Origin: Mizuhopecten yessoensis
Taxonomy: Eukaryota
Assembly: GCF_002113885.1 (NCBI RefSeq)
Contig: NW_018480020.1
Location: forward strand, 222,163 to 286,162
Length of the DNA: 64,000 nt
Reading direction: 5' to 3'
Shown: positions 1 through 64,000 of the stretch, piece by piece
How positions within the stretch are numbered: position 1 is the first letter of the stretch
Layout: each line of letters starts with the position of its first letter
Notes under the pieces: model-generated
Seen by the model: the letters and a program-made list of their open reading frames with translations, nothing else
The model's database searches: none
What the model was told of the DNA's origin: nothing
Made by a program: the position numbers and the translations under genes

Positions 1-343
1 GTTACAACACAGCTTTGGTTAAATATAGACAAGTCTCACCCCAACAGTTACAACACAGCTTTGGTTAATATAGACAAATCTCACCCCAACAATTACAACA
101 CTGCTATGGGTAAATATAGATAAATCTCACTCCAACAGTTACAACACAGCTATGGGTAAATATAGACAAATCTCATCCAAGCAGGTACAACACTGCTATA
201 GGTAAATATAGACAAATCTCATTCCAACAGTTACAACACAGCTATGGGTAAATATAGACAAATCTCACCCCAACAGTTACAACACCGCTATGGGTAAATA
301 TAGACAAATCTCATCCAAGCAGGTACAACACTGCTATGGGTAA
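1..343. repeat. Tandem minisatellite, ~46-bp unit (GTTACAACACAGCTATGGGTAAATATAGACAAATCTCACCCCAACA), ~7.5 copies, probably in the last RNGTT intron; runs off window start
   Basis: Unit recurs directly (starts at 1, 47, ~92, ~138...). Confidence 0.9.
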
Positions 344-947
344 GAAGGGAAAAGTGCAACTCAGCTACTGGTTGATAAGTTTAAATCTATGTACTTCAGT
401 AGAGATAAATCCACACACGACAGTTAAGTTGAGAATTTTACAACTCAACTGTGGGTAAATAATTTCAAGGTTGATGATTGTCGAAATACTGTATGTAATA
501 CTAGATATGCTCTTTACTCACATTAACGGTCATCATGAACTTGCCTTCATTATGACTGCCCACTTAGTGAGTAGGGTATATATAGTAATCACTTTGTTGG
601 AGCATCTGTCCGGGTGTTTGTCCATGCATTTTTAACGTGTAACAGTAGCATGTTAAATACTTATACATTTTAAAATGATGATGATGAAATTGCATTCATA
701 GCTTTATGAATGCGTTTTTTTCTGATAATGCTTATAGAAGTACATGTAATGGAAATGTGAATATCTAAGTTTGTTAGGAGAAACTGTTCTGATCTCGGAT
801 CAGTTGTAATGTCTTAAAAGAAACAAGTTTTAAAAGAAATGAAAGTAATATTCAGAAATGGAATAACTAATCCAGGCAGAAATAGAATAACTGATCAGCC
901 TGGTGCCTTTGATTATTATCAATAGAAAAATATCTTTGTATTTCCAG

Positions 948-1144
948 GAGTTTGGCAGAGTATACAGAAACCAGTGACAAAAGACATTTTATTCAGTGCT
1001 GTCGAAAACTTACCTAGTCATTTGACTAAACCAGAGCAAGTGAGAACACGGCCCCCGGGGCCGGAGAATACGGGTGAGGGAAGCGACAGAGACCTTATGC
1101 CACCTCCCTTCAAACAATCCAGACAGGATGAGACTGGTACATGA
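948..1144 (+). CDS. RNGTT: Terminal coding exon of mRNA-capping enzyme (guanylyltransferase C-terminus)
   Basis: Acceptor tttccAG at 946-947; phase-1 exon translating xVWQSIQKPVTKDILFSAVENLPSHL...DRDLMPPPFKQSRQDETGT* (TGA 1142-1144). Matches my recollection of the vertebrate RNGTT C-terminus (VCNSISNPVTKEMLF...DTELMPPP). Not in ORF track because there is no start codon. Confidence 0.75.
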
Positions 1145-2022
1145 AAGTGCTTCTCATTGATGTGTCATATTTAAAAAACAATGCATCAGACTTTGATGAA
1201 GTTTAATAAGGATGCCTGTCATGCGTCAGAAGATGAATGCGTGACGCTTCCATACTGAGACATGTTGTGAAACTCATGTGTTGCTAAAATGATCTCTATA
1301 CAAAAGGAAAAACCCTCGCTGTATAAAAGATATCCGGAATATGATATTATAATATTTTGTTTTGTCATTTCTAAGATAAATGATAAAAGACAGGTTTTTC
1401 CTAACTGACCCAGTAAGTCAGAGATGGGTGGTGGGTACTGACAGCCATTACAGGTCTCTAATACTTGCCATTGACAACAAACTTATTGCAATTCAAAGAA
1501 GGGACATCATGGATTGATTCCCAAGACAACCATGTCAAAATATACCATAAATGTTTCAAGTCGTTTAGCACAGAAAATGCCATAGATGTTGTTTCAAAAC
1601 AGTCCGTATAAAAATCACCATGAATGATGTTTAAGGATGGTCATCACAAAAATAAAAATCCCAAATCACAAGGTTTTCAATTGTTTGGATGATGCAAACT
1701 TTTGCAGTCTGATTTAAAACCCAGTAAGTTAAGTAGCACACTTATTTGTACATGATACAAATTCTTGTCTTCAGACTAGAAAATTTTCAATAATGTTTCT
1801 TGTGATACAAAGCTTAATTGATGGTCTTTTAAGATGGACAACATAGTTTCCCAAAAACTGAGAAAGAAAGAATCTCGTTTTAAAAGCAGGACCGATCATA
1901 ACCCCAGGTGGATTATTCTTATCCATAATTACCAGCCCAGGAGGTGTTACTGTAATGTTGAATGTTTACCAACACGGCATACTTTGTATTTGCAACTGAG
2001 GGTACTTGAATGTGTGTTTACC

Positions 2023-2134
2023 TACTGATCAGGATCATTTGAGTGCTTACATACTGATCAGGATCATCTGAGTGCTTACATACTGATCAGGATCATTTGA
2101 GTGCTAACATACTGATCAGGATCATCTGAGTGCT
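2023..2134. repeat. 29-bp tandem repeat x4 (TACTGATCAGGATCATYTGAGTGCTTACA)
   Basis: Direct repetition at 2023, 2052, 2081, 2110. Confidence 0.9.
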
Positions 2135-2148
2135 TTTCCCAAACCACT

Positions 2149-2928
2149 GGGTACATTCGCGTTACCGGTTGAAACGGTTGAACCTGTAAAGAAAACGACA
2201 GGTACAGATCTTGACCGAGGCTGACCTCAGGAAAATTTGGCACGTTTAGATTGAGGGGTCCAGACATGCCTGACCGAAACTAAAATGCTGACTATTGCCA
2301 ATTTGCGTTATTTCTTTCTAAAACAATGTCAAGTCACATGTAGTTTTTAAGTTACGTTATGTAATTCAGTGGACGGATGAAAGAAGGTCATAATATTCTT
2401 GAAACACTGTTTTTTATTCTCCAAAACTGTGGATTTGTAGCTCTGCTTATAGAACGGTCCAAGTGTGTTCGTTTATCGTGGAAAATTTCTGCGCCACACG
2501 TACCGTTTCAACCGGGATACGCGAATGTAGCCTTAGTGTACATTCGCGTTACCGGTTGAAACGGTTGAACCGGTTGAACCTGTAAAGAAAACGACATGTA
2601 CAGATCTGGACCGAGGCTGACCTCAGGAAAATTTGGCACGTTTAGATTGAGGGGTCCAGACGCGCCTGACCGAAACTAAAATGCTGACTATTGCCAATTT
2701 GCGTTATTTCTTTCTAAAACAATGTCAAGTCACATGTAGTTTTTAAGTTACGTTATGTAATTCAGTGGACGGATGAAAGAAGGTCATAATATTCTTGAAA
2801 CACTGTTTTTTATTCTCCGAAACTGTGGATTTTTAGCTCTGCTTATAGAACGGTCCAAGTGTGTTCGTTTATCGTGGAAAATTTCTGCGCCACACGTACC
2901 GTTTCAACCGGGATACGCGAATGTAGCC
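2149..2928. mobile_element. Two tandem copies (~385-395 bp) of a MITE with ~30-bp TIRs (PIF/Harbinger-like)
   Basis: Left end GGGTACATTCGCGTTACCGGTTGAAACGGT and right end ACCGTTTCAACCGGGATACGCGAATGTAGCC are inverted repeats. Copies are separated by TTA and differ by a few substitutions and a 9-bp indel. Confidence 0.7.
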
Positions 2929-3185
2929 NTACCCCTCCCCTCTTTTACCTTGGATGATATAAACTGCTCATTTGTATTTGATATGTTTTCCTTTTAAAGG
3001 AACATTTATTTATAATCACCTGGAGGTAAATACATATCATCTTGTTCTTAAAGGAGTATTAAATATTCATAAACACCTATGATCATATTCCTCTCCTGAT
3101 AAATTCTGGGTTTATTACACATGTACCTTTAAATATAAAACAGGTAAGGTTATATATAATTATGACATTGTCTCTTGGTCTTCCT

Positions 3186-3285
3186 GGTGTAACAGGAAGG
3201 AAAATGCACAGCCAGACCAGGATTTGAACCTTGAACCTCTTAACTCTTAGACAGATGCTCTTACCAATTAGCTACCTGGTCGCAG
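3186..3285 (-). mobile_element. tRNA-derived SINE head; related degenerate copies near 13560-13670 (-) and 42275-42370 (+)
   Basis: Minus strand reads ...GGTAGCTAATTGGTAAGAGC (A-box-like)...GGTTCAAATCCTGG (B-box-like); no intact cloverleaf. Confidence 0.55.
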
Positions 3286-3415
3286 GTGATCGACCCTGTC
3301 CAGTTCCACTACGCTGACATAGGATCCTTTTACGGTAGCCGTTTTGTACATAGCATGTGTCTGGGAGCTAGTACCCCTCATTGTTCAAACCCCTGGTATT
3401 GCAAGGAACTCTTAA

Positions 3416-3498
3416 CCCTTTCACCACTGTAGACCATAATGGACTCTTCCAGATTAATGCATGGTAGAGTTCACTCAAGTTACATGGGAATGAAAGGG
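3416..3498. mobile_element. ~83-bp piggyBac-type MITE with TTAA TSD; further copies 13001-13095 (inverted), 30997-31075, 46646-46728
   Basis: TTAA|CCCTTTCA...TGAAAGGG|TTAA; shared internal sequence CCACTGTAGACCATAATGGA...ATGCATGG in all copies. Confidence 0.8.
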
Positions 3499-4879
3499 TT
3501 AAGCAAATTTGTAACAGTACCGGTATACTGTTACATCAATGCACATTAATTTATTATAAAATGTCACTTTTTGTTCTTCTTAATAACGTATAATAGCATC
3601 AAGGATTATGTTCACTGAATCTTTTAACAGATCCAGGGTAATGTTCAGCAAAGAGATGAAATTATATCCTAATCAGATGGGAAGGAAGTGTGTTATCATG
3701 GCAAGACTTTGGTTATATAGAAAAGTGTGTTAATAAATGTATCATGTTAATGTCTTAAGGTTCCCTGTACCAATGCCAAAATTTGTAAATATGCATTGGA
3801 AACTTTATCAAAATCATTTCTGGAAAGAAAATCCTAAAACCATATCTAGAAGGACTTTGATGACAAAATAAGATAAAATAAAAAATAAAATAAAAAAATA
3901 ACAACAGTGTTGATTGCGTAAAAAATTAGTTGGGCTAAACCAGGACCCGTATTCATAAAACCCTTCTCATGCTCAAGCATTGAGTTTGTGCTCAAACCAA
4001 CTTTCTTGTAACTCGCTTAAATCTTGTCAAACGGTCAAAAAGTCAAATGTAAACATTGAAAACAGATTTTGGCTTTAATTCCATACTTGAGCATGGAATA
4101 CGGGCTCCCCAGATCAATATATCCAAAACGAAATTAAAGGGAGGTTACTGTGTACAGGAAAATCCCCACCAGTTGGATAGGGATTCATAGCTATCATTGA
4201 TTGTAGATATAAACCAATCAATGTTTTGAGAATTTGTCTATTTATTGGAGACAAGTGGCGTTGAATTTTTTTTTTCAACATCAAAACAATAAATAAACAA
4301 GTTTAGATTTGTGCCAGTGTGTTGTGTCATCTTTCATATTTGTACATATAAGTTGAAATGGAATAAGATCATTCATTAACTTATTTTCGGATTGATGGAC
4401 TAAATCATGTCATTCTTTAACCATTTTTTTATGTCAATATATATACATAAAAAAAAAAAGTATTTCTCTCATTCCATCTACCAGAATAAGCTCAGAAACC
4501 ATGAAAATGTGTTTGGACTGGCTACATTTTTTTTAAATATCAATTTTCCCCTGAGCTTTTTAGACGAAAGCCAATCTGTTGGCCAGATTTAACATGCCAG
4601 GAAAATAAATCGTATCTTTCTAATGGAGTGTAGATAGAAAGTTTCTACAACCTCTTCTTACCCTGGATAGCTCTATCTTACACGCATGGAAATGAGAGAG
4701 AAACATAATCCTATATATATGTTAAATCATCAGTGAATTGTTCATCAAAATGATCCTCAAAGTGATCTCGGAGTTGTGAGTATATATACGTGATGTCAAT
4801 GATATATTAAGGCGACAGATGCTAAGAACAATGCACCTGACCATCTCTGAACTATGGAACATTATTTCAACTTTAAGCA

Positions 4880-5571
4880 CATCCTCGATATCCAGGGATA
4901 ACGCTCACTTTCCTCTCTGCACGCCACCCCTGGAATATGCCATAGCAAAATCAAAGCTCAGTGAGCAAATTGGCGACGAATTTCATTATCTGTTTACATG
5001 TACACATCAACCAATTCTCAATAGTAGGCGAAAACATATGTCCAGATATTATTATGAAAGACCAAACAATTATAAATATCATACATTATTCAATTATGTA
5101 ACACAACATGAATTGACATCATTGGGTAAATTTATTACCGATATTAATGACATAACTAATTCACAATACTAATTTCCATCCTGTATTATTGTCACCCATT
5201 TGTATATATGTATTCTCTACACTGCAGCACATTGTGAATGAGACAAGAAGACTAGTTTGATCCTTTGATGAACATCAAAAGAATCTCGCGGTCGCGTAAC
5301 GATATAACTGTCTGGCTTTGAAGTCGGGTGTCGCTCCTCTATAATCTTCAAAGAATAAGCATCCGCCTAGTGATTTGTCAGGATTTTTTTTACCTGACAC
5401 CGATCAAATAGCTAGCCGCGTGCCTTCAATTTTGCTATGACATACTCCAGGGGTGGAGAGAGCGAAAGTGAGCGTAACCCCTAGATATCGAGGATGTCGT
5501 AGCCCCTGGATATCGAGGATGTCGTAACCCCTGGATATCGAGGATGTCGTAACCCCTGGATATCGAGGATG
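4880..5571. mobile_element. CATCCTCGA-TIR MITE (~355-bp family, 9-bp TSD, Mutator-like) carrying a LINE fragment and a 4x amplified terminus
   Basis: TIR CATCCTCGATATCCAGGG... / ...CCCTGGATATCGAGGATG; flanks CTTTAAGCA (4871-4879) and CATTAAGCA (5572-5580), 8/9 match. Confidence 0.8.
4963..5222 (+). pseudogene. 5'-truncated non-LTR retrotransposon (LINE) 3' end inserted in the MITE
   Basis: Translation IGDEFHYLFTC...RRKHMSRYYYERPNNYKYHTLF resembles the EDEFHFLLxC C-terminal region of invertebrate LINE ORF2. The MITE consensus GCTCAGTG|TGCGCCACCTTG is interrupted at this point. Confidence 0.65.
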
Positions 5572-6107
5572 CATTAAGCAAAGAATATAATCCAAGTACA
5601 AAATCATCAAAAAAAACGAAAAACTATCGAATCAAGAAAAAAATATTGAATAAAAAGTAAATAAAGTAAGAGTCGAAAGATAACATATTAATACCTCTGT
5701 AACATGACGTGAAAAAAATGGCTTGTCATAGTATACGTCTTCATGATTCTGGGACAATTATAGGTCTACCGAAGAGTTTTCCATATTTAGGACCGAGACA
5801 TATGGTATTCTATTTAAAAACTTTTGTGTGACATTTGACAATAACATTTCTATTACTTCTGACTCATGGAGTCAGCATAATGGAAACGATTAAAAACACA
5901 TACTCAATGTAGAAATTACTCGGATATTTAAGGAGTATTGCAAACGTGTTCTTTTGCAAACACGAATATTTGTACGACTTGCGTGCAAAATCTTTATTTC
6001 AAATCATCTAGGCATTCGCTGCCCCAAGGATGTAATATTTATTGAAGATAAGATGTCTGACAGAAGCCAAGTAGACTCCAAAATGGGATAACTACTGCTC
6101 TATCTTA

Positions 6108-6365
6108 GCCCATATTCGTTAAACTATTATCATGCTCAATCACGGATTCTGTGCTCAAACTATCTTTCTTGTAAATCGTAAAAAAAATCAAGAAGTTAAA
6201 TGTGAACATTAAAGATAGAATTCGGATTTAAGTATTTCTTTCTAAACAATCTTCACAATCATTGACAAAATGTGGAGTTTCATTCATTTATCACTGGAAC
6301 AAGACATTGAGTTTGAGCACAGAGTCTGCGTTTGAGCATGAGAACGGTTTCATAAATACCGATGC
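6108..6365. mobile_element. MITE with long imperfect TIRs; partial related copy 3945-4110
   Basis: CATGCTCAATCACGGATTCTGTGCTCAAACT ... AGTTTGAGCACAGAGTCTGCGTTTGAGCATG inverted pair; similar sequence at ~3950-4080. Confidence 0.55.
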
Positions 6366-7547
6366 AGCTGATTATGTGCAGCGCAGACACAGAGACCAAC
6401 TAGGGGAGGGGTCATATGAAGCCCAGAAACCCCTCTTAATCCGCCTCTGGTGTAGATAAAAGTACAGTTGACAAGGTATACGTTCTGGAAGAGTCCAAAC
6501 GTTCGATGAGGATGTTGAGAGAGCAACTTGATTTTAATAAGAGTCTTTCAGAAAGGAATAACTCTGTAAAAGATAGCTACTGGAGTTGTAAGTAGACACC
6601 CTGAGGTCACAAATCGAAAGCCCGAAAAGCTGGGAAGTTTTTGGGAGAGGACTCCCAATACAACTGTCGTCCATAAACCTGAGAAAATGATAACTTAGGC
6701 CTGAATCTTACTACTTGGCAATTGTAATACAGAAATGGCTTTGAAGGGAAACTATTTCCAATGGTCACTTAATTTAAAGAAAATAAAGACACTTTTGTAA
6801 AGTTGAGTTTCTATAACGCGATAGCTTTGCTCCACATTGTCTACACAGCTGGAATAGGTTACGTTTTTAAGTTCCTTAAACGAGTTTGAGTACTTATTGT
6901 TTTTGCTTCGTTTCTTCTTCTTCTTCTTCTTCGTCTTCCATAAAATGATTTCAGGATGTTTCCTCAGAGACTTCTTTAATTATTTTTTGGATACTAATGC
7001 AACTTCATGTTAGCACCCTGATTGATTGACACGTTTATGGACTCGAATGTACACCAAGGTGATGACAACGACCCCTCTCTCTCAAAATTTGTATGTATTC
7101 TTTAAAAGTGCATTATGACTAGTGGCATTGCAATCTCTTTCCGATGCACCATTGGCGAATGCGGGGTCAGTTTGGGGGACTCGTCCCAGTCACACTGAGG
7201 ACCTGTAATGTGCCTTTGTTTGCCGCCGGACTGTGATTTTTTGATAATTTTGATACTGAGAATAGAATAAAATCTTTAATAAATAAACTAATTAATAGAT
7301 AAATAATTAAATTCAGAAAATTTGATGGTACATGTACATTTGAGTGAAATGTAATAAGATATGTATCATAAAAGTGATCCAATATTTTTAGAGAAATAAC
7401 TATACATTCTTTATCAGAACTTATGTATGCCTCTTTTTATTTGATCAATCTTTTTATTTTTCAAATTGTTAATGATTATTTTCAATTCTATTCAAAAATA
7501 AGTAGTCCTAGTAAAGTGAGGTAATGCTTATATAATCCCCTTCATTC

Positions 7548-7724
7548 AGTTTCACATGTCTGAGATTGTGAACGCAGTTTCACATGTCTGAGATTGTGAA
7601 CGTAGTTTCACATGAGATTGTGAACGTAGTTTCACATGTCTGAGATTGTGAACGTAGTTTCACATTTCTGAGATTGTGAACGTAGTTTCACATGTCTGAG
7701 ATTGTGAACGCAGTTTCACATGTC
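7548..7724. repeat. 28-bp tandem repeat, ~6.5 copies (AGTTTCACATGTCTGAGATTGTGAACGY)
   Basis: Direct repetition; one unit has a 4-bp deletion. Confidence 0.9.
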
Positions 7725-8413
7725 CGGTCCCAGTCAGTCGCTGTCGTATATATACACCGTGTATGACTGACACCGGATATAGATAGTAACGAAGCGGGCA
7801 TGGACGCTAAGCGCAGACAAGCCACGGGATGTTTTCCGATATGTCTGGTATTTTCGGGTAGCGTAGAGACAAATAAAGGAGCACAACAGTTATACAATGA
7901 ACAATGATGTATGTGATGCAGATGATTTCTAAACTATTTCGTGCGATCTGAAGATATTAATAAAAAAAAAATGACGACAAAGTACCGATAAAAATCATTT
8001 ACAAAGAAAGAAGAAGAGATAGCTATTAAAGTATGACATATACGATGATGAAACGGACGTTACTGGCATATGTAGATGAGACCGGGATAACCTTTTAATG
8101 GTCATATGTCTAAATGTAGTCATTACGATGTAATTGACTGAAATGGTTTTTTGTCTGTGTACGGCGAATTGTAGTTGATACATTTTCAAGTGTACGGCGA
8201 CTAGCATGTTAACAGTACGGCGAATAGCTATATACTAACATAACCATGTTTAGAGCGAGCATTTGTACCATTGGAGTAACATACCAATCATGTTGCTTTG
8301 TAACACTTTTGAATGATATCGTAAAGGGAGGGGGTTAAGAATGTCGAAAGTCTAATGAATGTCGAGTTAAATAATGATAAGGAGTACCCATTTTTCACAT
8401 GCTATAACACAAC

Positions 8414-8577
8414 CTAAGCTGTGACCATGACAATACCGGTGGATAGTTGAAACTTAAGCTGTGACCTTAACAATAGCGGTGTACAGTTAGAACTTTACCT
8501 GTGACCATGGCAATAGCAATGGAGTGTTGGAACTTTAGCTGTGACCTTGACAATACCGGTGGAGAGTTGGAACTAAG
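8414..8577. repeat. ~40-bp degenerate tandem repeat x4
   Basis: CTGTGACCWTRRCAATASCGGTGGA...GTTRGAACT recurs at ~40-bp spacing. Confidence 0.8.
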
Positions 8578-9526
8578 GCAGAAGTGACATACTCTTTCCC
8601 TGTCATAACCTGAATATACAAGGGGGAAGGGTTACACAAGATATGTTAAGGGTGATGTAGAGAAATCTGCACTAATACCTAGATTTGCAAAGAAATACAC
8701 GATAGTTAAGTTGACATATCCTCAATTTATTCACAGTTATCTGTAAACAGCATGTGGTAAAGGCAATACAGACGGCTGAAAGTGTAAAATATGTATACCT
8801 TTAACAGGCAATGGGAAAAGTCTGTTTCATTCCTACTCAAGTTTTCAAAGTCTATCCTAACTTTATTTTCATCAACTTTAAATAGGCACTTTTAAATTAT
8901 GGTTTGAAACTTTGTTTTATAATTGGTACTTAAACAAAACATTTTGCAACCCTAATATTTTGAGAGCTGAAAAACAGACACACAAGTATCATTTTGGCCT
9001 ATCCTTTTCATCTTCAGATCTTTTTCAAATCTCACTGCAATCTCATGTCTTAGTTTATTATTGTTATTTTCATCGTGCAGGCGCGTAGCTTTCTAGCTAT
9101 ATGCAAATGAGTACACATAATTTTGATGAGTAAAAACATATTTAATATACGTGTATTTCAAACCTTTCGTGCGTAAGTAAAGTAAAATTTAAAAAAAATC
9201 GCAATAAATACGTTTCCTTACTTTTTTTTGCCAAAATTAAAATCAGATACATAAATTACGTCTACTTAAATCTAATCGCCAAATTTCCACAAAACACGGG
9301 AATTTGATCCAGAGACCTTGAATTCAAAAACTTTCCTTTGGGAGGCCAACCCCCAGCTGGGCCTCGCACCCCCCACTACTTGCGCTACACTTATCATAAA
9401 AGCAATTAAGCAATTAACTTGAAACCATAGTTTCTCTCACCTGTGTTAAACACCTGACAATCAAACTATATTGATACATTGGAAAGTACCCTACCTGGAC
9501 GGCAATACAATATACCCCCCACCCCC

Positions 9527-9592
9527 NNNNNNNNNNNNNNNNNNNNNNNNNNNNNNNNNNNNNNNNNNNNNNNNNNNNNNNNNNNNNNNNNN
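9527..9592. other. Assembly gap (N run)
   Basis: 66 N bases. Confidence 1.
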
Positions 9593-12285
9593 GATTTTAA
9601 AGAGAACTGAAATACAAGCATTTCTTATATGATACCAGAGACGTATAAATACTAACAATACGTACTCGGTACGATAACTAGTTTCATTATTTATATAACC
9701 AACCTTTTTTTGAGAAGGAAATTAACGCGGGAAATTAACCTGGTAAGAATTGCAACGGTCACTGGTCTACGATCAGAGTTGTACGATGTCTATATAAAGA
9801 TCTAATTGTCCGTAACATAATTTAAAAAAAGAGTTTATGAAATATTCTAGAGATCGTTTTTCACTACTTTCTTTATTTAAAAAGTGGTCACTCACTTCTC
9901 TGGAAATGGTACACATATAGTTGAATTCTCGTTACTTTTAGAGGAATAGAAAATTTCACATACATCTGATTACCAGAAAGTAAAAATAGAATGTAGAACA
10001 ACTTGGAACTCTTCTTCGTTTGAGAAATAACACAGTTTTCTTAGACTCTCTGCCTTAAGTTCATTTTTGTTTTCACTCCATTCTCTTATCGTTGATAGTT
10101 AGCAACTTAGATTCGGGAAATCTTACTGAAGCGACGAATTTCAATTTTGTGATATATGTTCGATCTTGTTTACCCGGGGTTTTTTTGTTTCCTGAAAAAT
10201 ACGTTAGAAATTATCTTATTTATTATAATACATATCTTTTGTAATAGTCGAAATGAAATAAATGCTGGTTATCACTTTTGTTGAGCAAGTTTTCGAAAGT
10301 AGTTTCCTTATTATTTTCCATTTGTATTCGTAATTGTATATGTATCATTATTCTTAAACGGAAGAAATGAAGTTTATAGCATTTGGTTTGGAACGCTGCA
10401 TTGAAAGAGACGTGAGATCAACAGATAGATGCAGATTTGTCTACGGAATATACGGCGGCTGCATTTTATATTATTATAAACGTTTTTGTGTGAAATGACA
10501 TTCGTTCGAATTTTATTAAGTATTGATAATACATAGTTTTAACACATATCAGGATCATTTTGACACTATACCAACGTATGAAAATGGATCACAACGTTAG
10601 TTTGAATTTATATAAACATCGACCGATTCTGTGGATCAAATCTTAGGACCGGCATGCGATCGATTTTTTTCTTCAAAAAGTATTATACATAGAAACAACA
10701 TATATTTGTTAAAAGTCCGAAAATATGACAAAAACGGAAATATTCTTGTAGGAATATGAGCTCGTCTTACGATGATACTGTGTATATACATGTATATATA
10801 TATCATTTATACATGACCATCCGTGAAGGAATACGGTATATTAGACGAATTTAAATTGAACCTAACAGTGTCAAAGGGAGCATAATTAAAGAAATGCAAT
10901 ACAGTTAACTTTCAAAACGTAGTTGGTTTAAAACTTCTAAATTATATTCATATTTAATTCTGATTTTGTTTTATATATAATTTTGTATTGCAATAGTTAC
11001 ACGTGAAATCATACGAACACTTGTTGTCTCCGACAGATACACACGGAATAAAATAATATTAGGTAACATGAAATTAGCGAGGTCCATGTTACAGGTAGGA
11101 GAAACCATATTAAACATTTATTTAAAGTGTTGACTTGTAAGGACCAATATTTTCATTCTGTTCATAATTTAATACAACCGTCTTTTTATTTTTCATTTCT
11201 ACAAACACAAATAAAAATACGAAAATTTGGGGAATTGAGTGGGCAGTACCTCGACGATACACACCATCTAATCAGTCGCATGATGCGGTGTATTGCGTAA
11301 GCTCCGCCCATTATGACAGGATGGGTAACTGTGCTGAGATGTGATTGACGTTTCAGACCAACCAATAATTTTGGGTGATATCACAGTGCAGGGACCGTCG
11401 GCTTGTCCGCCTCGGTAGATTTTTCAATAAACTTATGTTGATCAGTAAACTGTGATAACATTATATACAATGTATACCAAACGGAGACACTAATAATGAT
11501 GTGTTAATTAACGTACCGGTCCTTTTCAATTATAATCTGGATTGTTTAAAGGGGAAATCGTGTAATCTAGTCAAATTAACGGACACTTGCACATCGTAAA
11601 TGTTGCCCCAATATACGTCACGTTACAAGGCAATGCTACTTTATATTTAGCATACATGGGTAATTTAAAATAGTTCTCGTGGAACTCGTTTCTTTTTAAA
11701 TATCCACTACAAGACGGATTTTCCCCCTTGTATGTTATGGCGTTTTGGGAAGTTCAAGTAGCGCTTTCTGTTCGGTGTGCCGATTGTAACTGTGCATCTG
11801 TGGTACCGTAGACAGGGCCAGCAGCGGCCACAGCAGACACATAAATGGCCCAAAGTTGGAACAGAACTTGAACTAGTAATATACTGTATTTTCTCTGTCC
11901 AGACTTAATCCCCATCACCCATGAACGCAGGATAGTCACGGAGGGCTTATCAATGTAAAGCCGGCGGATATACCTTGATATAGCCGGCGTTTCTTCCGCG
12001 ATCATCCCGCGGCTACGAGCGACAGGGATTAAAATTTGTCGCTCGGCGGGCGACTGAGTACCAAATCACCTGACGCGTGCTGTGCATGCCTCCTGTTTCA
12101 GATATGAATTACGTCTATGCTTGACTGTCGTGCTTATCTATTTGTCTCTACACTACCATAAAATACAAGAAATATCGGAAAAAATCGGTACTAGCTATAT
12201 CCGGTGTCAGTCCTACACAGTGATATAGTAGTGTGCAGCCTAAAACATGTATCGCATTCTGTGAAGAGTAGCCTCCCTTGACAAT

Positions 12286-12752
12286 TCTTAGCGCCAACGG
12301 TTGAATGTCCCGGCTGATTGCGATGTTGTGATTATCGAAGGAGTTAGGCTACTGGGACTGTATGTGGTCGGATATTTATGCCACGTTGGCCGAAGCGTAC
12401 TTGATAGTGTATAACATATTATTTTATGGTAATACCACGCCACGGCTTTGTGTAATTGACATGATGACATTTGTTGCAAAGCAATTGATCACCACCTTAC
12501 CACTGTCAGTTGTTGTGTTTTGAAAATATTGTATGACTTGTTTTGTCACAGTTGCAGTTTAATTTCTGTGTAGTATACGTAAGCAAGAATTTTAATCAGT
12601 GTGCTTGGCAAAGCAACACATGAATTTGAGCTAGCTTCGATTAGATGAAGGTGTTGACTGTTGGTAGTGGGGAGCTCGAGGTCACTCGCCTCATATAAAT
12701 TTGAAGTTTGACGCAAATGCATGAAGTTTTAGTCTGTCAGTTTGATTGGTTT
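12286..12752 (+). promoter_or_regulatory. Candidate cell-cycle-type promoter region for shugoshin (E2F-like GCGCCAA, CHR TTTGAA, inverted CCAAT)
   Basis: TTAGCGCCAA ~12288, TTTGAA ~12520 and ~12700, TGATTGG ~12743, all ~2.2-2.6 kb upstream of the first coding exon, whose acceptor at 14916 implies an upstream non-coding exon. Short motifs, so weak. Confidence 0.25.
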
Positions 12753-14937
12753 TACGTTCGTTTCACTCCCGAGAAACACGGTCACCCAGCAAGCAACTGA
12801 CGATTTGGTCAGGTTGTGATCATCACACTAATAAACATTCATGAATATGAGGGACTGTCCCTCTTTGCATAGAAAATTTACAAAGACAGTTTGTAATTTA
12901 TATTGAAAACACACATCATTTCAGATCGTCTAACAAGGCCTTTTGCACCCACAAACAGGGACATTTCCTCAAGCGATGGACAATCCCAACATCTTTTAAA
13001 CCATTTCACCCCTATGTAACTTTATATTTAGTGGACTCTAGATCTACCATGCATTGATCTGGATGAGTCCATTATGGTCTACAGTGGTGAAAGGGTTAAT
13101 AGGGATATATTTAACCACTTAGTTCAAGTGTTGGAGTTGGATATTAATGATCCCCAAAATTAACAACCTGTTATAATATAGCGTAGGCCTAACTGATGCA
13201 GTTCAATGGAAAGTCAGAATGCATCATGGTAGTTTGAAAGTTTGATTTCACATTGTCAGTTCCATGCAAATTAACATCCAGATTAAAAACCCAATAATTT
13301 AGGGGCCTGTTATATATATATATATATGCGCATGCAGACCAACTGGTTTGTGTATTTTTAAAATGTCATATTTTATGGGAAACACATGACAGACCAGCTA
13401 GCTTCTGTAAATGCTAAAGCAGGCCTTAAATGAATGTGGCCAAGCTTAAGGTGAACATGTCATGAGCATGTGTCTTACATTACGATAATGGTCGACACAG
13501 CTGGTGTTTAATGTGAGCTATAATTATGTATATAAATGTACAAGGTGTATATATATATTCGGTGAGAGAAAATGTTTCTGGGCCAGACCAGGCTTGAATC
13601 CAGGACCTCCGAACTATAGAGGCCTATAGCTATAGGCTAATGGTCCAACCAATATTGAGTCACCTGGTTACCCAGCAATCAACACATGTATACCTGTACC
13701 TCCCTTCTTTTTCCAAATCTTTAACCCTATTTACAACCCAGATTTGGGTAACCCCTTGTGAGGCATTTACACATGTACCAGTACACTACTGTAACAAGTG
13801 TTCTGCTGCCCCTAAAAAGCTTTTCACGTTATATAAATCAGAAAACAAAATTCTAATTCGTTTGAGATGTAGTTAACACGACATTTGATTGGTCAATCAA
13901 AATAATTTGTGACAGTATAACCACAATATACTGTCCGCAAATTTCTCATTTGCATATATAAAGCCTGGATGGCGATTGTTAATGATGTCAATGACACTGA
14001 CTGAACCTGACACGTCATGAAAATGATTATTCATGATCATGACGTCATAAACAATAGCATGACCCTGAATGGTCAATGTAATTCCGCCTCACTTTGAATA
14101 TTTCTGACGTCGCCAATCTATGGCAGAGTAACCCAGAATTTGAAGAAAACACTCAAAACTATCTTAAAATCGTCGTTTCTTTTAGTTTTGTGGCTTATAT
14201 GAATTAAAATGGGAATAACCATCCTGGATTTTGAGATTTGTGCGGTATATCGCGATTACAGTGATCACAATTTGCGACAGTATACCTATGGTAGTCATGA
14301 TATACCGCCGCACATATCAAAATACAGTATGGTTATCCCCTAAATGTATATATGTATATGCCTTCAACAGTTAGAAATACCAGACTAGTAACTGACTGCT
14401 TATATATTTACCAGATTTCCATGGTTTTTTTTGTGCTTTGAACTACAGATGTCTACATATATACATATAGACCTACATCAATAATTTTGACAGAACTTAT
14501 CAGATGACCCGAAATTACACTGATACCTGAACTGCATTCAAGACCTTTTTTGGGGGGGGAGAGGGGTTGGGTTAGAGATGATAATTATATGTTACAACTA
14601 GTACAGTGGTCAGGATATAGATACTACATGTACTTAGATACATAGATTTATTCTGACATAATTAGGATTTTATAATCATTTGACAGATCGGCTCTGAAAT
14701 AAAAAAAACAATTAAATAAAAACGTTTTTCAAAAGTTGCGAGGATATAGTAATTTGAAGTGGCCATAATATACAGTGTAAGCCATTTTAAATTTAATTTG
14801 AGATGCCCCATTGAAATTGAAGAATACTAAATTGAGAAAAAATTGTGTATGAGTTTCAACAATTGATTGCACACTTATATTATATGATTTTCTATTTTCT
14901 TTCCCTACATAAACAGGAGGAAAATAACTTGGTTACC

Positions 14938-17900
14938 ATGGATACTGAAACCCCAAAGGAAAAGAAGCCAAGAGTCTTGAAGCGTATAAAGAAAAAGAAG
15001 CTGGATCTGAATGCTTCATCCTCAACAAAGAAGAAGAAAACATTCAGCTATGGTCGTAGTAATATTAGTTGTGAGTATATATACTGAACTGGCTGACACG
15101 TTATGTAATGACTACGCATATATGGTATACATAAATAGTGGGTTTTTTCTCACTGAATTTTATAACAGCCTGATCCTTTATGAATTGGAAAAATGACATT
15201 ATTATTTTTAAGGAAATTATGAAGATATTTTTTGTCATTTTGGGAAAATAGCACACTTTTTTGAAAGAGGAAGAAGCAAGCCTATTTTTGGCTCAAAAGC
15301 CAGACAAAAAAAACCCACTGAATATATGATCTATACTTGTCCTGAAAAGAGAAAATATCAATTTGATTTGTATTAAACATGTATATATATACACTGTACT
15401 TGTAGTTTGTAACAAGAATAGCTAATTTGATAAATGTGTCGTTACATTGTAATATTCATAATCTTCAACTCTCTTTAGTGAGTACTTCGATACAGAAGCA
15501 GAGTTTGCGGGCAAACAACAAGGCGCTGGCCTTTAACTTGGAGAGGTCTAGGGAGGCTCTCCGTTTTGCTAATGATTCAAACCTGGAGCTACAGAGATCA
15601 AACCAAGAACTTCACATGAAACTCACAACTTTAGAAAGAGTGGCTGGACTGAAAGATGGGGACATTGAAAATGAAGTCAATGCCAGGTTAAAGGTACTTA
15701 TACATTATAGGATTCGGGTTTAATCAACGAGCAGAACCTCCTATATCTGTCATATGTAAACTCACAACGACAAATTCAAATCTAATTGTGCTGAATCTTC
15801 AGTCATCTTTACGCTCACGTAATGTGATCCTTGTCTAGCCCGAACTTTTAACTTATCAGAATCAATTTGAAAACTTGTTCAATAAATATATACAATATTC
15901 CGTCCTTTCGCATTGCAGAGTTATCTGCTCTTGTGAGCAGGTATTGATTAATATTGTTATGTCATTGGTTTGTGAGAGTATTACGTCATCAATTTTTGAG
16001 AAAACGACGTAATTTTCTCACACAAACCAATGACGTAACAATCAATACCTGCTCACAAGAGAAGATACTCTATAATACGCAAAGACGAAATATGTCAGTA
16101 AAAGTGATTTTATAGTTCTAACAGTTTTGACAAAAATGCATAGGCCAAATTGAAAAAAAATCTTGTTTTGGCTAACCCTATAGCTACCTACCCGAGATTT
16201 TTGTGCCCACCCTACAGTTTTTATTGGCATTTATTGATAGCCACTGTTAAATTCAGGACTCTTAATCTATATCAGCATAGTTTAATAATTAGTAAAAATA
16301 TTAAAAAATAAATATTACCTACCTACCCTATTTTTTCTGAGGTTGATAGCAGAAATACAAGTAATTGTTTTTTCTATACATGATGTAATCCTGTCAATGA
16401 TAGAGGTCTAACATGCATCACTCGATGATTCATAAGTGATCTGAGATGTAATCATCACACCAAGCAAATCTAATTTTGATAATATTGATTATTTCTGTAA
16501 AAAGAATTCATAACTGTCTGACTGTTTTTTCCTGGGTTGGTCTTGTTACGCCAAACATATCTATACCTGATATTTATTTAAGCCTTATAATTATTTGGCA
16601 TTCAATCAATTGGAGCATATATATACACCACAACTTAGGATGGATATATATTCATAAGTTAAAACTTTATATAAATGTCGGCCTTCCATTGCAGAAACAC
16701 ATGTCGGAACTGAAGACTAAGATGGTCGGCATGAGGCGACTTTTCTATGATGCGTTTGCCTGCATGGACGACGTAATGGATATGTGTAATTTGTTGTCGC
16801 GTCACTCCAGTGGCGGTCATCGCGACGCCTCGCTCGGTAGCTCTCTCAGCGAAACTTCGATGTCGCATGGAACTTTTGAAGGTCACTGCAGGTAAAGCCT
16901 ACCGTGTTTTCAAAAGACATGAAAGTTGGCTATAAAATCAGACGTAAATTATAACAAAGTCTGACCCCTTTATATGGCAAGCATCCCAACATTTTGAGGG
17001 TCAACAGCCATTTTAGGAGGTCATATATATACCCCCATTTGGAAGTAAACTGAAACCCTGGCTTTCTACAATAATGTTTGGAATTGATTCAAATTCATGA
17101 TCAATCGGCACTGTTTCTCAAACAAACAATCGTTAATTCATCATTAGATGGAAAGAAAATAGAGGAGCATTCATTGAAATGAGTAAAATGTAGTGGATAC
17201 TTTTTGAAATCATAGCTAGAGACAAATGTTTTTCGAGGCTCAACAGCCATTTTAGGAGGTTATATACCACCATTTGGAAGTAAACTGAAGCCCAGGCTTT
17301 ATACAATAATGTTGGGAATTTATGATAAAACAAATGAGCAACATTGTTTGTATAATCAGATTTCAGGTCTATTCTGAATCTCAATAACTCTTGAAAATTT
17401 TCCTGTCAAAGTCGAACCATTGTCCATAATAGAAAATCACGATCAATTTATAGTTAGCCATAGGTTATGGTAAAAGGATTAATCATCAGTTCATTGTAAC
17501 AACACTAGTTCTGCACTTTATCCCATTACATTTTGTTTCTCAACTGAAATATTCACGAACAATCAATTTGATACATGTGCATCCCTTGGAAAAAACTCAT
17601 TGATTTACTTCTAGTAAAAATAACTAATTGATCAAGCATTTGGAAGACAGTCAGGAAGAGAGAGAGAAAAGTAATGGCATATGTTGGCCCCCATTTTTCC
17701 AGAATTCAATGTACTGTTTATGAAAATATGGGATGTGCCAAAAATGTACAGTACAATAGGGTAAGACAAGCTATATTGACATGAATTACTTCCCATTACT
17801 ATAAATTCAGAGTTACAACTACATGTCTCTATGATTTAACAGTTCTATCAGTTACGTTAGCCAGTTGCTCAGCTTTGTCATCATAACGACATTGCCAGTA

Positions 17901-20900
17901 GCACAGTTTTGATTACATACTATATCCTATTATTGGCTTTGTACAGGACATAACTATAACTACTGGACTTCAACCTACTGTGGCCAACTATCAACTATGT
18001 TTTATTATATGTCAATATGACATCTTCAATATTTGAAGTGATACTTCCCAACTGAAATGTTCAATACATAGGTACATTATTTCAGTGATGCACAAGTTGA
18101 CAAATCCTGATTACCAAGACTCGGCAGGGCTAGACAATAAGGGTATCCCGTTAGTCTGGGACAGGCTAGACAATAAGGGTATCCCGTTAGTCTGGGACAG
18201 GTGAAATCTCCAATTGGACTAGTGGTTTTAAAAACTGCTAGTCTGATTGACTAGTCAATTTTTTTTTATTATAACTTAGCATGTTGAATAATATTAGGCC
18301 AGTGAAATTTGCACATGGACTGGTAATATAAAGTATTGGAAACTACTAGTCTAAATGAATAGTGATGTTTAAAATCAATTTCTAGCCTTGATTGGTACAT
18401 TTTCCATAGTTCATCTCATGCTGGTTGCTCATGGCAGTCATGCAGAACTGTGTCATCTTTTATCCTAACTGAAGAACTCTAATATTTTTTTTATTTTTTT
18501 AGTATTCGTTTGCCCTTGTTGGTTCCTAAAAGACCTGCAAAAGATAAAAATGTTATTTTGTTGTAGGTCTCTTTTCTCTCAGATCCCAAAGATGGTGTTC
18601 TCGTCAATGTTACCAAGCAAAGATGACCTGCCGTCGGAGTCAGGACCATCGCCACTCTCGGCCATCTCCCACGATATGAGTATGATTGCAGAGACCTCTG
18701 TACTGCTCGACGATATAACGCCTCCAAGTGACTTGATGGAGCACATCACAGGTAATAAAAGATATATATTATAGATAAGAATGTGTATGTGAGAAACTTG
18801 CAAATTAACTCCCTAGTGTTTTTTGGCTCATTTGGACACAAACGAGGTTGAAGGCAGAGGTATCTAAGACTTTGGTCAAGAAAATCACTTGTCATCTTGA
18901 ACCCCATTCTAGATACAATTTTATTAAGTTTTTGTAAGATTTTTTTTTGAGAGATAGCAAATTAAAAATACAAACTCACATAACTCTTCTACTCTAAAAT
19001 GGAGTTCTAAAAGAAACACAGAAATCAGTATAGATATTTAATGATATATATATATCAACCTGTAGCATTATACACCAACAATGTACTTTGTAAGTATTAA
19101 ATGTGTCACAACGTTTCAAGATCATCTGGTCCCTTACTGAGTGAACAATTGGTACTGTTTACCTGTACAACGAGGTGACAAAATTATAAATTTCATATGA
19201 AACATGGGAAGTTTCGTCTATCAATAGAGAGTGTATATATATATGCTCTGTATGGAATAGCTGTGACTGTCAATTATAAGAATGATTACTTCATCATTGA
19301 TAACTATCTTTTTTTAGATATTCAAGAGTCAGACAACGAAAGTGAAGAACCACATAAAACAAAATCTCTCAGTGATAGCAGTGGTGACAGCTGTGTCAAG
19401 ATGGCTCCACAGCGAGTGTTGAAGAAGAAGAGCCGAGAGTCTCCTCCAGTTAACACATCTAAGCCTCCGTCTGCTTCCGCTTCCGCGGAGCAGGTGGATG
19501 TTCAAGCTGGTAGTCCTGCTGTGAGAAGCAAGAAATTGGATCGACGAGGCACATTTGTTATTAACACCTCAAAGATGTCTGATAATATGCCGTCAAAATC
19601 AATGTTTTCTAAGGAACATGCTTCAGATATGGAAAATGAAGAAAGCAAACCAGCCGCGAAGAATTCACAAACAGGCAAAGACCCATCCGACAAAGGCTCT
19701 GCAGCAGGAAGTGATTCCTCCTCAAAATTAAACATGCTATCCCAACCATCAAAAAAACCCAAGTCACCTGTAGTTAGTTCAAAGACAAGGTCAAGATCAA
19801 AAGGAAGGCTGGACAAGCCAGGGTTGACTGTTACTGAATGTGCTGACAGTGCTGACGTACAGGACCGTAGAAAAACTTTTGTGGTGCCGGCAGTGGAACA
19901 GGTTAGGGAGTCCTGTAAGCCCGGCACTTCCAAGTCAGCTGAATGTTTGTCTGTCGAAAGTGTAGGAGAGACTGCAGATGATAGACGCAAAACATATCTG
20001 CTCCCACCTGCGCTTTCGAATTCAGCCAGCAATCTAAGCTTGTCGCCTGTTCTAGTGGGAAATCCTGAAGATGTTACACAATGTTTCAGTCTAGACATGG
20101 AAATGACTGAGGTAATTGATAACACACAGCTTATTCAATTGGCTAACTCTGAACAAAATCAATCAACGGAAATAGAGGCTACGAAAAGCAGTCGATCAGA
20201 ATCGGAAAAAGAAATTCCTAAAACATCCAAGCAAGGAAGTGAAAGCATTACTTTGTTGCCTAACTCTTCTGATTCATCAGATTCTGAGACACTGAGCAAG
20301 CCAGCATCTGTGGAATTCCGTATTCCGCGTCCGGGTAAAATTATCTTCTCGGCATCCAGGAAGGAAATGGATGGGTCAAGAAAACCAGTTCCCTCAAAGC
20401 TGCCACTGAAAGCTCGAACAAAATCAAAGATAAAATTGAGCAGGAGTAAAGGGCGGAAAGATACCGTGCCAGAATCACCTAAGGAACTAAAATCAATATT
20501 TGATTTTCACGACAGGACTCCAAAAGCTAAGGAAGTTACAACAGCAAAGACAACAGGCTCGGTGTACGATTTGTCCATGAATGAGTCGCTGAGAGACAAT
20601 GTTAACAAACCGTCGCTGAGTCAGTTCAGAGAGAGTTGTGGGAAAGAACAGAAAGAGAAAACTTCAGCAGGAAGTAAACCCGCTGATATCAAACTTTTAT
20701 CCGACAATCCGGTGTATTACGAACCTCTGAAGGAATGCTCACCCGAGCCCCCAGTACAGAAACGCAGCAGGTCAAAAAGTAGAACAAGGAAAGGGGACGC
20801 TGATAATGAAATTGAGAGTCGCAGCTCGAGGGCCCGGTCCCGCAGTCGTAGGCAAGAGGCGGAGGAAAAAGCAGAAACAGATGAAATAGTTGTAAATGAT

Positions 20901-23900
20901 CTGGAGTCAAGAGGGAGGTCTCGCAGCAAGCGTAGGCAAGAGGGGGAGGAAAAAGCAGAAACAGATGAAATAGCTGTAAATGATCTGGAGTCAAGAGGGA
21001 GGTCTCGCAGCAGGCGTAGACAGGACACAAAAGAGGTAGCTTCCCCTGTCCCAGCAAACCCCAAGGAATCTAGTTCTAGTGGAATTGAAGAAGAGGCTGA
21101 AAATTTCAAGTCACGGGGAAGGTCACGTAGCAGACGTAGGAAGGACAATGTGGAATCTGAGAGTGAAGTTGTTACTGAAAGGTCCCGAAGTAGAAATAGG
21201 AAAAAGGATGTTGACAATGATGGAAAAAAAGGAAGTGAGATAGATGAGATGAACTCCAGAACACGATCTCGAAGCAGACGGCGCAAAGAGCAGGTAGAAG
21301 AGGATGTCATTTCACCGAAAGACGATTTGGATTCTGATTGTGATGGTACCAACTCCAGATCACGAAGCATCAAAAGAAAAAGGGATACTAATGAAGACAC
21401 AAACTTGTTGAGCGAAAAGAATGGACTAAAATCCAGGACACGGTCCAGGAGTCGACATCACAAAGACATCTCGGAAAAGGATATTCCATTGGAAGATGTC
21501 GACAGTAACTCCAATATTTATGAATCAAGAAGTACTTCTGGAAGCAGGCAAATCAAAGATGCAAATGTGAAGACTTCTGAATCTAAATTTGAAAAAGAGA
21601 ATGAAGGTCATACGTCGACAGCAAGGTCATCAGATAGAGAAAGCCCAACTAAGGAAGATATTGTCAGCCGAAAATCAAGAGGAAGAGAGAGATCAAAATC
21701 AAGGGGGAGAGTAATTCAAGACAAGGAAGACCTTGATATTGTCACTAGGAAATCAAGGGGGAGATCAAAAAGTCAACGGAGAAAAGACACAGTTGATTCA
21801 CAGAGTGAGACCGATGTATCATCATCCCAAACAAAATCAAAAGGTATTGACTGTATAAATGTTGAAGAAACACCTGACAAAGAACTTAGAAAAATGAAGA
21901 CTGCCGATGCAGATTTAATTGAGGAGGAAAGGAAGGGTGCCTTTAAAAGGAGTCGGTCAAGGGCCCGATCTAGGACCAAGAAAAAAGAGGAATCGACAGG
22001 GGAAGAAGGGGTTGCTTCCAAACATGGAACGCAATCCAAGACAAACGCATCGGAGGAACAGGAACAGCCAGAAGTTGTGGTACTTCACAGTGATGAAGAA
22101 CAGATAAATGATTTGCCTAAAAAAAAGTCTCGAAGTCCTACAGCTGAAGTGGACCAGGTCCCAGCAAGCTCTGATGAGGATAAGGCCAGTGTGTCAGCAC
22201 AGAAAAACATTGCGAATAAGAACTTGTTAAAGTCAGGCGTGAAAGAAAATAAAGATGATGACGTAGAGATTGATGAATCTGTTATTATCGTGTCATCATC
22301 ACCACCACCGCCAAAAGAGAAAGTGAAGGCGAAGAAAAAGTTGTCACTTCACAAGAAAAGTAGTAGCAACAGCTCAGATTCCTTGGACACCAACGAACAA
22401 TCAAACACGACTAAAACAAAAGAGGATGCAAAAAGTGTTGAAGAAAAGGACAATTCGTCAGAGAAGAAACGGAGGATCGATGCTAGTGATGGAGATGAGA
22501 TTCCACGCTTGGCTGAAGGTCTCTTTGTGACCAAAAGAGGCAGAAGTCTGAAGCTAAGCAAACAGACAATGGACACCTTCGAGGACCAGGATTTATTTTT
22601 CGATTTTGAGAATCTTTCCAATAACTATAATGTAGAAACTAATAAGATTAAGTTGCCAAAAACTCCAAGTACACCTACTGTAGAGGGGTCAAAGGCCACT
22701 CCAAAAGACAAAACAGTGAGTTCAAAGTTAAAGAAACTGAAAAGTGCGAAGAAAAGTACCAGTAAGCGGCGCCGATCCAATTGCAGTTCAGTTTCTGAAG
22801 CTGAGCAGCAGACTCCAGGAAACAGCAACTCGGTCAATGAGACAATTTCCAGTACAGACAAGGAGGTATGTAAAATATTTAGTCTTAGCCAAAATACCAT
22901 CTGTATTGTATTTTACCAGGACAGGGCCACAGTGGCCAAGTGTTTTATGCGTCCAACAATCTGCTACCAAAAGTCCTCCACCACTGGGTCATGGGTTCAT
23001 GACACGTGGGGCAGTCACCAGGTACTGGCCGTAGGTCGGTGGTTTTTCTCTTGGAACTACGGCTTTCCTCCACCACCAAAACCTGGCACGTCCTTAAATG
23101 ACTATAGCTGTTAGTAGGACGTAAAACACAAACAAACCATACCAAATGTATATATACCAGGACACTTTCACCCAGTCAGATTTTTTGCCTTTCACTGTTA
23201 AAATCCATATTCGATCAGTGTCAAATATGCCCTGCATATATAATCACTTTACCAGGTAGGTGTTATCTTGTTAACCTATATTCGATGTAATGATAATTCG
23301 CCCTCATTAAGGATGGCAGTGGAATACAGTATAATATGATTGCAGTTTGCAGTAAAATGTGCATCAGATAATTTGTATCCCTACCATCTACCCCCTGTCA
23401 CTTACAAAGCAAACGCAACATAGCTTGTGATCACTCTGTCGGCAGCTTCAATGATGGTGTCGGAAATTGCCTGCAACATGTACAAATACTTAGTAGTAAC
23501 ATTCAAGTCCTAACTTTCCAATTGATTTTTTTTTAACAAAATCTGTTGAAGAATGATCAAAATTAGGTTTTGTGGCTGGAAAACTTTGGGCTATGTTTGG
23601 GTCACTTTACCAGGGACATAGTGAAGTGAAGCCTTCGTCTTTTTTATCTGTTCCGTTGACTTTTTCAACCGAATATCTTTTTCATTGAATCCATAGGGGA
23701 GCGGGGTGTGGGATTTGTGATTTTTTCACAAAAATGAAATAAAGCGATACGGAAAAAAATAAAGCTGTATTCCCGAAAGTTTTCATCAATATTTTTTGAA
23801 AATTGCTCTAGTTTGTTTCATGATCGTAACTCGGTGGAAAACATTTATTTTACTTATACACTGCATCTGTGTTACAGAATGACAGACCTGCTCTGGGATT

Positions 23901-26900
23901 TTCGGAACAAATGCAGAACATCAGGAAGAAGCTCGTGTCACTAGACAAACAACAGAGTAAGACGTCGATAGGGTCACAGCCCTCAGCTGGCCTCAGCAAC
24001 TTTGACTTCTCAAAACTAGACATGGGCTGCAGGTGAGTAAATGTCAACACATCTGTGGAGCAGTTTTTGTATCCCAGTTTGGATCAGTTTTTAAAATTGT
24101 CAACAAGCTGACTCAAGCTTCAAGTAACAGCTGACAAAGTTTTGAAAATCTTTTTGTATGCAGTGAAATTTAACTAGCTTTGACATTTATAGATTGTTAG
24201 GTATTACTTTGACCTGGCTCTGAATAAATAGCTGTAAGATGCTGTATACAGGGTAATTTTCACACTTTTTGCGGAAGGATACAACAGTGAATTCAACAAT
24301 GCAGTGAAAAGTTCCAGTTCCTGGCATTGTTATTAGATTTACTAGTTTGAGACTAAAGACAAATATCGGGTGGAAATACAAAATACGTCATGCAGTTTGC
24401 TATATTGAAAAACATTATGAATCAAAAGGCTGTTGCAGCCAAATAAAATTGCATTCCATTCACATTATCATTATACTCATGTTTTACTTTTAAAATGTTT
24501 ATATCGACAGATTCGACATATCCAAATTAAATGTTTCATCATTTTAAAATACCAAAGTGGTATTTCAATGAAAAACAACACAGAAATACTAGGGGAATTG
24601 GATCAAGATATAAAAAAGTTAAAATGTTTCACAGTGATAAAGTATTGCAGGCCAAAAGTAAAAATGTTTGTACAAATTGATATACATTGAGCGGTTGTTT
24701 TACAGCAATGAACCAGAAAACAAACGACAGAGGAGGGGAACTGCACAGGTGTCGTACAAAGAGATGTCTCTTACGTCGTAAGTTGTCCAAATATAATACG
24801 TTATTTGACCACTCTCCGTGGGTTAAGAAAGTGTAGCCTTGTACAGTTTAAAGAAAAGTCTAGACCCATAAAATCACAAGTGAACACTAGTCCAATACAG
24901 TCCTAGGAGAAGTTTAGACCCAAGGAAAGTCCAACTCCAAACAGTTCAAAGAAAAAATTGTAGGTTGGAATGTACTGTAAAGACTGGTGTGCTTTTGTCT
25001 CGTCTCCATAAAGTGGAAGCGAGACTAAGGTGTTCCTTTCCCAGCAGCGTCAACATTAAGTTTTTGCGCTTAAGTTAGTTTCTCTGAAGGTATGAGTGCT
25101 AGACCAACGAAACTTGGACCATAGATGCATCTCAAGTTGTAGAATCTCAACTCATGAATCAAATGATGGATGCAGCCTACCTTTCATGGTCCATTGACTT
25201 TGTCAGCTTCTCCATCAACATTAAGTTTTTCGTTTAAGGTAGTTTATCTGATATGCGCATTGATGGTCAAAGCGGGGCATAGGCGAGACATATCAATCCA
25301 AATGGCTGGTTTAGATACAATATACTTTGGGGACAGGTGTGTTTTTTAGGTGAAATATACTTTGGGGACTGGTGTGTTTTTTCCCATTTCGATGACATTT
25401 AAACATCTTTTGTAGGGACAGAGATGTTTCTTAAGAGGGGAAAGAGGGATGTCATAAAGAAGATTTTTTTTTTTTAATTTAGATGTCTTAAAAATTATTC
25501 TTGATTTTCCAGGAAATTAAGACGGGAAGACATTGAAGGTCCAAAAAGGTCCAAAGGTTCTATGAGCAATACATCAACACCTGTAGCCAAGAAGACATAT
25601 GGTAGGGCGCGTTATTCAGTAATAGTGGTGTCACAATATGCCAAGAGCTGTCACCATATTTTGCAATACAGAATGATTATATTGCGATACGATATATGTG
25701 CTCAATTTTATGATAAGTTGTCAGAATGTTATCGATCTTAATCATATATAAAATGGATTACATAGATTTCAGATTTTTGTCAAACCAATTATCGATTACA
25801 AAATTTGAACTTTTAAAAGCCTGCTTTAAGCTTATTGGCATATCTGTTAGAATTTGTTGTAATTTGCAAAGTTAAAACATCAAACAGATAAAAATATGCT
25901 TTTGAAAAATGTTGCGATACAGCAACATTTCATCTCTGTATTGTGGTACGATACGACATACGTGGTATTGTGATATATACCTGTTTTCCTATATATTGTG
26001 ACAGCCCTATTCAGTATTGAAGATGTGTTAATTTACATATTTGTCAAAATTGATTTAGAAAAATTATCCAAAAAGAAAAAGAATACATGATGTTCAACCC
26101 ATCTCTAAATGATGTGAAAAATAAAAGTTTTAAAAAATAAAAATAAATTTAAGAATATGGTAGCAGAATACAGTAGAAATGGCCCGACTCTGATAAACAA
26201 GGCACATGTCAAGGAAATGTAAACACAGCGGATTTACCCTACACAACACATGTATACATGTATATATATTTGTAAACTGCATTACATTTACAATACATAT
26301 AAAGTACTGAGAAGTGTATAAACCTCTTTTTTCTATGTATGTCACATGTGTGAAAACCATGGTTACCACATCAAAAATTACCAAAAAATGCCAAAAATTG
26401 CTATTTTCAACCCAAAATTTAACCCCCGCAACTGGTAATTTTTTTCCTGAGCTCTGTCTGAAATTAAAGATTACCTACCTGGTTGCAGAATTATCTGGGT
26501 CCCAGTAAAGTTGTAAAACTTGATTTTTTGCAATTTTGCGTCGTGTGCTGTTGTCAAAATTTTACCTCCTGTAAAGCTAGCTTTTCATGTGTATGCACCC
26601 TTTCGGATTATGGCCAAAATTATTTTATTCTCGAACCAAAAAAATCTTTCTTTTTTACAAATGTGAAGCTCACATAGCCCACTTCATCATGCTTATACCA
26701 ATTTTAGTACAGTTTTATTTATATTTTTTTTTACATATCATTATACAGGGGTTAGCCATTTAACAAAAATATCACCCATGGCCACAACCCTCTACTGTAC
26801 ACTGCTACCTATGTTTTAGGGGACAATATATTCTTTGTACTCACTTTTTTTAGGCCACTATATGCATTCAAATAGGTCTTTGTTTTATTAATATTTGCTC

Positions 26901-26986
26901 GTTACAAATGTGTATTAAAGTAAACACAGCCCTATTACATGTTTGTGTTCGTAAAATCCTTCTTATTATTCTTTACAGCTACTTAG
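14938..26986 (+). CDS. SGO: Shugoshin (SGO2-like architecture), ~1533 aa, 9 coding exons
   Basis: Phase-consistent GT-AG exons: 14938-15070, 15479-15693, 16695-16891, 18567-18751, 19318-22865, 23878-24032, 24706-24777, 25513-25601, 26979-26986 (4602 nt incl. stop). N-terminal coiled coil SLRANNKALAFNLERSRE (shugoshin NNxxLA motif). C-terminal SGO box KRQRRGTAQVSYKEMSLTS|KLRRED. Last 8-nt coding exon is the least certain. Confidence 0.88.
15479..15693 (+). CDS. SGO: Shugoshin exon encoding the N-terminal (PP2A-binding type) coiled coil
   Basis: STSIQKQSLRANNKALAFNLERSREALRFANDSNLELQRSNQELHMKLTTLE; ctttAG acceptor, AAG|gtactt donor. Confidence 0.88.
15896..16092. mobile_element. Palindromic MITE (TIR TTCCGTCTTTGCGTATTGCAGAGTTATCTTCTCTTGTGAGCAGGTATTGATT), likely TA TSD (Tc1/mariner-type); copies 29875-30037 and 52142-52325
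   Basis: ~50-bp inverted termini in three copies; TA flanks at the 15896 copy. Confidence 0.75.
18125..18390. mobile_element. Probable hAT-like MITE (CAGGGCTAGA...TCTAGCCTTG) with an internal ~36-bp direct duplication
   Basis: Short inverted ends; GGCTAGACAATAAGGGTATCCCGTTAGTCTGGGACA repeated twice; no TSD recognised. Confidence 0.4.
19318..22865 (+). CDS. SGO: Shugoshin giant internal exon (3548 nt), low-complexity S/K/R/E-rich
   Basis: Open frame within ORF 19197-23114; acceptor tttttAG 19316-19317; donor GAG|gtatgt at 22866. Confidence 0.9.
22924..23140 (+). mobile_element. tRNA-derived SINE with V-domain-like core
   Basis: GGGCCACAGTGGCCAAGTG head; GGTTTTTCTCTTGGAACTACGGCTTTCCTCC resembles the V-SINE core; GGACGTAAAACACAAACAAACC tail. 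Confidence 0.6.
24706..25601 (+). CDS. SGO: Shugoshin SGO-box exons (24706-24777 and 25513-25601)
   Basis: Spliced translation NEPENKRQRRGTAQVSYKEMSLTSKLRREDIEGPK fits the SGO motif RR...VSYKEPSL.SKLRR.D. Confidence 0.9.
24994..25310 (+). mobile_element. Helentron/DINE-like non-autonomous element remnant
   Basis: TTTTGTCTCG...CGAGAC 5' hairpin, internal repeated TCAACATTAAGTTTTT, and a 3' GGCGAGAC sub-terminal inverted repeat. Confidence 0.4.
25623..26009. mobile_element. hAT-type MITE with 8-bp TSD
   Basis: TIR TAGTGGTGTCACAATAT / ATATTGTGACAGCCCTA; flanks TTCAGTAA (25615-25622) and TTCAGTAT (26010-26017). Confidence 0.7.
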
Positions 26987-28792
26987 ACGACCCGGAGGAG
27001 CTCTCAAAAACCAATCTCATGATCAAACTTGTGTTTGGAAAAGACCGATATGTAATTATTCACCTTAATTGCATTTGACGACTGAAACAATGATTTCTGT
27101 ACAAGCGTGTAAGATACATAACAGATTTAAGACAGAATGAGAAACACGTTTTGTTGATATCTGCGGTCATTTGCTCAAACCGCTATCAGCTTTATGAGAC
27201 AAACATGAAAATTCCGAAACTCAAATGTTTTTATATTTTTTGAAAATTTTAATGAAAACTGTGTGTGTCAGGATTCTAAGTGATAACCTTAGGACAGAGA
27301 TCATGAAAACATTGTATATTTTCTGATTGTTTGGCAATAATATGTTTTAATATAAAATGAAAATTAAACTTAATAACTGCACTTGAATTACTGGACCCTG
27401 TCATGTCATATCATGTTTTTGAAATTGAATTTGTTTATTCATAGGATTCATTAAAAACATCATATATTAGATAATTATCCGACGAGTGTGATATACTAAG
27501 AAGGAATATTGAGAAGCGAAGGCTAAGTAAATGTTCCCTTGTTCACACTTTCATTAATGTCGAGAAAATCCAAAATCAATTATTGTGATTCCAAATAAGT
27601 ACCAAAGTAAAACCAAAACGTAAATTTAAAGTACATTTCCAAACTTTATTATTCATTCAATTCATTGATTACATATGCATGCAGTAATATGATGTGACAT
27701 TGCAACATCATTTTGGGGATATCAAAAATAGTTCATGTGTAAATTATCCCACAGCCAGCTCACTTTAGGGTGTAATATATTAATGTTGGTTTACAGTTAT
27801 GTAAATTGACAGGGATTCAATGTACTTAATAAAACAATGTAACTGTATAAAACACAATACAAAGCTTAAAAGTAAAAGGATTGTTTGTGAAAGATTGCTA
27901 TAATGTACAAATAGATACATTTCAATGTTTTATATAAGATGTTTATTAATCTCTGAAAGTTATGTGAATCCGAGGAAGTAGGACTGTAGAAATGTCTAGT
28001 CACATTAACAGTAGGGCATTATCCTGTGTGCTGGTGGGAGTACACATAGTTTGTTGATACTAGGACAACGTCTTTGTGAAATCTGTTAACACAACTTTTC
28101 AATATTTTACTTTTTTATTGAGTTGAACCATGTGAGAAGTATGTACAATATTCATGTGTTAATTTTAATATGTGTTCGCTTTTGTGCCTGGAAATATATA
28201 GTTGTGAAACAGACAATTATCTATGTATTTTTTTTTTTAAATGTCTTGTCTATTTTATGCTTTTAGTTCTGGCAGCTATGAATAGATGTACATTGTAAAT
28301 GTTCTTTTCATAAGATTTTATTTGCATGAATGAAAATGTCTGATTAAAAAATCCACGACTGTACATATTTTGTACAGTGTACAGATGAATGTGTGTACAA
28401 TGTATTATGTATATGTATAGTGTGTAACCATTATTTATTCTTCTCAAACATTTATATATATTATAACTTGTATATGTATACTAGTAGTGGGCTGATGATC
28501 AATTATAACAAAACTTGACAGGTTTTCACTTTTCAGATCCGATTATTGATAATAATTTCAATAATCGGTATAATTTGTTCAATACTGAATTCAAATGTAT
28601 GCAGTGTACAATATGCATTGAAAGTCTTTTATAACTTTTTTTTTTTTTTGGTTGACGGTAATGTTGAAAAATATCAAAACTGTAAATGTTGGTTGTAATC
28701 TATTCATGATAAAAGAAGGAATCTTAATGTACCCATTATAGCACACAACTTTGTCAATATTGATGTAACAATAGTGTTGCCATCTTATTTGG

Positions 28793-28919
28793 TAACCTGA
28801 GTTTCCTCTGGCCCTGACACCAGACTTAAGACATTTTGACCGATAGATCCCGAGTTTCCTCTTGCCCTGACACCAGACATCTATCTGTCTGCTATCAGAG
28901 CCAGAAGAAACTCGGGCTT
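28793..28919. mobile_element. 127-bp MITE with perfect 9-bp TSD; related fragment ~63557-63630
   Basis: CTTATTTGG|TAACCTGAGTTTCCTCTGG...CCAGAAGAAACTCGGGCTT|CTTATTTGG. Confidence 0.75.
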
Positions 28920-31079
28920 CTTATTTGGGTATACAGTCACATGAAGTGGTAAACTGATTATGCAAGCAATCATCAATGGGCTTACTACTTCTAATTACAA
29001 ACTGATTATTGATTATGATTTTGAACTGATTGCTGATTATCAATGTAAACACTCATGTATACAGCTGGTGGTACCAGCAGAAACTGTAGCTGACTAAATT
29101 AGTCTATTTGTTTTCATATAGTTTATCAGTTTTTAAGATGATATGGAAGCAGTTATCTATTTCTGACTGTATGCTTGCATAAGAACAGACATTTTCCTGG
29201 TTCCTCATTATTGTCGACATTTTATGCTCAATTTAAGTACTCGCAGATTGATATTTTTCCAATGCACATTTCATCAGATGTGTTTCATGTTTTCTGGGAC
29301 AACTAAAGAGGGTGTAATTAAGGGGGAGAGTCCCCCCCTTTTCTGCATTAAGTTGCTTGTCCTTTTCCTTTCCCTAAAAAAAATCTCCATTTCAAGGACC
29401 AAATTCAAAACTTATTGATTATCAAGCTGAGAGCTCATCCATCACACTATCTCCCCGGTCACTAATTCCTCAAAAATTGTATATCCTAATTGTCTTAATT
29501 GTATATCTATGTACTGTAAAGCGCTTTAGAGTGGCTTATGTTAGCTAGATAGGGCGCTATATCAAATGTTGTATATTATTGTTATTATGGATCTGTTATG
29601 TTAATACATTTAAACAATAATGCTTGGAATCATTACAAATGATCTTACTCCCTAAAAAGGACCATAACCTATAATTGCTAATTTAGTCCAAAACAAAAAT
29701 TATGTGTGTTTCACTTTACATGTCTGAATAAAATAAGCTAGCTATATATTCATACTGGGAAAAGCAATTTCTAATAATCATTTTTTGATAGTGGTACAAT
29801 GATCCTCAAGAATATTGAAAAGTACACTCCAATTGTCCCAGTCCACACATTCAGTTTCACAACCTACTCGACAATTCCGTCTTTGCGTATTGCAGAGTTA
29901 TCTTCTCTTGTGAGCAGGTATTGATTGTTGCATCATTGGTTTGTGTGATAAAATTACGTTGTTTTCTCAAAAATTGATGATGTAATCAATACCTGCTCAC
30001 AAGAGAAGATAACTCTGCAATACGCAAAGACGGAATAGTAGTACCATTGTCATCAAATGACAATGTGCAAATATGAAACAAGATCTATCAGCTTAAATTT
30101 ACCTTTTCAGGTCTGATCCAGAAATCTTAGTGACCTTCAGAGTGCCACCCGACCACTTAACCATCTTTTGTGGATTCAATTCTTTGAAAAAAAGTGTCTG
30201 GACATAGTCATAAATTTAGCTGTATTGTTAGGAGGTAGACCAAGTCAGAATATTTTCAATATTGGTTTTAATGCAGCACAAACATTGTCTATAATTTGTT
30301 ATTTTTTGATGGCTTAAAATGGAAAAAATGTACTTTTACATGAGCCCGGTAATACTGTATGTCATACATTTTGCTGGGTGTTGTTTTAACTGGGTGAAAT
30401 TTTGTGCTATTTTTATATCCATTACATGAGTGACAAATGCGCATAGGTTACGCAAACCTGTATGGTGGAATTATGTCTGTATGTAAAAGTATGTTGATTT
30501 ACCTGTGTACAAGAAGTGGGCCAAGGATCGAAAACACTGACAAAGTCATTGTAAGAAATGCTTCTATTTTAGAAAATGTATAGCATCATATTAAACTGGT
30601 CATCATTTAAAACTATCATCAGTAAATACTTTTTATCTCCCTTTATGTTAAAGCTATTCTCCTCATCCTCTGTTTTTATTGCTCTCTTTTTGCCAAACAC
30701 AAAAAAGTACCACACATTGATAATGACATATCTCTCTTGAGGTTTCCATACTATCTCTGTCTTTGAACTAAAAGTTTCTCTCTCTCTAGCTCTTTCTCTT
30801 TCTCTCTTTTTGGTGCTGCACTAATCTATCTTGTACTGTTCTTTCACATTGCTTATTGTTTTAATTTCAATTGTAAAATTATAGTGAATATTCGAAATAA
30901 TTAATACTGTTTAGTTAGTGGATGGATGACTATTATTTGAAGTTGTGTACATTTATCCACAATTTAACCTTCCGTTTCCATTGCTCTTTTTTTTAACCCT
31001 TTTACCACTGTAGACCGTAATGGACTCCTCCAGATCATTGCATGGTAGAGTCAACTAAAGTTAGGGGGAAAAGGGTTAA

Positions 31080-31162
31080 CTCATTCACCCCTGAAGACAC
31101 ATTTGAACTCTTCCAATTCAAAGGTTGGAAAAGTCCATTATGAAATTTCAGGGGTGAATGAG
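31080..31162. mobile_element. Second TTAA-type MITE subfamily abutting the 30997-31075 copy
   Basis: Perfect 16-bp TIR CTCATTCACCCCTGAA / TTCAGGGGTGAATGAG; shares TTAA 31076-31079 with the neighbour. Confidence 0.75.
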
Positions 31163-31383
31163 TGAAATACAATCGGTTTCCAAGACTCCTAATATGTAAC
31201 AAGCCTTGTATTGGTTATTGTTAGAGTCCCTGTTAACAGATGTCTTGCTTTGCCATGTGTCAATCACATTAAAACATGAAGTAACATTTGAGAAGCAGGA
31301 GTTCTTATACGTGCTCCTTAATAAATAACATGATGCCTGACTCCAGATTTTGTATTTATTTCTTATTGTATCGATATAGGTAC

Positions 31384-31720
31384 AGCCTCGATACTACAAA
31401 GGTTTCATGCAGCTGCGCTCACTGTAACCCTGGAATATGTTATATGTAGCAAAATTGAAAGCACACTGCTAGCTATTTGATTGGCCTTCAGTAAAAATAA
31501 AAAAAATCTGACCATTCGCTAAGCTTATAAATGCCATTTGAAGATTATAGAGGAGCAACATCCCACTTCAAAGTCTGTTCATTTTACCGTTTACACCAAA
31601 GGATCAGGTTAGTGTTATTGACTCATCCTCAAGGTGGCGCACACTGAGCCTTCGGTTTTGTCGTGTATGCATCCATGGGTGCAGAGAGCGAACGTGAGCA
31701 TAACCCCTGGAGTATCTCTT
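31384..31720. mobile_element. Degenerate copy of CATCCTCGA MITE family; others at 32660-32852, 35988-36320, 44668-44912, 47240-47334
   Basis: Shared motifs CCCTGGAATATG...AAAATTGAAGGC, AAGGTGGCGCACAC, AGTGAGCGTAACCCCTGG. Confidence 0.7.
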
Positions 31721-32935
31721 AACTGCAAAATTAATTCATGATAACAAGCAAATACACAATGTTATATTGCGCATCTTGGTCAGTGTTAACATGAGACACC
31801 TTTTAGCTCTCCCGCTCGGAGGCATAACGGTTGCAACTCCTTCATCTTTTCGGTCTAGCATCACCGGTGAGTCCTAGAAAGGACAGAACAGGTGCGTGCT
31901 ACAGTGCAATTCATTTTTTGCAGCCTGTATATATATATCGGCAACTTGTATAGGTGCAATCACGTGTCTTTATCTTCCATTTTTCTGGATGTGGTTCAGG
32001 CCCGATGATATTTCCGATGTAGCACTTCCCCTCAAGAGTGAAACAGCGAACGGATCTGTACCATAGAAGTAAGAATCAGAAGGTGAACAATCCTCAATTA
32101 CGTCGCTTGGGCATTGGTTTTGATTACATGATGTTACAACACGGGGAGAAAACATCGGAAACATTGACGGGACTTCAACAACTGGTTGTACACCCTCAAA
32201 ATGCAGTGCTGGGTGCCTTCGGCATGGTATTTCAGTGATGAAACACTATAAAGTCGACATCAGACCCGCGCGGCTATCACAAGGAGGTAAAAACACCAAC
32301 ATTCTCCGTCTCTGGCACACACATAGAGGCACGTCCTTAAATGACGTTAAACCATTAAAACCAACCGACTACCTTCACTTTATTCCTAAATTAGTTGAAT
32401 TTCTTTGTAGTGAGCCTCGGTGACATCGGTCTATACCGATCTAGCATGAGTTCGCCAAAGAGCAGTATATTTTCTTTGATCTTGATGGTGGGTAGTATTG
32501 TCTTTCATGATTCTCTTTTTTTGTCGGCGAAGTGAATAATTTACTTTATGTTATTCGTTTCGTGGCGTAATGCAAAGACTGGGTCCAGGCGAAAATAAAC
32601 GTATGTCGTATCCTTGCCTCTTGTTTCACACACGTTCATAAACTTTTAAAGAATTCATTTCCTAATCTGTTGGTCTCGTAACGATATAATTGTGTGGCTA
32701 ATAAGTCGAGTGTCGCTCCTCTGTAAACTCCAAAGGACAGTTATCAGCTTTTATTTTACCCGAGACCAGTCAAATAGCTAGCCGTGTTCCTTCAATAATA
32801 CTACGACATATTCCAGGGGTGCAGTAAGCGCAACCCCTTGAGTATCGAGGATGGATTCGATGACCTTCACTGCCATTTGTTTAGTTTATCCCCCTCCGCA
32901 TTAAAACCATTTTGGTCTCTGTGGAGTATAACATA

Positions 32936-32960
32936 TAGATAGATAGATAGATAGATAGAT
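32936..32960. repeat. (GATA)n microsatellite
   Basis: ~6 AGAT units. Confidence 0.9.
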
Positions 32961-35315
32961 CTCATATGTCCTTTCTATGGATACTTTATGTGGTCAGCTT
33001 TAAAAAAGTTCATCTAACAGCCATTTCAAATGATTACTAAATGAAACGCTTTAATTGTCCCTGTACTGAAATGTGAAGGCCATGCTACTCACATTTTGTT
33101 TTCAGCCTCGTGACGAAACATGCAGTGTTGGTTGGTTAGCGAAAATATGGCTGCTCTTACAGCCAATCACACCACGGGTCTCGGCACGTGGCTAAGGTCA
33201 ACCTCATTAATATAAAATAAATGTGGCACGATAACTGCGAAAAATTTTGAAACTCGAAAATGGCGTGTGATTTTGGAGGAAACGGAGATCATATCCACGG
33301 AAGGAGAAGACATTTTACGTGCATAATGGATATTTTAACAAGAAATGTTTTTAATGCAGGAAAAATAGGTGGGGTCGACTTTTCGACAACGAGAGCTTTC
33401 CGCCCTTCTCGTACGTATATATACTCATTGGGGTGTCATTTTTACGGAAAGTCGATCTAAACCCCTAAAACATGTAAAATTACTCTGAACACCCTAATTT
33501 AGGTTCAAATATAGCAGTAATTAATTTTCAGGGGCCTGTGATCATGTCCAATAAGTTCCCGTTACATTAAGCAGCACAGGCTCTCGTGATTTATGACGGC
33601 GACGTCGATGTGGAATTTTTGACTGTACCGTAAACGCTCTAAATGTAGCAAGTGAAATTCTTTTCACCTTCAGGTAAATAAACGATTTTTTGCATTATGT
33701 ACTATTTCACTTCAGAAAAAGAATTTTACTTAAGGTAAAAAAAATCACTTGAGTGAAAAAGTACTTACCTTAAGTTGAAATATTAATTATTAAACGTTAA
33801 AACGGCTTGCCATAGGGGATGTTTCTTTTTCATCCGAGTATATCGTAATACTTAACTAGCTAGTAGACTCTGTATATAGGGGTGTGCTGTCTGATGCATC
33901 TGAGGTTCATACCTTAATTTCTAAAACAAATTTCCAAGAAGCATTAAAAACTATATAGATCCGCCTTATAAACAAGACACTGCGTGATTCGGCATATCTA
34001 GGCTATATCTATTTTATCACCACGCCGCCGCGGTTCGGCCCGCTTGGCTGGACACATGTAAACAGTTAATAGATAGCTATAGCGAAGTTATAATTACTAC
34101 GCGTTACTACACGTACAGCCTATAGAGACCATAAATAAACAGTGGAGAGAGTTCATGACGTATTGACCGTAAGGACATTTAACTCGACTTGATGGAGGTC
34201 AGGTGAACGAGAGTGATACACACACTGTAAGGTAAGTAATCATAGTATGATAAGTACTATTAATCAATGCAGAGTACATGTAGCTACCGTTATATTCATA
34301 ACATATATACACACGATTTCACATACGGATACATTGACGTAGGTCTAGTCGACACATATGTGCATGCTCGGTATTTATGCTGGCGTAGGCCTACTGCGTT
34401 GTAATCAATGACGAAAGGTCCTCTTCAAACACGATTTATTATTGTAAATAGTATTCACATTTATACAAAATGGTTTAATCCCTGCATACTTGAACAAAAT
34501 ATGTAAATAGAGGCGCATAGTAGAAAGAAAACAACACTTTGATCAATCGTGGTCGCTACTTGTTTACGTTAGAGTCATTGACAACCAAGGGCGATAACTG
34601 ATACTACTATGTCGTAAGGTAGCAAACCAATATAGATATATTATCATTAAGTACCTCGACACTACGCGGTGAGTTAATTATAGGTTATATTGATCTTAAA
34701 TATGTAAGTATAAAACCACTAATAAGGGCGTAAATTCTGGAAACATAAATATTTGTCAATATCTTTAATGCTGAATGTATAGAGTATCCGTCTCGTCCTA
34801 GGTTTCCGCGCGTTATGTATTTCCGCGCACACCATTTTATCAAGCTGTATATCGTGACTGAGTGACTTGTTTGACACTACACGAGGATAATCTAGACATT
34901 TGGCCATCATCTGCAAACTGACAAACGAAAAGTCCGGTACTTTGTTCGGAAAACGCAAGAATGTATAACTCATTGCGAAGCACGTAATGCAAGTACGCAT
35001 GCACTTTATATCTGACGCAAAATGAACCTATAATACCTGACAAAAAAGAACCAGTCCTGATCCACCTTTTTTTCTGTCGTCTGTCAAACGTTCGATATCA
35101 AATGCAAATGAGACCACATAAATGTATGTATTCACGATAGCCTGATTACATTTGTCAAAGGTGTTTTCAGACAGACACAAGACATTAAAAGTCGATCAAA
35201 ATCTAAAAGACACATTATGTATATAACTTCAGTCAACATTTTAATTATATTTTGTACGTCAATTTCAGATGGTAACCTGGACTTAGATTGGAACAATCGA
35301 CACGTACCGTTAACT

Positions 35316-38300
35316 ATGGCATCCAGCAGCAACCTCGACGAGTATATGGCCAAGAAAAAAAATATGAAAAGAACGCTTTCAAATATTACGCAATTGGAGA
35401 ATAAAGTTTTCACGCAGCCTCCGAGATACGAGAATGACACTGAGTTTTTTAAATCAGTCATTCTTAAAACTCAGGAAAGACTATTGTCTATAATAAAGGA
35501 CCCAAACTTCGGACCGGATAAAAACCGCGTATTTTGTTCTGTCGCTAGAAAATTCCTTGGCGATCTGAACAATCTTATATATTATACAGCAACAACAAGG
35601 AAGGATAAGTTTGAGACAGGTAAAATCATTGGAGACGAATTGGTAGAAAATTCGACGATAACATTTTTTTGCAAGACGATACTGAAATCCGAAAAAGATC
35701 TCCCCGCACTGTCCGAGGCGGCGAAAGTGTGTGTGGACATTCTGAATGACATCGCTAACTATTCCGCCGCTGTGTGTCGGACGTGTATGGATTATAAAGG
35801 CATGTTGCGCTTCATCAGAGAGGCTTTAGAAATGTGGCGGAAACCTCTGCATAGCGGCCAATTATCGGTATGTTAAGTTCAGGTTTATCGCAGGCACTTA
35901 ACTTTATGCAATAAAATAAATTAGATAAATAACGGGAAATCTAATTTAGTATTAGACCCGTCCGGAGCCTGAATGACCTCTATACACCATCCTCGACACT
36001 CCAGGGGTTACACTCGCTTTTGCTCCATGCACCCCTCGAATATGTCATAGTAAAATTGAAGGAACGCGGTTAGCTATTTGATTGATTTTATGTTGAAAAA
36101 ACGACCAATGGCTAGGCTGATACCGCTCATTTGAAGATTATGGAGGAGCGACACACAACTTCAAAACCAGTCAATTTTACCGTTAAGCGACCGCGAGATT
36201 ATTATGGTGTACATCAAATGATTAATATAGTCCTACCTTTTCGTCTCATCCCATGGTGTCACACTCGGAGCCTTAGAATTTGTCATGACATATTTCAGGG
36301 GTACAGAGAGCATAAGTGCAAATAAACTTTACATTAAAATTACTTAATACATTTGTCAATTAAGTTAATCTTTCTATAAAAACGCCTGTATACAAAGACC
36401 TTTTTTCAGGACAGGAACAAATCACTCCATAATAAACTCTATGTACGTGTTATGGCTAATTATTTTAATATTGTTCTGAAATATTAACATTTATGATTGC
36501 ATAATTTACGAGGAAAAAAACTTACTATATGTCTACAATAATATTCCCATATCCTATCCCATATCAACCCTAGAAACATATAAACCCTCGACAAATATCA
36601 ACCCTTGGGGCTCTGGGCCCTCGGGCTGACATAGATGTATCGGGTGTTACGGGGTAGGATATACAAGGATAAAATCACATGGTAACCTCTAATCAACCCA
36701 TATCGTAGACGGGTTAATGCTAAACGTTTTTTTGTCAATTGATACTTTCCGATAAATGTGTTGTTTTTATACTGTCGGCAGCCGGAACACGCCAACCACA
36801 TGTACACGTTCGTTGGATTAGTACATAATTCGTGTATGTGTTGTACAACCGTGACTGCTACTGTCCGCTCCTCCGGGATCATCAAAGTGCTTAAGGTAAG
36901 TGTACCGATATTATTTGGTTTGGTTTTATTTGGATAGAGACCTTGTTATAATTAACAGCTACATGTGAGGTAATTAAAGACGCGCCTCCATTGTATGTAT
37001 TGTATGTGTGTAATATGTGCTGGAGACGGTATGTTGGGGTATTTGCCTCCAAGCAACCATCCAACTACTGACTATGTTCGACGTTTTTGGAGTCGTGGTG
37101 TCGTCCATGCAAGGGTTGTAATGCATCACCGGAAAAGCTAACTTACCAGTAAGGTAGTATTTCCTCTCAAATTCTTGAGCTGACTTACCAATGCTTCCCT
37201 AATGAAATAACATGCCAAAGGAAGCCAGATATTTATTCCATCAGTCATATTATACTGACAACTGGTTAACCAGTTGTTGCCGGTACCCTAAACACTGAAC
37301 GTTAAGCAGGGAATGACAACTACCATTTTTAAGGACTTTGGCATGTACTGGCATGGCGATAGAGCTCATTCCCTTCCTCACATTGACGAACGTTCAACAT
37401 CAAAGTCAAAAGTGAGGTATTGCCAAGGAAGGCGCTAATGAACGAAAAGTAGTTAGAAGTAGAGAGAAACACACATATCTCAAATATTGCAAAGGGTCCA
37501 GCAGATTTATTTTGGTCGCTTTGTGTCCTAAGTAGAGGTCACAAACACAAATCCCCAACTCTGCAGGGAGTTCCTACATCAGTCGCTTCTTACGATTTAT
37601 GCCGTGAGAAACAGCAGGTATATTTATTTCTAGTTCCCCACCTGCAGGGGTGTTTCATGTGTGTAAACAAATCAAACATTTTAAAGTTGACACCAAAGAG
37701 GACACACGACCATGGAGGCCAGTTGATGTAACATCAAAGAAGGACATTGCTGCTTTGAAAACAATAATCAAGGACGATGGTCGATATACTATTTCTGAGA
37801 TAGCTTATATGATTGGTATTTCAGATGGCAGTACACATCACATTCTGACCAAGTTCTTGAAATTATATAAGAAAATAGATCTCCCAATTTTTGACATCTG
37901 TACAAAAGGCAAAACGTTCAATGAAATATGCTTAACTATATTGAAAAAAGTACGGTAATTGCGGCTCAAGAAAATAATATAAGTTACTTACAGGGAATGA
38001 TACTCGGGTCTATTATTTTGAACCCAGAAGCGCATTAATAACTAGCATTTGTCGAGAAATCAAGAAAAGCCAGTGACTGCAAAACTTATAACAAGCGCCA
38101 ATAAAGTTCTTGATGCCATTTATTCAATTCTAGCAGACGTGTGGTTCAGATACCTTACAAAGAAGTGAAACTATCACTGCCAATTTTAACAGAGACAAAG
38201 TACTGAAGTTTGTTAAAAAATCTACGTGAAATAACGTCCAAGTAAAGGGTTGAATGTCATCCGCTAATTCACGACAACGCTTCATCCCACAAAAGCAATA

Positions 38301-41300
38301 TTGTACAGGCATTTTTGAAGCAAGATAAGATAGTACAGATTGACCACCCATCTTATTCACCAGATTTTAGTCCTTTGACTTCTTCCTGTTTCCGTTACTA
38401 AAGAATAACGCTCTTTGGGAAACGATATGCTTCTAGGATTGATCTGGGTAGTGCAGTCTTCCAGTACTTTGCCAGTATATCAAAGGGAGACTACCGCGTA
38501 GCGATTACGTCACGGATAGCGCGATTGCGAAAGTGCGTTTCTGTTAAGGGGGGATACTTCGAAGGATTGTAAAAGAAAGGTCGAACTCTATACATCACAT
38601 ATGCGATTGCTGACTCTACTGACAGAATTTATTGAATGGCCCTCGTACTACATTGAAGGAACGGCGTACCGAATTGCCAGCCAATCGACGTTGGTAGATA
38701 TTTTGTTTATGGCGAGACACCCTAACCACCTCTTTATATTGTTATGGTTTTAAATGTGATGATACATTAATTATTAATTTGTATGATTATTTTCAAAATA
38801 AAAGCCATTTTCCGATTGGTCATTTCAGCGTGGATACATAGCGAGAGTGTAAAAAACACTCGACTTTACGCTCACTATAAACCGCAATTAGAAAAAAAAA
38901 CTTTCCGAGTACGCGATATTTCTCAAAATTGTTTGAATACAACATACTGTTTGGTCATTTAAGTTGTATTACGTTGGATGTTTAGTATTCATGTTTGGCT
39001 GTCAAAGATCTGTTTATTTACTTAAAGATTTGTCAATAAAACTTAAGTTTACCTGTCTTGTTGTCAAGGGATATTAAGTTTACCTGTCGTTTTGTGAATG
39101 GAGATTAAGTTTACCTGTCTTGTTGTCAAGGGATATAAAGTTTACCCGATTTTTGTCAATGAATATGTCATTAATCTGTTGCGTTGTCAAGGGATATTAA
39201 GTTTACCGTTGGTGTTGTCGAAGACTTTTGAGTTACCTGATGTGTTGTTAAAATCGTTGTCCGTCCTATTATCAAGGACATTAACATTTAACATTAAATT
39301 TTGCCGTATTGTCAACGACTATTAACTTTCCAGTGTAATGTACTTCAATAGATTTGCTGTCTTGCAATTGTTGTTTAAACCATATTGTTTTGGTCATCAA
39401 TGACAATAGCATTTCACATTTCGTGATAAAATGTCACGTGACCTGTTCTTTTGCGTTGTTAAGGAGATCCTGCTGTACCCAGACCTTAGTAACGAGTACG
39501 GTATGATGGTGGTAGCCGCGATTGCCGACATCATGGACGAAGGAGACAGTGACTCGGTGCTTCGGAAGGATGATGACTACAAGTGGGTCAGGTTATTTAT
39601 AGATCACCTTAAAGAGGCAGTAAAATGTCCTGTCTTGCAACACAACGGATGGTTTTCGTTCGAATGTGGCCGAGGTGAGTTTCCCTGACGTCAGAGGTAG
39701 AATTAGGCGTTAGAACACCATTTATTATTAACAACATGTCTGACCTGGTAGCACTTAAAAACACAATCTTGAATTGGTGATAATTATGTTATAACTACAA
39801 CTGAAAACAGAATATCTATGACCTGGGATTCACTACTGTCACCCGGCGATAAAAACGTAAATTTTAAAACATGGCCTTCACCAAAATGAAACACAAATGG
39901 ATCATTCGTTTGGAGGAAAGTACCACCGTAACAGAAAAGTAAACGGAAGGACGGACGTCCTGTGTGATTGCTAATCCTTGCCATTTAAGCATACAAACAT
40001 GTCGCTTACTTTTGTTTTTTTCAGTGCTACGACAGTTATCCTGTTTTGATGCCAACAAGATGATTCTAGTAGACCTGCATACTTTGCCAGCTCTTGTTGA
40101 ATTAGCGCGGATTAATGAAGAAATATGTCTTTTTGGTAGGTATGAATCTACGCATCTTTACATGTTTTACAGTTTACAACCTTTTGAAATTTTCAAACAG
40201 AACAAACTTTTGTCCTTTTGACAAAAACTCCTTCCACATAGTTGCTCTTTGGCTGGAAGGCATTATGACTCTATGCTCCTCATGCATCGATCTTTTATGT
40301 CCTCAAGTGCTTTTGGTGTCCTCGTACAAAAGGTATCACGCATGAATGCGCTTTCACTTCCGTGTTTTGCTGTCATTTCATTTTGATTATTTACAATGTA
40401 ACAGTGATCTTTTCGTTTTCGCAGAGGCAGTGACGGCACTGAGTCAGCTGGCCTTCGAGCCCGGGGCACAGAAAGCAATGATCGAGGACGGAGAGGGACA
40501 GACGATCCTCCTCCTTTTTGCACTGGCTAAAGATTGCACATTCCAGGAGATACGGGAGATAGCGCGTGGTACGATCTGGACCATGGCCATTCCACTTCGA
40601 GGGTCGCCAACCTACGGACCACAAGGTCTGTTGTAGGACGCACATTGGAGTTACATTTATATACATAAGACAAGGACATATCCGTGGACAAAATGTTTGG
40701 CAACATTATTTTGGACGATATCTAACTCTTTTTTTTTTTATTTATTTTTTATTAATTATGGATTGCTTGAGGTGAATGAGAGGTTATATTGGATGATACT
40801 CATTTCTTCTACATCCTCGAAGGCTGGATCATAAGGACGTGGAGGTCTGAAATGAGATTTGAAATATCATTTCGGTGTTACTATTTATTGAAACAGCAGT
40901 GTACTATTCATTTCCTTTCGATTGTATTGTCACAGAAAAACGCTGCCAAATGCAATGCATTCCTCCTGAAAAGATTCATATGTTCCATCTTGTTTAATGA
41001 TAACAACTAATGCTTTTGATTTTGGTGAGTATGAGGATAATGGGTCTGAAAAACTGAGATTGACGTGAACAAAAGTCCATTATTGATAAATATGAACCCG
41101 ATAAAGCGATATTGACCGACACGAAATTCCTAATTGTTTTTATAAGATAGAAATTATTATTATTGTTTTATCATTCAACAAGACGCACGTAAGTAAATAA
41201 AAATCGTCAAGAGAAATGTACTGTATTTGGCAGAGAGCATTGTGCCGTTACAAACGAAAAGACGTCATGAAGTGTATATTGATCTTACGTTTTTTTAAAG

Positions 41301-44300
41301 AGTAACACTGAGTCGTTATCAAACATTCTCAACCTCCACGTAATTTTGATTCAACCAATGAGGTTGTAGGGAAACTTATATTGTCTAATGTAATGTGATG
41401 TCATCTTTTAATATCCACCATCGAGGTCATTATAAGTCACAATATACAGTGATGTGCCATACGTACTGCAGGTTTTGTTGTTTTCCAATTGGGTTCTGCT
41501 GGTGTGTAACTTTATTTTGTTTTGCAATAGATTTTCCAAAAGTCGGGTTGGTTCCATTTAGATGACATTTTAAACAAAATTTAAGAATGTCATTCTACCT
41601 TCTATGTTTAATACTTAAATCAATACATGCCTATCAGCTGGTTAAAATCAATTTAGGCGAAATGTTGAACAAAAATAAAATAAAATATAAGAAAGTCACC
41701 TTTTACTTTTCCTCGTGTGTAAAACTGTTACTCAATGCATGCCTATCAGCTATGGTTCCATTTAAACAAAATTTTGAACAGAATTAAAAATTATGAGAAA
41801 GTCATTATACCCTCTCCTCATCATCTGTAATACTTAAATTAATGCATGCGAACCAAAAAAAGCAATCCAGCTAAAGTGTTGAAACACTGAAATATATATA
41901 TTTTTGTGTTCATTTCATTCTTTTGCAGTGACCTCACTGTTTTCCAAGAAAACGCGAGGTCATATAATGATCAGTTACTCGAGAGAGCAGAGGCAGGTTT
42001 TACAGGATATCCGGGCGGAGTTGGAGGCAAATAAATTTACGGTGTGGATGGACGTGGACAGAATGAGGGGCGACGTGTACGAGAGAATGGCAGAGGCTGT
42101 TGAAAATGCCGCCGTCGTAATTCTTGCCATGTCAAGGAGCTACAAGATGAGTGAATACTGCCGGAGAGGTAAATATTGTTAATTTTGATACGGATGCTTA
42201 AGGATCCCTGTCCCAAAACAATATATTTTTCGTACATAGAGTAACTTCCCCTTAATTTCATTTTAGATCCTAATTGTAGCGTGACGTGGCCTGGGTTCTA
42301 CCGATGAAGCGACAGTATAATGATCGGAGGTCCAGGATTCGAATCCTGGTCTGGCTCCGTTCCATTTTTAACATACAGAAAACTCTTGTTGATTTTTTTT
42401 TATTTCATCTTTATAATTTTCATAAAAATTCTGCAAGGTATGGTTTTCAGAATTGGTTTGTTAAAGTTATAGTCATGCAGTCATTGACAGTGATACGGGG
42501 ATCCTTAAGGTAAAGGGTACCAACAAGCTAGACAACCATAAGATATAAACTGCAAAAGTCGAACTCATCACTCTTTACGCTTTACCAATGTAGCTATCTA
42601 GGATATATAAATACTCAGTTTACAGCGTATCGGCTGCAAAGTCTATGGAAACAAAACGAATAGGAGAGATAAATAACTTGACTGGAGAAGGTATTTATCT
42701 TCTTTATAGTAGGGAGACTAATCCAAGTCAGAACACACTTGGTGGACCACTTCTTTGCTATTTTAGTTAAGATAGTAGTACTACTTACCTTAAAGTAAGT
42801 TACATTATGACTTTTGTACGAAATAATCTGGCTTAGTAAGGTCGATTTTACCTAAATAGTTTGTTATACCTCTAAAACCAGTCATCACAAATGTATGGAA
42901 ATATTTCACTCGCGAATCATTATTTAGAAACGTATCTTTTAGTATGTGAAATTTTGTTTCAATGGCGCTAAAATTAGCCCCAAGAGATTCCAATAGAAAA
43001 AGGTAAAAATGCATGAATAATAACATAAATCTGGGTAAATAGCAAATGCTTCTGCAGGATGCTCTATGTACCTCGTGATGAAAAAATGGTATTTTGGTCG
43101 TCTAAAGAAGCCTCAATATTGCCTGTTAAAATTGTTCATGTTCTTATTCCGGATGTGGTCAATTTTATGCTAGGGCTTTGTAGAGAACTCATAAGCCTAC
43201 AGCTTAGAACATTTGAATCTTGTCAGAACCTCGGAACCGAACATTCTTTAGTATTGATCAATGGCAAGTTTTAGCATGATCCAAGTTTTTGTTGCTTCTG
43301 ATGAATCTGTGTTTGCCCTCTATGTCTTCATAATAAACAAATACCGGATACATTTCTTTAAGACTATATACATTAACCTAGTGGCCGTATCTTGCTGTAT
43401 GGTGTGCTAACACGCCTTTGTCGATGAAACGTATCACTATTTCGATCTTTAGGTTCTGTTTACGGATTTAGGAGTGTCTACGTATGGAACTTCTGTTAAA
43501 GGTGGTTTCCGCTTCAAGGGCAGATAATAAAGATGTCAATTTCTCTTGCTTTTCAGAGGCGGCGTACGCTGGAAAGTTAAATAAACAAGTTATTCCACTT
43601 AAGGTCGAGAAGGACTACGATCCTGATGGCTGGCTCGGTATAATGACGGCCGGCTCGTTTTTCTATGACTTTGGAAGGAAATCGTTCAAGTCTGTTATGG
43701 CTAAACTCCTCCATGAGCTCCAGCACTTGGCTTATCGACAAGGAGAGGGCGTGGATAGCCGCCGTAAATCACCAGAAGCTGCCATTCCCACCAGTGCGGT
43801 TCCAGAGCCCCCTCCCATTCAGCTATCTTCCTCAATGACATATTCAAGCCAAAATAACAGGATCGCATCCCAGACATCTCGGGTGACTTACATGTCCAGA
43901 AAGGTACCTACATGTATTAATACAAAGGACACCGATTGCCCGATAGATATTGTCAATGGTCAAGTATACTCTATCACTGACCCAGTATACTGTCAATGGC
44001 AAAGTGTTCTCTTTTTTGATGTTCGGGTACACACTCTCTATGTTGTATTACCATGTCACCATTATTTTGAGTAATTCGTGTTTGTATCACCTCATTTGCT
44101 TCACAAATATAAAAATGCTCATATTTCACAGAGGTTTAATATTCAATATATTCGCAGCCTAAAACGAACCTACGCTGTCATTCGGCAAATTTTCTCGTTT
44201 ACGGAAAGTGCCGACAGTTCCCGATTGTGTCATTTGGCTATCAAAGTACTGAACATGTAAACCTTCAGGAGCCGCTATCTAAACATATCGCTATATTTAG

Positions 44301-47051
44301 ATTTGTTTTTCTTTACATTCAATTATATAATTAATGCAGATTGTAGCGACCGCTAACAACCGGCGTGGTGTTTTGCACGTCGTCAAAGCTGTGACGTCAG
44401 ACTCATAAAGTTGGCGATCATTCACAGATTTTGGCTGTTGATTTATGATCCATGCATGAAAAGTTAACTGAAAAATGAATTATACGATTTTGCCATTAAA
44501 AGAAACATATGTAAGGTATATTTTGTAAAGAGTCATAATCCAATAATTAGTTGTTCGATTTAGAAATCTGTGTAGTCAGCTTGTATTAGCATTGCCATAC
44601 AGACGGGAATATAAAAGAAAAAGGTGCATGGAATCATTATAAAAATATAATCCATTGTTACTATACCCTGTATCCCAGATACTCCTTGGTTTACGCTCAT
44701 TTATTCTTTTTGCAACCTAAGAATATGGCATAGCAAAATCGAAGGCACGCGTTTAATTTTACCGTTATCCAACCGCAGGATTCTGATAATGTGCATCAGA
44801 GGATCCAACTAGTCATCCACAAGGTGGCGCACACTAAGGTTTCAATATGTTCATGACATGTTCTAGAGGTTCAGAGAGAGTAAGTGAGCCTAACCCCTGG
44901 AGTATCGAGGGTGTATAATCTGAAGTCTGAATATATTTGTATATAGGAATGTTGTTTTAAAGAAATTCCGAGAAATTGATTTAAAAATGTAAACTGATGC
45001 AACTATACCCCGAATATCTTTGTATAATGGATTTTGTTTTCTGTTTTGTTTTTGTAGAAATTCCGAGATATTGATAAGCAGACATTTCAGGAATGGCTCG
45101 ATAACTACCAACTACCAAGGTAAGACAAGTAGGGGATATACTTCTGTATAAACCTGTCGTCATCATCTTCTACAAAAATATGCGTATGATGTTATCTTCA
45201 TTATTGGATATTTTGTAGTGGAAAGTTGAGATTTCGATTGCATGCTGAACAATTATATTACACAAAGTAGTGTGAACGTGAAAGATATAGCCTGTCAATT
45301 TTACATTTATGTACATATATCTATGGCAGGATTATCAAAAATAAATAGCTTAAATCATTTAAGATATCTTTTGTAATATATTAAGTATGATGCATAGTAT
45401 ATGATATATTTTACATAGTATATGATATATAATTTTTTATAATTTAAATCACGTTCTCATATATATATCTCATTAAGAACCAGATTTAATAGCATTAGAA
45501 AAAATATCTGACTTTCCTTGATTCGTCCAGAATGATCCTCAGAGGAGAAATCAATTGATCAATATTCAGAATAAGAAATCAATTTATAAAGGATATTTGA
45601 CTAAGAAATATTGCTTATTAGCTTAGTTAGGATCATTTTTTTTTTTACAATTTCCTGACGTTTTCTGTACATTTTGCAGTATTTGTAAATTTAGCACCTA
45701 TTATAATTGCTAAGTTCTTTTAGAACCAAAACCGTAATTGAAAAGTTATTTTGCGAGCTTTCGAAAACGTTTACTTCCTCAAGCAGAGAGTTGAAATGAC
45801 CGGTGTCTCGACTCTAAACCACAATATATATATTTTCTGACAACTGACTTTACGGACTCGGCACATTGTGGCCTAGTGAGTTGTTTACGTCGGTCAAGAG
45901 TCGAGACACCGGTCATTTTAATCCTTGCTTGACAAAGGAAACAGACGTTTTCGAAAGCTCGGAAACTATTTTTTTCAAAAACTGTTTGTGTTCAAAACAA
46001 ACTTTGCATTTATTATTCATACCAAACCGATGAATCTTATTCCGAATAGAACGGATAATCATATAATTATGATGTCTTGTTTTGCTTTTCAGAGACCGAT
46101 TTGAGTCTCTAAGACCAAAGGACATATTGTTTCTTGCCAGAATGAAGGACGAGGTGAGAGGAAGATATTTCTGTCAGACCAAATGTCATACTATCCCATA
46201 AGATATGCAATAATAGCCTGATTCAAACCTTATTTTAGTACCACTTTCTCTAGTGAGAATACATTTGATCGGTTTTAATCTTTAATTCAAGATTTCATAG
46301 ATTGCAAGATTGTAAACCATCATTACATTTTATGAATACGTAAAAATGAATAGGAATCAATATATATTTCTTATGTTGAAATTAAATTATAAAGATTATT
46401 CTCAATGTTTTGATTTATGAAGACATATACCTAGAAAGGTTTTCTTTTTTATAAATATATATATATATTTAATCAAATTATAAAGATTGTTCTGAATGAT
46501 GTAATTTCTGAGCATTCTAATATACCCTTTAGATTCCCTACGGCTCTCTGACTATGCCTCGACAGACATAGATATAAAGATATTCTCATTTAGAAAATTA
46601 ATTTTCAGTTGGATAAAAGGTATTAACACCAACCAGATTGCATAACCCTTTCACCACTGTAGACCATAATGGATTCACCCAGATCAATGCATGGGAGAGT
46701 CTACTGAAGTTATATAGGGATGAAAGGGTTAACTAAGTATCATTTACAGAACAGAGTATCCAATAAGTGCATCGAGTGCAACTGGTGTCTGTTAAACCAT
46801 CTTTGAATGACTACTTGCCTCTTTCCAACAATATTTACGTCGCAAGGAATGTTAACAGATTCATGTTTCTTTATCAATTACCGCCAATCACACGGATTGT
46901 CCAGTCTATAATGCACGCATTTGTTTCACATTTACAGGCTCCAGAAAGTTACTACTCTATAGGTAGGAGGCTGTTCAAAGACAAATCAGACCCTTTATTA
47001 AAAACAAGGATAATGGCGGACCTTACCGAGGCACTTGACGATCTCGTATGA
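35316..47051 (+). CDS. ARM-repeat / TIR (TIR_2-type) / SAM-like domain protein, ~670 aa, 10 coding exons
   Basis: Phase-consistent exons: 35316-35867, 36782-36895, 39464-39674 (AAG acceptor), 40025-40135, 40425-40625, 41929-42168, 43557-43903, 45058-45119, 46093-46153, 46938-47051 (2013 nt incl. stop). ARM-like LRQLSCFDANKMILVDLHTLPALVELA / ALSQLAF / ARGTIWTM. TIR GHIMISYS..VWMDVDRMRG..MAEAVENA..SEYCRR|EAAYA..VIPL..DGWLG. SAM-like FQEWLDNYQL..APESYY..LTEALDDL*. Probable non-coding exon ending 34231 (AG|gtaagt). Confidence 0.85.
36905..37400 (-). mobile_element. SINE remnant(s), Meta-SINE-like core
   Basis: TTTGGTTTGGTTT tail at ~36915; CAGTCATATTATACTGAC...CCAGT...ACCATTTTTAAGGACTTTGG at ~37240-37345 resembles the reverse complement of mollusc Meta-SINE cores (from memory). 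Confidence 0.4.
37650..38647 (+). mobile_element. Decayed mariner transposon (transposase pseudogene, 3' TIR retained, 5' end lost), intronic
   Basis: HTH segment RPVDVTS...IIKDDGRYTISEIAYMIGISDGSTHHIL; TGNDTRVYYFEP (degenerate TGDETW); HPSYSPD..DFFLFP; GGYFEGL*; TIR GACAGAATTTATTGAATGGCCCTCG+TA at 38621-38647; multiple stops and frameshifts. Confidence 0.85.
39040..39330. repeat. Degenerate ~31-33-bp tandem repeat (TTAAGTTTACCTGTCTTGTTGTCAAGGGATA), ~9 copies
   Basis: Periodic AAGTTTACC...TGTCAA motif. Confidence 0.75.
41929..43903 (+). CDS. TIR-domain exons (41929-42168 and 43557-43903) of the ARM-TIR-SAM gene
   Basis: Box1-like HIMISYS, VWMD and the CxxE motif; the Glu codon is split G|AG across the intron. 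Confidence 0.9.
45745..45968. mobile_element. Intronic MITE/foldback with ~70-bp imperfect TIRs
   Basis: GAGCTTTCGAAAACGT...AAATGACCGGTGTCTCGACTCT versus AGAGTCGAGACACCGGTCATTT...ACGTTTTCGAAAGCTC. Confidence 0.7.
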
Positions 47052-47689
47052 TGACGTTTATGTACGACCTCCTTTATATGTTTGAATGATTTCAGTGCCA
47101 TGTCAGTTGATTGAAAACGGTTGATTTTTTTTAGATTTACAACAAAGATTATGGCCGTCAGGTCAAACATGATTTTCACTTCAGTCAACTGAAAGGTCTA
47201 GAGCTTTAGATAGCATTTCAATTTTAGTGCAAATGCTGGTCATTTCCGACGCTTCAGGGGTTATGCTTACTTACGCTCTCTGCATTCGGGGTGCAGGGAA
47301 TACAAGTGAGCGTAACCTCTGGAGTATCCAGGATACTAGTTACCGTAAGTTTGACTCCTGATGACGGCGGTAACTTATATGGAACATGTAAACATCGTCT
47401 TAAAATAATCGTTAGTATATTGTTTATTATATGGGCAACAATTGGTGAAAGTATGAATTGTCTACGTCAAATTCAATGTCAATTGTTTTGTATGTGTGAT
47501 TAAATTAAAATTAGCGCAGCAGTTGGAAAGGTTCAGGATTTAAATAAATACAACGTCTGTCGGGACAGTGGAAACGATTTTAATCAAAGGCTTATTATCT
47601 GTTACCTGACAAAGAGGAAAAACCATATTCACTTCTCATATTAGTTCTATTGTAAGGAGTGTATGTAACAGTGTGTGAATGTGGGAGGA

Positions 47690-50600
47690 TTGTATGTGAC
47701 ACAGTGAAACTTTCGGAAGATGTTGTGTGACACATCGTAACTTGGGAAGATGGTGTGAGGCACACTGTAACTTGGGAAGATGGTGTGAGGCACATTGTAA
47801 CTTAGGAAGATGGTGTGAGGCACATTGTAACTTGGGAAGATGGTGCGAGGCACATTGTAACTTGGGAAGATGGTGCGAGGCACAGTGTAACTTGGGAAGA
47901 TGGTGTGAGGCACATTGTAAATTGGGAAGATGGTGCGAGGCACATTGTAACTTTGGGAAGATAATGTGTGACACATTGAAACTTTGGGAAGATTGTGTGT
48001 GACAAAGTGTAATTTCGGGAAGATGGTGTGTGAAGCACATTATAACTTTGGGAAGATGGTGTGTGACAAAGTGTTACTTTGAGAAGATGGTGTGTGACAA
48101 AGTGTAACTTCGGGAAGATGGTGTGAGGCACGTTGTAACTTTGGGAAGATAGTGTGTGACAAAGTGTGAATTTGGGAAGATTGTGTGTGACAAAGTGTAA
48201 CTTCCGGAAGATTGTGTGAAGCACATTATAACTTTGGGAAGTTGGTGTGTGACAAAGTGTAACTTCGGGAAGATGGTGTGAGGCACGTTCTAACTTTGGG
48301 AAGATAGTGTGTGGCACATTGTAACTTTGGGAAGATGGTGTGAGGCACATTGTAACTTGGGAAGATGGTGTGAGGCACATTGTAACTTAGGAAGATGGTG
48401 TGAGGCACATTGTAACTTGGGAAGATGTTGCGAGGCGCATTGTAACTTGGGAAGATGGTGTGAGGCACATTGTAACTTTGGGAAGATGGTGTGTGACAAA
48501 GTGTAACTTCGGGAAGATGGTGTGTGACAAAATGTAACTTTGGGAAGATGGTGTGTGACAAAGTGTGAATTTGGGAAGATTGTGTGTGACAAAGTGTAAC
48601 TTCCGGAAGATTGTGTGAAGCACATTATAACTTTGGGAAGTTGGTGTGTGACAAAGTGTAACTTTGAGAAGATGGTATGTGACAAAGCGTAACTTCGGGA
48701 AGATGGTGTGAGGCACATTGTAACTTGGGAAGATGGTGTGTGGCACATTGTAACTTTGGGAAGATGGTGTGAGGCACATTGTAACTTAAGAAGATGGTGT
48801 GAGGCACATTGTAACTTGGGAAGATGGTGTGAGGCACATTGTAACTTGGGAAGATGGTGTGAGGCACATTGTAACTTGGGAAGATGGTGTGAGGCACATT
48901 GTAACTTGGGAAGATGGTGTGAGGCACATTGTAACTTGGGAAGATGGTGTGAGGCACATTGTAACTTGGGAAGATGGTGTGAGGCACATTGTAACTTGGG
49001 AAGATGGTGTGAGGCACATTGTAACTTGGGAAGATGGTGTGAGGCACATTGTAACTTGGGAAGATGTTGCGAGGCGCATTGTAACTTGGGAAGATGGTGT
49101 GAGGCACATTGTAAATTGGGAAGATGGTGCGAGGCACATTGTAACTTTGGGAAGATAATGTGTGACACATTGAAACTTTGGGAACATTGTGTGTGACAAA
49201 GTGAAACTTCGGGAAAATGGTGTGTGAAGCACATTATAACTTTGGGAAGATGGTGTGTGACAAAGTGTAACTTTGAGAAGATGGTGTGTGACAAAGTGTA
49301 CCTTCGGGAAGATGGTTTGAGGCACGTTGTAACTTTGGGAAGATAGTGTGTGGCACATTGTAACTTTGGGAAGATGGTGTGTGACAAAGTGTAACTTTGG
49401 GAAGATGGTGTGTGGCACATTGTAACTTTTGGAAGATGGTGTGAGACAAAGTGTAACTTTGGGAAGATGGTGTGTGGCACATTGTAACTTTTGGAAGATG
49501 GTGTGAGACAAAGTGTAACTTTGGGAAGATGGTGTGTGGCACATTGTAACTTTGGGAAGATGGTGTGTTACAAAGTGTAACTTTGGGAAGATGGTGTGTG
49601 GCACATTGTACCTTTTGGAAGATGGTGTGAGACAAAGTGTAACTTTGGGAAGATGGTGTGTGGCACATTGTAACTTTTGGAAGATGTCGGGAGACAAAGT
49701 GCAACTTTGGGAAGATGGTGTGTGGCACATTGTAACTTTGGGAAGATGGTGTGAGGCACATTGTAACTTGGGAAGATGGTGTGAGGCACATTGTAACTTT
49801 GGGAAGATGTTGTGTGACGAAGTGTAACTTTGGGAAGATGGTGTGTGACAAAGTGTAACTTTGGGAAGATGGTGTGAGGCACATTGTAACTTGGGAAGAT
49901 GGTGTGAGGCACACTGTAACTTGGGAAGATGGTGTGAGGCACATTGTAACTTGGGAAGATGGTGTGAGGCACATTGTAACTTGGGAAGATGGTGCGAGGC
50001 ACATTGTAACTTGGGAAGATGGTGCGAGGCACATTGTAACTTGGGAAGATGGTGCGAGGCACATTGTAACTTTGGGAAGATAATGTGTGACACACTGAAA
50101 CTTTGGGAACATTGTGTGTGACAAAGTGTAACTTCGGGAAGATGGTGTGTGAAGCACATTATAACTTTGGGATGATGGTGTGTGACAAAGTGTAACTTTG
50201 AGAAGAAAGTGTGTGACAAAGTGTAACTTCGGGAAGATGGTGTGAGGCACATTGTAACTTTGAGAAGATGGTGTGAAGCACATTATAACTTTGGGAAGAT
50301 GGTGTGTGACAAAGGGTAACTTTGAGAAGATGGTATGTGACAAAGTGTAACTTCGGGAAGATGGTGTGAGGCACATTGTTACTTTGGGAAGATGGTGTGT
50401 GACAAAGTGTAGCTTTGGGAAGATGGTGTGTGGCACATTGTAACTTTGGGAAGATGGTGTGTGACAAAGTGTAACTTTGGGAAGATGGTGTGTGACAAGG
50501 TGTGACTTCGGGAAGATGGTGTGCGACAAAGTGTAACTTCGGGAAGATGGTGTGTGACAAAGTGTGAATTTTGTAACTTCGGGAAGATGGTGTGAAGCGC

Positions 50601-51172
50601 ATTATAACTTTGGGAAGATGGTATGTGACAAAGTGTGAATTTGGGAAGATGGTATGTGACAAAGTGTAACTTCGGGAAGATGGTGTGCGGTGGCACATTG
50701 TAACTTTGGGACACTGTAACTTGGGAAGATGGTGTGAGGCACATTGTTACTTTGGGAAGAAGGTGTGTGACAAAGTGTAACTTTGGGAAGATGGTGTGTG
50801 ACAAAGTGTAACTTTGGGAAGATGGTGTTTGACAAAGTGTAACTTTGGGAAGATTGTGTGTGACAAAGTGTAACTTCCGGAAGATGGTGTGAAGCACATT
50901 ATAACTTTGGGAAGATGGTGTGTGACGTGTGTGGCACATTGTAACTTTGGGAAGATGGGGTGTGACAAAGTGTAACTGTGAGAAGATGGTATGTGACAAA
51001 GTAACTTCGGGAAGATGGGGTGTGGCACATTGTAACTTTGGGAAGATGTTGTGTGACAAAGTGTAACTTTGGGAAGATGGTGTGTGACAAAGTGTAACTT
51101 CGGGAAGATGTCGTGTGACAAAGTGTAACTTTGGGAAGATAGTGTGTGGCACATGGTAACTTTGGGAAGATT
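47690..51172. repeat. ~3.5-kb compound minisatellite, 30-33-bp units: core GTAACTT(T)GGGAAGATGGTGTG plus tail AGGCACATT / TGGCACATT / TGACAAAGT
   Basis: About 110 units; homogeneous 30-bp run at ~48780-49140; larger blocks duplicated. Confidence 0.97.
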
Positions 51173-51654
51173 GTATTTGATAGCCTTTAAATTTATAAAG
51201 AATGTTTATGTAGGAGGTTTGTGTATGAAAGCGTTTGGTTCCATAAGACAAACCTTTACACAAAGCATTGTTTTAGTACATTCACAAATCCTCCACCAAC
51301 GTGAGTAAATGTATTTTGCAAAGAGGTACTTCAGATGTATCTCATTTGTCATAACTTACGAATATTTCACACGAATACGCACATCTAAGAGAATGTTGCT
51401 TCACATGTACAATGTTTATCCAATCAAATATGACACTTGATCTTTTCCAATGTCTGCATACAGTTTTATATAAAACGTTGTATTGTTACATTATTTACAT
51501 ATATATTCTGTTATTTATTTTTTATTTTTTATATAATATTATATCTATATTGTTCGTAATTCACAACGTGAATTGTATAGTTGCAAATAGATATATACAT
51601 ATTTATACATTTATAATATATACTATGTATTTATATTACATACTGTTAGTTATT

Positions 51655-51990
51655 TAAGGATTAACTTGAATATATTTTTCATGTTATGGATATATAGCAC
51701 AAAAAAACGGAGTGTACTCTAAATAGACCGCGACGCTCCGGTTTTTTGTGCTATAGCCCCATAACATGAAAAATATATTCAAGTTAATCCTTATAATTTA
51801 ATCTACTTTACACAATCCCTGTGGAAATCCACTTTTATTGATGGACTCTTTTCTCTTAGAAATTATTGTGCTGCTGTATCAGCCAATTAAAAGCGACGTT
51901 ACAAACGGCGACGTCATTTTTTTACGTTATGGGCTGATAACATAAATTTGTAAGCCAATGAAAATGCTTGTTACAAGCAAGATTAAATTA
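51655..51990. repeat. Long hairpin (51655-51793) joined to a second TAATTTAATCT...AGATTAAATTA-bounded segment; probable non-autonomous element
   Basis: Arms TAAGGATTAACTTGAATATATTTTTCATGTTATGG...TATAGCACAAAAAA versus the near-perfect reverse complement. Confidence 0.7.
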
Positions 51991-53158
51991 TTGATAAATA
52001 ACATTTTTCACATTTGTAAGAATGTAACTTCATTCGATGTCATAGGTGTTGACTATGTTTTAAACTTCAATATTGATCCATAAAGCCAGGGGTCATATTT
52101 TTGGGTTGGATTGAGGACGTCTGTTACGAGGCGATGCTATTACGTCTTTGCTTATTGCAGAGTTATCTTCTGTGGTGAGCAAGTATTGCTTGTTACGTCA
52201 TTTGTTTGTGAGAGTAACGTCATCAATTTTTGAGAAAACGACGTAATTTTCTCGCACAAACCAATGACGTAACAATCAATACCTGCTCACAAGTGAAGAA
52301 CTCTGCAATACGCAAAGACGGAATACGAGAGAAAGAAATTGGATGTTGTAGATCGGTTGATTAAACTTGACGTGTTATTTAATGATAAAGGAATACCTAC
52401 TTAGCCGAACTTCGAAATATTACTGCGCGGGGCCTAGTATTATATACATTTTATATAGATGCTTAACTCGCCTAGAACAACTGAAACGGGCAAATCAGAA
52501 CAATGCCTCAGTAAATATTTTACATTCATAGGAAAGTTTGCTCATCGAATAATGTACAATGCTGTAAGATTTTTCTCAGTACGCCGAATATAGATAAAAA
52601 AAAAACACTGAAATTTTGCAAATTAGTAAAATGCCTCACATAAGCTATTACACCCATAGGAAAGTTAGCTAATTGAATCTTGTATAATGCTTTCACTGTA
52701 GTCTAGTATTTTTTTCTCAGTGTATGGAATATTTGTTTACAAACCATTATCCTGCAAATAATGTAATACACAGTCTCAACATGCTTTATGCCTTTTACAT
52801 GAGATTTGTATACATAATAAACAAGCGAAATAAAGAAAACTAATATATTTGCTCTTTTGTCTGGTATAATTATACTCAGCGTCCCGTATGGCACATAGGT
52901 CGTTAGGTCAATATTAGTAATGCGGTCCGTTTGCTACATGTTAGAGCCATTCCGTAATATTTATGTACTCGAATAGTCTGCAGCTTTTTCTTCTTTTGGA
53001 ATAAGCATGGGCAATGACTGGCCTGTTTGTTATGTACGAATTTAGATAGCCCAAGCTTATTTAACCCAAACATCTTGTAATAAAAAAAAATAACAACTCA
53101 TATGAGGGCTACCCTTTCTGGTCATTTCTACCAAGTTGCGTCTAATTCGGACATGGAG

Positions 53159-53517
53159 CATCCTCGATATCCAGGGGTTACGCTCAATAACGCTCTCTGA
53201 ACCCCTGGAATATGTCAAAGCAAGATTGAAGGCTCAGTGTGCGCCACCTTGTTGATGAGGCAAGAAGACTAGTTTGATCCTTTGATGTACATCAAAAGAA
53301 TCTAGCGGTCTTGTAACGGTAAATATTACTCGCTTTGAAGTCGGGCGTCGCTCCTCTGTAATCTTCAAGGGACAAGCTTCAGCCTAGTTATTGGTCAGGT
53401 GTTTTTTTTTTTATCTGACACCAATCAAATAGCTAGTCGCGTGCCTTCAATTTTGCTACGACATATTCCAGGGGTGTAGAGAGCGAAAGTGAGCGTAACC
53501 GCTGAATATCGAGGATG
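53159..53517. mobile_element. Full-length CATCCTCGA-TIR MITE
   Basis: CATCCTCGATATCCAGGGGTTACGCTCA ... TGAGCGTAACCGCTGAATATCGAGGATG; TSD degenerate. Confidence 0.85.
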
Positions 53518-54074
53518 CCATAGAGCCAAATGTGATTGAAATTCTGACTGTAAATTGAGATACAAATCATATAAAAGATAAAGGAATTACTATAAACAAA
53601 GTACAGGTATGCAACGCCTCCAATGACAACAATCACAAAATCGCCGAAATCGGAAAAAATATACGGGTTACACCCTTCCTATTGTTATATATCGATGCCG
53701 AGAGCAATATTACACCGTCGCTAAGCATACAACATCACTATTGTCTTTGGACCTTTTCTTGTATAGTTGCGGTAAATTGCGATGGGCGAGTTTCAGAAAT
53801 CAATTGAAATGTAAAGCGATGAAAGAAATGATTGCCGTCAAATCTGCAACCCCAAAAAATAACAACTTTTTGACTATCGTCCCTGCTTAACGAAATTCCT
53901 ACAAAAGTTCGGTTGAGTGAACAAAAGGCATTATGCAGCTAGGTTGTACTTTATATAAGAACGTATCAAATGGAAATATTTGTCATTGCTGATACCAACA
54001 AATGTAGCATATGAACTTATCACTCATGTCTCCAACATAGAAAAGAGGATGTATTCTAAGCCTCATTGTAAGTC

Positions 54075-54208
54075 GCATTATCTTGTACCTGCTCTTACCA
54101 GGCCATAAACCCCTTACAGCATTATCTTGTACCTGCTCTCACCGGGCCATAAACCCCTTACAGCATTATCTTGTACCTGCTCTCACCGGGCCATAAACCC
54201 CTTACAGC
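54075..54208. repeat. 44-bp tandem repeat x3
   Basis: GCATTATCTTGTACCTGCTCTYACCRGGCCATAAACCCCTTACA at 54075, 54119, 54163. Confidence 0.92.
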
Positions 54209-54525
54209 AACGGAGGTTAGATTACCACAGTTTCAGCATGACCTCCCTTATTCGGCTATTTTTTTTTTACAGTTTCCCCGCCATAACCAAAAATTTCAAA
54301 ATATCAGCTTTGACAATTCCCTTGTTGGTCTTTCCAGTGGCACCAGCAGTAACTTTAGATCCTAAACTAAGCACATGATTCATATACAGCTGTAAGGGGT
54401 GAAACGGCAACACATGAAGACTTACAATCTGCTTAAACAAGTAACGTAAACACCCAAACCTAATGCATAGTGCCAGATATATTCATTGGTACTGAATCCT
54501 GGCTAAACCCAAGTATTACTAGCAG

Positions 54526-55294
54526 CATCCTCGATACTCCAGAGGTTACGTTCACTTACGCTCTGCACCCCTGGAATATGTTATGGCAAAATTGAAGGCA
54601 CGCGGCTAGCTATTAGATTGGTCTCAGTTAAAAACACTGATAAAACACATGGTTGGCACCTGCGCATTGAAGATAAAAGAGGTGCAACGCCCGACTTCAA
54701 AGTCAGTTTTCCCGTTACGCTAACGGGGGATTCGTTCGATGTACATCAAGGTTTTCAAACTTGTCTTCTTCGTCTCATCTGCAAGGTGGCGCACACTGAG
54801 CCTTCGATTTTGTTATGATATATTCCATGGCATCCTCGATATCCAGGGGCTATGCTTACTTACGCTCTCTACACCCCTGGAATATGTCATGATGAAATTT
54901 GAAGGCACGAAGATAGCTGTTTGATTGGTCTCATGTAAAAAAAACCTGACCAATTGATAGGCTGATACCTCTCCTTTGAAGATTACAAAGGAGAGAAGCC
55001 CGCTTTCAAAGCCTTTCAATTTTTACCGTTACGTGACCGCGAGATTCTTTTGATGTACATCAAAGGATCGAACTAGTCTTCTTGTCTCATCAACAAGGTG
55101 GCGCACGCCGAGCCTTCAATTTTGCCATGACATATTCCAGGGGTGTAGAGAGCGAAAGTGAGCGTAACCCCTGGATATCGAGGATGATTCCATGGATGCA
55201 GATAGCGAAACTGAGTGTAACCCCTGGAATATCGAGGATGATTCCATGGATGCAGAGAGCGAAAGTGAGCGTAACCCCTGGAATATCGAGGATG
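54526..55294. mobile_element. Nested pair of CATCCTCGA MITEs (inner 54831-55186) with duplicated 54-bp terminus
   Basis: Inner TSD ATTCCATGG perfect (54822-54830 / 55187-55195); outer TSD TACTAGCAG / TAGTAGCAG. Confidence 0.85.
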
Positions 55295-55478
55295 TAGTAG
55301 CAGTAGAATACGACTAAATCCTTTTTAATGTTAACCATGAAAACACACCAAACATCCGACATAAGATGTGATTGATGGCGTACTTTTGGTCATAAGATCA
55401 GAATACGTAAGTGACCAGGTGTGTGAACTACTTTTAGATGATGCTACCGAGTTAGTTTAGGCCAAAATGGATACGATG

Positions 55479-55656
55479 CGCCAATAAGGAATGACACCGT
55501 GTTCTGATGGTAAAGACTTTATGTAACACAACACACAATAACCACATGTTACAACAAAATGGAATCAAGCCGGAAGAGGAAGTGCCCAGCATGGGGCCGC
55601 TTAGAAGTCAGTGACGAGGCCGCTTGATATAAGAGAAAGAAAATAACGTACTGGCG
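55479..55656 (-). repeat. 3' LTR
   Basis: Direct repeat of 60683-60860. Confidence 0.95.
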
Positions 55657-55905
55657 TGATTGCCTTTATCTCTAATATGTCCTTTTGAGATAATAACTAA
55701 TCCTATATTAATGGCACAAGTATTCATGAAAACGAAGAAGGTGAACACTCAATACAATAAGAAAACGATAACTAGGGTGCAGTGTATCTGTCCCGTAACC
55801 TGTCCTTTGCAAAATACATGTCTATACATGTACTAATAACACACAAAGTAGGTCAGTAAATGATAGCAGTACTGAAAAAAGGTCACAGTTCACACAACGG
55901 TTTCA

Positions 55906-57657
55906 TCAGCTGAGGTCCCAATCCTGGTTTTGCAAATGAGGAGTAGTACAAGAGCGGGTCGATCGACGAAGTGGAGACTCTGGCACACTTTGCGGAACAG
56001 AAGTCATCGGATCAGACGTATCGGGAACGGAGATGATAGCATCAGGTACAGGAGGCTGTGCAGGCGCGGGAGGCTGAGCCAACACAAGAGGTACTGGCAA
56101 GACCGGTTGCAGGTGTAGCGGCTGATGAGAAGTAACTGTAGGGGGCATTTGAGGAGGACACGACCGGTGACCAAATGTCAGAGCAGGGCGTGGGGGAATT
56201 AAGCCACACGGGTCATCGTCAGAGTCAGAGTCTAAAGTTTCATCTGATACTTGACCTCTGATGGGTCCCTGAGGCGACTGCACAAGAATTGTTGGTAGTA
56301 CTGGGTAACACTGCGACATGGGTACGGTGTACACCTTACTACGGTACTGCGAACTGGTAAACTTCCGTAGCTGGCACGTATGATCATTGACAATGTGAAC
56401 GACAAGACATTTTTCGTGTACTTTGGTTTTGTTCTTATCACACATGAGAAAGACTAAGTCGCCGACGGAAATACTACTATGGCGTATTTTCATGGTCCCA
56501 CCGGCTTTGGTTATGGCCCTAGGTACGTGGTTCTGTTCACGAGACAAACTCTGTCTGTGGATGATCTGCCGATCGATAATAGGTAACTGCTCTCCAGTAA
56601 GCTGGTCTCTTTGAGTCCAGAGTTCGCGAGAAGAGAGACCATCACGCCGAATCCGCGAATTCATCTGAGCAGTGGCGAGGGCTAAAGTGACTGCCGAGAC
56701 AGTGCCTCCCTCTGGGGATAGGTGAAGAATCTCCAACCCAAGTTCCTCTACTGCACGCTCCGCGACTGGGTTCTTATTGGTGTTCTTCACTCTCCCAATC
56801 TCAAGGTGAATGCCATAGGAGAGAAGAATTTTGTCTTTCTGGAGGGCGCAGAAGCCAGGAGCTGGATCAACACGAATGGTAATGCCACCGTCGCATAATG
56901 AGCGTAGCTCCGCGGACATAATCAGGAGAGCGTTTCGAAGATCGTCATGCTTCTCGGTAGGGATCAATGAGGCTAATGTGTATGATGAAACCGTCTCTCT
57001 CAAAACTAAAATGTATTGACGGTAACGACGCATCACGTCCGCAGCAAATGTCACTCCGACTGAGGTGGGTGCCTCAACGGAAGACTGAGGCTGAAAGTGC
57101 TTTGGAAAAGACTTTACAGACTGACAGAAATGGCAGGCAGAAGACACAGATGTATTGGCCTTGTCAACGTCCAGGGCAAAGAAGTACCTATTGAAAAGGC
57201 GCTTAGTCTGATATTTAGACGGGTGGCTGAATCGGATATGCAAGGCTGTCAATAACCCATCAAGGGCCGTGCGTGGAACAACAATACGTTCGCGTGTAGG
57301 TTGGAACGGTTGAGAGTCTCTAACGACAAGCAGGCCGTCGGAAGCTATAACAACGTCCCTGAGGTAGCGCTTGACATCAGGGATCTTGGTGGCCTTCTTA
57401 GAAGGACGAGTACCTTGGCTGAGTTGAGAGTGCACGCGTCGTAAGTCTGGACACTCATGTTGTGTTGCGAGCCATGCGGCGCGGCTGGTAAACGGCATGT
57501 GGATTGTCAGTTCAAGAACATCATTCACAGATACATCGCGGACGACAGAATCTTCCATTTCTGCTATAAACTTGCAAACCTGACATGAAGAGTCGAGACA
57601 TTCGATGGGGTTCCTGCTGGCAAAGTCGGATGGGAGATTGGCGATTCCTGCGATATG
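55906..57657 (-). CDS. Pol C-terminal part: end of RNase H region and integrase (HHCC + DDE) with Pro-rich tail
   Basis: HIAGIANLPSDFASR (RH end), HIRFSH...CHFC zinc finger, FAADV / RVDPA / NPVAERAVEE catalytic residues. Confidence 0.88.
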   Translation of the reverse strand, partial: HIAGIANLPSDFASRNPIECLDSSCQVCKFIAEMEDSVVRDVSVNDVLELTIHMPFTSRAAWLATQHECPDLRRVHSQLSQGTRPSKKATKIPDVKRYLRDVVIASDGLLVVRDSQPFQPTRERIVVPRTALDGLLTALHIRFSHPSKYQTKRLFNRYFFALDVDKANTSVSSACHFCQSVKSFPKHFQPQSSVEAPTSVGVTFAADVMRRYRQYILVLRETVSSYTLASLIPTEKHDDLRNALLIMSAELRSLCDGGITIRVDPAPGFCALQKDKILLSYGIHLEIGRVKNTNKNPVAERAVEELGLEILHLSPEGGTVSAVTLALATAQMNSRIRRDGLSSRELWTQRDQLTGEQLPIIDRQIIHRQSLSREQNHVPRAITKAGGTMKIRHSSISVGDLVFLMCDKNKTKVHEKCLVVHIVNDHTCQLRKFTSSQYRSKVYTVPMSQCYPVLPTILVQSPQGPIRGQVSDETLDSDSDDDPCGLIPPRPALTFGHRSCPPQMPPTVTSHQPLHLQPVLPVPLVLAQPPAPAQPPVPDAIISVPDTSDPMTSVPQSVPESPLRRSTRSCTTPHLQNQDWDLS

Positions 57658-57690
57658 NNNNNNNNNNNNNNNNNNNNNNNNNNNNNNNNN
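57658..57690. other. Assembly gap inside pol (most of RNase H missing)
   Basis: 33 N between RT thumb (PATVQGLRS) and HIAGIAN. Confidence 0.95.
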
Positions 57691-58670
57691 ATGAGCGTAG
57701 GCCCTGTACAGTAGCAGGGGGTTCAGTAGCTGATAAAGCCGCCACTTTGTGGGGGCTAGCCTGTAGAGTTCCATTGGACCAAATCCAGCCTAGGACAACC
57801 GCCCTTTTCGGGCAAACTACAGTCTTGGACGCTGACAAACGAAGGTTCTTCTTTTGTAGTAAGAGAAGGACACGTCGCCAATTGAGAAGAATCTCCTCAT
57901 GGGTTTGGCCACCGATGTACAAGTCGTCAGCAATTTTGGCAACACAGCCTTCCTGGATCAGATCACCAAGGATCCTGGACATGAGCTCTTCGAGACAGGT
58001 TTCAGATCCGGGCATGCCCATGGCGGAACTAGTGTACACACGTATGCCCTTGAATGGAGTAGCGACGCCGCAGTACTTCATGGATGACGTTGCCAAAGGA
58101 ATTTGGTAAAAGGCCTTAGCTAAGTCAGTAATGATCAAAAGGCTCCATTTACCAATTTCACGCAAAACACCATCAACGTTGGGCATTAGCGAAGGTTGCG
58201 GCTTGCTGTACTGAGCAAACTCACAAAATGAAGTAACAAGTCTGGTTCCACCATTGGGTTTCCGTATCAATAAGGAAGTGTTGAGATATTCAACCTGGAC
58301 ATTGACCTGCTCAGGCCTAGCGAAGACACCCATTGACTCCAAATCATCAAACTTTGCCTGTAACTCCTCCATGGTGCCCCTGTTGTATTGGGGAAGTCGT
58401 CCTTTACGCTGAGGAGGGAGAGGTGGACCCATATTCACAACAGCTTCGATAGGTCCACTCGCGCCGTTATACTTGGAAATGGAGGGGTTGAAAACATCAT
58501 CAAACTCGGTGTGGAGTGACTTGAATCTATCGCGGATGGTTGAGTCTAAACAGGAGTCGGGGTCAACGACGACATCACGTGAAAAGGGCTTTGCATTGGT
58601 AGAAGGCGTATCACGTACACTGGTGGAAGGTAGGGGGTCATATGGTACGGACTTTATAGGAGTACTGGTA
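57691..58670 (-). CDS. Reverse transcriptase region of pol
   Basis: RKPNGGTRLV, TDLAKAFYQIPL, AMGMPGS, KIADDLYIGG, VLGWIW. The frame stays open upstream of the listed start back to ~58670. Confidence 0.9.
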
Positions 58671-60354
58671 ACGGTCTAATTTGGCAAAGCTGTTCACCAC
58701 TTTTCAGCACAATAGGCGAGTCAGTAGAATTGATGATACGCACTGTATGATCCACGGAGAGAATGTCTTGTGGTGGAGGCCAGGCCTCCTCGCATGAGGA
58801 ATGCACATTAGAAGGACTGTCCAATCTAGGCTCAAAGGCCCAAACTGCGTCGGGCTCCAAATCGCATGGTGTAGAGAGCTGAAGGTATTCACCAGGTAAA
58901 ACCACAGTGCGTTTGGGATTGCGTAGTAGGAAAGCCTGGGTACGTCGCACGCTGGAATGTGAAGATCGACTAGGTGAACCGCCGTTATTGATAACCTCAG
59001 TACCATTTATCACGATCTGCCGTTTCGCTGGGCGAACGCCAATGTCATTTCGGGACATAAACGGGTTTCCTGCCAGAATATCGACATCCAACTGTCGCAC
59101 AACTAGAGCATCGAGCTCAAAGTTAAGTTTTCCTCGAGTGATGGAGCAGTGCACTTCTCCTACAACATCCATGGGAGTAACACCGTCTGCCTGACGAGCG
59201 ACCTGGGACGCTGGGGTAATTGGAAAACCAAACATACGGGCAGCAGATGCCCGGACCATGTTAGATGTAGCGCCGGTGTCCAATGTCAGCTTTACAGGGT
59301 GTTCATTGAAAAATGTAAGGAGAACCGGGGATTGAACGATGCTCACACGGTGGGCGACAGGCCCTTCAACGCTCATTGACTGAGCGATGCTGTCGAAATC
59401 AGAGTCTATGACTTCATTTTCTTCCTCGTGACAGGATTCGGCATCACCCTCGGTCACAAGACGCGAGCGACTTATGGACTTCCTGTCACGTTCAGGAAGG
59501 AAGCGACAATTCATGAGATCATGTGTGGTATAGGGTCGGTTGGCTGTTTTGCATAAGATGCATGACAATGCGGGTCTCTGCCGTGATCTGTCCTTACTCT
59601 TGAAACCGTACCCCTTTGAGAATGTGTTGCTGACACGCATAGCCTTGGTATCCTCTATACAGCGGAGCTCATCGAGGAGAGAACTGAGGGCCTGAGAAAT
59701 TTCAGGCTTTAAGGAGGCGAGTGACTTATTACGAAGCTCAGAACCATATTTCTGCTTCACAAGAATGGGTAGGCCTGGATGAACGAGTTGGAGCCATATG
59801 ACAACAATGGTGTTCTCCAGAGTGGGAGTAAGATCCTCGTCTACCTCAACAGCTTCACCGTGATGTGTAACGCCGCAGTTGGCAGTAAGTAAATTGTCCT
59901 CAAAAAATGCTGTAAGCCGTTGGAACAGATCCTCAGGTCTTTCGTCTGGCTGTAAAGATATGCTCGACAAATCTAGAAAGTGAGCACCGGTGGACTGGAA
60001 GCCGTAGTGTTGTCTGGTTTTTTGCCGGACATCATTTAGGGAAAGTGAGCATTTTACTATGGAGTTTCTTGAGATGACGGGGCAAAAATTGGCAATCTGC
60101 CCTAACATTAGGTCTAGGTGGGCATTTTTCTGAGCGGCGGTCAATCGCTGGTCTGCCGGGATGGGGTCGTTATCATTAGTGAAACCGCTATGGGGGTTTG
60201 TAGCGGTTTTCTTTTGCCATGTTGCCTCTAGGCAAGGAACAAAATTCTTGTCCAGTGAAATAATATACACAAGGTTCTGTCGCCAACCTTCATACGATGC
60301 TATTGTCTCATGCTTTGTTAATTGCCATTGTTTGGGGGATCTTGGGGCAGCCAT
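58654..60354 (-). CDS. Gag-protease ORF
   Basis: 566-aa ORF; Cys/His knuckle CILC...H...C; aspartic protease LTLDTGATSN and ILAGNPF. Confidence 0.88.
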   Translation of the reverse strand: MAAPRSPKQWQLTKHETIASYEGWRQNLVYIISLDKNFVPCLEATWQKKTATNPHSGFTNDNDPIPADQRLTAAQKNAHLDLMLGQIANFCPVISRNSIVKCSLSLNDVRQKTRQHYGFQSTGAHFLDLSSISLQPDERPEDLFQRLTAFFEDNLLTANCGVTHHGEAVEVDEDLTPTLENTIVVIWLQLVHPGLPILVKQKYGSELRNKSLASLKPEISQALSSLLDELRCIEDTKAMRVSNTFSKGYGFKSKDRSRQRPALSCILCKTANRPYTTHDLMNCRFLPERDRKSISRSRLVTEGDAESCHEEENEVIDSDFDSIAQSMSVEGPVAHRVSIVQSPVLLTFFNEHPVKLTLDTGATSNMVRASAARMFGFPITPASQVARQADGVTPMDVVGEVHCSITRGKLNFELDALVVRQLDVDILAGNPFMSRNDIGVRPAKRQIVINGTEVINNGGSPSRSSHSSVRRTQAFLLRNPKRTVVLPGEYLQLSTPCDLEPDAVWAFEPRLDSPSNVHSSCEEAWPPPQDILSVDHTVRIINSTDSPIVLKSGEQLCQIRPLPVLL

Positions 60355-60671
60355 GTCGCTATATCACACTAAATGGTATTGATATGATCAGGATGATGAA
60401 ATGAACACACAAAAATACAGACACAATTCACGATCGTGTTGAATACATAAAATAAAGGACGAATTGGATCACAGTTCACAAGAAAAAACAGCGGGTATGA
60501 CGTGGAATGAATGAAAATTCTTATTTGATTATGTGAATCCTGTAGGCCCTAACGTTCCGAGCCCCTATGTAAACGCGGTTGTTGTTGACGTTACAGCCTT
60601 CACTTTAAAGTACAGATGTCACGATGTTGGTTGACTACACGTTCATTAGAGTCTTCTAGGCATGGGTAATG

Positions 60672-60682
60672 CGCTGCCACCA
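60672..60682 (-). promoter_or_regulatory. Primer-binding site complementary to tRNA-Leu 3' end
   Basis: Minus strand TGGTGGCAGCG immediately after the 5' LTR; complementary to ...CGCTGCCACCA-3'. Confidence 0.8.
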
Positions 60683-60860
60683 CGCCAATAAGGAATGACA
60701 CCGTGTTCTGATGGTAAAGACTTTATGTAACACAACGCACAATAACCACATGTTACAACAAAATGGAATCAAGCCGGAAGAGGAAGTGCCCAGCATGGGG
60801 CCGCTTAGAAGTCAGTGACGAGGCCGCTTGATATAAGAGAAAGAAAATAACGTACTGGCG
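60683..60860 (-). repeat. 5' LTR
   Basis: Direct repeat of 55479-55656, followed on the minus strand by the PBS. Confidence 0.95.
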
Positions 60861-63800
60861 ATGGGTAAAACCACTATATAAGGATTGAAGCAGGCTTCAT
60901 ACAATATGGATGTAACCGATTTGCCTTCATACCGGCATGGAAATTAAAAACAACAACACCGCCGTTTAATCCATATATCTACACTTTTATTTATTGCGTT
61001 TTGTATATGCGTCATCCTTTAACGACATTGGTGGAACAGTCCTATTTGAATGACATTGGCGCCAAAAATTAACCGTAGTCATTTGAGCGTTTGACGCAGG
61101 GGCATCATCCATGTCATTCGAAGCGAAGCAACAAAACCCTCATTGAACAAGGTTAATCAATGACGTCATAAGTGAACCACGTGTTATGTCACGAGAGTTT
61201 TTGCTTTCATACTCAAATGAAAAGCAGTTCTGCTGGTAATGTTCTTATAGCGAGTTGCAGCGCAAATGTAAATATATGACTGTTCTTTTAATAATAAAAA
61301 AATACGGATGAAAAAAGCCTCTCGAGTCTTGACATTTTGCTTGGAAAAGCAACTACAATTTATCATTCGACTGTAATACATTGTCATTGGACGTGACTAA
61401 ATTATCCAAGCTGGGACTGGAACAATAATACTAATACCTGGAAGAATTTTCCCCAAATTTCATTTGTCATTTGTGACTTCGTCTACTTGCTGGATACGAC
61501 GCCGGAATAGTGCAAATTGTTGAAACACCTACTAGAAATGATTATACGCTAGATCTAGTTATAACCGATACGACCAATCAGGTCATCCAATTCAATTTCT
61601 TACCCCAACAAAGACTCTACATTTCTGTAAATTCAGGTCGTGCGAAAATCAGCTCATAGAGTTCATAGATAATATATCAGAGGTAATTGTAATTAACAAT
61701 ATAAAAAACCTATGTAAAGATGTAATCAAGACATGTCATACCAAATGCTCACATCTTTGACTGAATTGTCTCCTGTTTTACTTGTTGATTAATAGAATAC
61801 TTCAATCCCCTTGAGATGAGATAGGGGAAGCTCAACCCTCAGGGAAGGATTCTTAAGTTGCCAAACACGAGGATTATCAACTGAAAAATCGTCCCCGAGG
61901 GTTGAGATTCTCGATCTCACCTCGAGGGGTGTCACTGATTCTTTTTCTCTTATCCTGTTGACCGTGTCATATACATAATGCATCGTTGACGTTGTGGGCT
62001 CATTGCATTGTTGACGTGACGTCTTACAATTCTTTTTAGAAGAGAATCTCCCGTCTCAACCCTAGAATGATATTAATAGAATCCATCCGTGATGTGAGGT
62101 ATGGATACACAATTGTAAGGTTATTCAAACCTTCGGGATAAAGCCTCGTGTCTCATGCTCAATATTTCATCCCTTAATTGGTTTTGAATTACCTTATTCA
62201 TACCTTACACCAAGGATGGATTATTTTAATCTCACACCGGTAAAAGTGCGGATACACCTGTCCAGGGTAAGAGCAAAGGATATCCAAGATGAGTTGAAAC
62301 ACTCTACCGCAGTATATATATACCACCTCTATCGATTCTCTTGGTTCCTTCAAATTAGCGCTTCTTCACATGTGTTAGACCTCTTGGGTTTATCACGTTT
62401 TTACCCAATGTACAGTGTAGCTCTCTCATTTGCCAATTCAAGCAGCTGAAGCTGTCCCAGAGACATATACACAAGGCAACTCATTCCACCAATCTGATCT
62501 GTGCATGGAATTCCTCTTCAAATGGCGGGATGTAGAGACATATATACATTTGCAGGGGTTTGGCGGTTTATTCAGTGGCGGATCCAGAGTTTTTTTGGGG
62601 GCTTCAGGAAACCCCCCACCCTGAGAATTTTCTTTAAAAATCATGTATTTTCACCATTTCCCTCAATTTTTCCCCACTTGGAAACCCCCTCTGGAAACTT
62701 GGAAACCATCATTTTTTTATTTCCATTTTCAAATATTCAAATTTCAAACGACTCTAATTAATATTCTGTAAAATGTATAGCAAACTACGTGAATTATATG
62801 TAATATTACTATAGGAAATGCATTTATGATTAACAACGGAATAAGATCATGGTACCGTTAAGTCCGTGTTTAAACAAATATTCCATAAAATGACTAATGC
62901 AATAATATATTTTAACTTGTATCTATCCTTTACATTAAAAGGTATTTCATTCACATAGAGACGTACATACTACTGGCTTTATATGCCTCTGATTCAAACA
63001 TAAAAAAAAATCGTTAATTTTACTTGTGGTCATTTTTAATGTTGTATTTTTGTAAAATTCCGGAACGGACCTTCCTTTTCCGTATCATAAATTAAGACGT
63101 TTACCAAATATCCGGGATGCTTTTTGATGGAGTAGATGAACATGGATAAAAACATAACAATGGTTAAAGACGTAATCTCATCCAACCCCGAGATAATTTT
63201 GTCATTCGCAGAGTAAGCATTGCTGCCTGTTTTCATGTGCATCTCAGCTTTTATTCGTGATGTTGCGTATATATAAGTGATTAGGCCTGCTGTCAGATAG
63301 TCTGCTAAAATTCTGATCGGTTGCCTGTTTACGCATATTGTCAGTTTAAGCGGACTACAGTAGCTGTCAGACTGTCGCTGGCTTCCACTGTTATGCCAAT
63401 CGAACAAACCACAGTGAGGTCATGTGGCATTTTCACATACCCGGGTAAAACCCTTTGTATATTTTTTTTTAGCAAAATCTCGAAAATGCATAATATATAG
63501 TATACACATAATCAGTGTGTCCAGCACATGTGCTCTGAGAATATACATGATTAACCCACCTGAGTTTTCTCTGGCCCGGGCACCAGACTTAGATATGTTT
63601 ACAGATAGATTTCTTGTTTGGAAACCAGACATTTATATCATTATCTGTCAACTAAAAGCATCAACCGACAACAAGAATCTTCAAGTGACAACAAGCGTCA
63701 CCTGACCAAATCTTTAAAAAACCAGAATGAAGTAACTGACATCAGGAGATACACTGTTCCTATGACTTATACAACTGTACCAAATTTTAATTTGATATTT

Positions 63801-63914
63801 GAAAAATTGGCCGTGTTATGATGAATTGAATTTTTACGATCAGCTGTGTGGCATGTGTGTGTGTAAAAGATGTTGATTAATTAGGTTGCCTTACAAGCGT
63901 CAGCTGTAAGGAAC

Positions 63915-63988
63915 TTCCCTTTAGCTCAGCGGTAGAGCATCAGGCTGGAGAGCCAAGGGTCAGGGGTTCGAGCCCCAGCAATGGCACT
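63915..63988 (+). pseudogene. tRNA-like sequence (tRNA pseudogene or SINE head)
   Basis: TAGCTCAGCGGTAGAGC D-arm/A-box and GGGGTTCGAGCCCC T-arm/B-box are intact, but the acceptor and anticodon stems pair poorly. Confidence 0.55.
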
Positions 63989-64000
63989 ATTTTTATCACT

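What the first reader, a model, noticed from the sequence alone, without database searches (positions are those of the whole stretch)
35316..47051. Hidden 10-exon ARM-TIR-SAM protein: SARM1 domain set in permuted order with intact catalytic-position glutamate
Seen: ten exons join in frame with matching phases into ~670 aa, comprising an N-terminal helical/ARM region, a TIR_2-type domain (HIMISYS...VWMD...SEYCRRE), an S/P/T linker and a C-terminal SAM-like domain built from three tiny exons, two of which are absent from the ORF track. No signal peptide or TM segment is evident. Established: SARM1 is ARM-SAM-SAM-TIR, with ARM as autoinhibitory sensor, SAM as oligomeriser and TIR as Glu-dependent NADase; plant and bacterial TIRs use the same CxxE glutamate to cleave NAD+ or make signalling nucleotides. 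Inference: this is a cytosolic, sensor-gated enzymatic TIR of invertebrate innate immunity or cell death, distinct from SARM1 and MyD88. ARM-TIR proteins have been catalogued in invertebrate genomes, but I know of no defined ligand or product for them.
Basis: partly seen in the sequence, partly recalled or inferred. Interest (0 to 1): 0.85.

Follow-up and report, generated by a model that had tools for sequence, protein, structure and literature searches.

The report
Scallop ARM-TIR-SAM gene, already catalogued
This is a real, expressed ten-exon scallop gene for a cytosolic armadillo-TIR-SAM-like protein whose TIR domain probably cleaves NAD+, but the gene is already annotated and its oyster counterpart's TIR has already been reported to make cyclic ADP-ribose.

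Summary
Ten GT-AG exons (35316-47051, + strand) join in frame into 670 aa. The product is identical to Mizuhopecten yessoensis XP_021341509.1 / UniProt A0A210PHI7 (LOC110442303), so the gene is not hidden. RNA contigs and raw reads show junctions 5-6, 6-7, 7-8 and 8-9, and 4-5 indirectly, linking the ARM, TIR and C-terminal exons.

- **Domains:** an armadillo solenoid (aa ~41-400; Z ~20 to armadillo-repeat proteins), TIR_2 (Pfam 1.4e-19), a disordered Ser/Pro-rich linker and a C-terminal five-helix domain.
- **C-terminus:** Pfam misses it, but it folds as SAM. The nine best of 48,161 chains are all SAM domains (Z 6.3-5.3), and relatives carry Pfam SAM_1/SAM_2 in the same position.
- **Glu477:** it is invariant in the aligned family and aligns with SARM1 E642 and RPS4 E88.

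A 2026 preprint already lists this protein with Glu477 as the catalytic residue. It also reports Glu-dependent cADPR production by the TIR of an oyster protein that I find collinear with this one (53% TIR identity). Four more distant TIRs that it places in the same cluster as the scallop TIR gave no product. The ARM-TIR-SAM(-like) order recurs in other bilaterian phyla, including chordates, and in marine picoeukaryote-like contigs.

Catalysis, ARM gating and SAM oligomerisation remain inferred for the scallop protein. Interest is modest.

The parts
35316..35867 (+). Exon 1 (aa 1-184): start codon, disordered N-terminus, first armadillo-type helices
   Evidence: Model pLDDT is below 50 for aa 1-35 and helical with high confidence from about aa 42.
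36782..36895 (+). Exon 2 (aa 185-222), ARM region
   Evidence: 100% identical to P0004.
39464..39674 (+). Exon 3 (aa 223-293), ARM region
40025..40135 (+). Exon 4 (aa 293-330), ARM region; holds most of the Pfam Arm repeat hit (aa 301-339)
   Evidence: The junction to exon 5 is shown by 7 raw reads as a loose end.
40425..40625 (+). Exon 5 (aa 330-397), last ARM helices
   Evidence: RNA joint 40623>41927 in X1, X5, X21 and X24.
41929..42168 (+). Exon 6 (aa 397-477): first half of the TIR_2 domain, ending in SEYCRR plus the first base of the Glu477 codon
   Evidence: Pfam TIR_2 8e-15 on the exon alone. RNA joint 42166>43555. Split codon G|AG.
43557..43726 (+). Exon 7, first part (aa 477-533): Glu477 and the second half of the TIR domain
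   Evidence: Pfam TIR_2 1.4e-19 on P0004 aa 409-516. Fold match to the SPARTA TIR, Z 17.7, rmsd 2.0 over 128 residues. E477 is invariant in 11 aligned family members and aligns with SARM1 E642 and RPS4 E88.
43733..43903 (+). Exon 7, second part (aa 536-592): Ser/Pro/Thr/Arg-rich disordered linker
   Evidence: pLDDT below 50 for aa 536-592; composition.
45058..45119 (+). Exon 8 (aa 593-613): SAM-like helix 1 (FQEWLDNYQL)
   Evidence: RNA joints 43901>45056 and 45117>46091.
46093..46153 (+). Exon 9 (aa 613-633): SAM-like helices 2-3
46938..47051 (+). Exon 10 (aa 634-670 and TGA stop): SAM-like helices 4-5
   Evidence: C-terminal model pLDDT 88.5. SAM domains are the top fold matches.

Best explanation
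The locus is the Yesso scallop gene LOC110442303. It is a transcribed ten-exon gene for a 670-aa soluble protein made of an armadillo-repeat solenoid, a TIR_2 domain, a disordered linker and one divergent SAM-fold domain.

It belongs to an old, conserved ARM-TIR-SAM(-like) family. The family is found in molluscs, other bilaterian phyla including chordates, and marine picoeukaryote-like organisms. At least about a dozen loci with this TIR type lie in this scallop genome.

The most likely mechanism is as follows. The TIR domain is an NAD+-cleaving enzyme that uses Glu477 and makes cyclic ADP-ribose, as reported for the TIR of the collinear oyster protein. Activity needs TIR-TIR association, which the C-terminal SAM domain promotes. 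The ARM domain restrains or triggers activity by binding an unknown partner or ligand.

Shown here: gene structure, transcription, domain folds, conservation of the Glu. Taken from a preprint: catalysis in the oyster relative. Inferred by analogy with SARM1 and other TIR enzymes: oligomerisation, ARM gating and an immune role.
For: - **Gene model:** the translation is identical to P0004 / XP_021341509.1 / A0A210PHI7.
- **Transcription:** spliced RNA links exons 4 to 9.
- **Domains:** TIR_2 at 71 bits against a cut-off of 28, and Arm exactly at its cut-off. ARM fold Z ~20 over aa 41-385, and TIR fold Z 17.7 to the SPARTA TIR.
- **SAM fold:** the nine best of 48,161 chains are all SAM domains, including the SAM domains of SARM1 and TIR-1. 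The only PDB sequence hits of the C-terminal profile with E below 1 are three SAM-domain chains. Relatives have Pfam SAM_1/SAM_2 after the TIR. hhalign between the two C-terminal profiles gives E 5e-4.
- **Conservation:** the SxxCxxE Glu is invariant and aligns with the catalytic Glu of SARM1, RPS4 and Cat1.
- **Oyster relative:** P0019 is collinear over 606 aa, with 53% TIR and 47% SAM-like identity. It carries the motifs of the oyster TIR that gave Glu-dependent cADPR in E. coli (text).
Against: - No assay exists for the scallop protein.
- The preprint placed its TIR in a broad cluster (A0A0B7AZE4_1). The four tested members of that cluster (Chlamydomonas, amphioxus, gar, Phallusia) have no activity entered in Table S4.
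- The preprint data come from overexpression of isolated TIR domains in bacteria, and its authors call the immune implication speculative.
- According to that preprint a Glu at this position is widespread among eukaryotic TIRs, and only 12 of the 61 animal TIRs it tested were active. The Glu is therefore necessary but not diagnostic.
- Pfam does not call SAM on this protein, and Foldseek found no significant match for the C-terminal model.
- The ARM domain resembles generic armadillo proteins rather than SARM1's ARM, so SARM1-style metabolite sensing is not indicated.
Confidence: 0.6

Rival explanations
1. The protein is a non-enzymatic adaptor or scaffold. Its TIR only makes TIR-TIR contacts with TLRs or MyD88-type adaptors, while ARM and SAM recruit other proteins. 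This is the long-standing hypothesis for invertebrate ARM-TIR / ecTIR-DC proteins.
For: - The literature treats these proteins as putative adaptors or regulators.
- Four tested TIRs of the broad cluster that includes the scallop TIR gave no detectable product.
- Only about a fifth of the tested animal TIRs with a Glu were active.
Against: - The Glu, and the aromatic residue four positions before it, are invariant across 11 family members as little as 21% identical overall.
- The TIR of the collinear oyster protein is reported active and Glu-dependent.
- The nearest solved TIR by fold is an NADase, SPARTA.
Confidence: 0.25
2. The protein is a SARM1-like executioner. Once activated it depletes NAD+ to kill the cell, rather than making cADPR as a second messenger.
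For: It has the same three domain types as SARM1. Some animal TIRs in the preprint deplete NAD+.
Against: [quoted passage not shown] The oyster row shows only the first product column filled; I read that column as cADPR from the control rows, without seeing the header.
- The TIR is no closer to SARM1 than to MyD88 by profile.
- The ARM domain is not specifically SARM1-like.
Confidence: 0.12
3. The model is an annotation artefact or a decaying paralog: exons of separate genes joined by chance, or a pseudogene.
For: Other loci of this TIR family in the genome carry in-frame stops. Junctions 1-2, 2-3, 3-4 and 9-10 were not seen directly.
Against: - The ten exons contain no stop and all introns are GT-AG.
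- One RNA contig spans exons 5, 6 and 7, and the joints to exons 8 and 9 are at the same depth in one contig.
- Full-length orthologs of 72-80% identity exist in three other scallop genera, with all domains conserved.
Confidence: 0.02

Closest known systems
Pacific oyster ARM-TIR protein A0A8W8J0Z4 (639 aa), tested in Hurieva et al. 2026, bioRxiv 10.64898/2026.04.20.719644; represented here by P0019 (640 aa)
   Same: Collinear over 606 aa at 35% identity, with 53% in the TIR and 47% in the C-terminal domain. Both have the ISYSREQR and SEYCRREAAYA motifs and the same ARM-TIR-linker-SAM-like order. It is probably the oyster ortholog or co-ortholog.
   Different: Only the oyster TIR has been assayed (cADPR, Glu-dependent, in E. 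coli). The preprint put the two TIRs in different 40%-identity clusters. SAM is not among the domain abbreviations in the legend of its architecture figure (figure 3).
SARM1 / C. elegans TIR-1 (ARM-SAM-SAM-TIR NAD+ hydrolase)
   Same: The same three domain types. A Glu at the position of E642. The SAM-like model superposes on SARM1 SAM1 (Z 5.7) and on the TIR-1 SAM (Z 5.3).
   Different: The order is ARM-TIR-SAM, with one SAM instead of two and a 57-residue disordered linker. The TIR profile matches the SARM1 TIR only at E 0.013, about as weakly as MyD88. The ARM domain is closest to beta-catenin, importin-alpha and designed ARM proteins, not to the SARM1 ARM. It is not a SARM1 ortholog.
Invertebrate 'ARM-TIR' / ecTIR-DC proteins (Gerdol et al. 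2017; Aplysia immunome, PMC9334734)
   Same: A cytosolic TIR protein with an armadillo-type N-terminal region, from an expanded mollusc gene family with no assigned function.
   Different: Of the papers I could read, none that treats these invertebrate ARM-TIR proteins mentions a C-terminal SAM-like domain. I could not read Gerdol et al. 2017, so I cannot say which ecTIR-DC family this is or whether the domain was noted there.
ARM-TIR_2-SAM proteins on marine metagenome contigs (such as P0047 and P0055, from a gene-dense eukaryote-like TARA scaffold)
   Same: The same order of three domains. TIR 38-39% identical (P0047, P0055). The C-terminal profiles align at hhalign E 5e-4.
   Different: Their SAM domain is recognised by Pfam SAM_1/SAM_2, whereas the metazoan one is too divergent. 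The source organisms were not identified.
SPARTA TIR-APAZ (prokaryotic short-Argonaute NADase), PDB 8ifl
   Same: It is the only TIR-containing chain among the 50 rows shown in a second look at Foldseek's top hits for the whole model: Z 17.7, rmsd 2.0 A over 128 residues, 20% identity.
   Different: It is a bacterial defence protein with a different partner domain. The resemblance is in the TIR fold only.

Membership tests
TIR domain (Pfam TIR_2, PF13676) | Score above Pfam's gathering threshold | tested here: met
   71.2 bits against a cut-off of 28, aa 409-516 of P0004. Exon 6 alone scores 55.9 bits.
Catalytic (NAD+-processing) TIR | Glutamate at the alpha-C catalytic position | tested here: met
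   E477 aligns with SARM1 E642, the RPS4 Glu and the Cat1 Glu in profile alignments. It is invariant in the family. Table S2 of the preprint calls the same residue independently.
Catalytic (NAD+-processing) TIR | Glu-dependent NAD+ turnover or cADPR-isomer production | not testable with these tools
   Reported only for the TIR of the collinear oyster protein. Four more distant TIRs of the preprint's cluster were negative.
SARM1 orthologs | ARM-SAM-SAM-TIR order with tandem SAM domains | tested here: not met
   The order is ARM (41-400), TIR (405-533), linker, then a single SAM-like domain (593-670).
SARM1 orthologs | TIR closer to SARM1 than to other TIR classes | tested here: not met
   Profile E is 0.013 to SARM1, 0.0013 to RPS4, 8e-6 to Cat1 and 0.036 to MyD88. 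The preprint places it in a different cluster from SARM1.
SARM1 orthologs | Allosteric NMN/NAD+ pocket in the ARM domain | not tested
   I held no SARM1 ARM alignment by reference. The fold search ranks generic ARM proteins highest.
SAM domain | Match to Pfam SAM_1 or SAM_2 | tested here: not met
   No SAM family at E up to 0.1 on P0004, or up to 1 on P0001. Relatives P0037, P0047, P0048, P0055 and P0061 do match at the same position.
SAM domain | Compact five-helix SAM fold | tested here: met
   Model pLDDT 88.5. The top nine of 48,161 chains are SAM domains: Z 6.3 to 5.3, rmsd 2.0-2.9 A, 56-65 of about 70 residues. Z is modest, as expected for so small a domain, and Foldseek alone was not significant.
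SAM domain | Self-association (head-to-tail polymer or ring) | not testable with these tools
   No usable result was obtained; see Tried and rejected.
Armadillo-repeat proteins | Arm repeat signature and a right-handed three-helix-repeat solenoid | tested here: met
   Pfam Arm scores 20.6 bits, exactly at the cut-off, on P0004, and 22.7 and 21.9 on orthologs. Fold Z is 18-20 over about 280-310 residues to designed ARM proteins, beta-catenin, importin-alpha and APC.
Invertebrate ARM-TIR / ecTIR-DC class | Cytosolic protein with an ARM-type region plus TIR and no TM segment or signal peptide | tested here: met
   The assignment to a numbered ecTIR-DC family was not tested because the source paper is not held.

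The most novel reading that the evidence does not exclude
ARM-TIR-SAM proteins form an ancient eukaryotic lineage of self-assembling cADPR synthases, running from green-alga-like picoeukaryotes to lampreys. They would work in parallel to SARM1. A generic armadillo groove would sense a protein or peptide ligand rather than a metabolite, and a single C-terminal SAM would polymerise the TIRs into an active filament. In bivalves the family would have expanded into a set of cytosolic immune sensors.
Probability: 0.3. Interest if true: 0.6.

Novelty: new member of a known kind. Interest (0 to 1): 0.3.

Why it matters
Enzymatic TIR signalling in animals beyond SARM1 is a young topic. This family has a clean tripartite layout of sensor-like ARM, catalytic-type TIR and an oligomeriser-type SAM fold. 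It is conserved from algae-like eukaryotes to early vertebrates and is expanded in bivalves. The useful addition here is small. The C-terminal domain, missed by Pfam and not recorded for this protein in the preprint's domain table, is a divergent SAM fold. It follows the TIR in members from many phyla. That gives a concrete, testable idea of how these TIRs are brought together. Everything else was already on record: the gene, ARM plus TIR, the catalytic Glu, and a product for the oyster relative.

Tried and rejected
- **Complex prediction on two copies of the C-terminal domain:** no verdict (score 0.21, mark 0.32). This is neither support for nor evidence against self-association.
- **Foldseek of the C-terminal model against PDB:** nothing significant. 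An EphA2 SAM appeared only at rank 10 with E 7.6. The exhaustive VIA search was needed.
- **phmmer of the single TIR sequence against PDB sequences:** no hit. The family profile was needed.
- **Pfam on individual exons:** only the TIR exon was recognised.
- **HMMER search of exon 1 against 1.84 billion representatives:** only two hits, so the extreme N-terminus is lineage-restricted.
- **Gerdol et al. 2017:** not held, so there is no ecTIR-DC number.
- **Tandem paralogs in the window:** none found.
- **Joined sequence:** I sent no joined sequence of my own to any search or fold tool. The spliced product was represented by database protein P0004, which a local script showed to be identical; the script printed only counts and coordinates.
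Full report
**What is there.**
The window is from the Yesso scallop, Mizuhopecten yessoensis. A HMMER search with the translation of the first exon against 1.84 billion representative proteins returned a 665-aa Argopecten protein, P0001. A word-indexed search with P0001 then returned orthologs from Ylistrum, Mizuhopecten and Pecten. Searching these back against the window gave ten collinear blocks on the + strand, and the Mizuhopecten protein P0004 matched them at about 100%.

A script chose the splice sites. All nine introns are GT..AG, the phases agree, and the CDS is 2013 nt without an internal stop. Its translation has no difference from P0004, which is 670 aa. P0004 is XP_021341509.1 / OWF35959.1 / UniProt A0A210PHI7, 'uncharacterized protein LOC110442303'. 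I sent no joined sequence of my own to any search or fold tool. The database record P0004 stood in for the spliced product.

**Transcription.**
I could lay reads on one 6000-base stretch, 40400-46399, and used four RNA runs. The result shows joints 40623>41927, 42166>43555, 43901>45056 and 45117>46091. All are GT..AG and have exactly the predicted intron lengths (1303, 1388, 1154 and 973 nt). They appear in assembled contigs of two runs, and the first three also in raw reads.

One 1703-nt contig carries exons 5, 6 and 7, and the two later joints occur at the same depth in a single contig. A 586-nt contig of another run carries exons 6-7-8-9. Junction 4-5 appears as a loose end in seven raw reads, and its 30 letters lie at 40105-40134, the end of exon 4.

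Junctions 1-2, 2-3, 3-4 and 9-10 lay outside the stretch. They rest on the RefSeq model and on ortholog conservation.

**Domains.**
- **TIR.** Pfam calls TIR_2 at 1.4e-19 on aa 409-516.
- **ARM.** Pfam calls one Arm repeat exactly at its cut-off (aa 301-339). In an AlphaFold2 model built on 11 family members, aa ~42-400 form a confident all-helical solenoid. It superposes on designed armadillo proteins, beta-catenin, importin-alpha and APC at Z 18-20 over 280-310 residues (Foldseek E about 1e-6).
- **TIR fold.** In the same second look, aa 406-535 match the SPARTA TIR at Z 17.7 and rmsd 2.0 A.
- **Linker.** Residues 536-592 are predicted disordered and are Ser/Pro/Thr/Arg-rich.
- **Location.** No hydrophobic segment or signal peptide is evident.

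**The C-terminus.**
Pfam finds no SAM domain here, and Foldseek found nothing significant. Three other lines agree on a SAM fold.
1. The domain modelled alone has pLDDT 88.5. In an exhaustive alignment against 48,161 chains, the nine best hits are all SAM domains: DGK-delta, CNK2, SARM1 SAM1, PHC3, Hyphen, liprin, dCNK, tankyrase and TIR-1. Their Z scores run from 6.3 to 5.3 with rmsd 2.0-2.9 A, and most of the next twenty hits are also SAM domains.
2. A profile of the domain from nine family members hits three SAM-domain chains in the PDB with E below 1: liprin-beta1, SMS1 and Shank2. All are sub-significant. A fourth hit at E 1.3 is an MHC class I heavy chain.
3. Relatives on marine metagenome contigs have ARM, then TIR_2, then a domain that Pfam does call SAM_1/SAM_2. 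The two C-terminal profiles align collinearly at hhalign E 5e-4.

They come from bivalves, a gastropod, amphioxus, lampreys, hemichordates, tunicates, echinoderms and a bryozoan. An ESM Atlas cluster of 121 mostly molluscan TIR_2/Arm proteins contains the same domain at TM 0.74.

**The glutamate.**
SxxCxxE is invariant in the family alignments. In profile alignments E477 falls on SARM1 E642, on the RPS4 Glu and on the Cat1 Glu. Its codon is split across the exon 6/7 junction.

This residue is necessary but not diagnostic. A 2026 preprint reports that most non-TLR eukaryotic TIRs carry it. [quoted passage not shown]

**What is already known.**
Hurieva et al. 2026 (bioRxiv 10.64898/2026.04.20.719644) list this very protein in Table S2. 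The entry gives TIR 405-533, catalytic GLU 477 and a TPR-clan repeat region at 104-385.

Row 153 of their Table S4 shows that the TIR of a 639-aa Pacific oyster protein (A0A8W8J0Z4) was active, with its first product column filled. From the control rows I read that column as cADPR, though I did not see the header. The text states that a mollusc TIR makes cADPR and that activity was lost on mutating the Glu.

P0019 and four other oyster proteins carry all three motifs of that tested TIR, and two further oyster proteins carry one of them. P0019 (640 aa) aligns with the scallop protein over 606 residues at 35% identity, through ARM, TIR (53%), linker and the SAM-like domain (47%). It is the likely oyster ortholog or co-ortholog.

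Against over-reading this, the preprint places the scallop TIR in a different, very broad cluster. The four tested members of that cluster show no activity. The assays used isolated domains overexpressed in bacteria.

'ARM-TIR' proteins are also a catalogued class in molluscs. I could not read Gerdol et al. 2017. SAM is not among the domain abbreviations in the legend of the preprint's architecture figure. Recognition of the C-terminal SAM fold in the animal members therefore seems to be the only new element here.

**Family size and spread.**
A six-frame search of the scallop genome with the TIR profile gave 29 exon-level matches on about a dozen or more loci. These include clusters on two contigs and some copies with stops. 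The window holds only this one copy.

One Pfam-SAM relative lies on a gene-dense TARA Oceans scaffold among EF-hand, IQ, guanylate cyclase and MFS genes. That fits a picoeukaryote, but the organism was not identified.

**Mechanism and verdict.**
The best-supported reading is a soluble TIR enzyme that uses Glu477 to cleave NAD+ and probably make cADPR. The C-terminal SAM fold would bring the TIRs together, and the ARM domain would act as the regulatory or ligand-binding part.
- **Shown here:** the gene, its RNA, the three folds and the conserved Glu.
- **Borrowed from a preprint:** catalysis in the oyster relative.
- **Inference:** SAM oligomerisation, ARM gating and an immune role.

A prediction of SAM self-association gave no verdict and counts for nothing either way. 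The protein is not a SARM1 ortholog. The domain order differs, there is one SAM rather than two, the TIR is no closer to SARM1 than to MyD88, and the ARM domain is of the generic kind.

The finding is sound but mostly already on record: a new, uncharacterised member of a known kind.

Noticed in passing
window 19197-23114 (+): A single uninterrupted 1305-aa ORF rich in Ser, Lys, Glu and Arg, with RS-like stretches and no Pfam match. It sits in a block with raised G+C and a strong A-over-T skew. It may be a giant exon of a disordered or RS-type protein.
   Followed up: partly
window 47682-51171: A tandem array of a 31-bp unit (93-bp higher-order unit), about 98 copies at 81-85% match and with strong GC skew. 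It begins about 630 nt after the stop codon of the TIR gene and produces long spurious ORFs on the - strand.
   Followed up: partly
window 44000-44400, 44600-45000, 45600-46200 (introns 7 and 8): RNA contig depth here is hundreds of times that of the exons, with many loose ends and variant letters. These are dispersed repeats transcribed from elsewhere, not part of the gene.
   Followed up: no
window 58654-60354 (-), and 55906-57774 (-): An ORF with a gag-type aspartyl protease domain, and a second long ORF with no Pfam hit. Both lie inside the LTR element that the first-stage note places at 55476-60863.
   Followed up: partly
window 37650-37958 (+), intron 2: A 102-aa ORF with a weak winged-helix HTH match below the Pfam cut-off. 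It looks like a remnant of a transposase DNA-binding domain.
   Followed up: partly
G000:C5359:49282-50257: This is the closest other copy of this TIR in the genome (E 7e-33). It breaks at the same position of the TIR profile (about 79/80) as the exon 6/7 junction here. It is either a recent paralog or an unmerged haplotype contig.
   Followed up: no
window 40483, 42239 and other sites: Single-base differences from the assembly (for example C>A at 40483 in exon 5) are seen in three of the four RNA runs, all those with reads at the site. They are probably alleles rather than RNA editing.
   Followed up: no

What the first reader, a model, noticed from the sequence alone, without database searches (positions are those of the whole stretch)
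55476..60863. Young LTR retrotransposon with non-canonical CGCCA...TGGCG ends and a 3-bp TSD (Troyka-like)
Seen: 178-bp LTRs differing at one position. Both begin CGCCA and end TGGCG rather than TG...CA, ATG flanks both sides, and the tRNA-Leu PBS abuts the LTR, which fixes that boundary. Established: nearly all LTR integrases act on a terminal CA and make 4-6-bp TSDs. From memory, the small Troyka group in Repbase is defined by 3-bp TSDs and such ends. Inference: a recently active member of a little-studied clade whose integrase has altered end recognition and stagger; default LTR finders would miss it.
Basis: partly seen in the sequence, partly recalled or inferred. Interest (0 to 1): 0.7.

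Follow-up and report, generated by a model that had tools for sequence, protein, structure and literature searches.

The report
Dead Troyka retrotransposon copy, CG ends
This is a broken copy of a Troyka jumping gene, a group already described, with its unusual CG ends and three-letter landing-site duplication confirmed; comparing its relatives shows a shared leucine-tRNA docking site that likely has two parts and a landing-site bias that likely reflects sharp DNA bending.

Summary
In detail: minus-strand LTR element at 55479-60860, 178-bp LTRs differing once, CGCCA...TGGCG ends, ATG on both sides, and a tRNA-Leu PBS touching the LTR. The 3-bp TSD is real: 30 of 33 insertions with both flanks, from four families in this genome, duplicate exactly 3 bp, none 4-8. 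It is a Troyka (= Kuafuortervirus) element, a superfamily published in 2008/2024/2025; ends, TSD, IADD RT motif, CX2CX9HX4C knuckle and lack of GPY/F all fit. 'Recently active' overstates it: this copy is frameshifted between protease and RT, carries 0.9% private, neutral-looking changes, and an assembly gap hides its RNase H. Not found in the two Troyka papers read: (1) a tRNA-Leu-type PBS with no spacer in 38 of 50 informative metagenome relatives, plus a second segment complementary to the tRNA T-arm (29 of 40 leaders beat shuffles); (2) three genomic fossils of read-through into the primer tRNA; (3) a YR step in 29 of 30 TSDs; (4) an invariant KNxNKN loop and no K159 equivalent in integrase. 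A word search of earlier scan notes found no Troyka entry. New member of a known kind, with useful new mechanistic detail.

The parts
55476..55478 (.). target-site duplication, left copy (ATG on +)
   Evidence: 3-bp rule in 30 of 33 insertions
55479..55656 (-). 3' LTR, 178 bp, reads CGCCA...TGGCG on either strand
55657..55673 (-). polypurine tract AGAGATAAAGG (55663-55673) followed by 6 nt CAATCA before the 3' LTR
   Evidence: same junction in family copies; function inferred
55906..57657 (-). end of RNase H, integrase (HHCC 57124-57240; D 57034-57048, D 56863-56874, E in KNTNKNPVAE 56758-56787), SH3-like C-terminal part without GPY/F, Pro/Ser-rich tail
57658..57690 (.). assembly gap of 33 N; sister copies hold about 490 nt here (most of RNase H)
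57691..58675 (-). reverse transcriptase, catalytic motif IADD at 57923-57934
   Evidence: Pfam RVT_1 E 3.2e-9
58654..60354 (-). gag (zinc knuckle CX2CX9HX4C at 59506-59562) and protease (DTGA at 59269-59280); frame broken at its end, in the PR-RT linker
60658..60667 (-). second PBS segment ACCCATGCCT, complementary (one G-U) to the 5' strand of the tRNA-Leu T stem and adjacent variable arm
   Evidence: duplex -19.0 vs -10.4 kcal/mol for shuffles, p 0.005; pairing inferred
60672..60682 (-). primer-binding site TGGTGGCAGCG, tRNA-Leu (AAG/TAG), no spacer to the LTR
60683..60860 (-). 5' LTR, 178 bp
60861..60863 (.). target-site duplication, right copy (ATG on +)

Best explanation
This is a frameshifted, decaying copy of a Troyka (Kuafuortervirus) LTR retrotransposon with CG ends and a 3-bp target duplication, left by a family that likely replicated with a leucine tRNA primer held by a likely two-part binding site and an integrase predicted to read TGGCG ends and to bend its target sharply. 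Steps: (shown) LTR-gag-PR-RT-RH-IN-LTR anatomy, CGCCA/TGGCG ends, 3-bp TSD, 11-nt tRNA-Leu PBS with no spacer. (Strongly supported) mature tRNA-Leu is the primer: three genomic fossils carry an LTR end followed by a longer tRNA copy with CCA and a changed base opposite A58. (Inferred) a second leader segment pairs with the freed T-stem strand, as in Ty1. (Inferred) the PBS-side end of the cDNA is made almost flush with TGGCG, while the PPT side carries a few extra bases that must be trimmed. (Inferred) integrase joins the G-3'OH of TGGCG at both ends 3 bp apart, favouring bendable YR-containing sites; the KNxNKN loop and loss of the K159 equivalent are the candidate determinants of CG-for-CA recognition.
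For: Ends and TSD. Protein signature: IADD/LADD in 108 of 120 relatives, knuckle spacer 8-10 in 75 of 75 full-length ones, GP[YF] after the IN core in 2 of 73; RT visibly alike to Kuafuortervirus rows in the PMC11673190 supplement passages; 30 xADD-type RTs fall on one side of a 100-supported branch against 12 other RTs of this genome (quick tree). Broken copy: relatives encode one ~1640-aa Gag-Pol, sister copies read through the linker (open frames 1054 and 612 aa), 40 private substitutions in 4346 sites, N:S 23:8. Primer: TGGCG|TGGTGGCAGC at 42 places in G000, 0 for the control; 42 of 50 informative metagenome loci show LTR end plus PBS with no spacer, 38 of them Leu-type; fossils L120/L296, L133, L295. 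Second segment: 29 of 40 non-redundant leaders at p<=0.05 (23 of 33 in the metagenome set, which was not used to form the idea), 39 of 40 below the shuffle mean, 37 of 40 below the best downstream window, D-arm control z +0.6. Target: YR step in 29 of 30 exact TSDs vs 127 of 240 flank trinucleotides. Integrase: gapless alignment to retroviral cores; K,N,N,K,N invariant in 78 of 78, no K at the 159 equivalent in 78.
Against: No Repbase or Kojima Data S1 sequence could be compared, so membership rests on features and motifs, not on a tree with named Troyka rows. No empty allele of this site was found. 3 of 33 insertions lack an exact TSD. The second PBS segment could be an inherited relic of an old read-through tRNA copy: C-to-T changes (50 vs 31) are also what transitions give, leaders share ancestry, and 11 of 40 do not beat shuffles. 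4 of 42 metagenome junctions have a non-Leu-like first 10 nt and 8 of 50 loci have no junction by pattern. The integrase residues are a correlation from one clade; the model has pTM 0.48 and low confidence in that loop (residues 236-239). TSD counts come from one genome.
Confidence: 0.9

Rival explanations
1. An ordinary Gypsy element whose true boundaries are shifted, with a 4-5-bp TSD (GATG or CGATG).
For: At this site CGATG does occur on both sides if the right LTR is ended at TGG.
Against: LTR identity runs through TGGCG in both LTRs and in 85 of 96 3' ends; 0 of 33 insertions have a 4-8-bp duplication; RT has IADD while 11 of 12 other RTs of the genome show Y/FxDD.
Confidence: 0.01
2. The copy is intact and currently active; the frame break and substitutions are assembly errors in a collapsed repeat.
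For: LTRs differ once; the element has an N gap, so the assembly was in difficulty here.
Against: 40 private substitutions spread over codon positions 12/8/11 with 19 transversions, plus one private length difference; nearest copies are 2% away. Contigs of other samples run into the same junctions (27-28 letters only), which fits an insertion shared between animals.
Confidence: 0.07
3. It is Troyka, but the second tRNA-like segment is a fossil of ancestral read-through with no role in priming; the PBS is a plain 11-mer.
For: Read-through copies of the tRNA do get integrated and can replace the leader (L133); the segment often sits near the register of a full antisense tRNA (offsets 13-27).
Against: The bases between the two parts vary freely in sequence and length while the segment is kept across elements 41-76% identical in protein.
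Confidence: 0.3

Closest known systems
Troyka LTR retrotransposons (Kojima 2025, PMC12440569; first reported by Kapitonov and Jurka 2008, not seen)
   Same: CGCCA/TGGCG ends (573 and 522 of 603 LTRs in that paper), 3-bp TSD, LTR 100-400 bp, single Gag-Pol in order knuckle-PR-RT-RH-IN, CX2CX8-10HX4C, no GPF/Y, no env.
   Different: This copy is broken. The paper's main text has no occurrence of primer, PBS, tRNA, polypurine or YxDD and gives no target-site preference in the text read; its supplement could not be seen, so this family may already be catalogued there.
Kuafuorterviruses (Gong and Han 2024, PMC11673190), the same lineage under another name
   Same: IADD/VADD/LADD in place of YXDD, 5-6 kb, animal hosts.
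   Different: That paper does not treat ends, TSD or PBS in the text read; 'PBS' had 0 hits in the held supplement.
Ty1 and Ty3 bipartite primer-binding sites (PMC5371799, passages)
   Same: Short PBS for the acceptor stem plus a second segment for the T arm; in Ty1 the two parts lie close together.
   Different: tRNA-iMet in yeast, tested by experiment; here tRNA-Leu and only inferred.
Retroviral intasomes (PFV, HIV-1, MMTV; PMC4422553 abstract, PMC2615046 passages)
   Same: Three-domain DDE integrase fold (Foldseek E 6.5e-16 to PFV 4bac, 15% identity); YR enrichment at the site centre that rises as the TSD shortens.
   Different: They join CA ends with 4-6-bp staggers and use Q148/K156/K159; here CG ends, 3 bp, and N / mostly E,Q,R / G,E at those positions.

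Membership tests
Troyka / Kuafuortervirus | 5'-CG...CG-3' termini, mostly CGCCA...TGGCG | tested here: met
Troyka / Kuafuortervirus | 3-bp TSD | tested here: met
   30 of 33 exact, none of 4-8 bp; this element's own family 7 of 8 there, plus one exact and one single-mismatch pair read
Troyka / Kuafuortervirus | 3-bp TSD confirmed on an empty orthologous site | tested here: inconclusive
   no empty allele among 5 runs laid; no paralogous site
Troyka / Kuafuortervirus | Gag knuckle CX2CX8-10HX4C | tested here: met
   CX2CX9HX4C at 59506-59562
Troyka / Kuafuortervirus | RT motif IADD/VADD/LADD | tested here: met
   IADD at 57923-57934; 108 of 120 relatives I/LADD
Troyka / Kuafuortervirus | No GPF/Y motif in integrase, no env | tested here: met
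Troyka / Kuafuortervirus | Single Gag-Pol, order PR-RT-RH-IN, no tether | tested here: inconclusive
   order PR-RT-IN met; this copy is frameshifted and RNase H lies in the N gap; relatives at 59-81% RT identity are single ~1640-aa proteins with RNase H domains; tether not tested
Troyka / Kuafuortervirus | Falls in the Troyka clade in a tree with named references | not testable with these tools
   reference sequences not loadable; by-eye likeness to supplement rows; own tree separates 30 xADD-type from 12 other RTs
Metaviridae / Gypsy | TG...CA termini and 4-6-bp TSD | tested here: not met
Metaviridae / Gypsy | YXDD RT motif | tested here: not met

The most novel reading that the evidence does not exclude
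The whole Troyka superfamily is locked to one primer, tRNA-Leu, through a two-part PBS that touches the LTR, and its integrase is the shortest-stagger retro-integrase known: a KNxNKNP loop in place of the retroviral NPQSQG and loss of K159 would let it read CG ends, and its 3-bp cut nearly requires a YR step, extending the rule that shorter staggers need more bendable targets.
Probability: 0.55. Interest if true: 0.55.

Novelty: new member of a known kind. Interest (0 to 1): 0.34.

Why it matters
The copy itself is ordinary. Troyka has been defined only by sequence, and nobody has shown how its integrase uses CG ends or cuts with a 3-bp stagger. The comparisons here give concrete, testable candidates: the primer (tRNA-Leu, with fossil read-through products as evidence), a two-part PBS, a near-obligate YR step in the target, and a short invariant integrase loop. 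The 15-mer TGGCG|TGGTGGCAGC is also a cheap annotation tag: 42 hits, 0 for the control, in a 988-Mb genome.

Tried and rejected
Shifted-boundary 4-5-bp TSD: rejected. Programmed frameshift between gag-PR and RT: rejected, since sister copies and relatives read through. Empty allele: runs X1, X2, X8, X10 on the right junction and X2, X4, X8, X10 on the left showed none; contigs of X1, X4 and X8 cross a junction by only 27-28 letters, under the tool's 31-letter rule, so they only hint at a shared insertion; X2 and X10 gave no cover of the left flank, which proves nothing. Paralogous empty site: left flank unique, right-flank repeat begins about 28 nt beyond the junction. L120 as a Helenus/Ajax-like TRIM: not supported, no second LTR seen in the locus and its ends are CG-type. 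phmmer of the single integrase ORF against PDB: 0 hits; the profile found retroviral integrases. The careful tree did not finish; the quick tree was used, rows with more than one stop would have been dropped and none was. Wobble excess as proof of pairing: inconclusive. Kojima supplement: not available. Rows dropped before counts: L222 (duplicate of L220), L165 and L012; L120, L133, L145; 22 of 72 metagenome loci lacked the 5' region.
Full report
Observation. The two 178-nt direct repeats lie at 55479-55656 and 60683-60860 and differ at one base. Each reads CGCCA...TGGCG, and ATG stands outside both ends. The element is on the minus strand: gag-protease (Pfam gag-asp_proteas, E 9e-7), RT (RVT_1, E 3e-9) and integrase (weak Integrase_H2C2 and rve) follow in that order. 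A run of 33 N at 57658-57690 stands where sister copies have about 490 nt, so the true length is near 5.8 kb and most of RNase H is unseen.

Boundaries and TSD. At this site alone the letters allow a 5-bp duplication CGATG if the LTR ended at TGG. The copy survey excludes it. The LTR search gave 35 matches in G000, 30 fetched; three further families, found through the RT search, gave 23, 23 and 40 matches. Of the fetched LTR copies 89 of 95 scorable 5' ends are CGCCA and 85 of 96 3' ends TGGCG. Of 33 insertions with both host flanks (9 solo LTRs, 24 pairs), 30 duplicate exactly 3 bp, 2 have one mismatch, 1 has two, and none has a duplication of 2 or 4-8 bp. No empty allele of this site was found.

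Identity. Kojima 2025 (PMC12440569; parts 1-4 of 5 read, i.e. the main text; supplement not held) defines Troyka by CG...CG ends (CGCCA in 573, TGGCG in 522 of 603 LTRs), 3-bp TSDs confirmed on empty sites, a CX2CX8-10HX4C knuckle, no GPF/Y and no env, and proposes a superfamily outside Gypsy. Gong and Han 2024 (PMC11673190; parts 1-2 of 3 read, supplement searched) describe the same lineage as Kuafuorterviruses with IADD/VADD/LADD for YXDD. The element has CX2CX9HX4C, IADD and no GPY/F. Among 120 listed relatives 108 have I/LADD, 75 of 75 full-length ones the 8-10 knuckle, 73 of 75 D-35-E, and 2 of 73 a stray GP[YF]. Supplement rows of Kuafuortervirus RT match motif for motif by eye. A quick tree puts 30 such RTs on one side of a long, fully supported branch against 12 other RTs of this genome; it holds no named Troyka row. 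An unchecked scan note calls the host a scallop; Kojima lists Troyka in five Pectinida species, so the family may already be in his data.

Age and state. Close relatives encode one polyprotein of about 1640 aa, and sister copies read through the PR-RT linker, so the frame break near 58,660-58,700 is damage; it is private to this copy. At 4346 internal sites where three or more other copies agree, this copy differs at 40 (0.92%, CI 0.66-1.25), with 23 non-synonymous and 8 synonymous changes in coding parts, as expected of neutral decay. One LTR difference gives 0.28% per branch with CI 0.007-1.6%; at 0.92% one expects 3.3 differences and sees one or none about 16% of the time (hand calculation). 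The copy is young as transposons go but not functional as assembled. Eight of 20 paired elements measured have LTRs differing at one base, so several families moved in the same recent period.

Priming. The 11 nt after the 5' LTR are complementary to the 3' end plus CCA of tRNA-Leu(AAG/TAG), 27 pattern matches in G000, 8 of 9 scanned loci called tRNA-Leu. The exact junction TGGCG|TGGTGGCAGC occurs 42 times in G000, control 0. In 72 metagenome loci found by protein, 22 lack the 5' region; 42 of the other 50 show LTR end plus PBS with no spacer, 38 with a Leu-type core, and 3 more look like decayed versions (the pattern assumed no spacer, and a look for 0-3 nt spacers in the remainder found no clear case). 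Three loci carry longer antisense tRNA copies behind an LTR end, all with A opposite A58 (the pattern excluded the unchanged base; L145 has 19 matching nt without the change). m1A58 is the plus-strand stop in HIV-1 (PMC8599865, abstract) and causes misincorporation on read-through (PMC4787781, passages). These fossils are the best evidence that mature tRNA-Leu is the primer.

Second PBS segment. Four bases behind the PBS the window has ACCCATGCCT, complementary to the 5' T-stem strand and variable arm of that tRNA. In 40 non-redundant leaders (33 metagenome, 7 from G000) nt 15-40 pair with this tRNA segment at -17.6 kcal/mol on average against -10.8 for shuffles and -9.0 for downstream windows; 29 of 40 reach p<=0.05, 23 of 33 in the set not used to form the idea; the D-arm control shows nothing. 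Ty1 has a two-part PBS with a small internal loop (PMC5371799, passages). Shared ancestry from an old read-through copy is the rival; I put function at about 70%.

Integration. TSDs are biased: C at the first or G at the third place in 39 of 66, A/T at the centre in 30 of 33, and a YR step in 29 of 30 exact TSDs against 127 of 240 flank trinucleotides. Retroviral YR enrichment rises as the TSD shortens from 6 to 4 bp (PMC4422553, abstract); a 3-bp stagger with a near-obligate YR continues that trend. The integrase model (mean pLDDT 75.9, pTM 0.48) has the three retroviral-type domains and matches PFV, HIV-1, Ty3 and others at 13-18% identity. A profile aligns without gaps to FIV- and MMTV-type cores across the catalytic glutamate (chain 4pa1 as FIV is recalled). 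HIV-1 binds its ends through Q148, K156 and K159 (PMC2615046, passages). In 78 long relatives the matching places hold N (78), E/Q/R (66; K 3) and G/E (71; K 0), and K143, N144, N146, K147 are invariant (P, A and E of the motif were used to select rows). These are the candidate determinants of CG recognition; the link is a correlation. With no spacer at the PBS and 3-6 nt between purine run and LTR at the PPT, end processing is likely asymmetric; this is inference.

Literature. Searches for Troyka, Kuafuortervirus, bipartite PBS and 3-bp TSD with tRNA-Leu PBS listed no other paper on the group's priming or target choice; the 2026 meeting report only cites it (passages). The 2008 Repbase report, Repbase entries and Kojima's supplement were not seen and may state the primer. 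No earlier scan note held the Troyka words.

Verdict. A real, correctly recognised Troyka element; new member of a known kind; dead copy. Interest 0.34, carried by the priming, target and integrase signatures rather than by the copy.

Noticed in passing
L120/L296 (G000:C370, near 199300), L295 (G000:C210, near 1232630), L133 (G000:C3824, near 42810): Troyka-type LTR ends followed by antisense tRNA-Leu copies running past the PBS, all three with A where the tRNA gene predicts T opposite A58. L120 continues to about tRNA position 38, just before G37 (my numbering; methylation of G37 is recalled). L133 rejoins its family's leader at a short shared GAAC-like word. Likely integrated read-through products.
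   Followed up: partly
L068-L087, L118-L147: At least eight Troyka-type leader families coexist in G000 (RT 54-61% to this one where measured). Several paired copies are shorter than full length (LTR starts 3.1-3.6 kb apart in five family-D elements), possibly a non-autonomous subfamily.
   Followed up: partly
L271, L273, L275, L241: Metagenome relatives whose PBS starts TGGTGAAAGG or TGGTGGTAGT instead of the Leu-type core; possible primer switch or host tRNA difference.
   Followed up: no
window 53158-55294: Cluster of a short dispersed repeat in direct and inverted copies (169-nt arms 91% alike, 54-bp tandem), MITE-like, just left of the insertion.
   Followed up: no
window 47682-51171: 31-bp minisatellite of about 110 copies with strong G skew.
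   Followed up: no
window 60889-61280: Very high-copy short repeat in the right flank (summed contig depth in the thousands against about 14 for unique DNA).
   Followed up: no
window 19179-23114 (+), 35112-35876 (+), 43472-44074 (+): Long K/S/R-rich open frame of 1311 codons and two probable exons of another gene; no Pfam family above its cut-off. The last resembles a TIR-like domain by recall only.
   Followed up: partly
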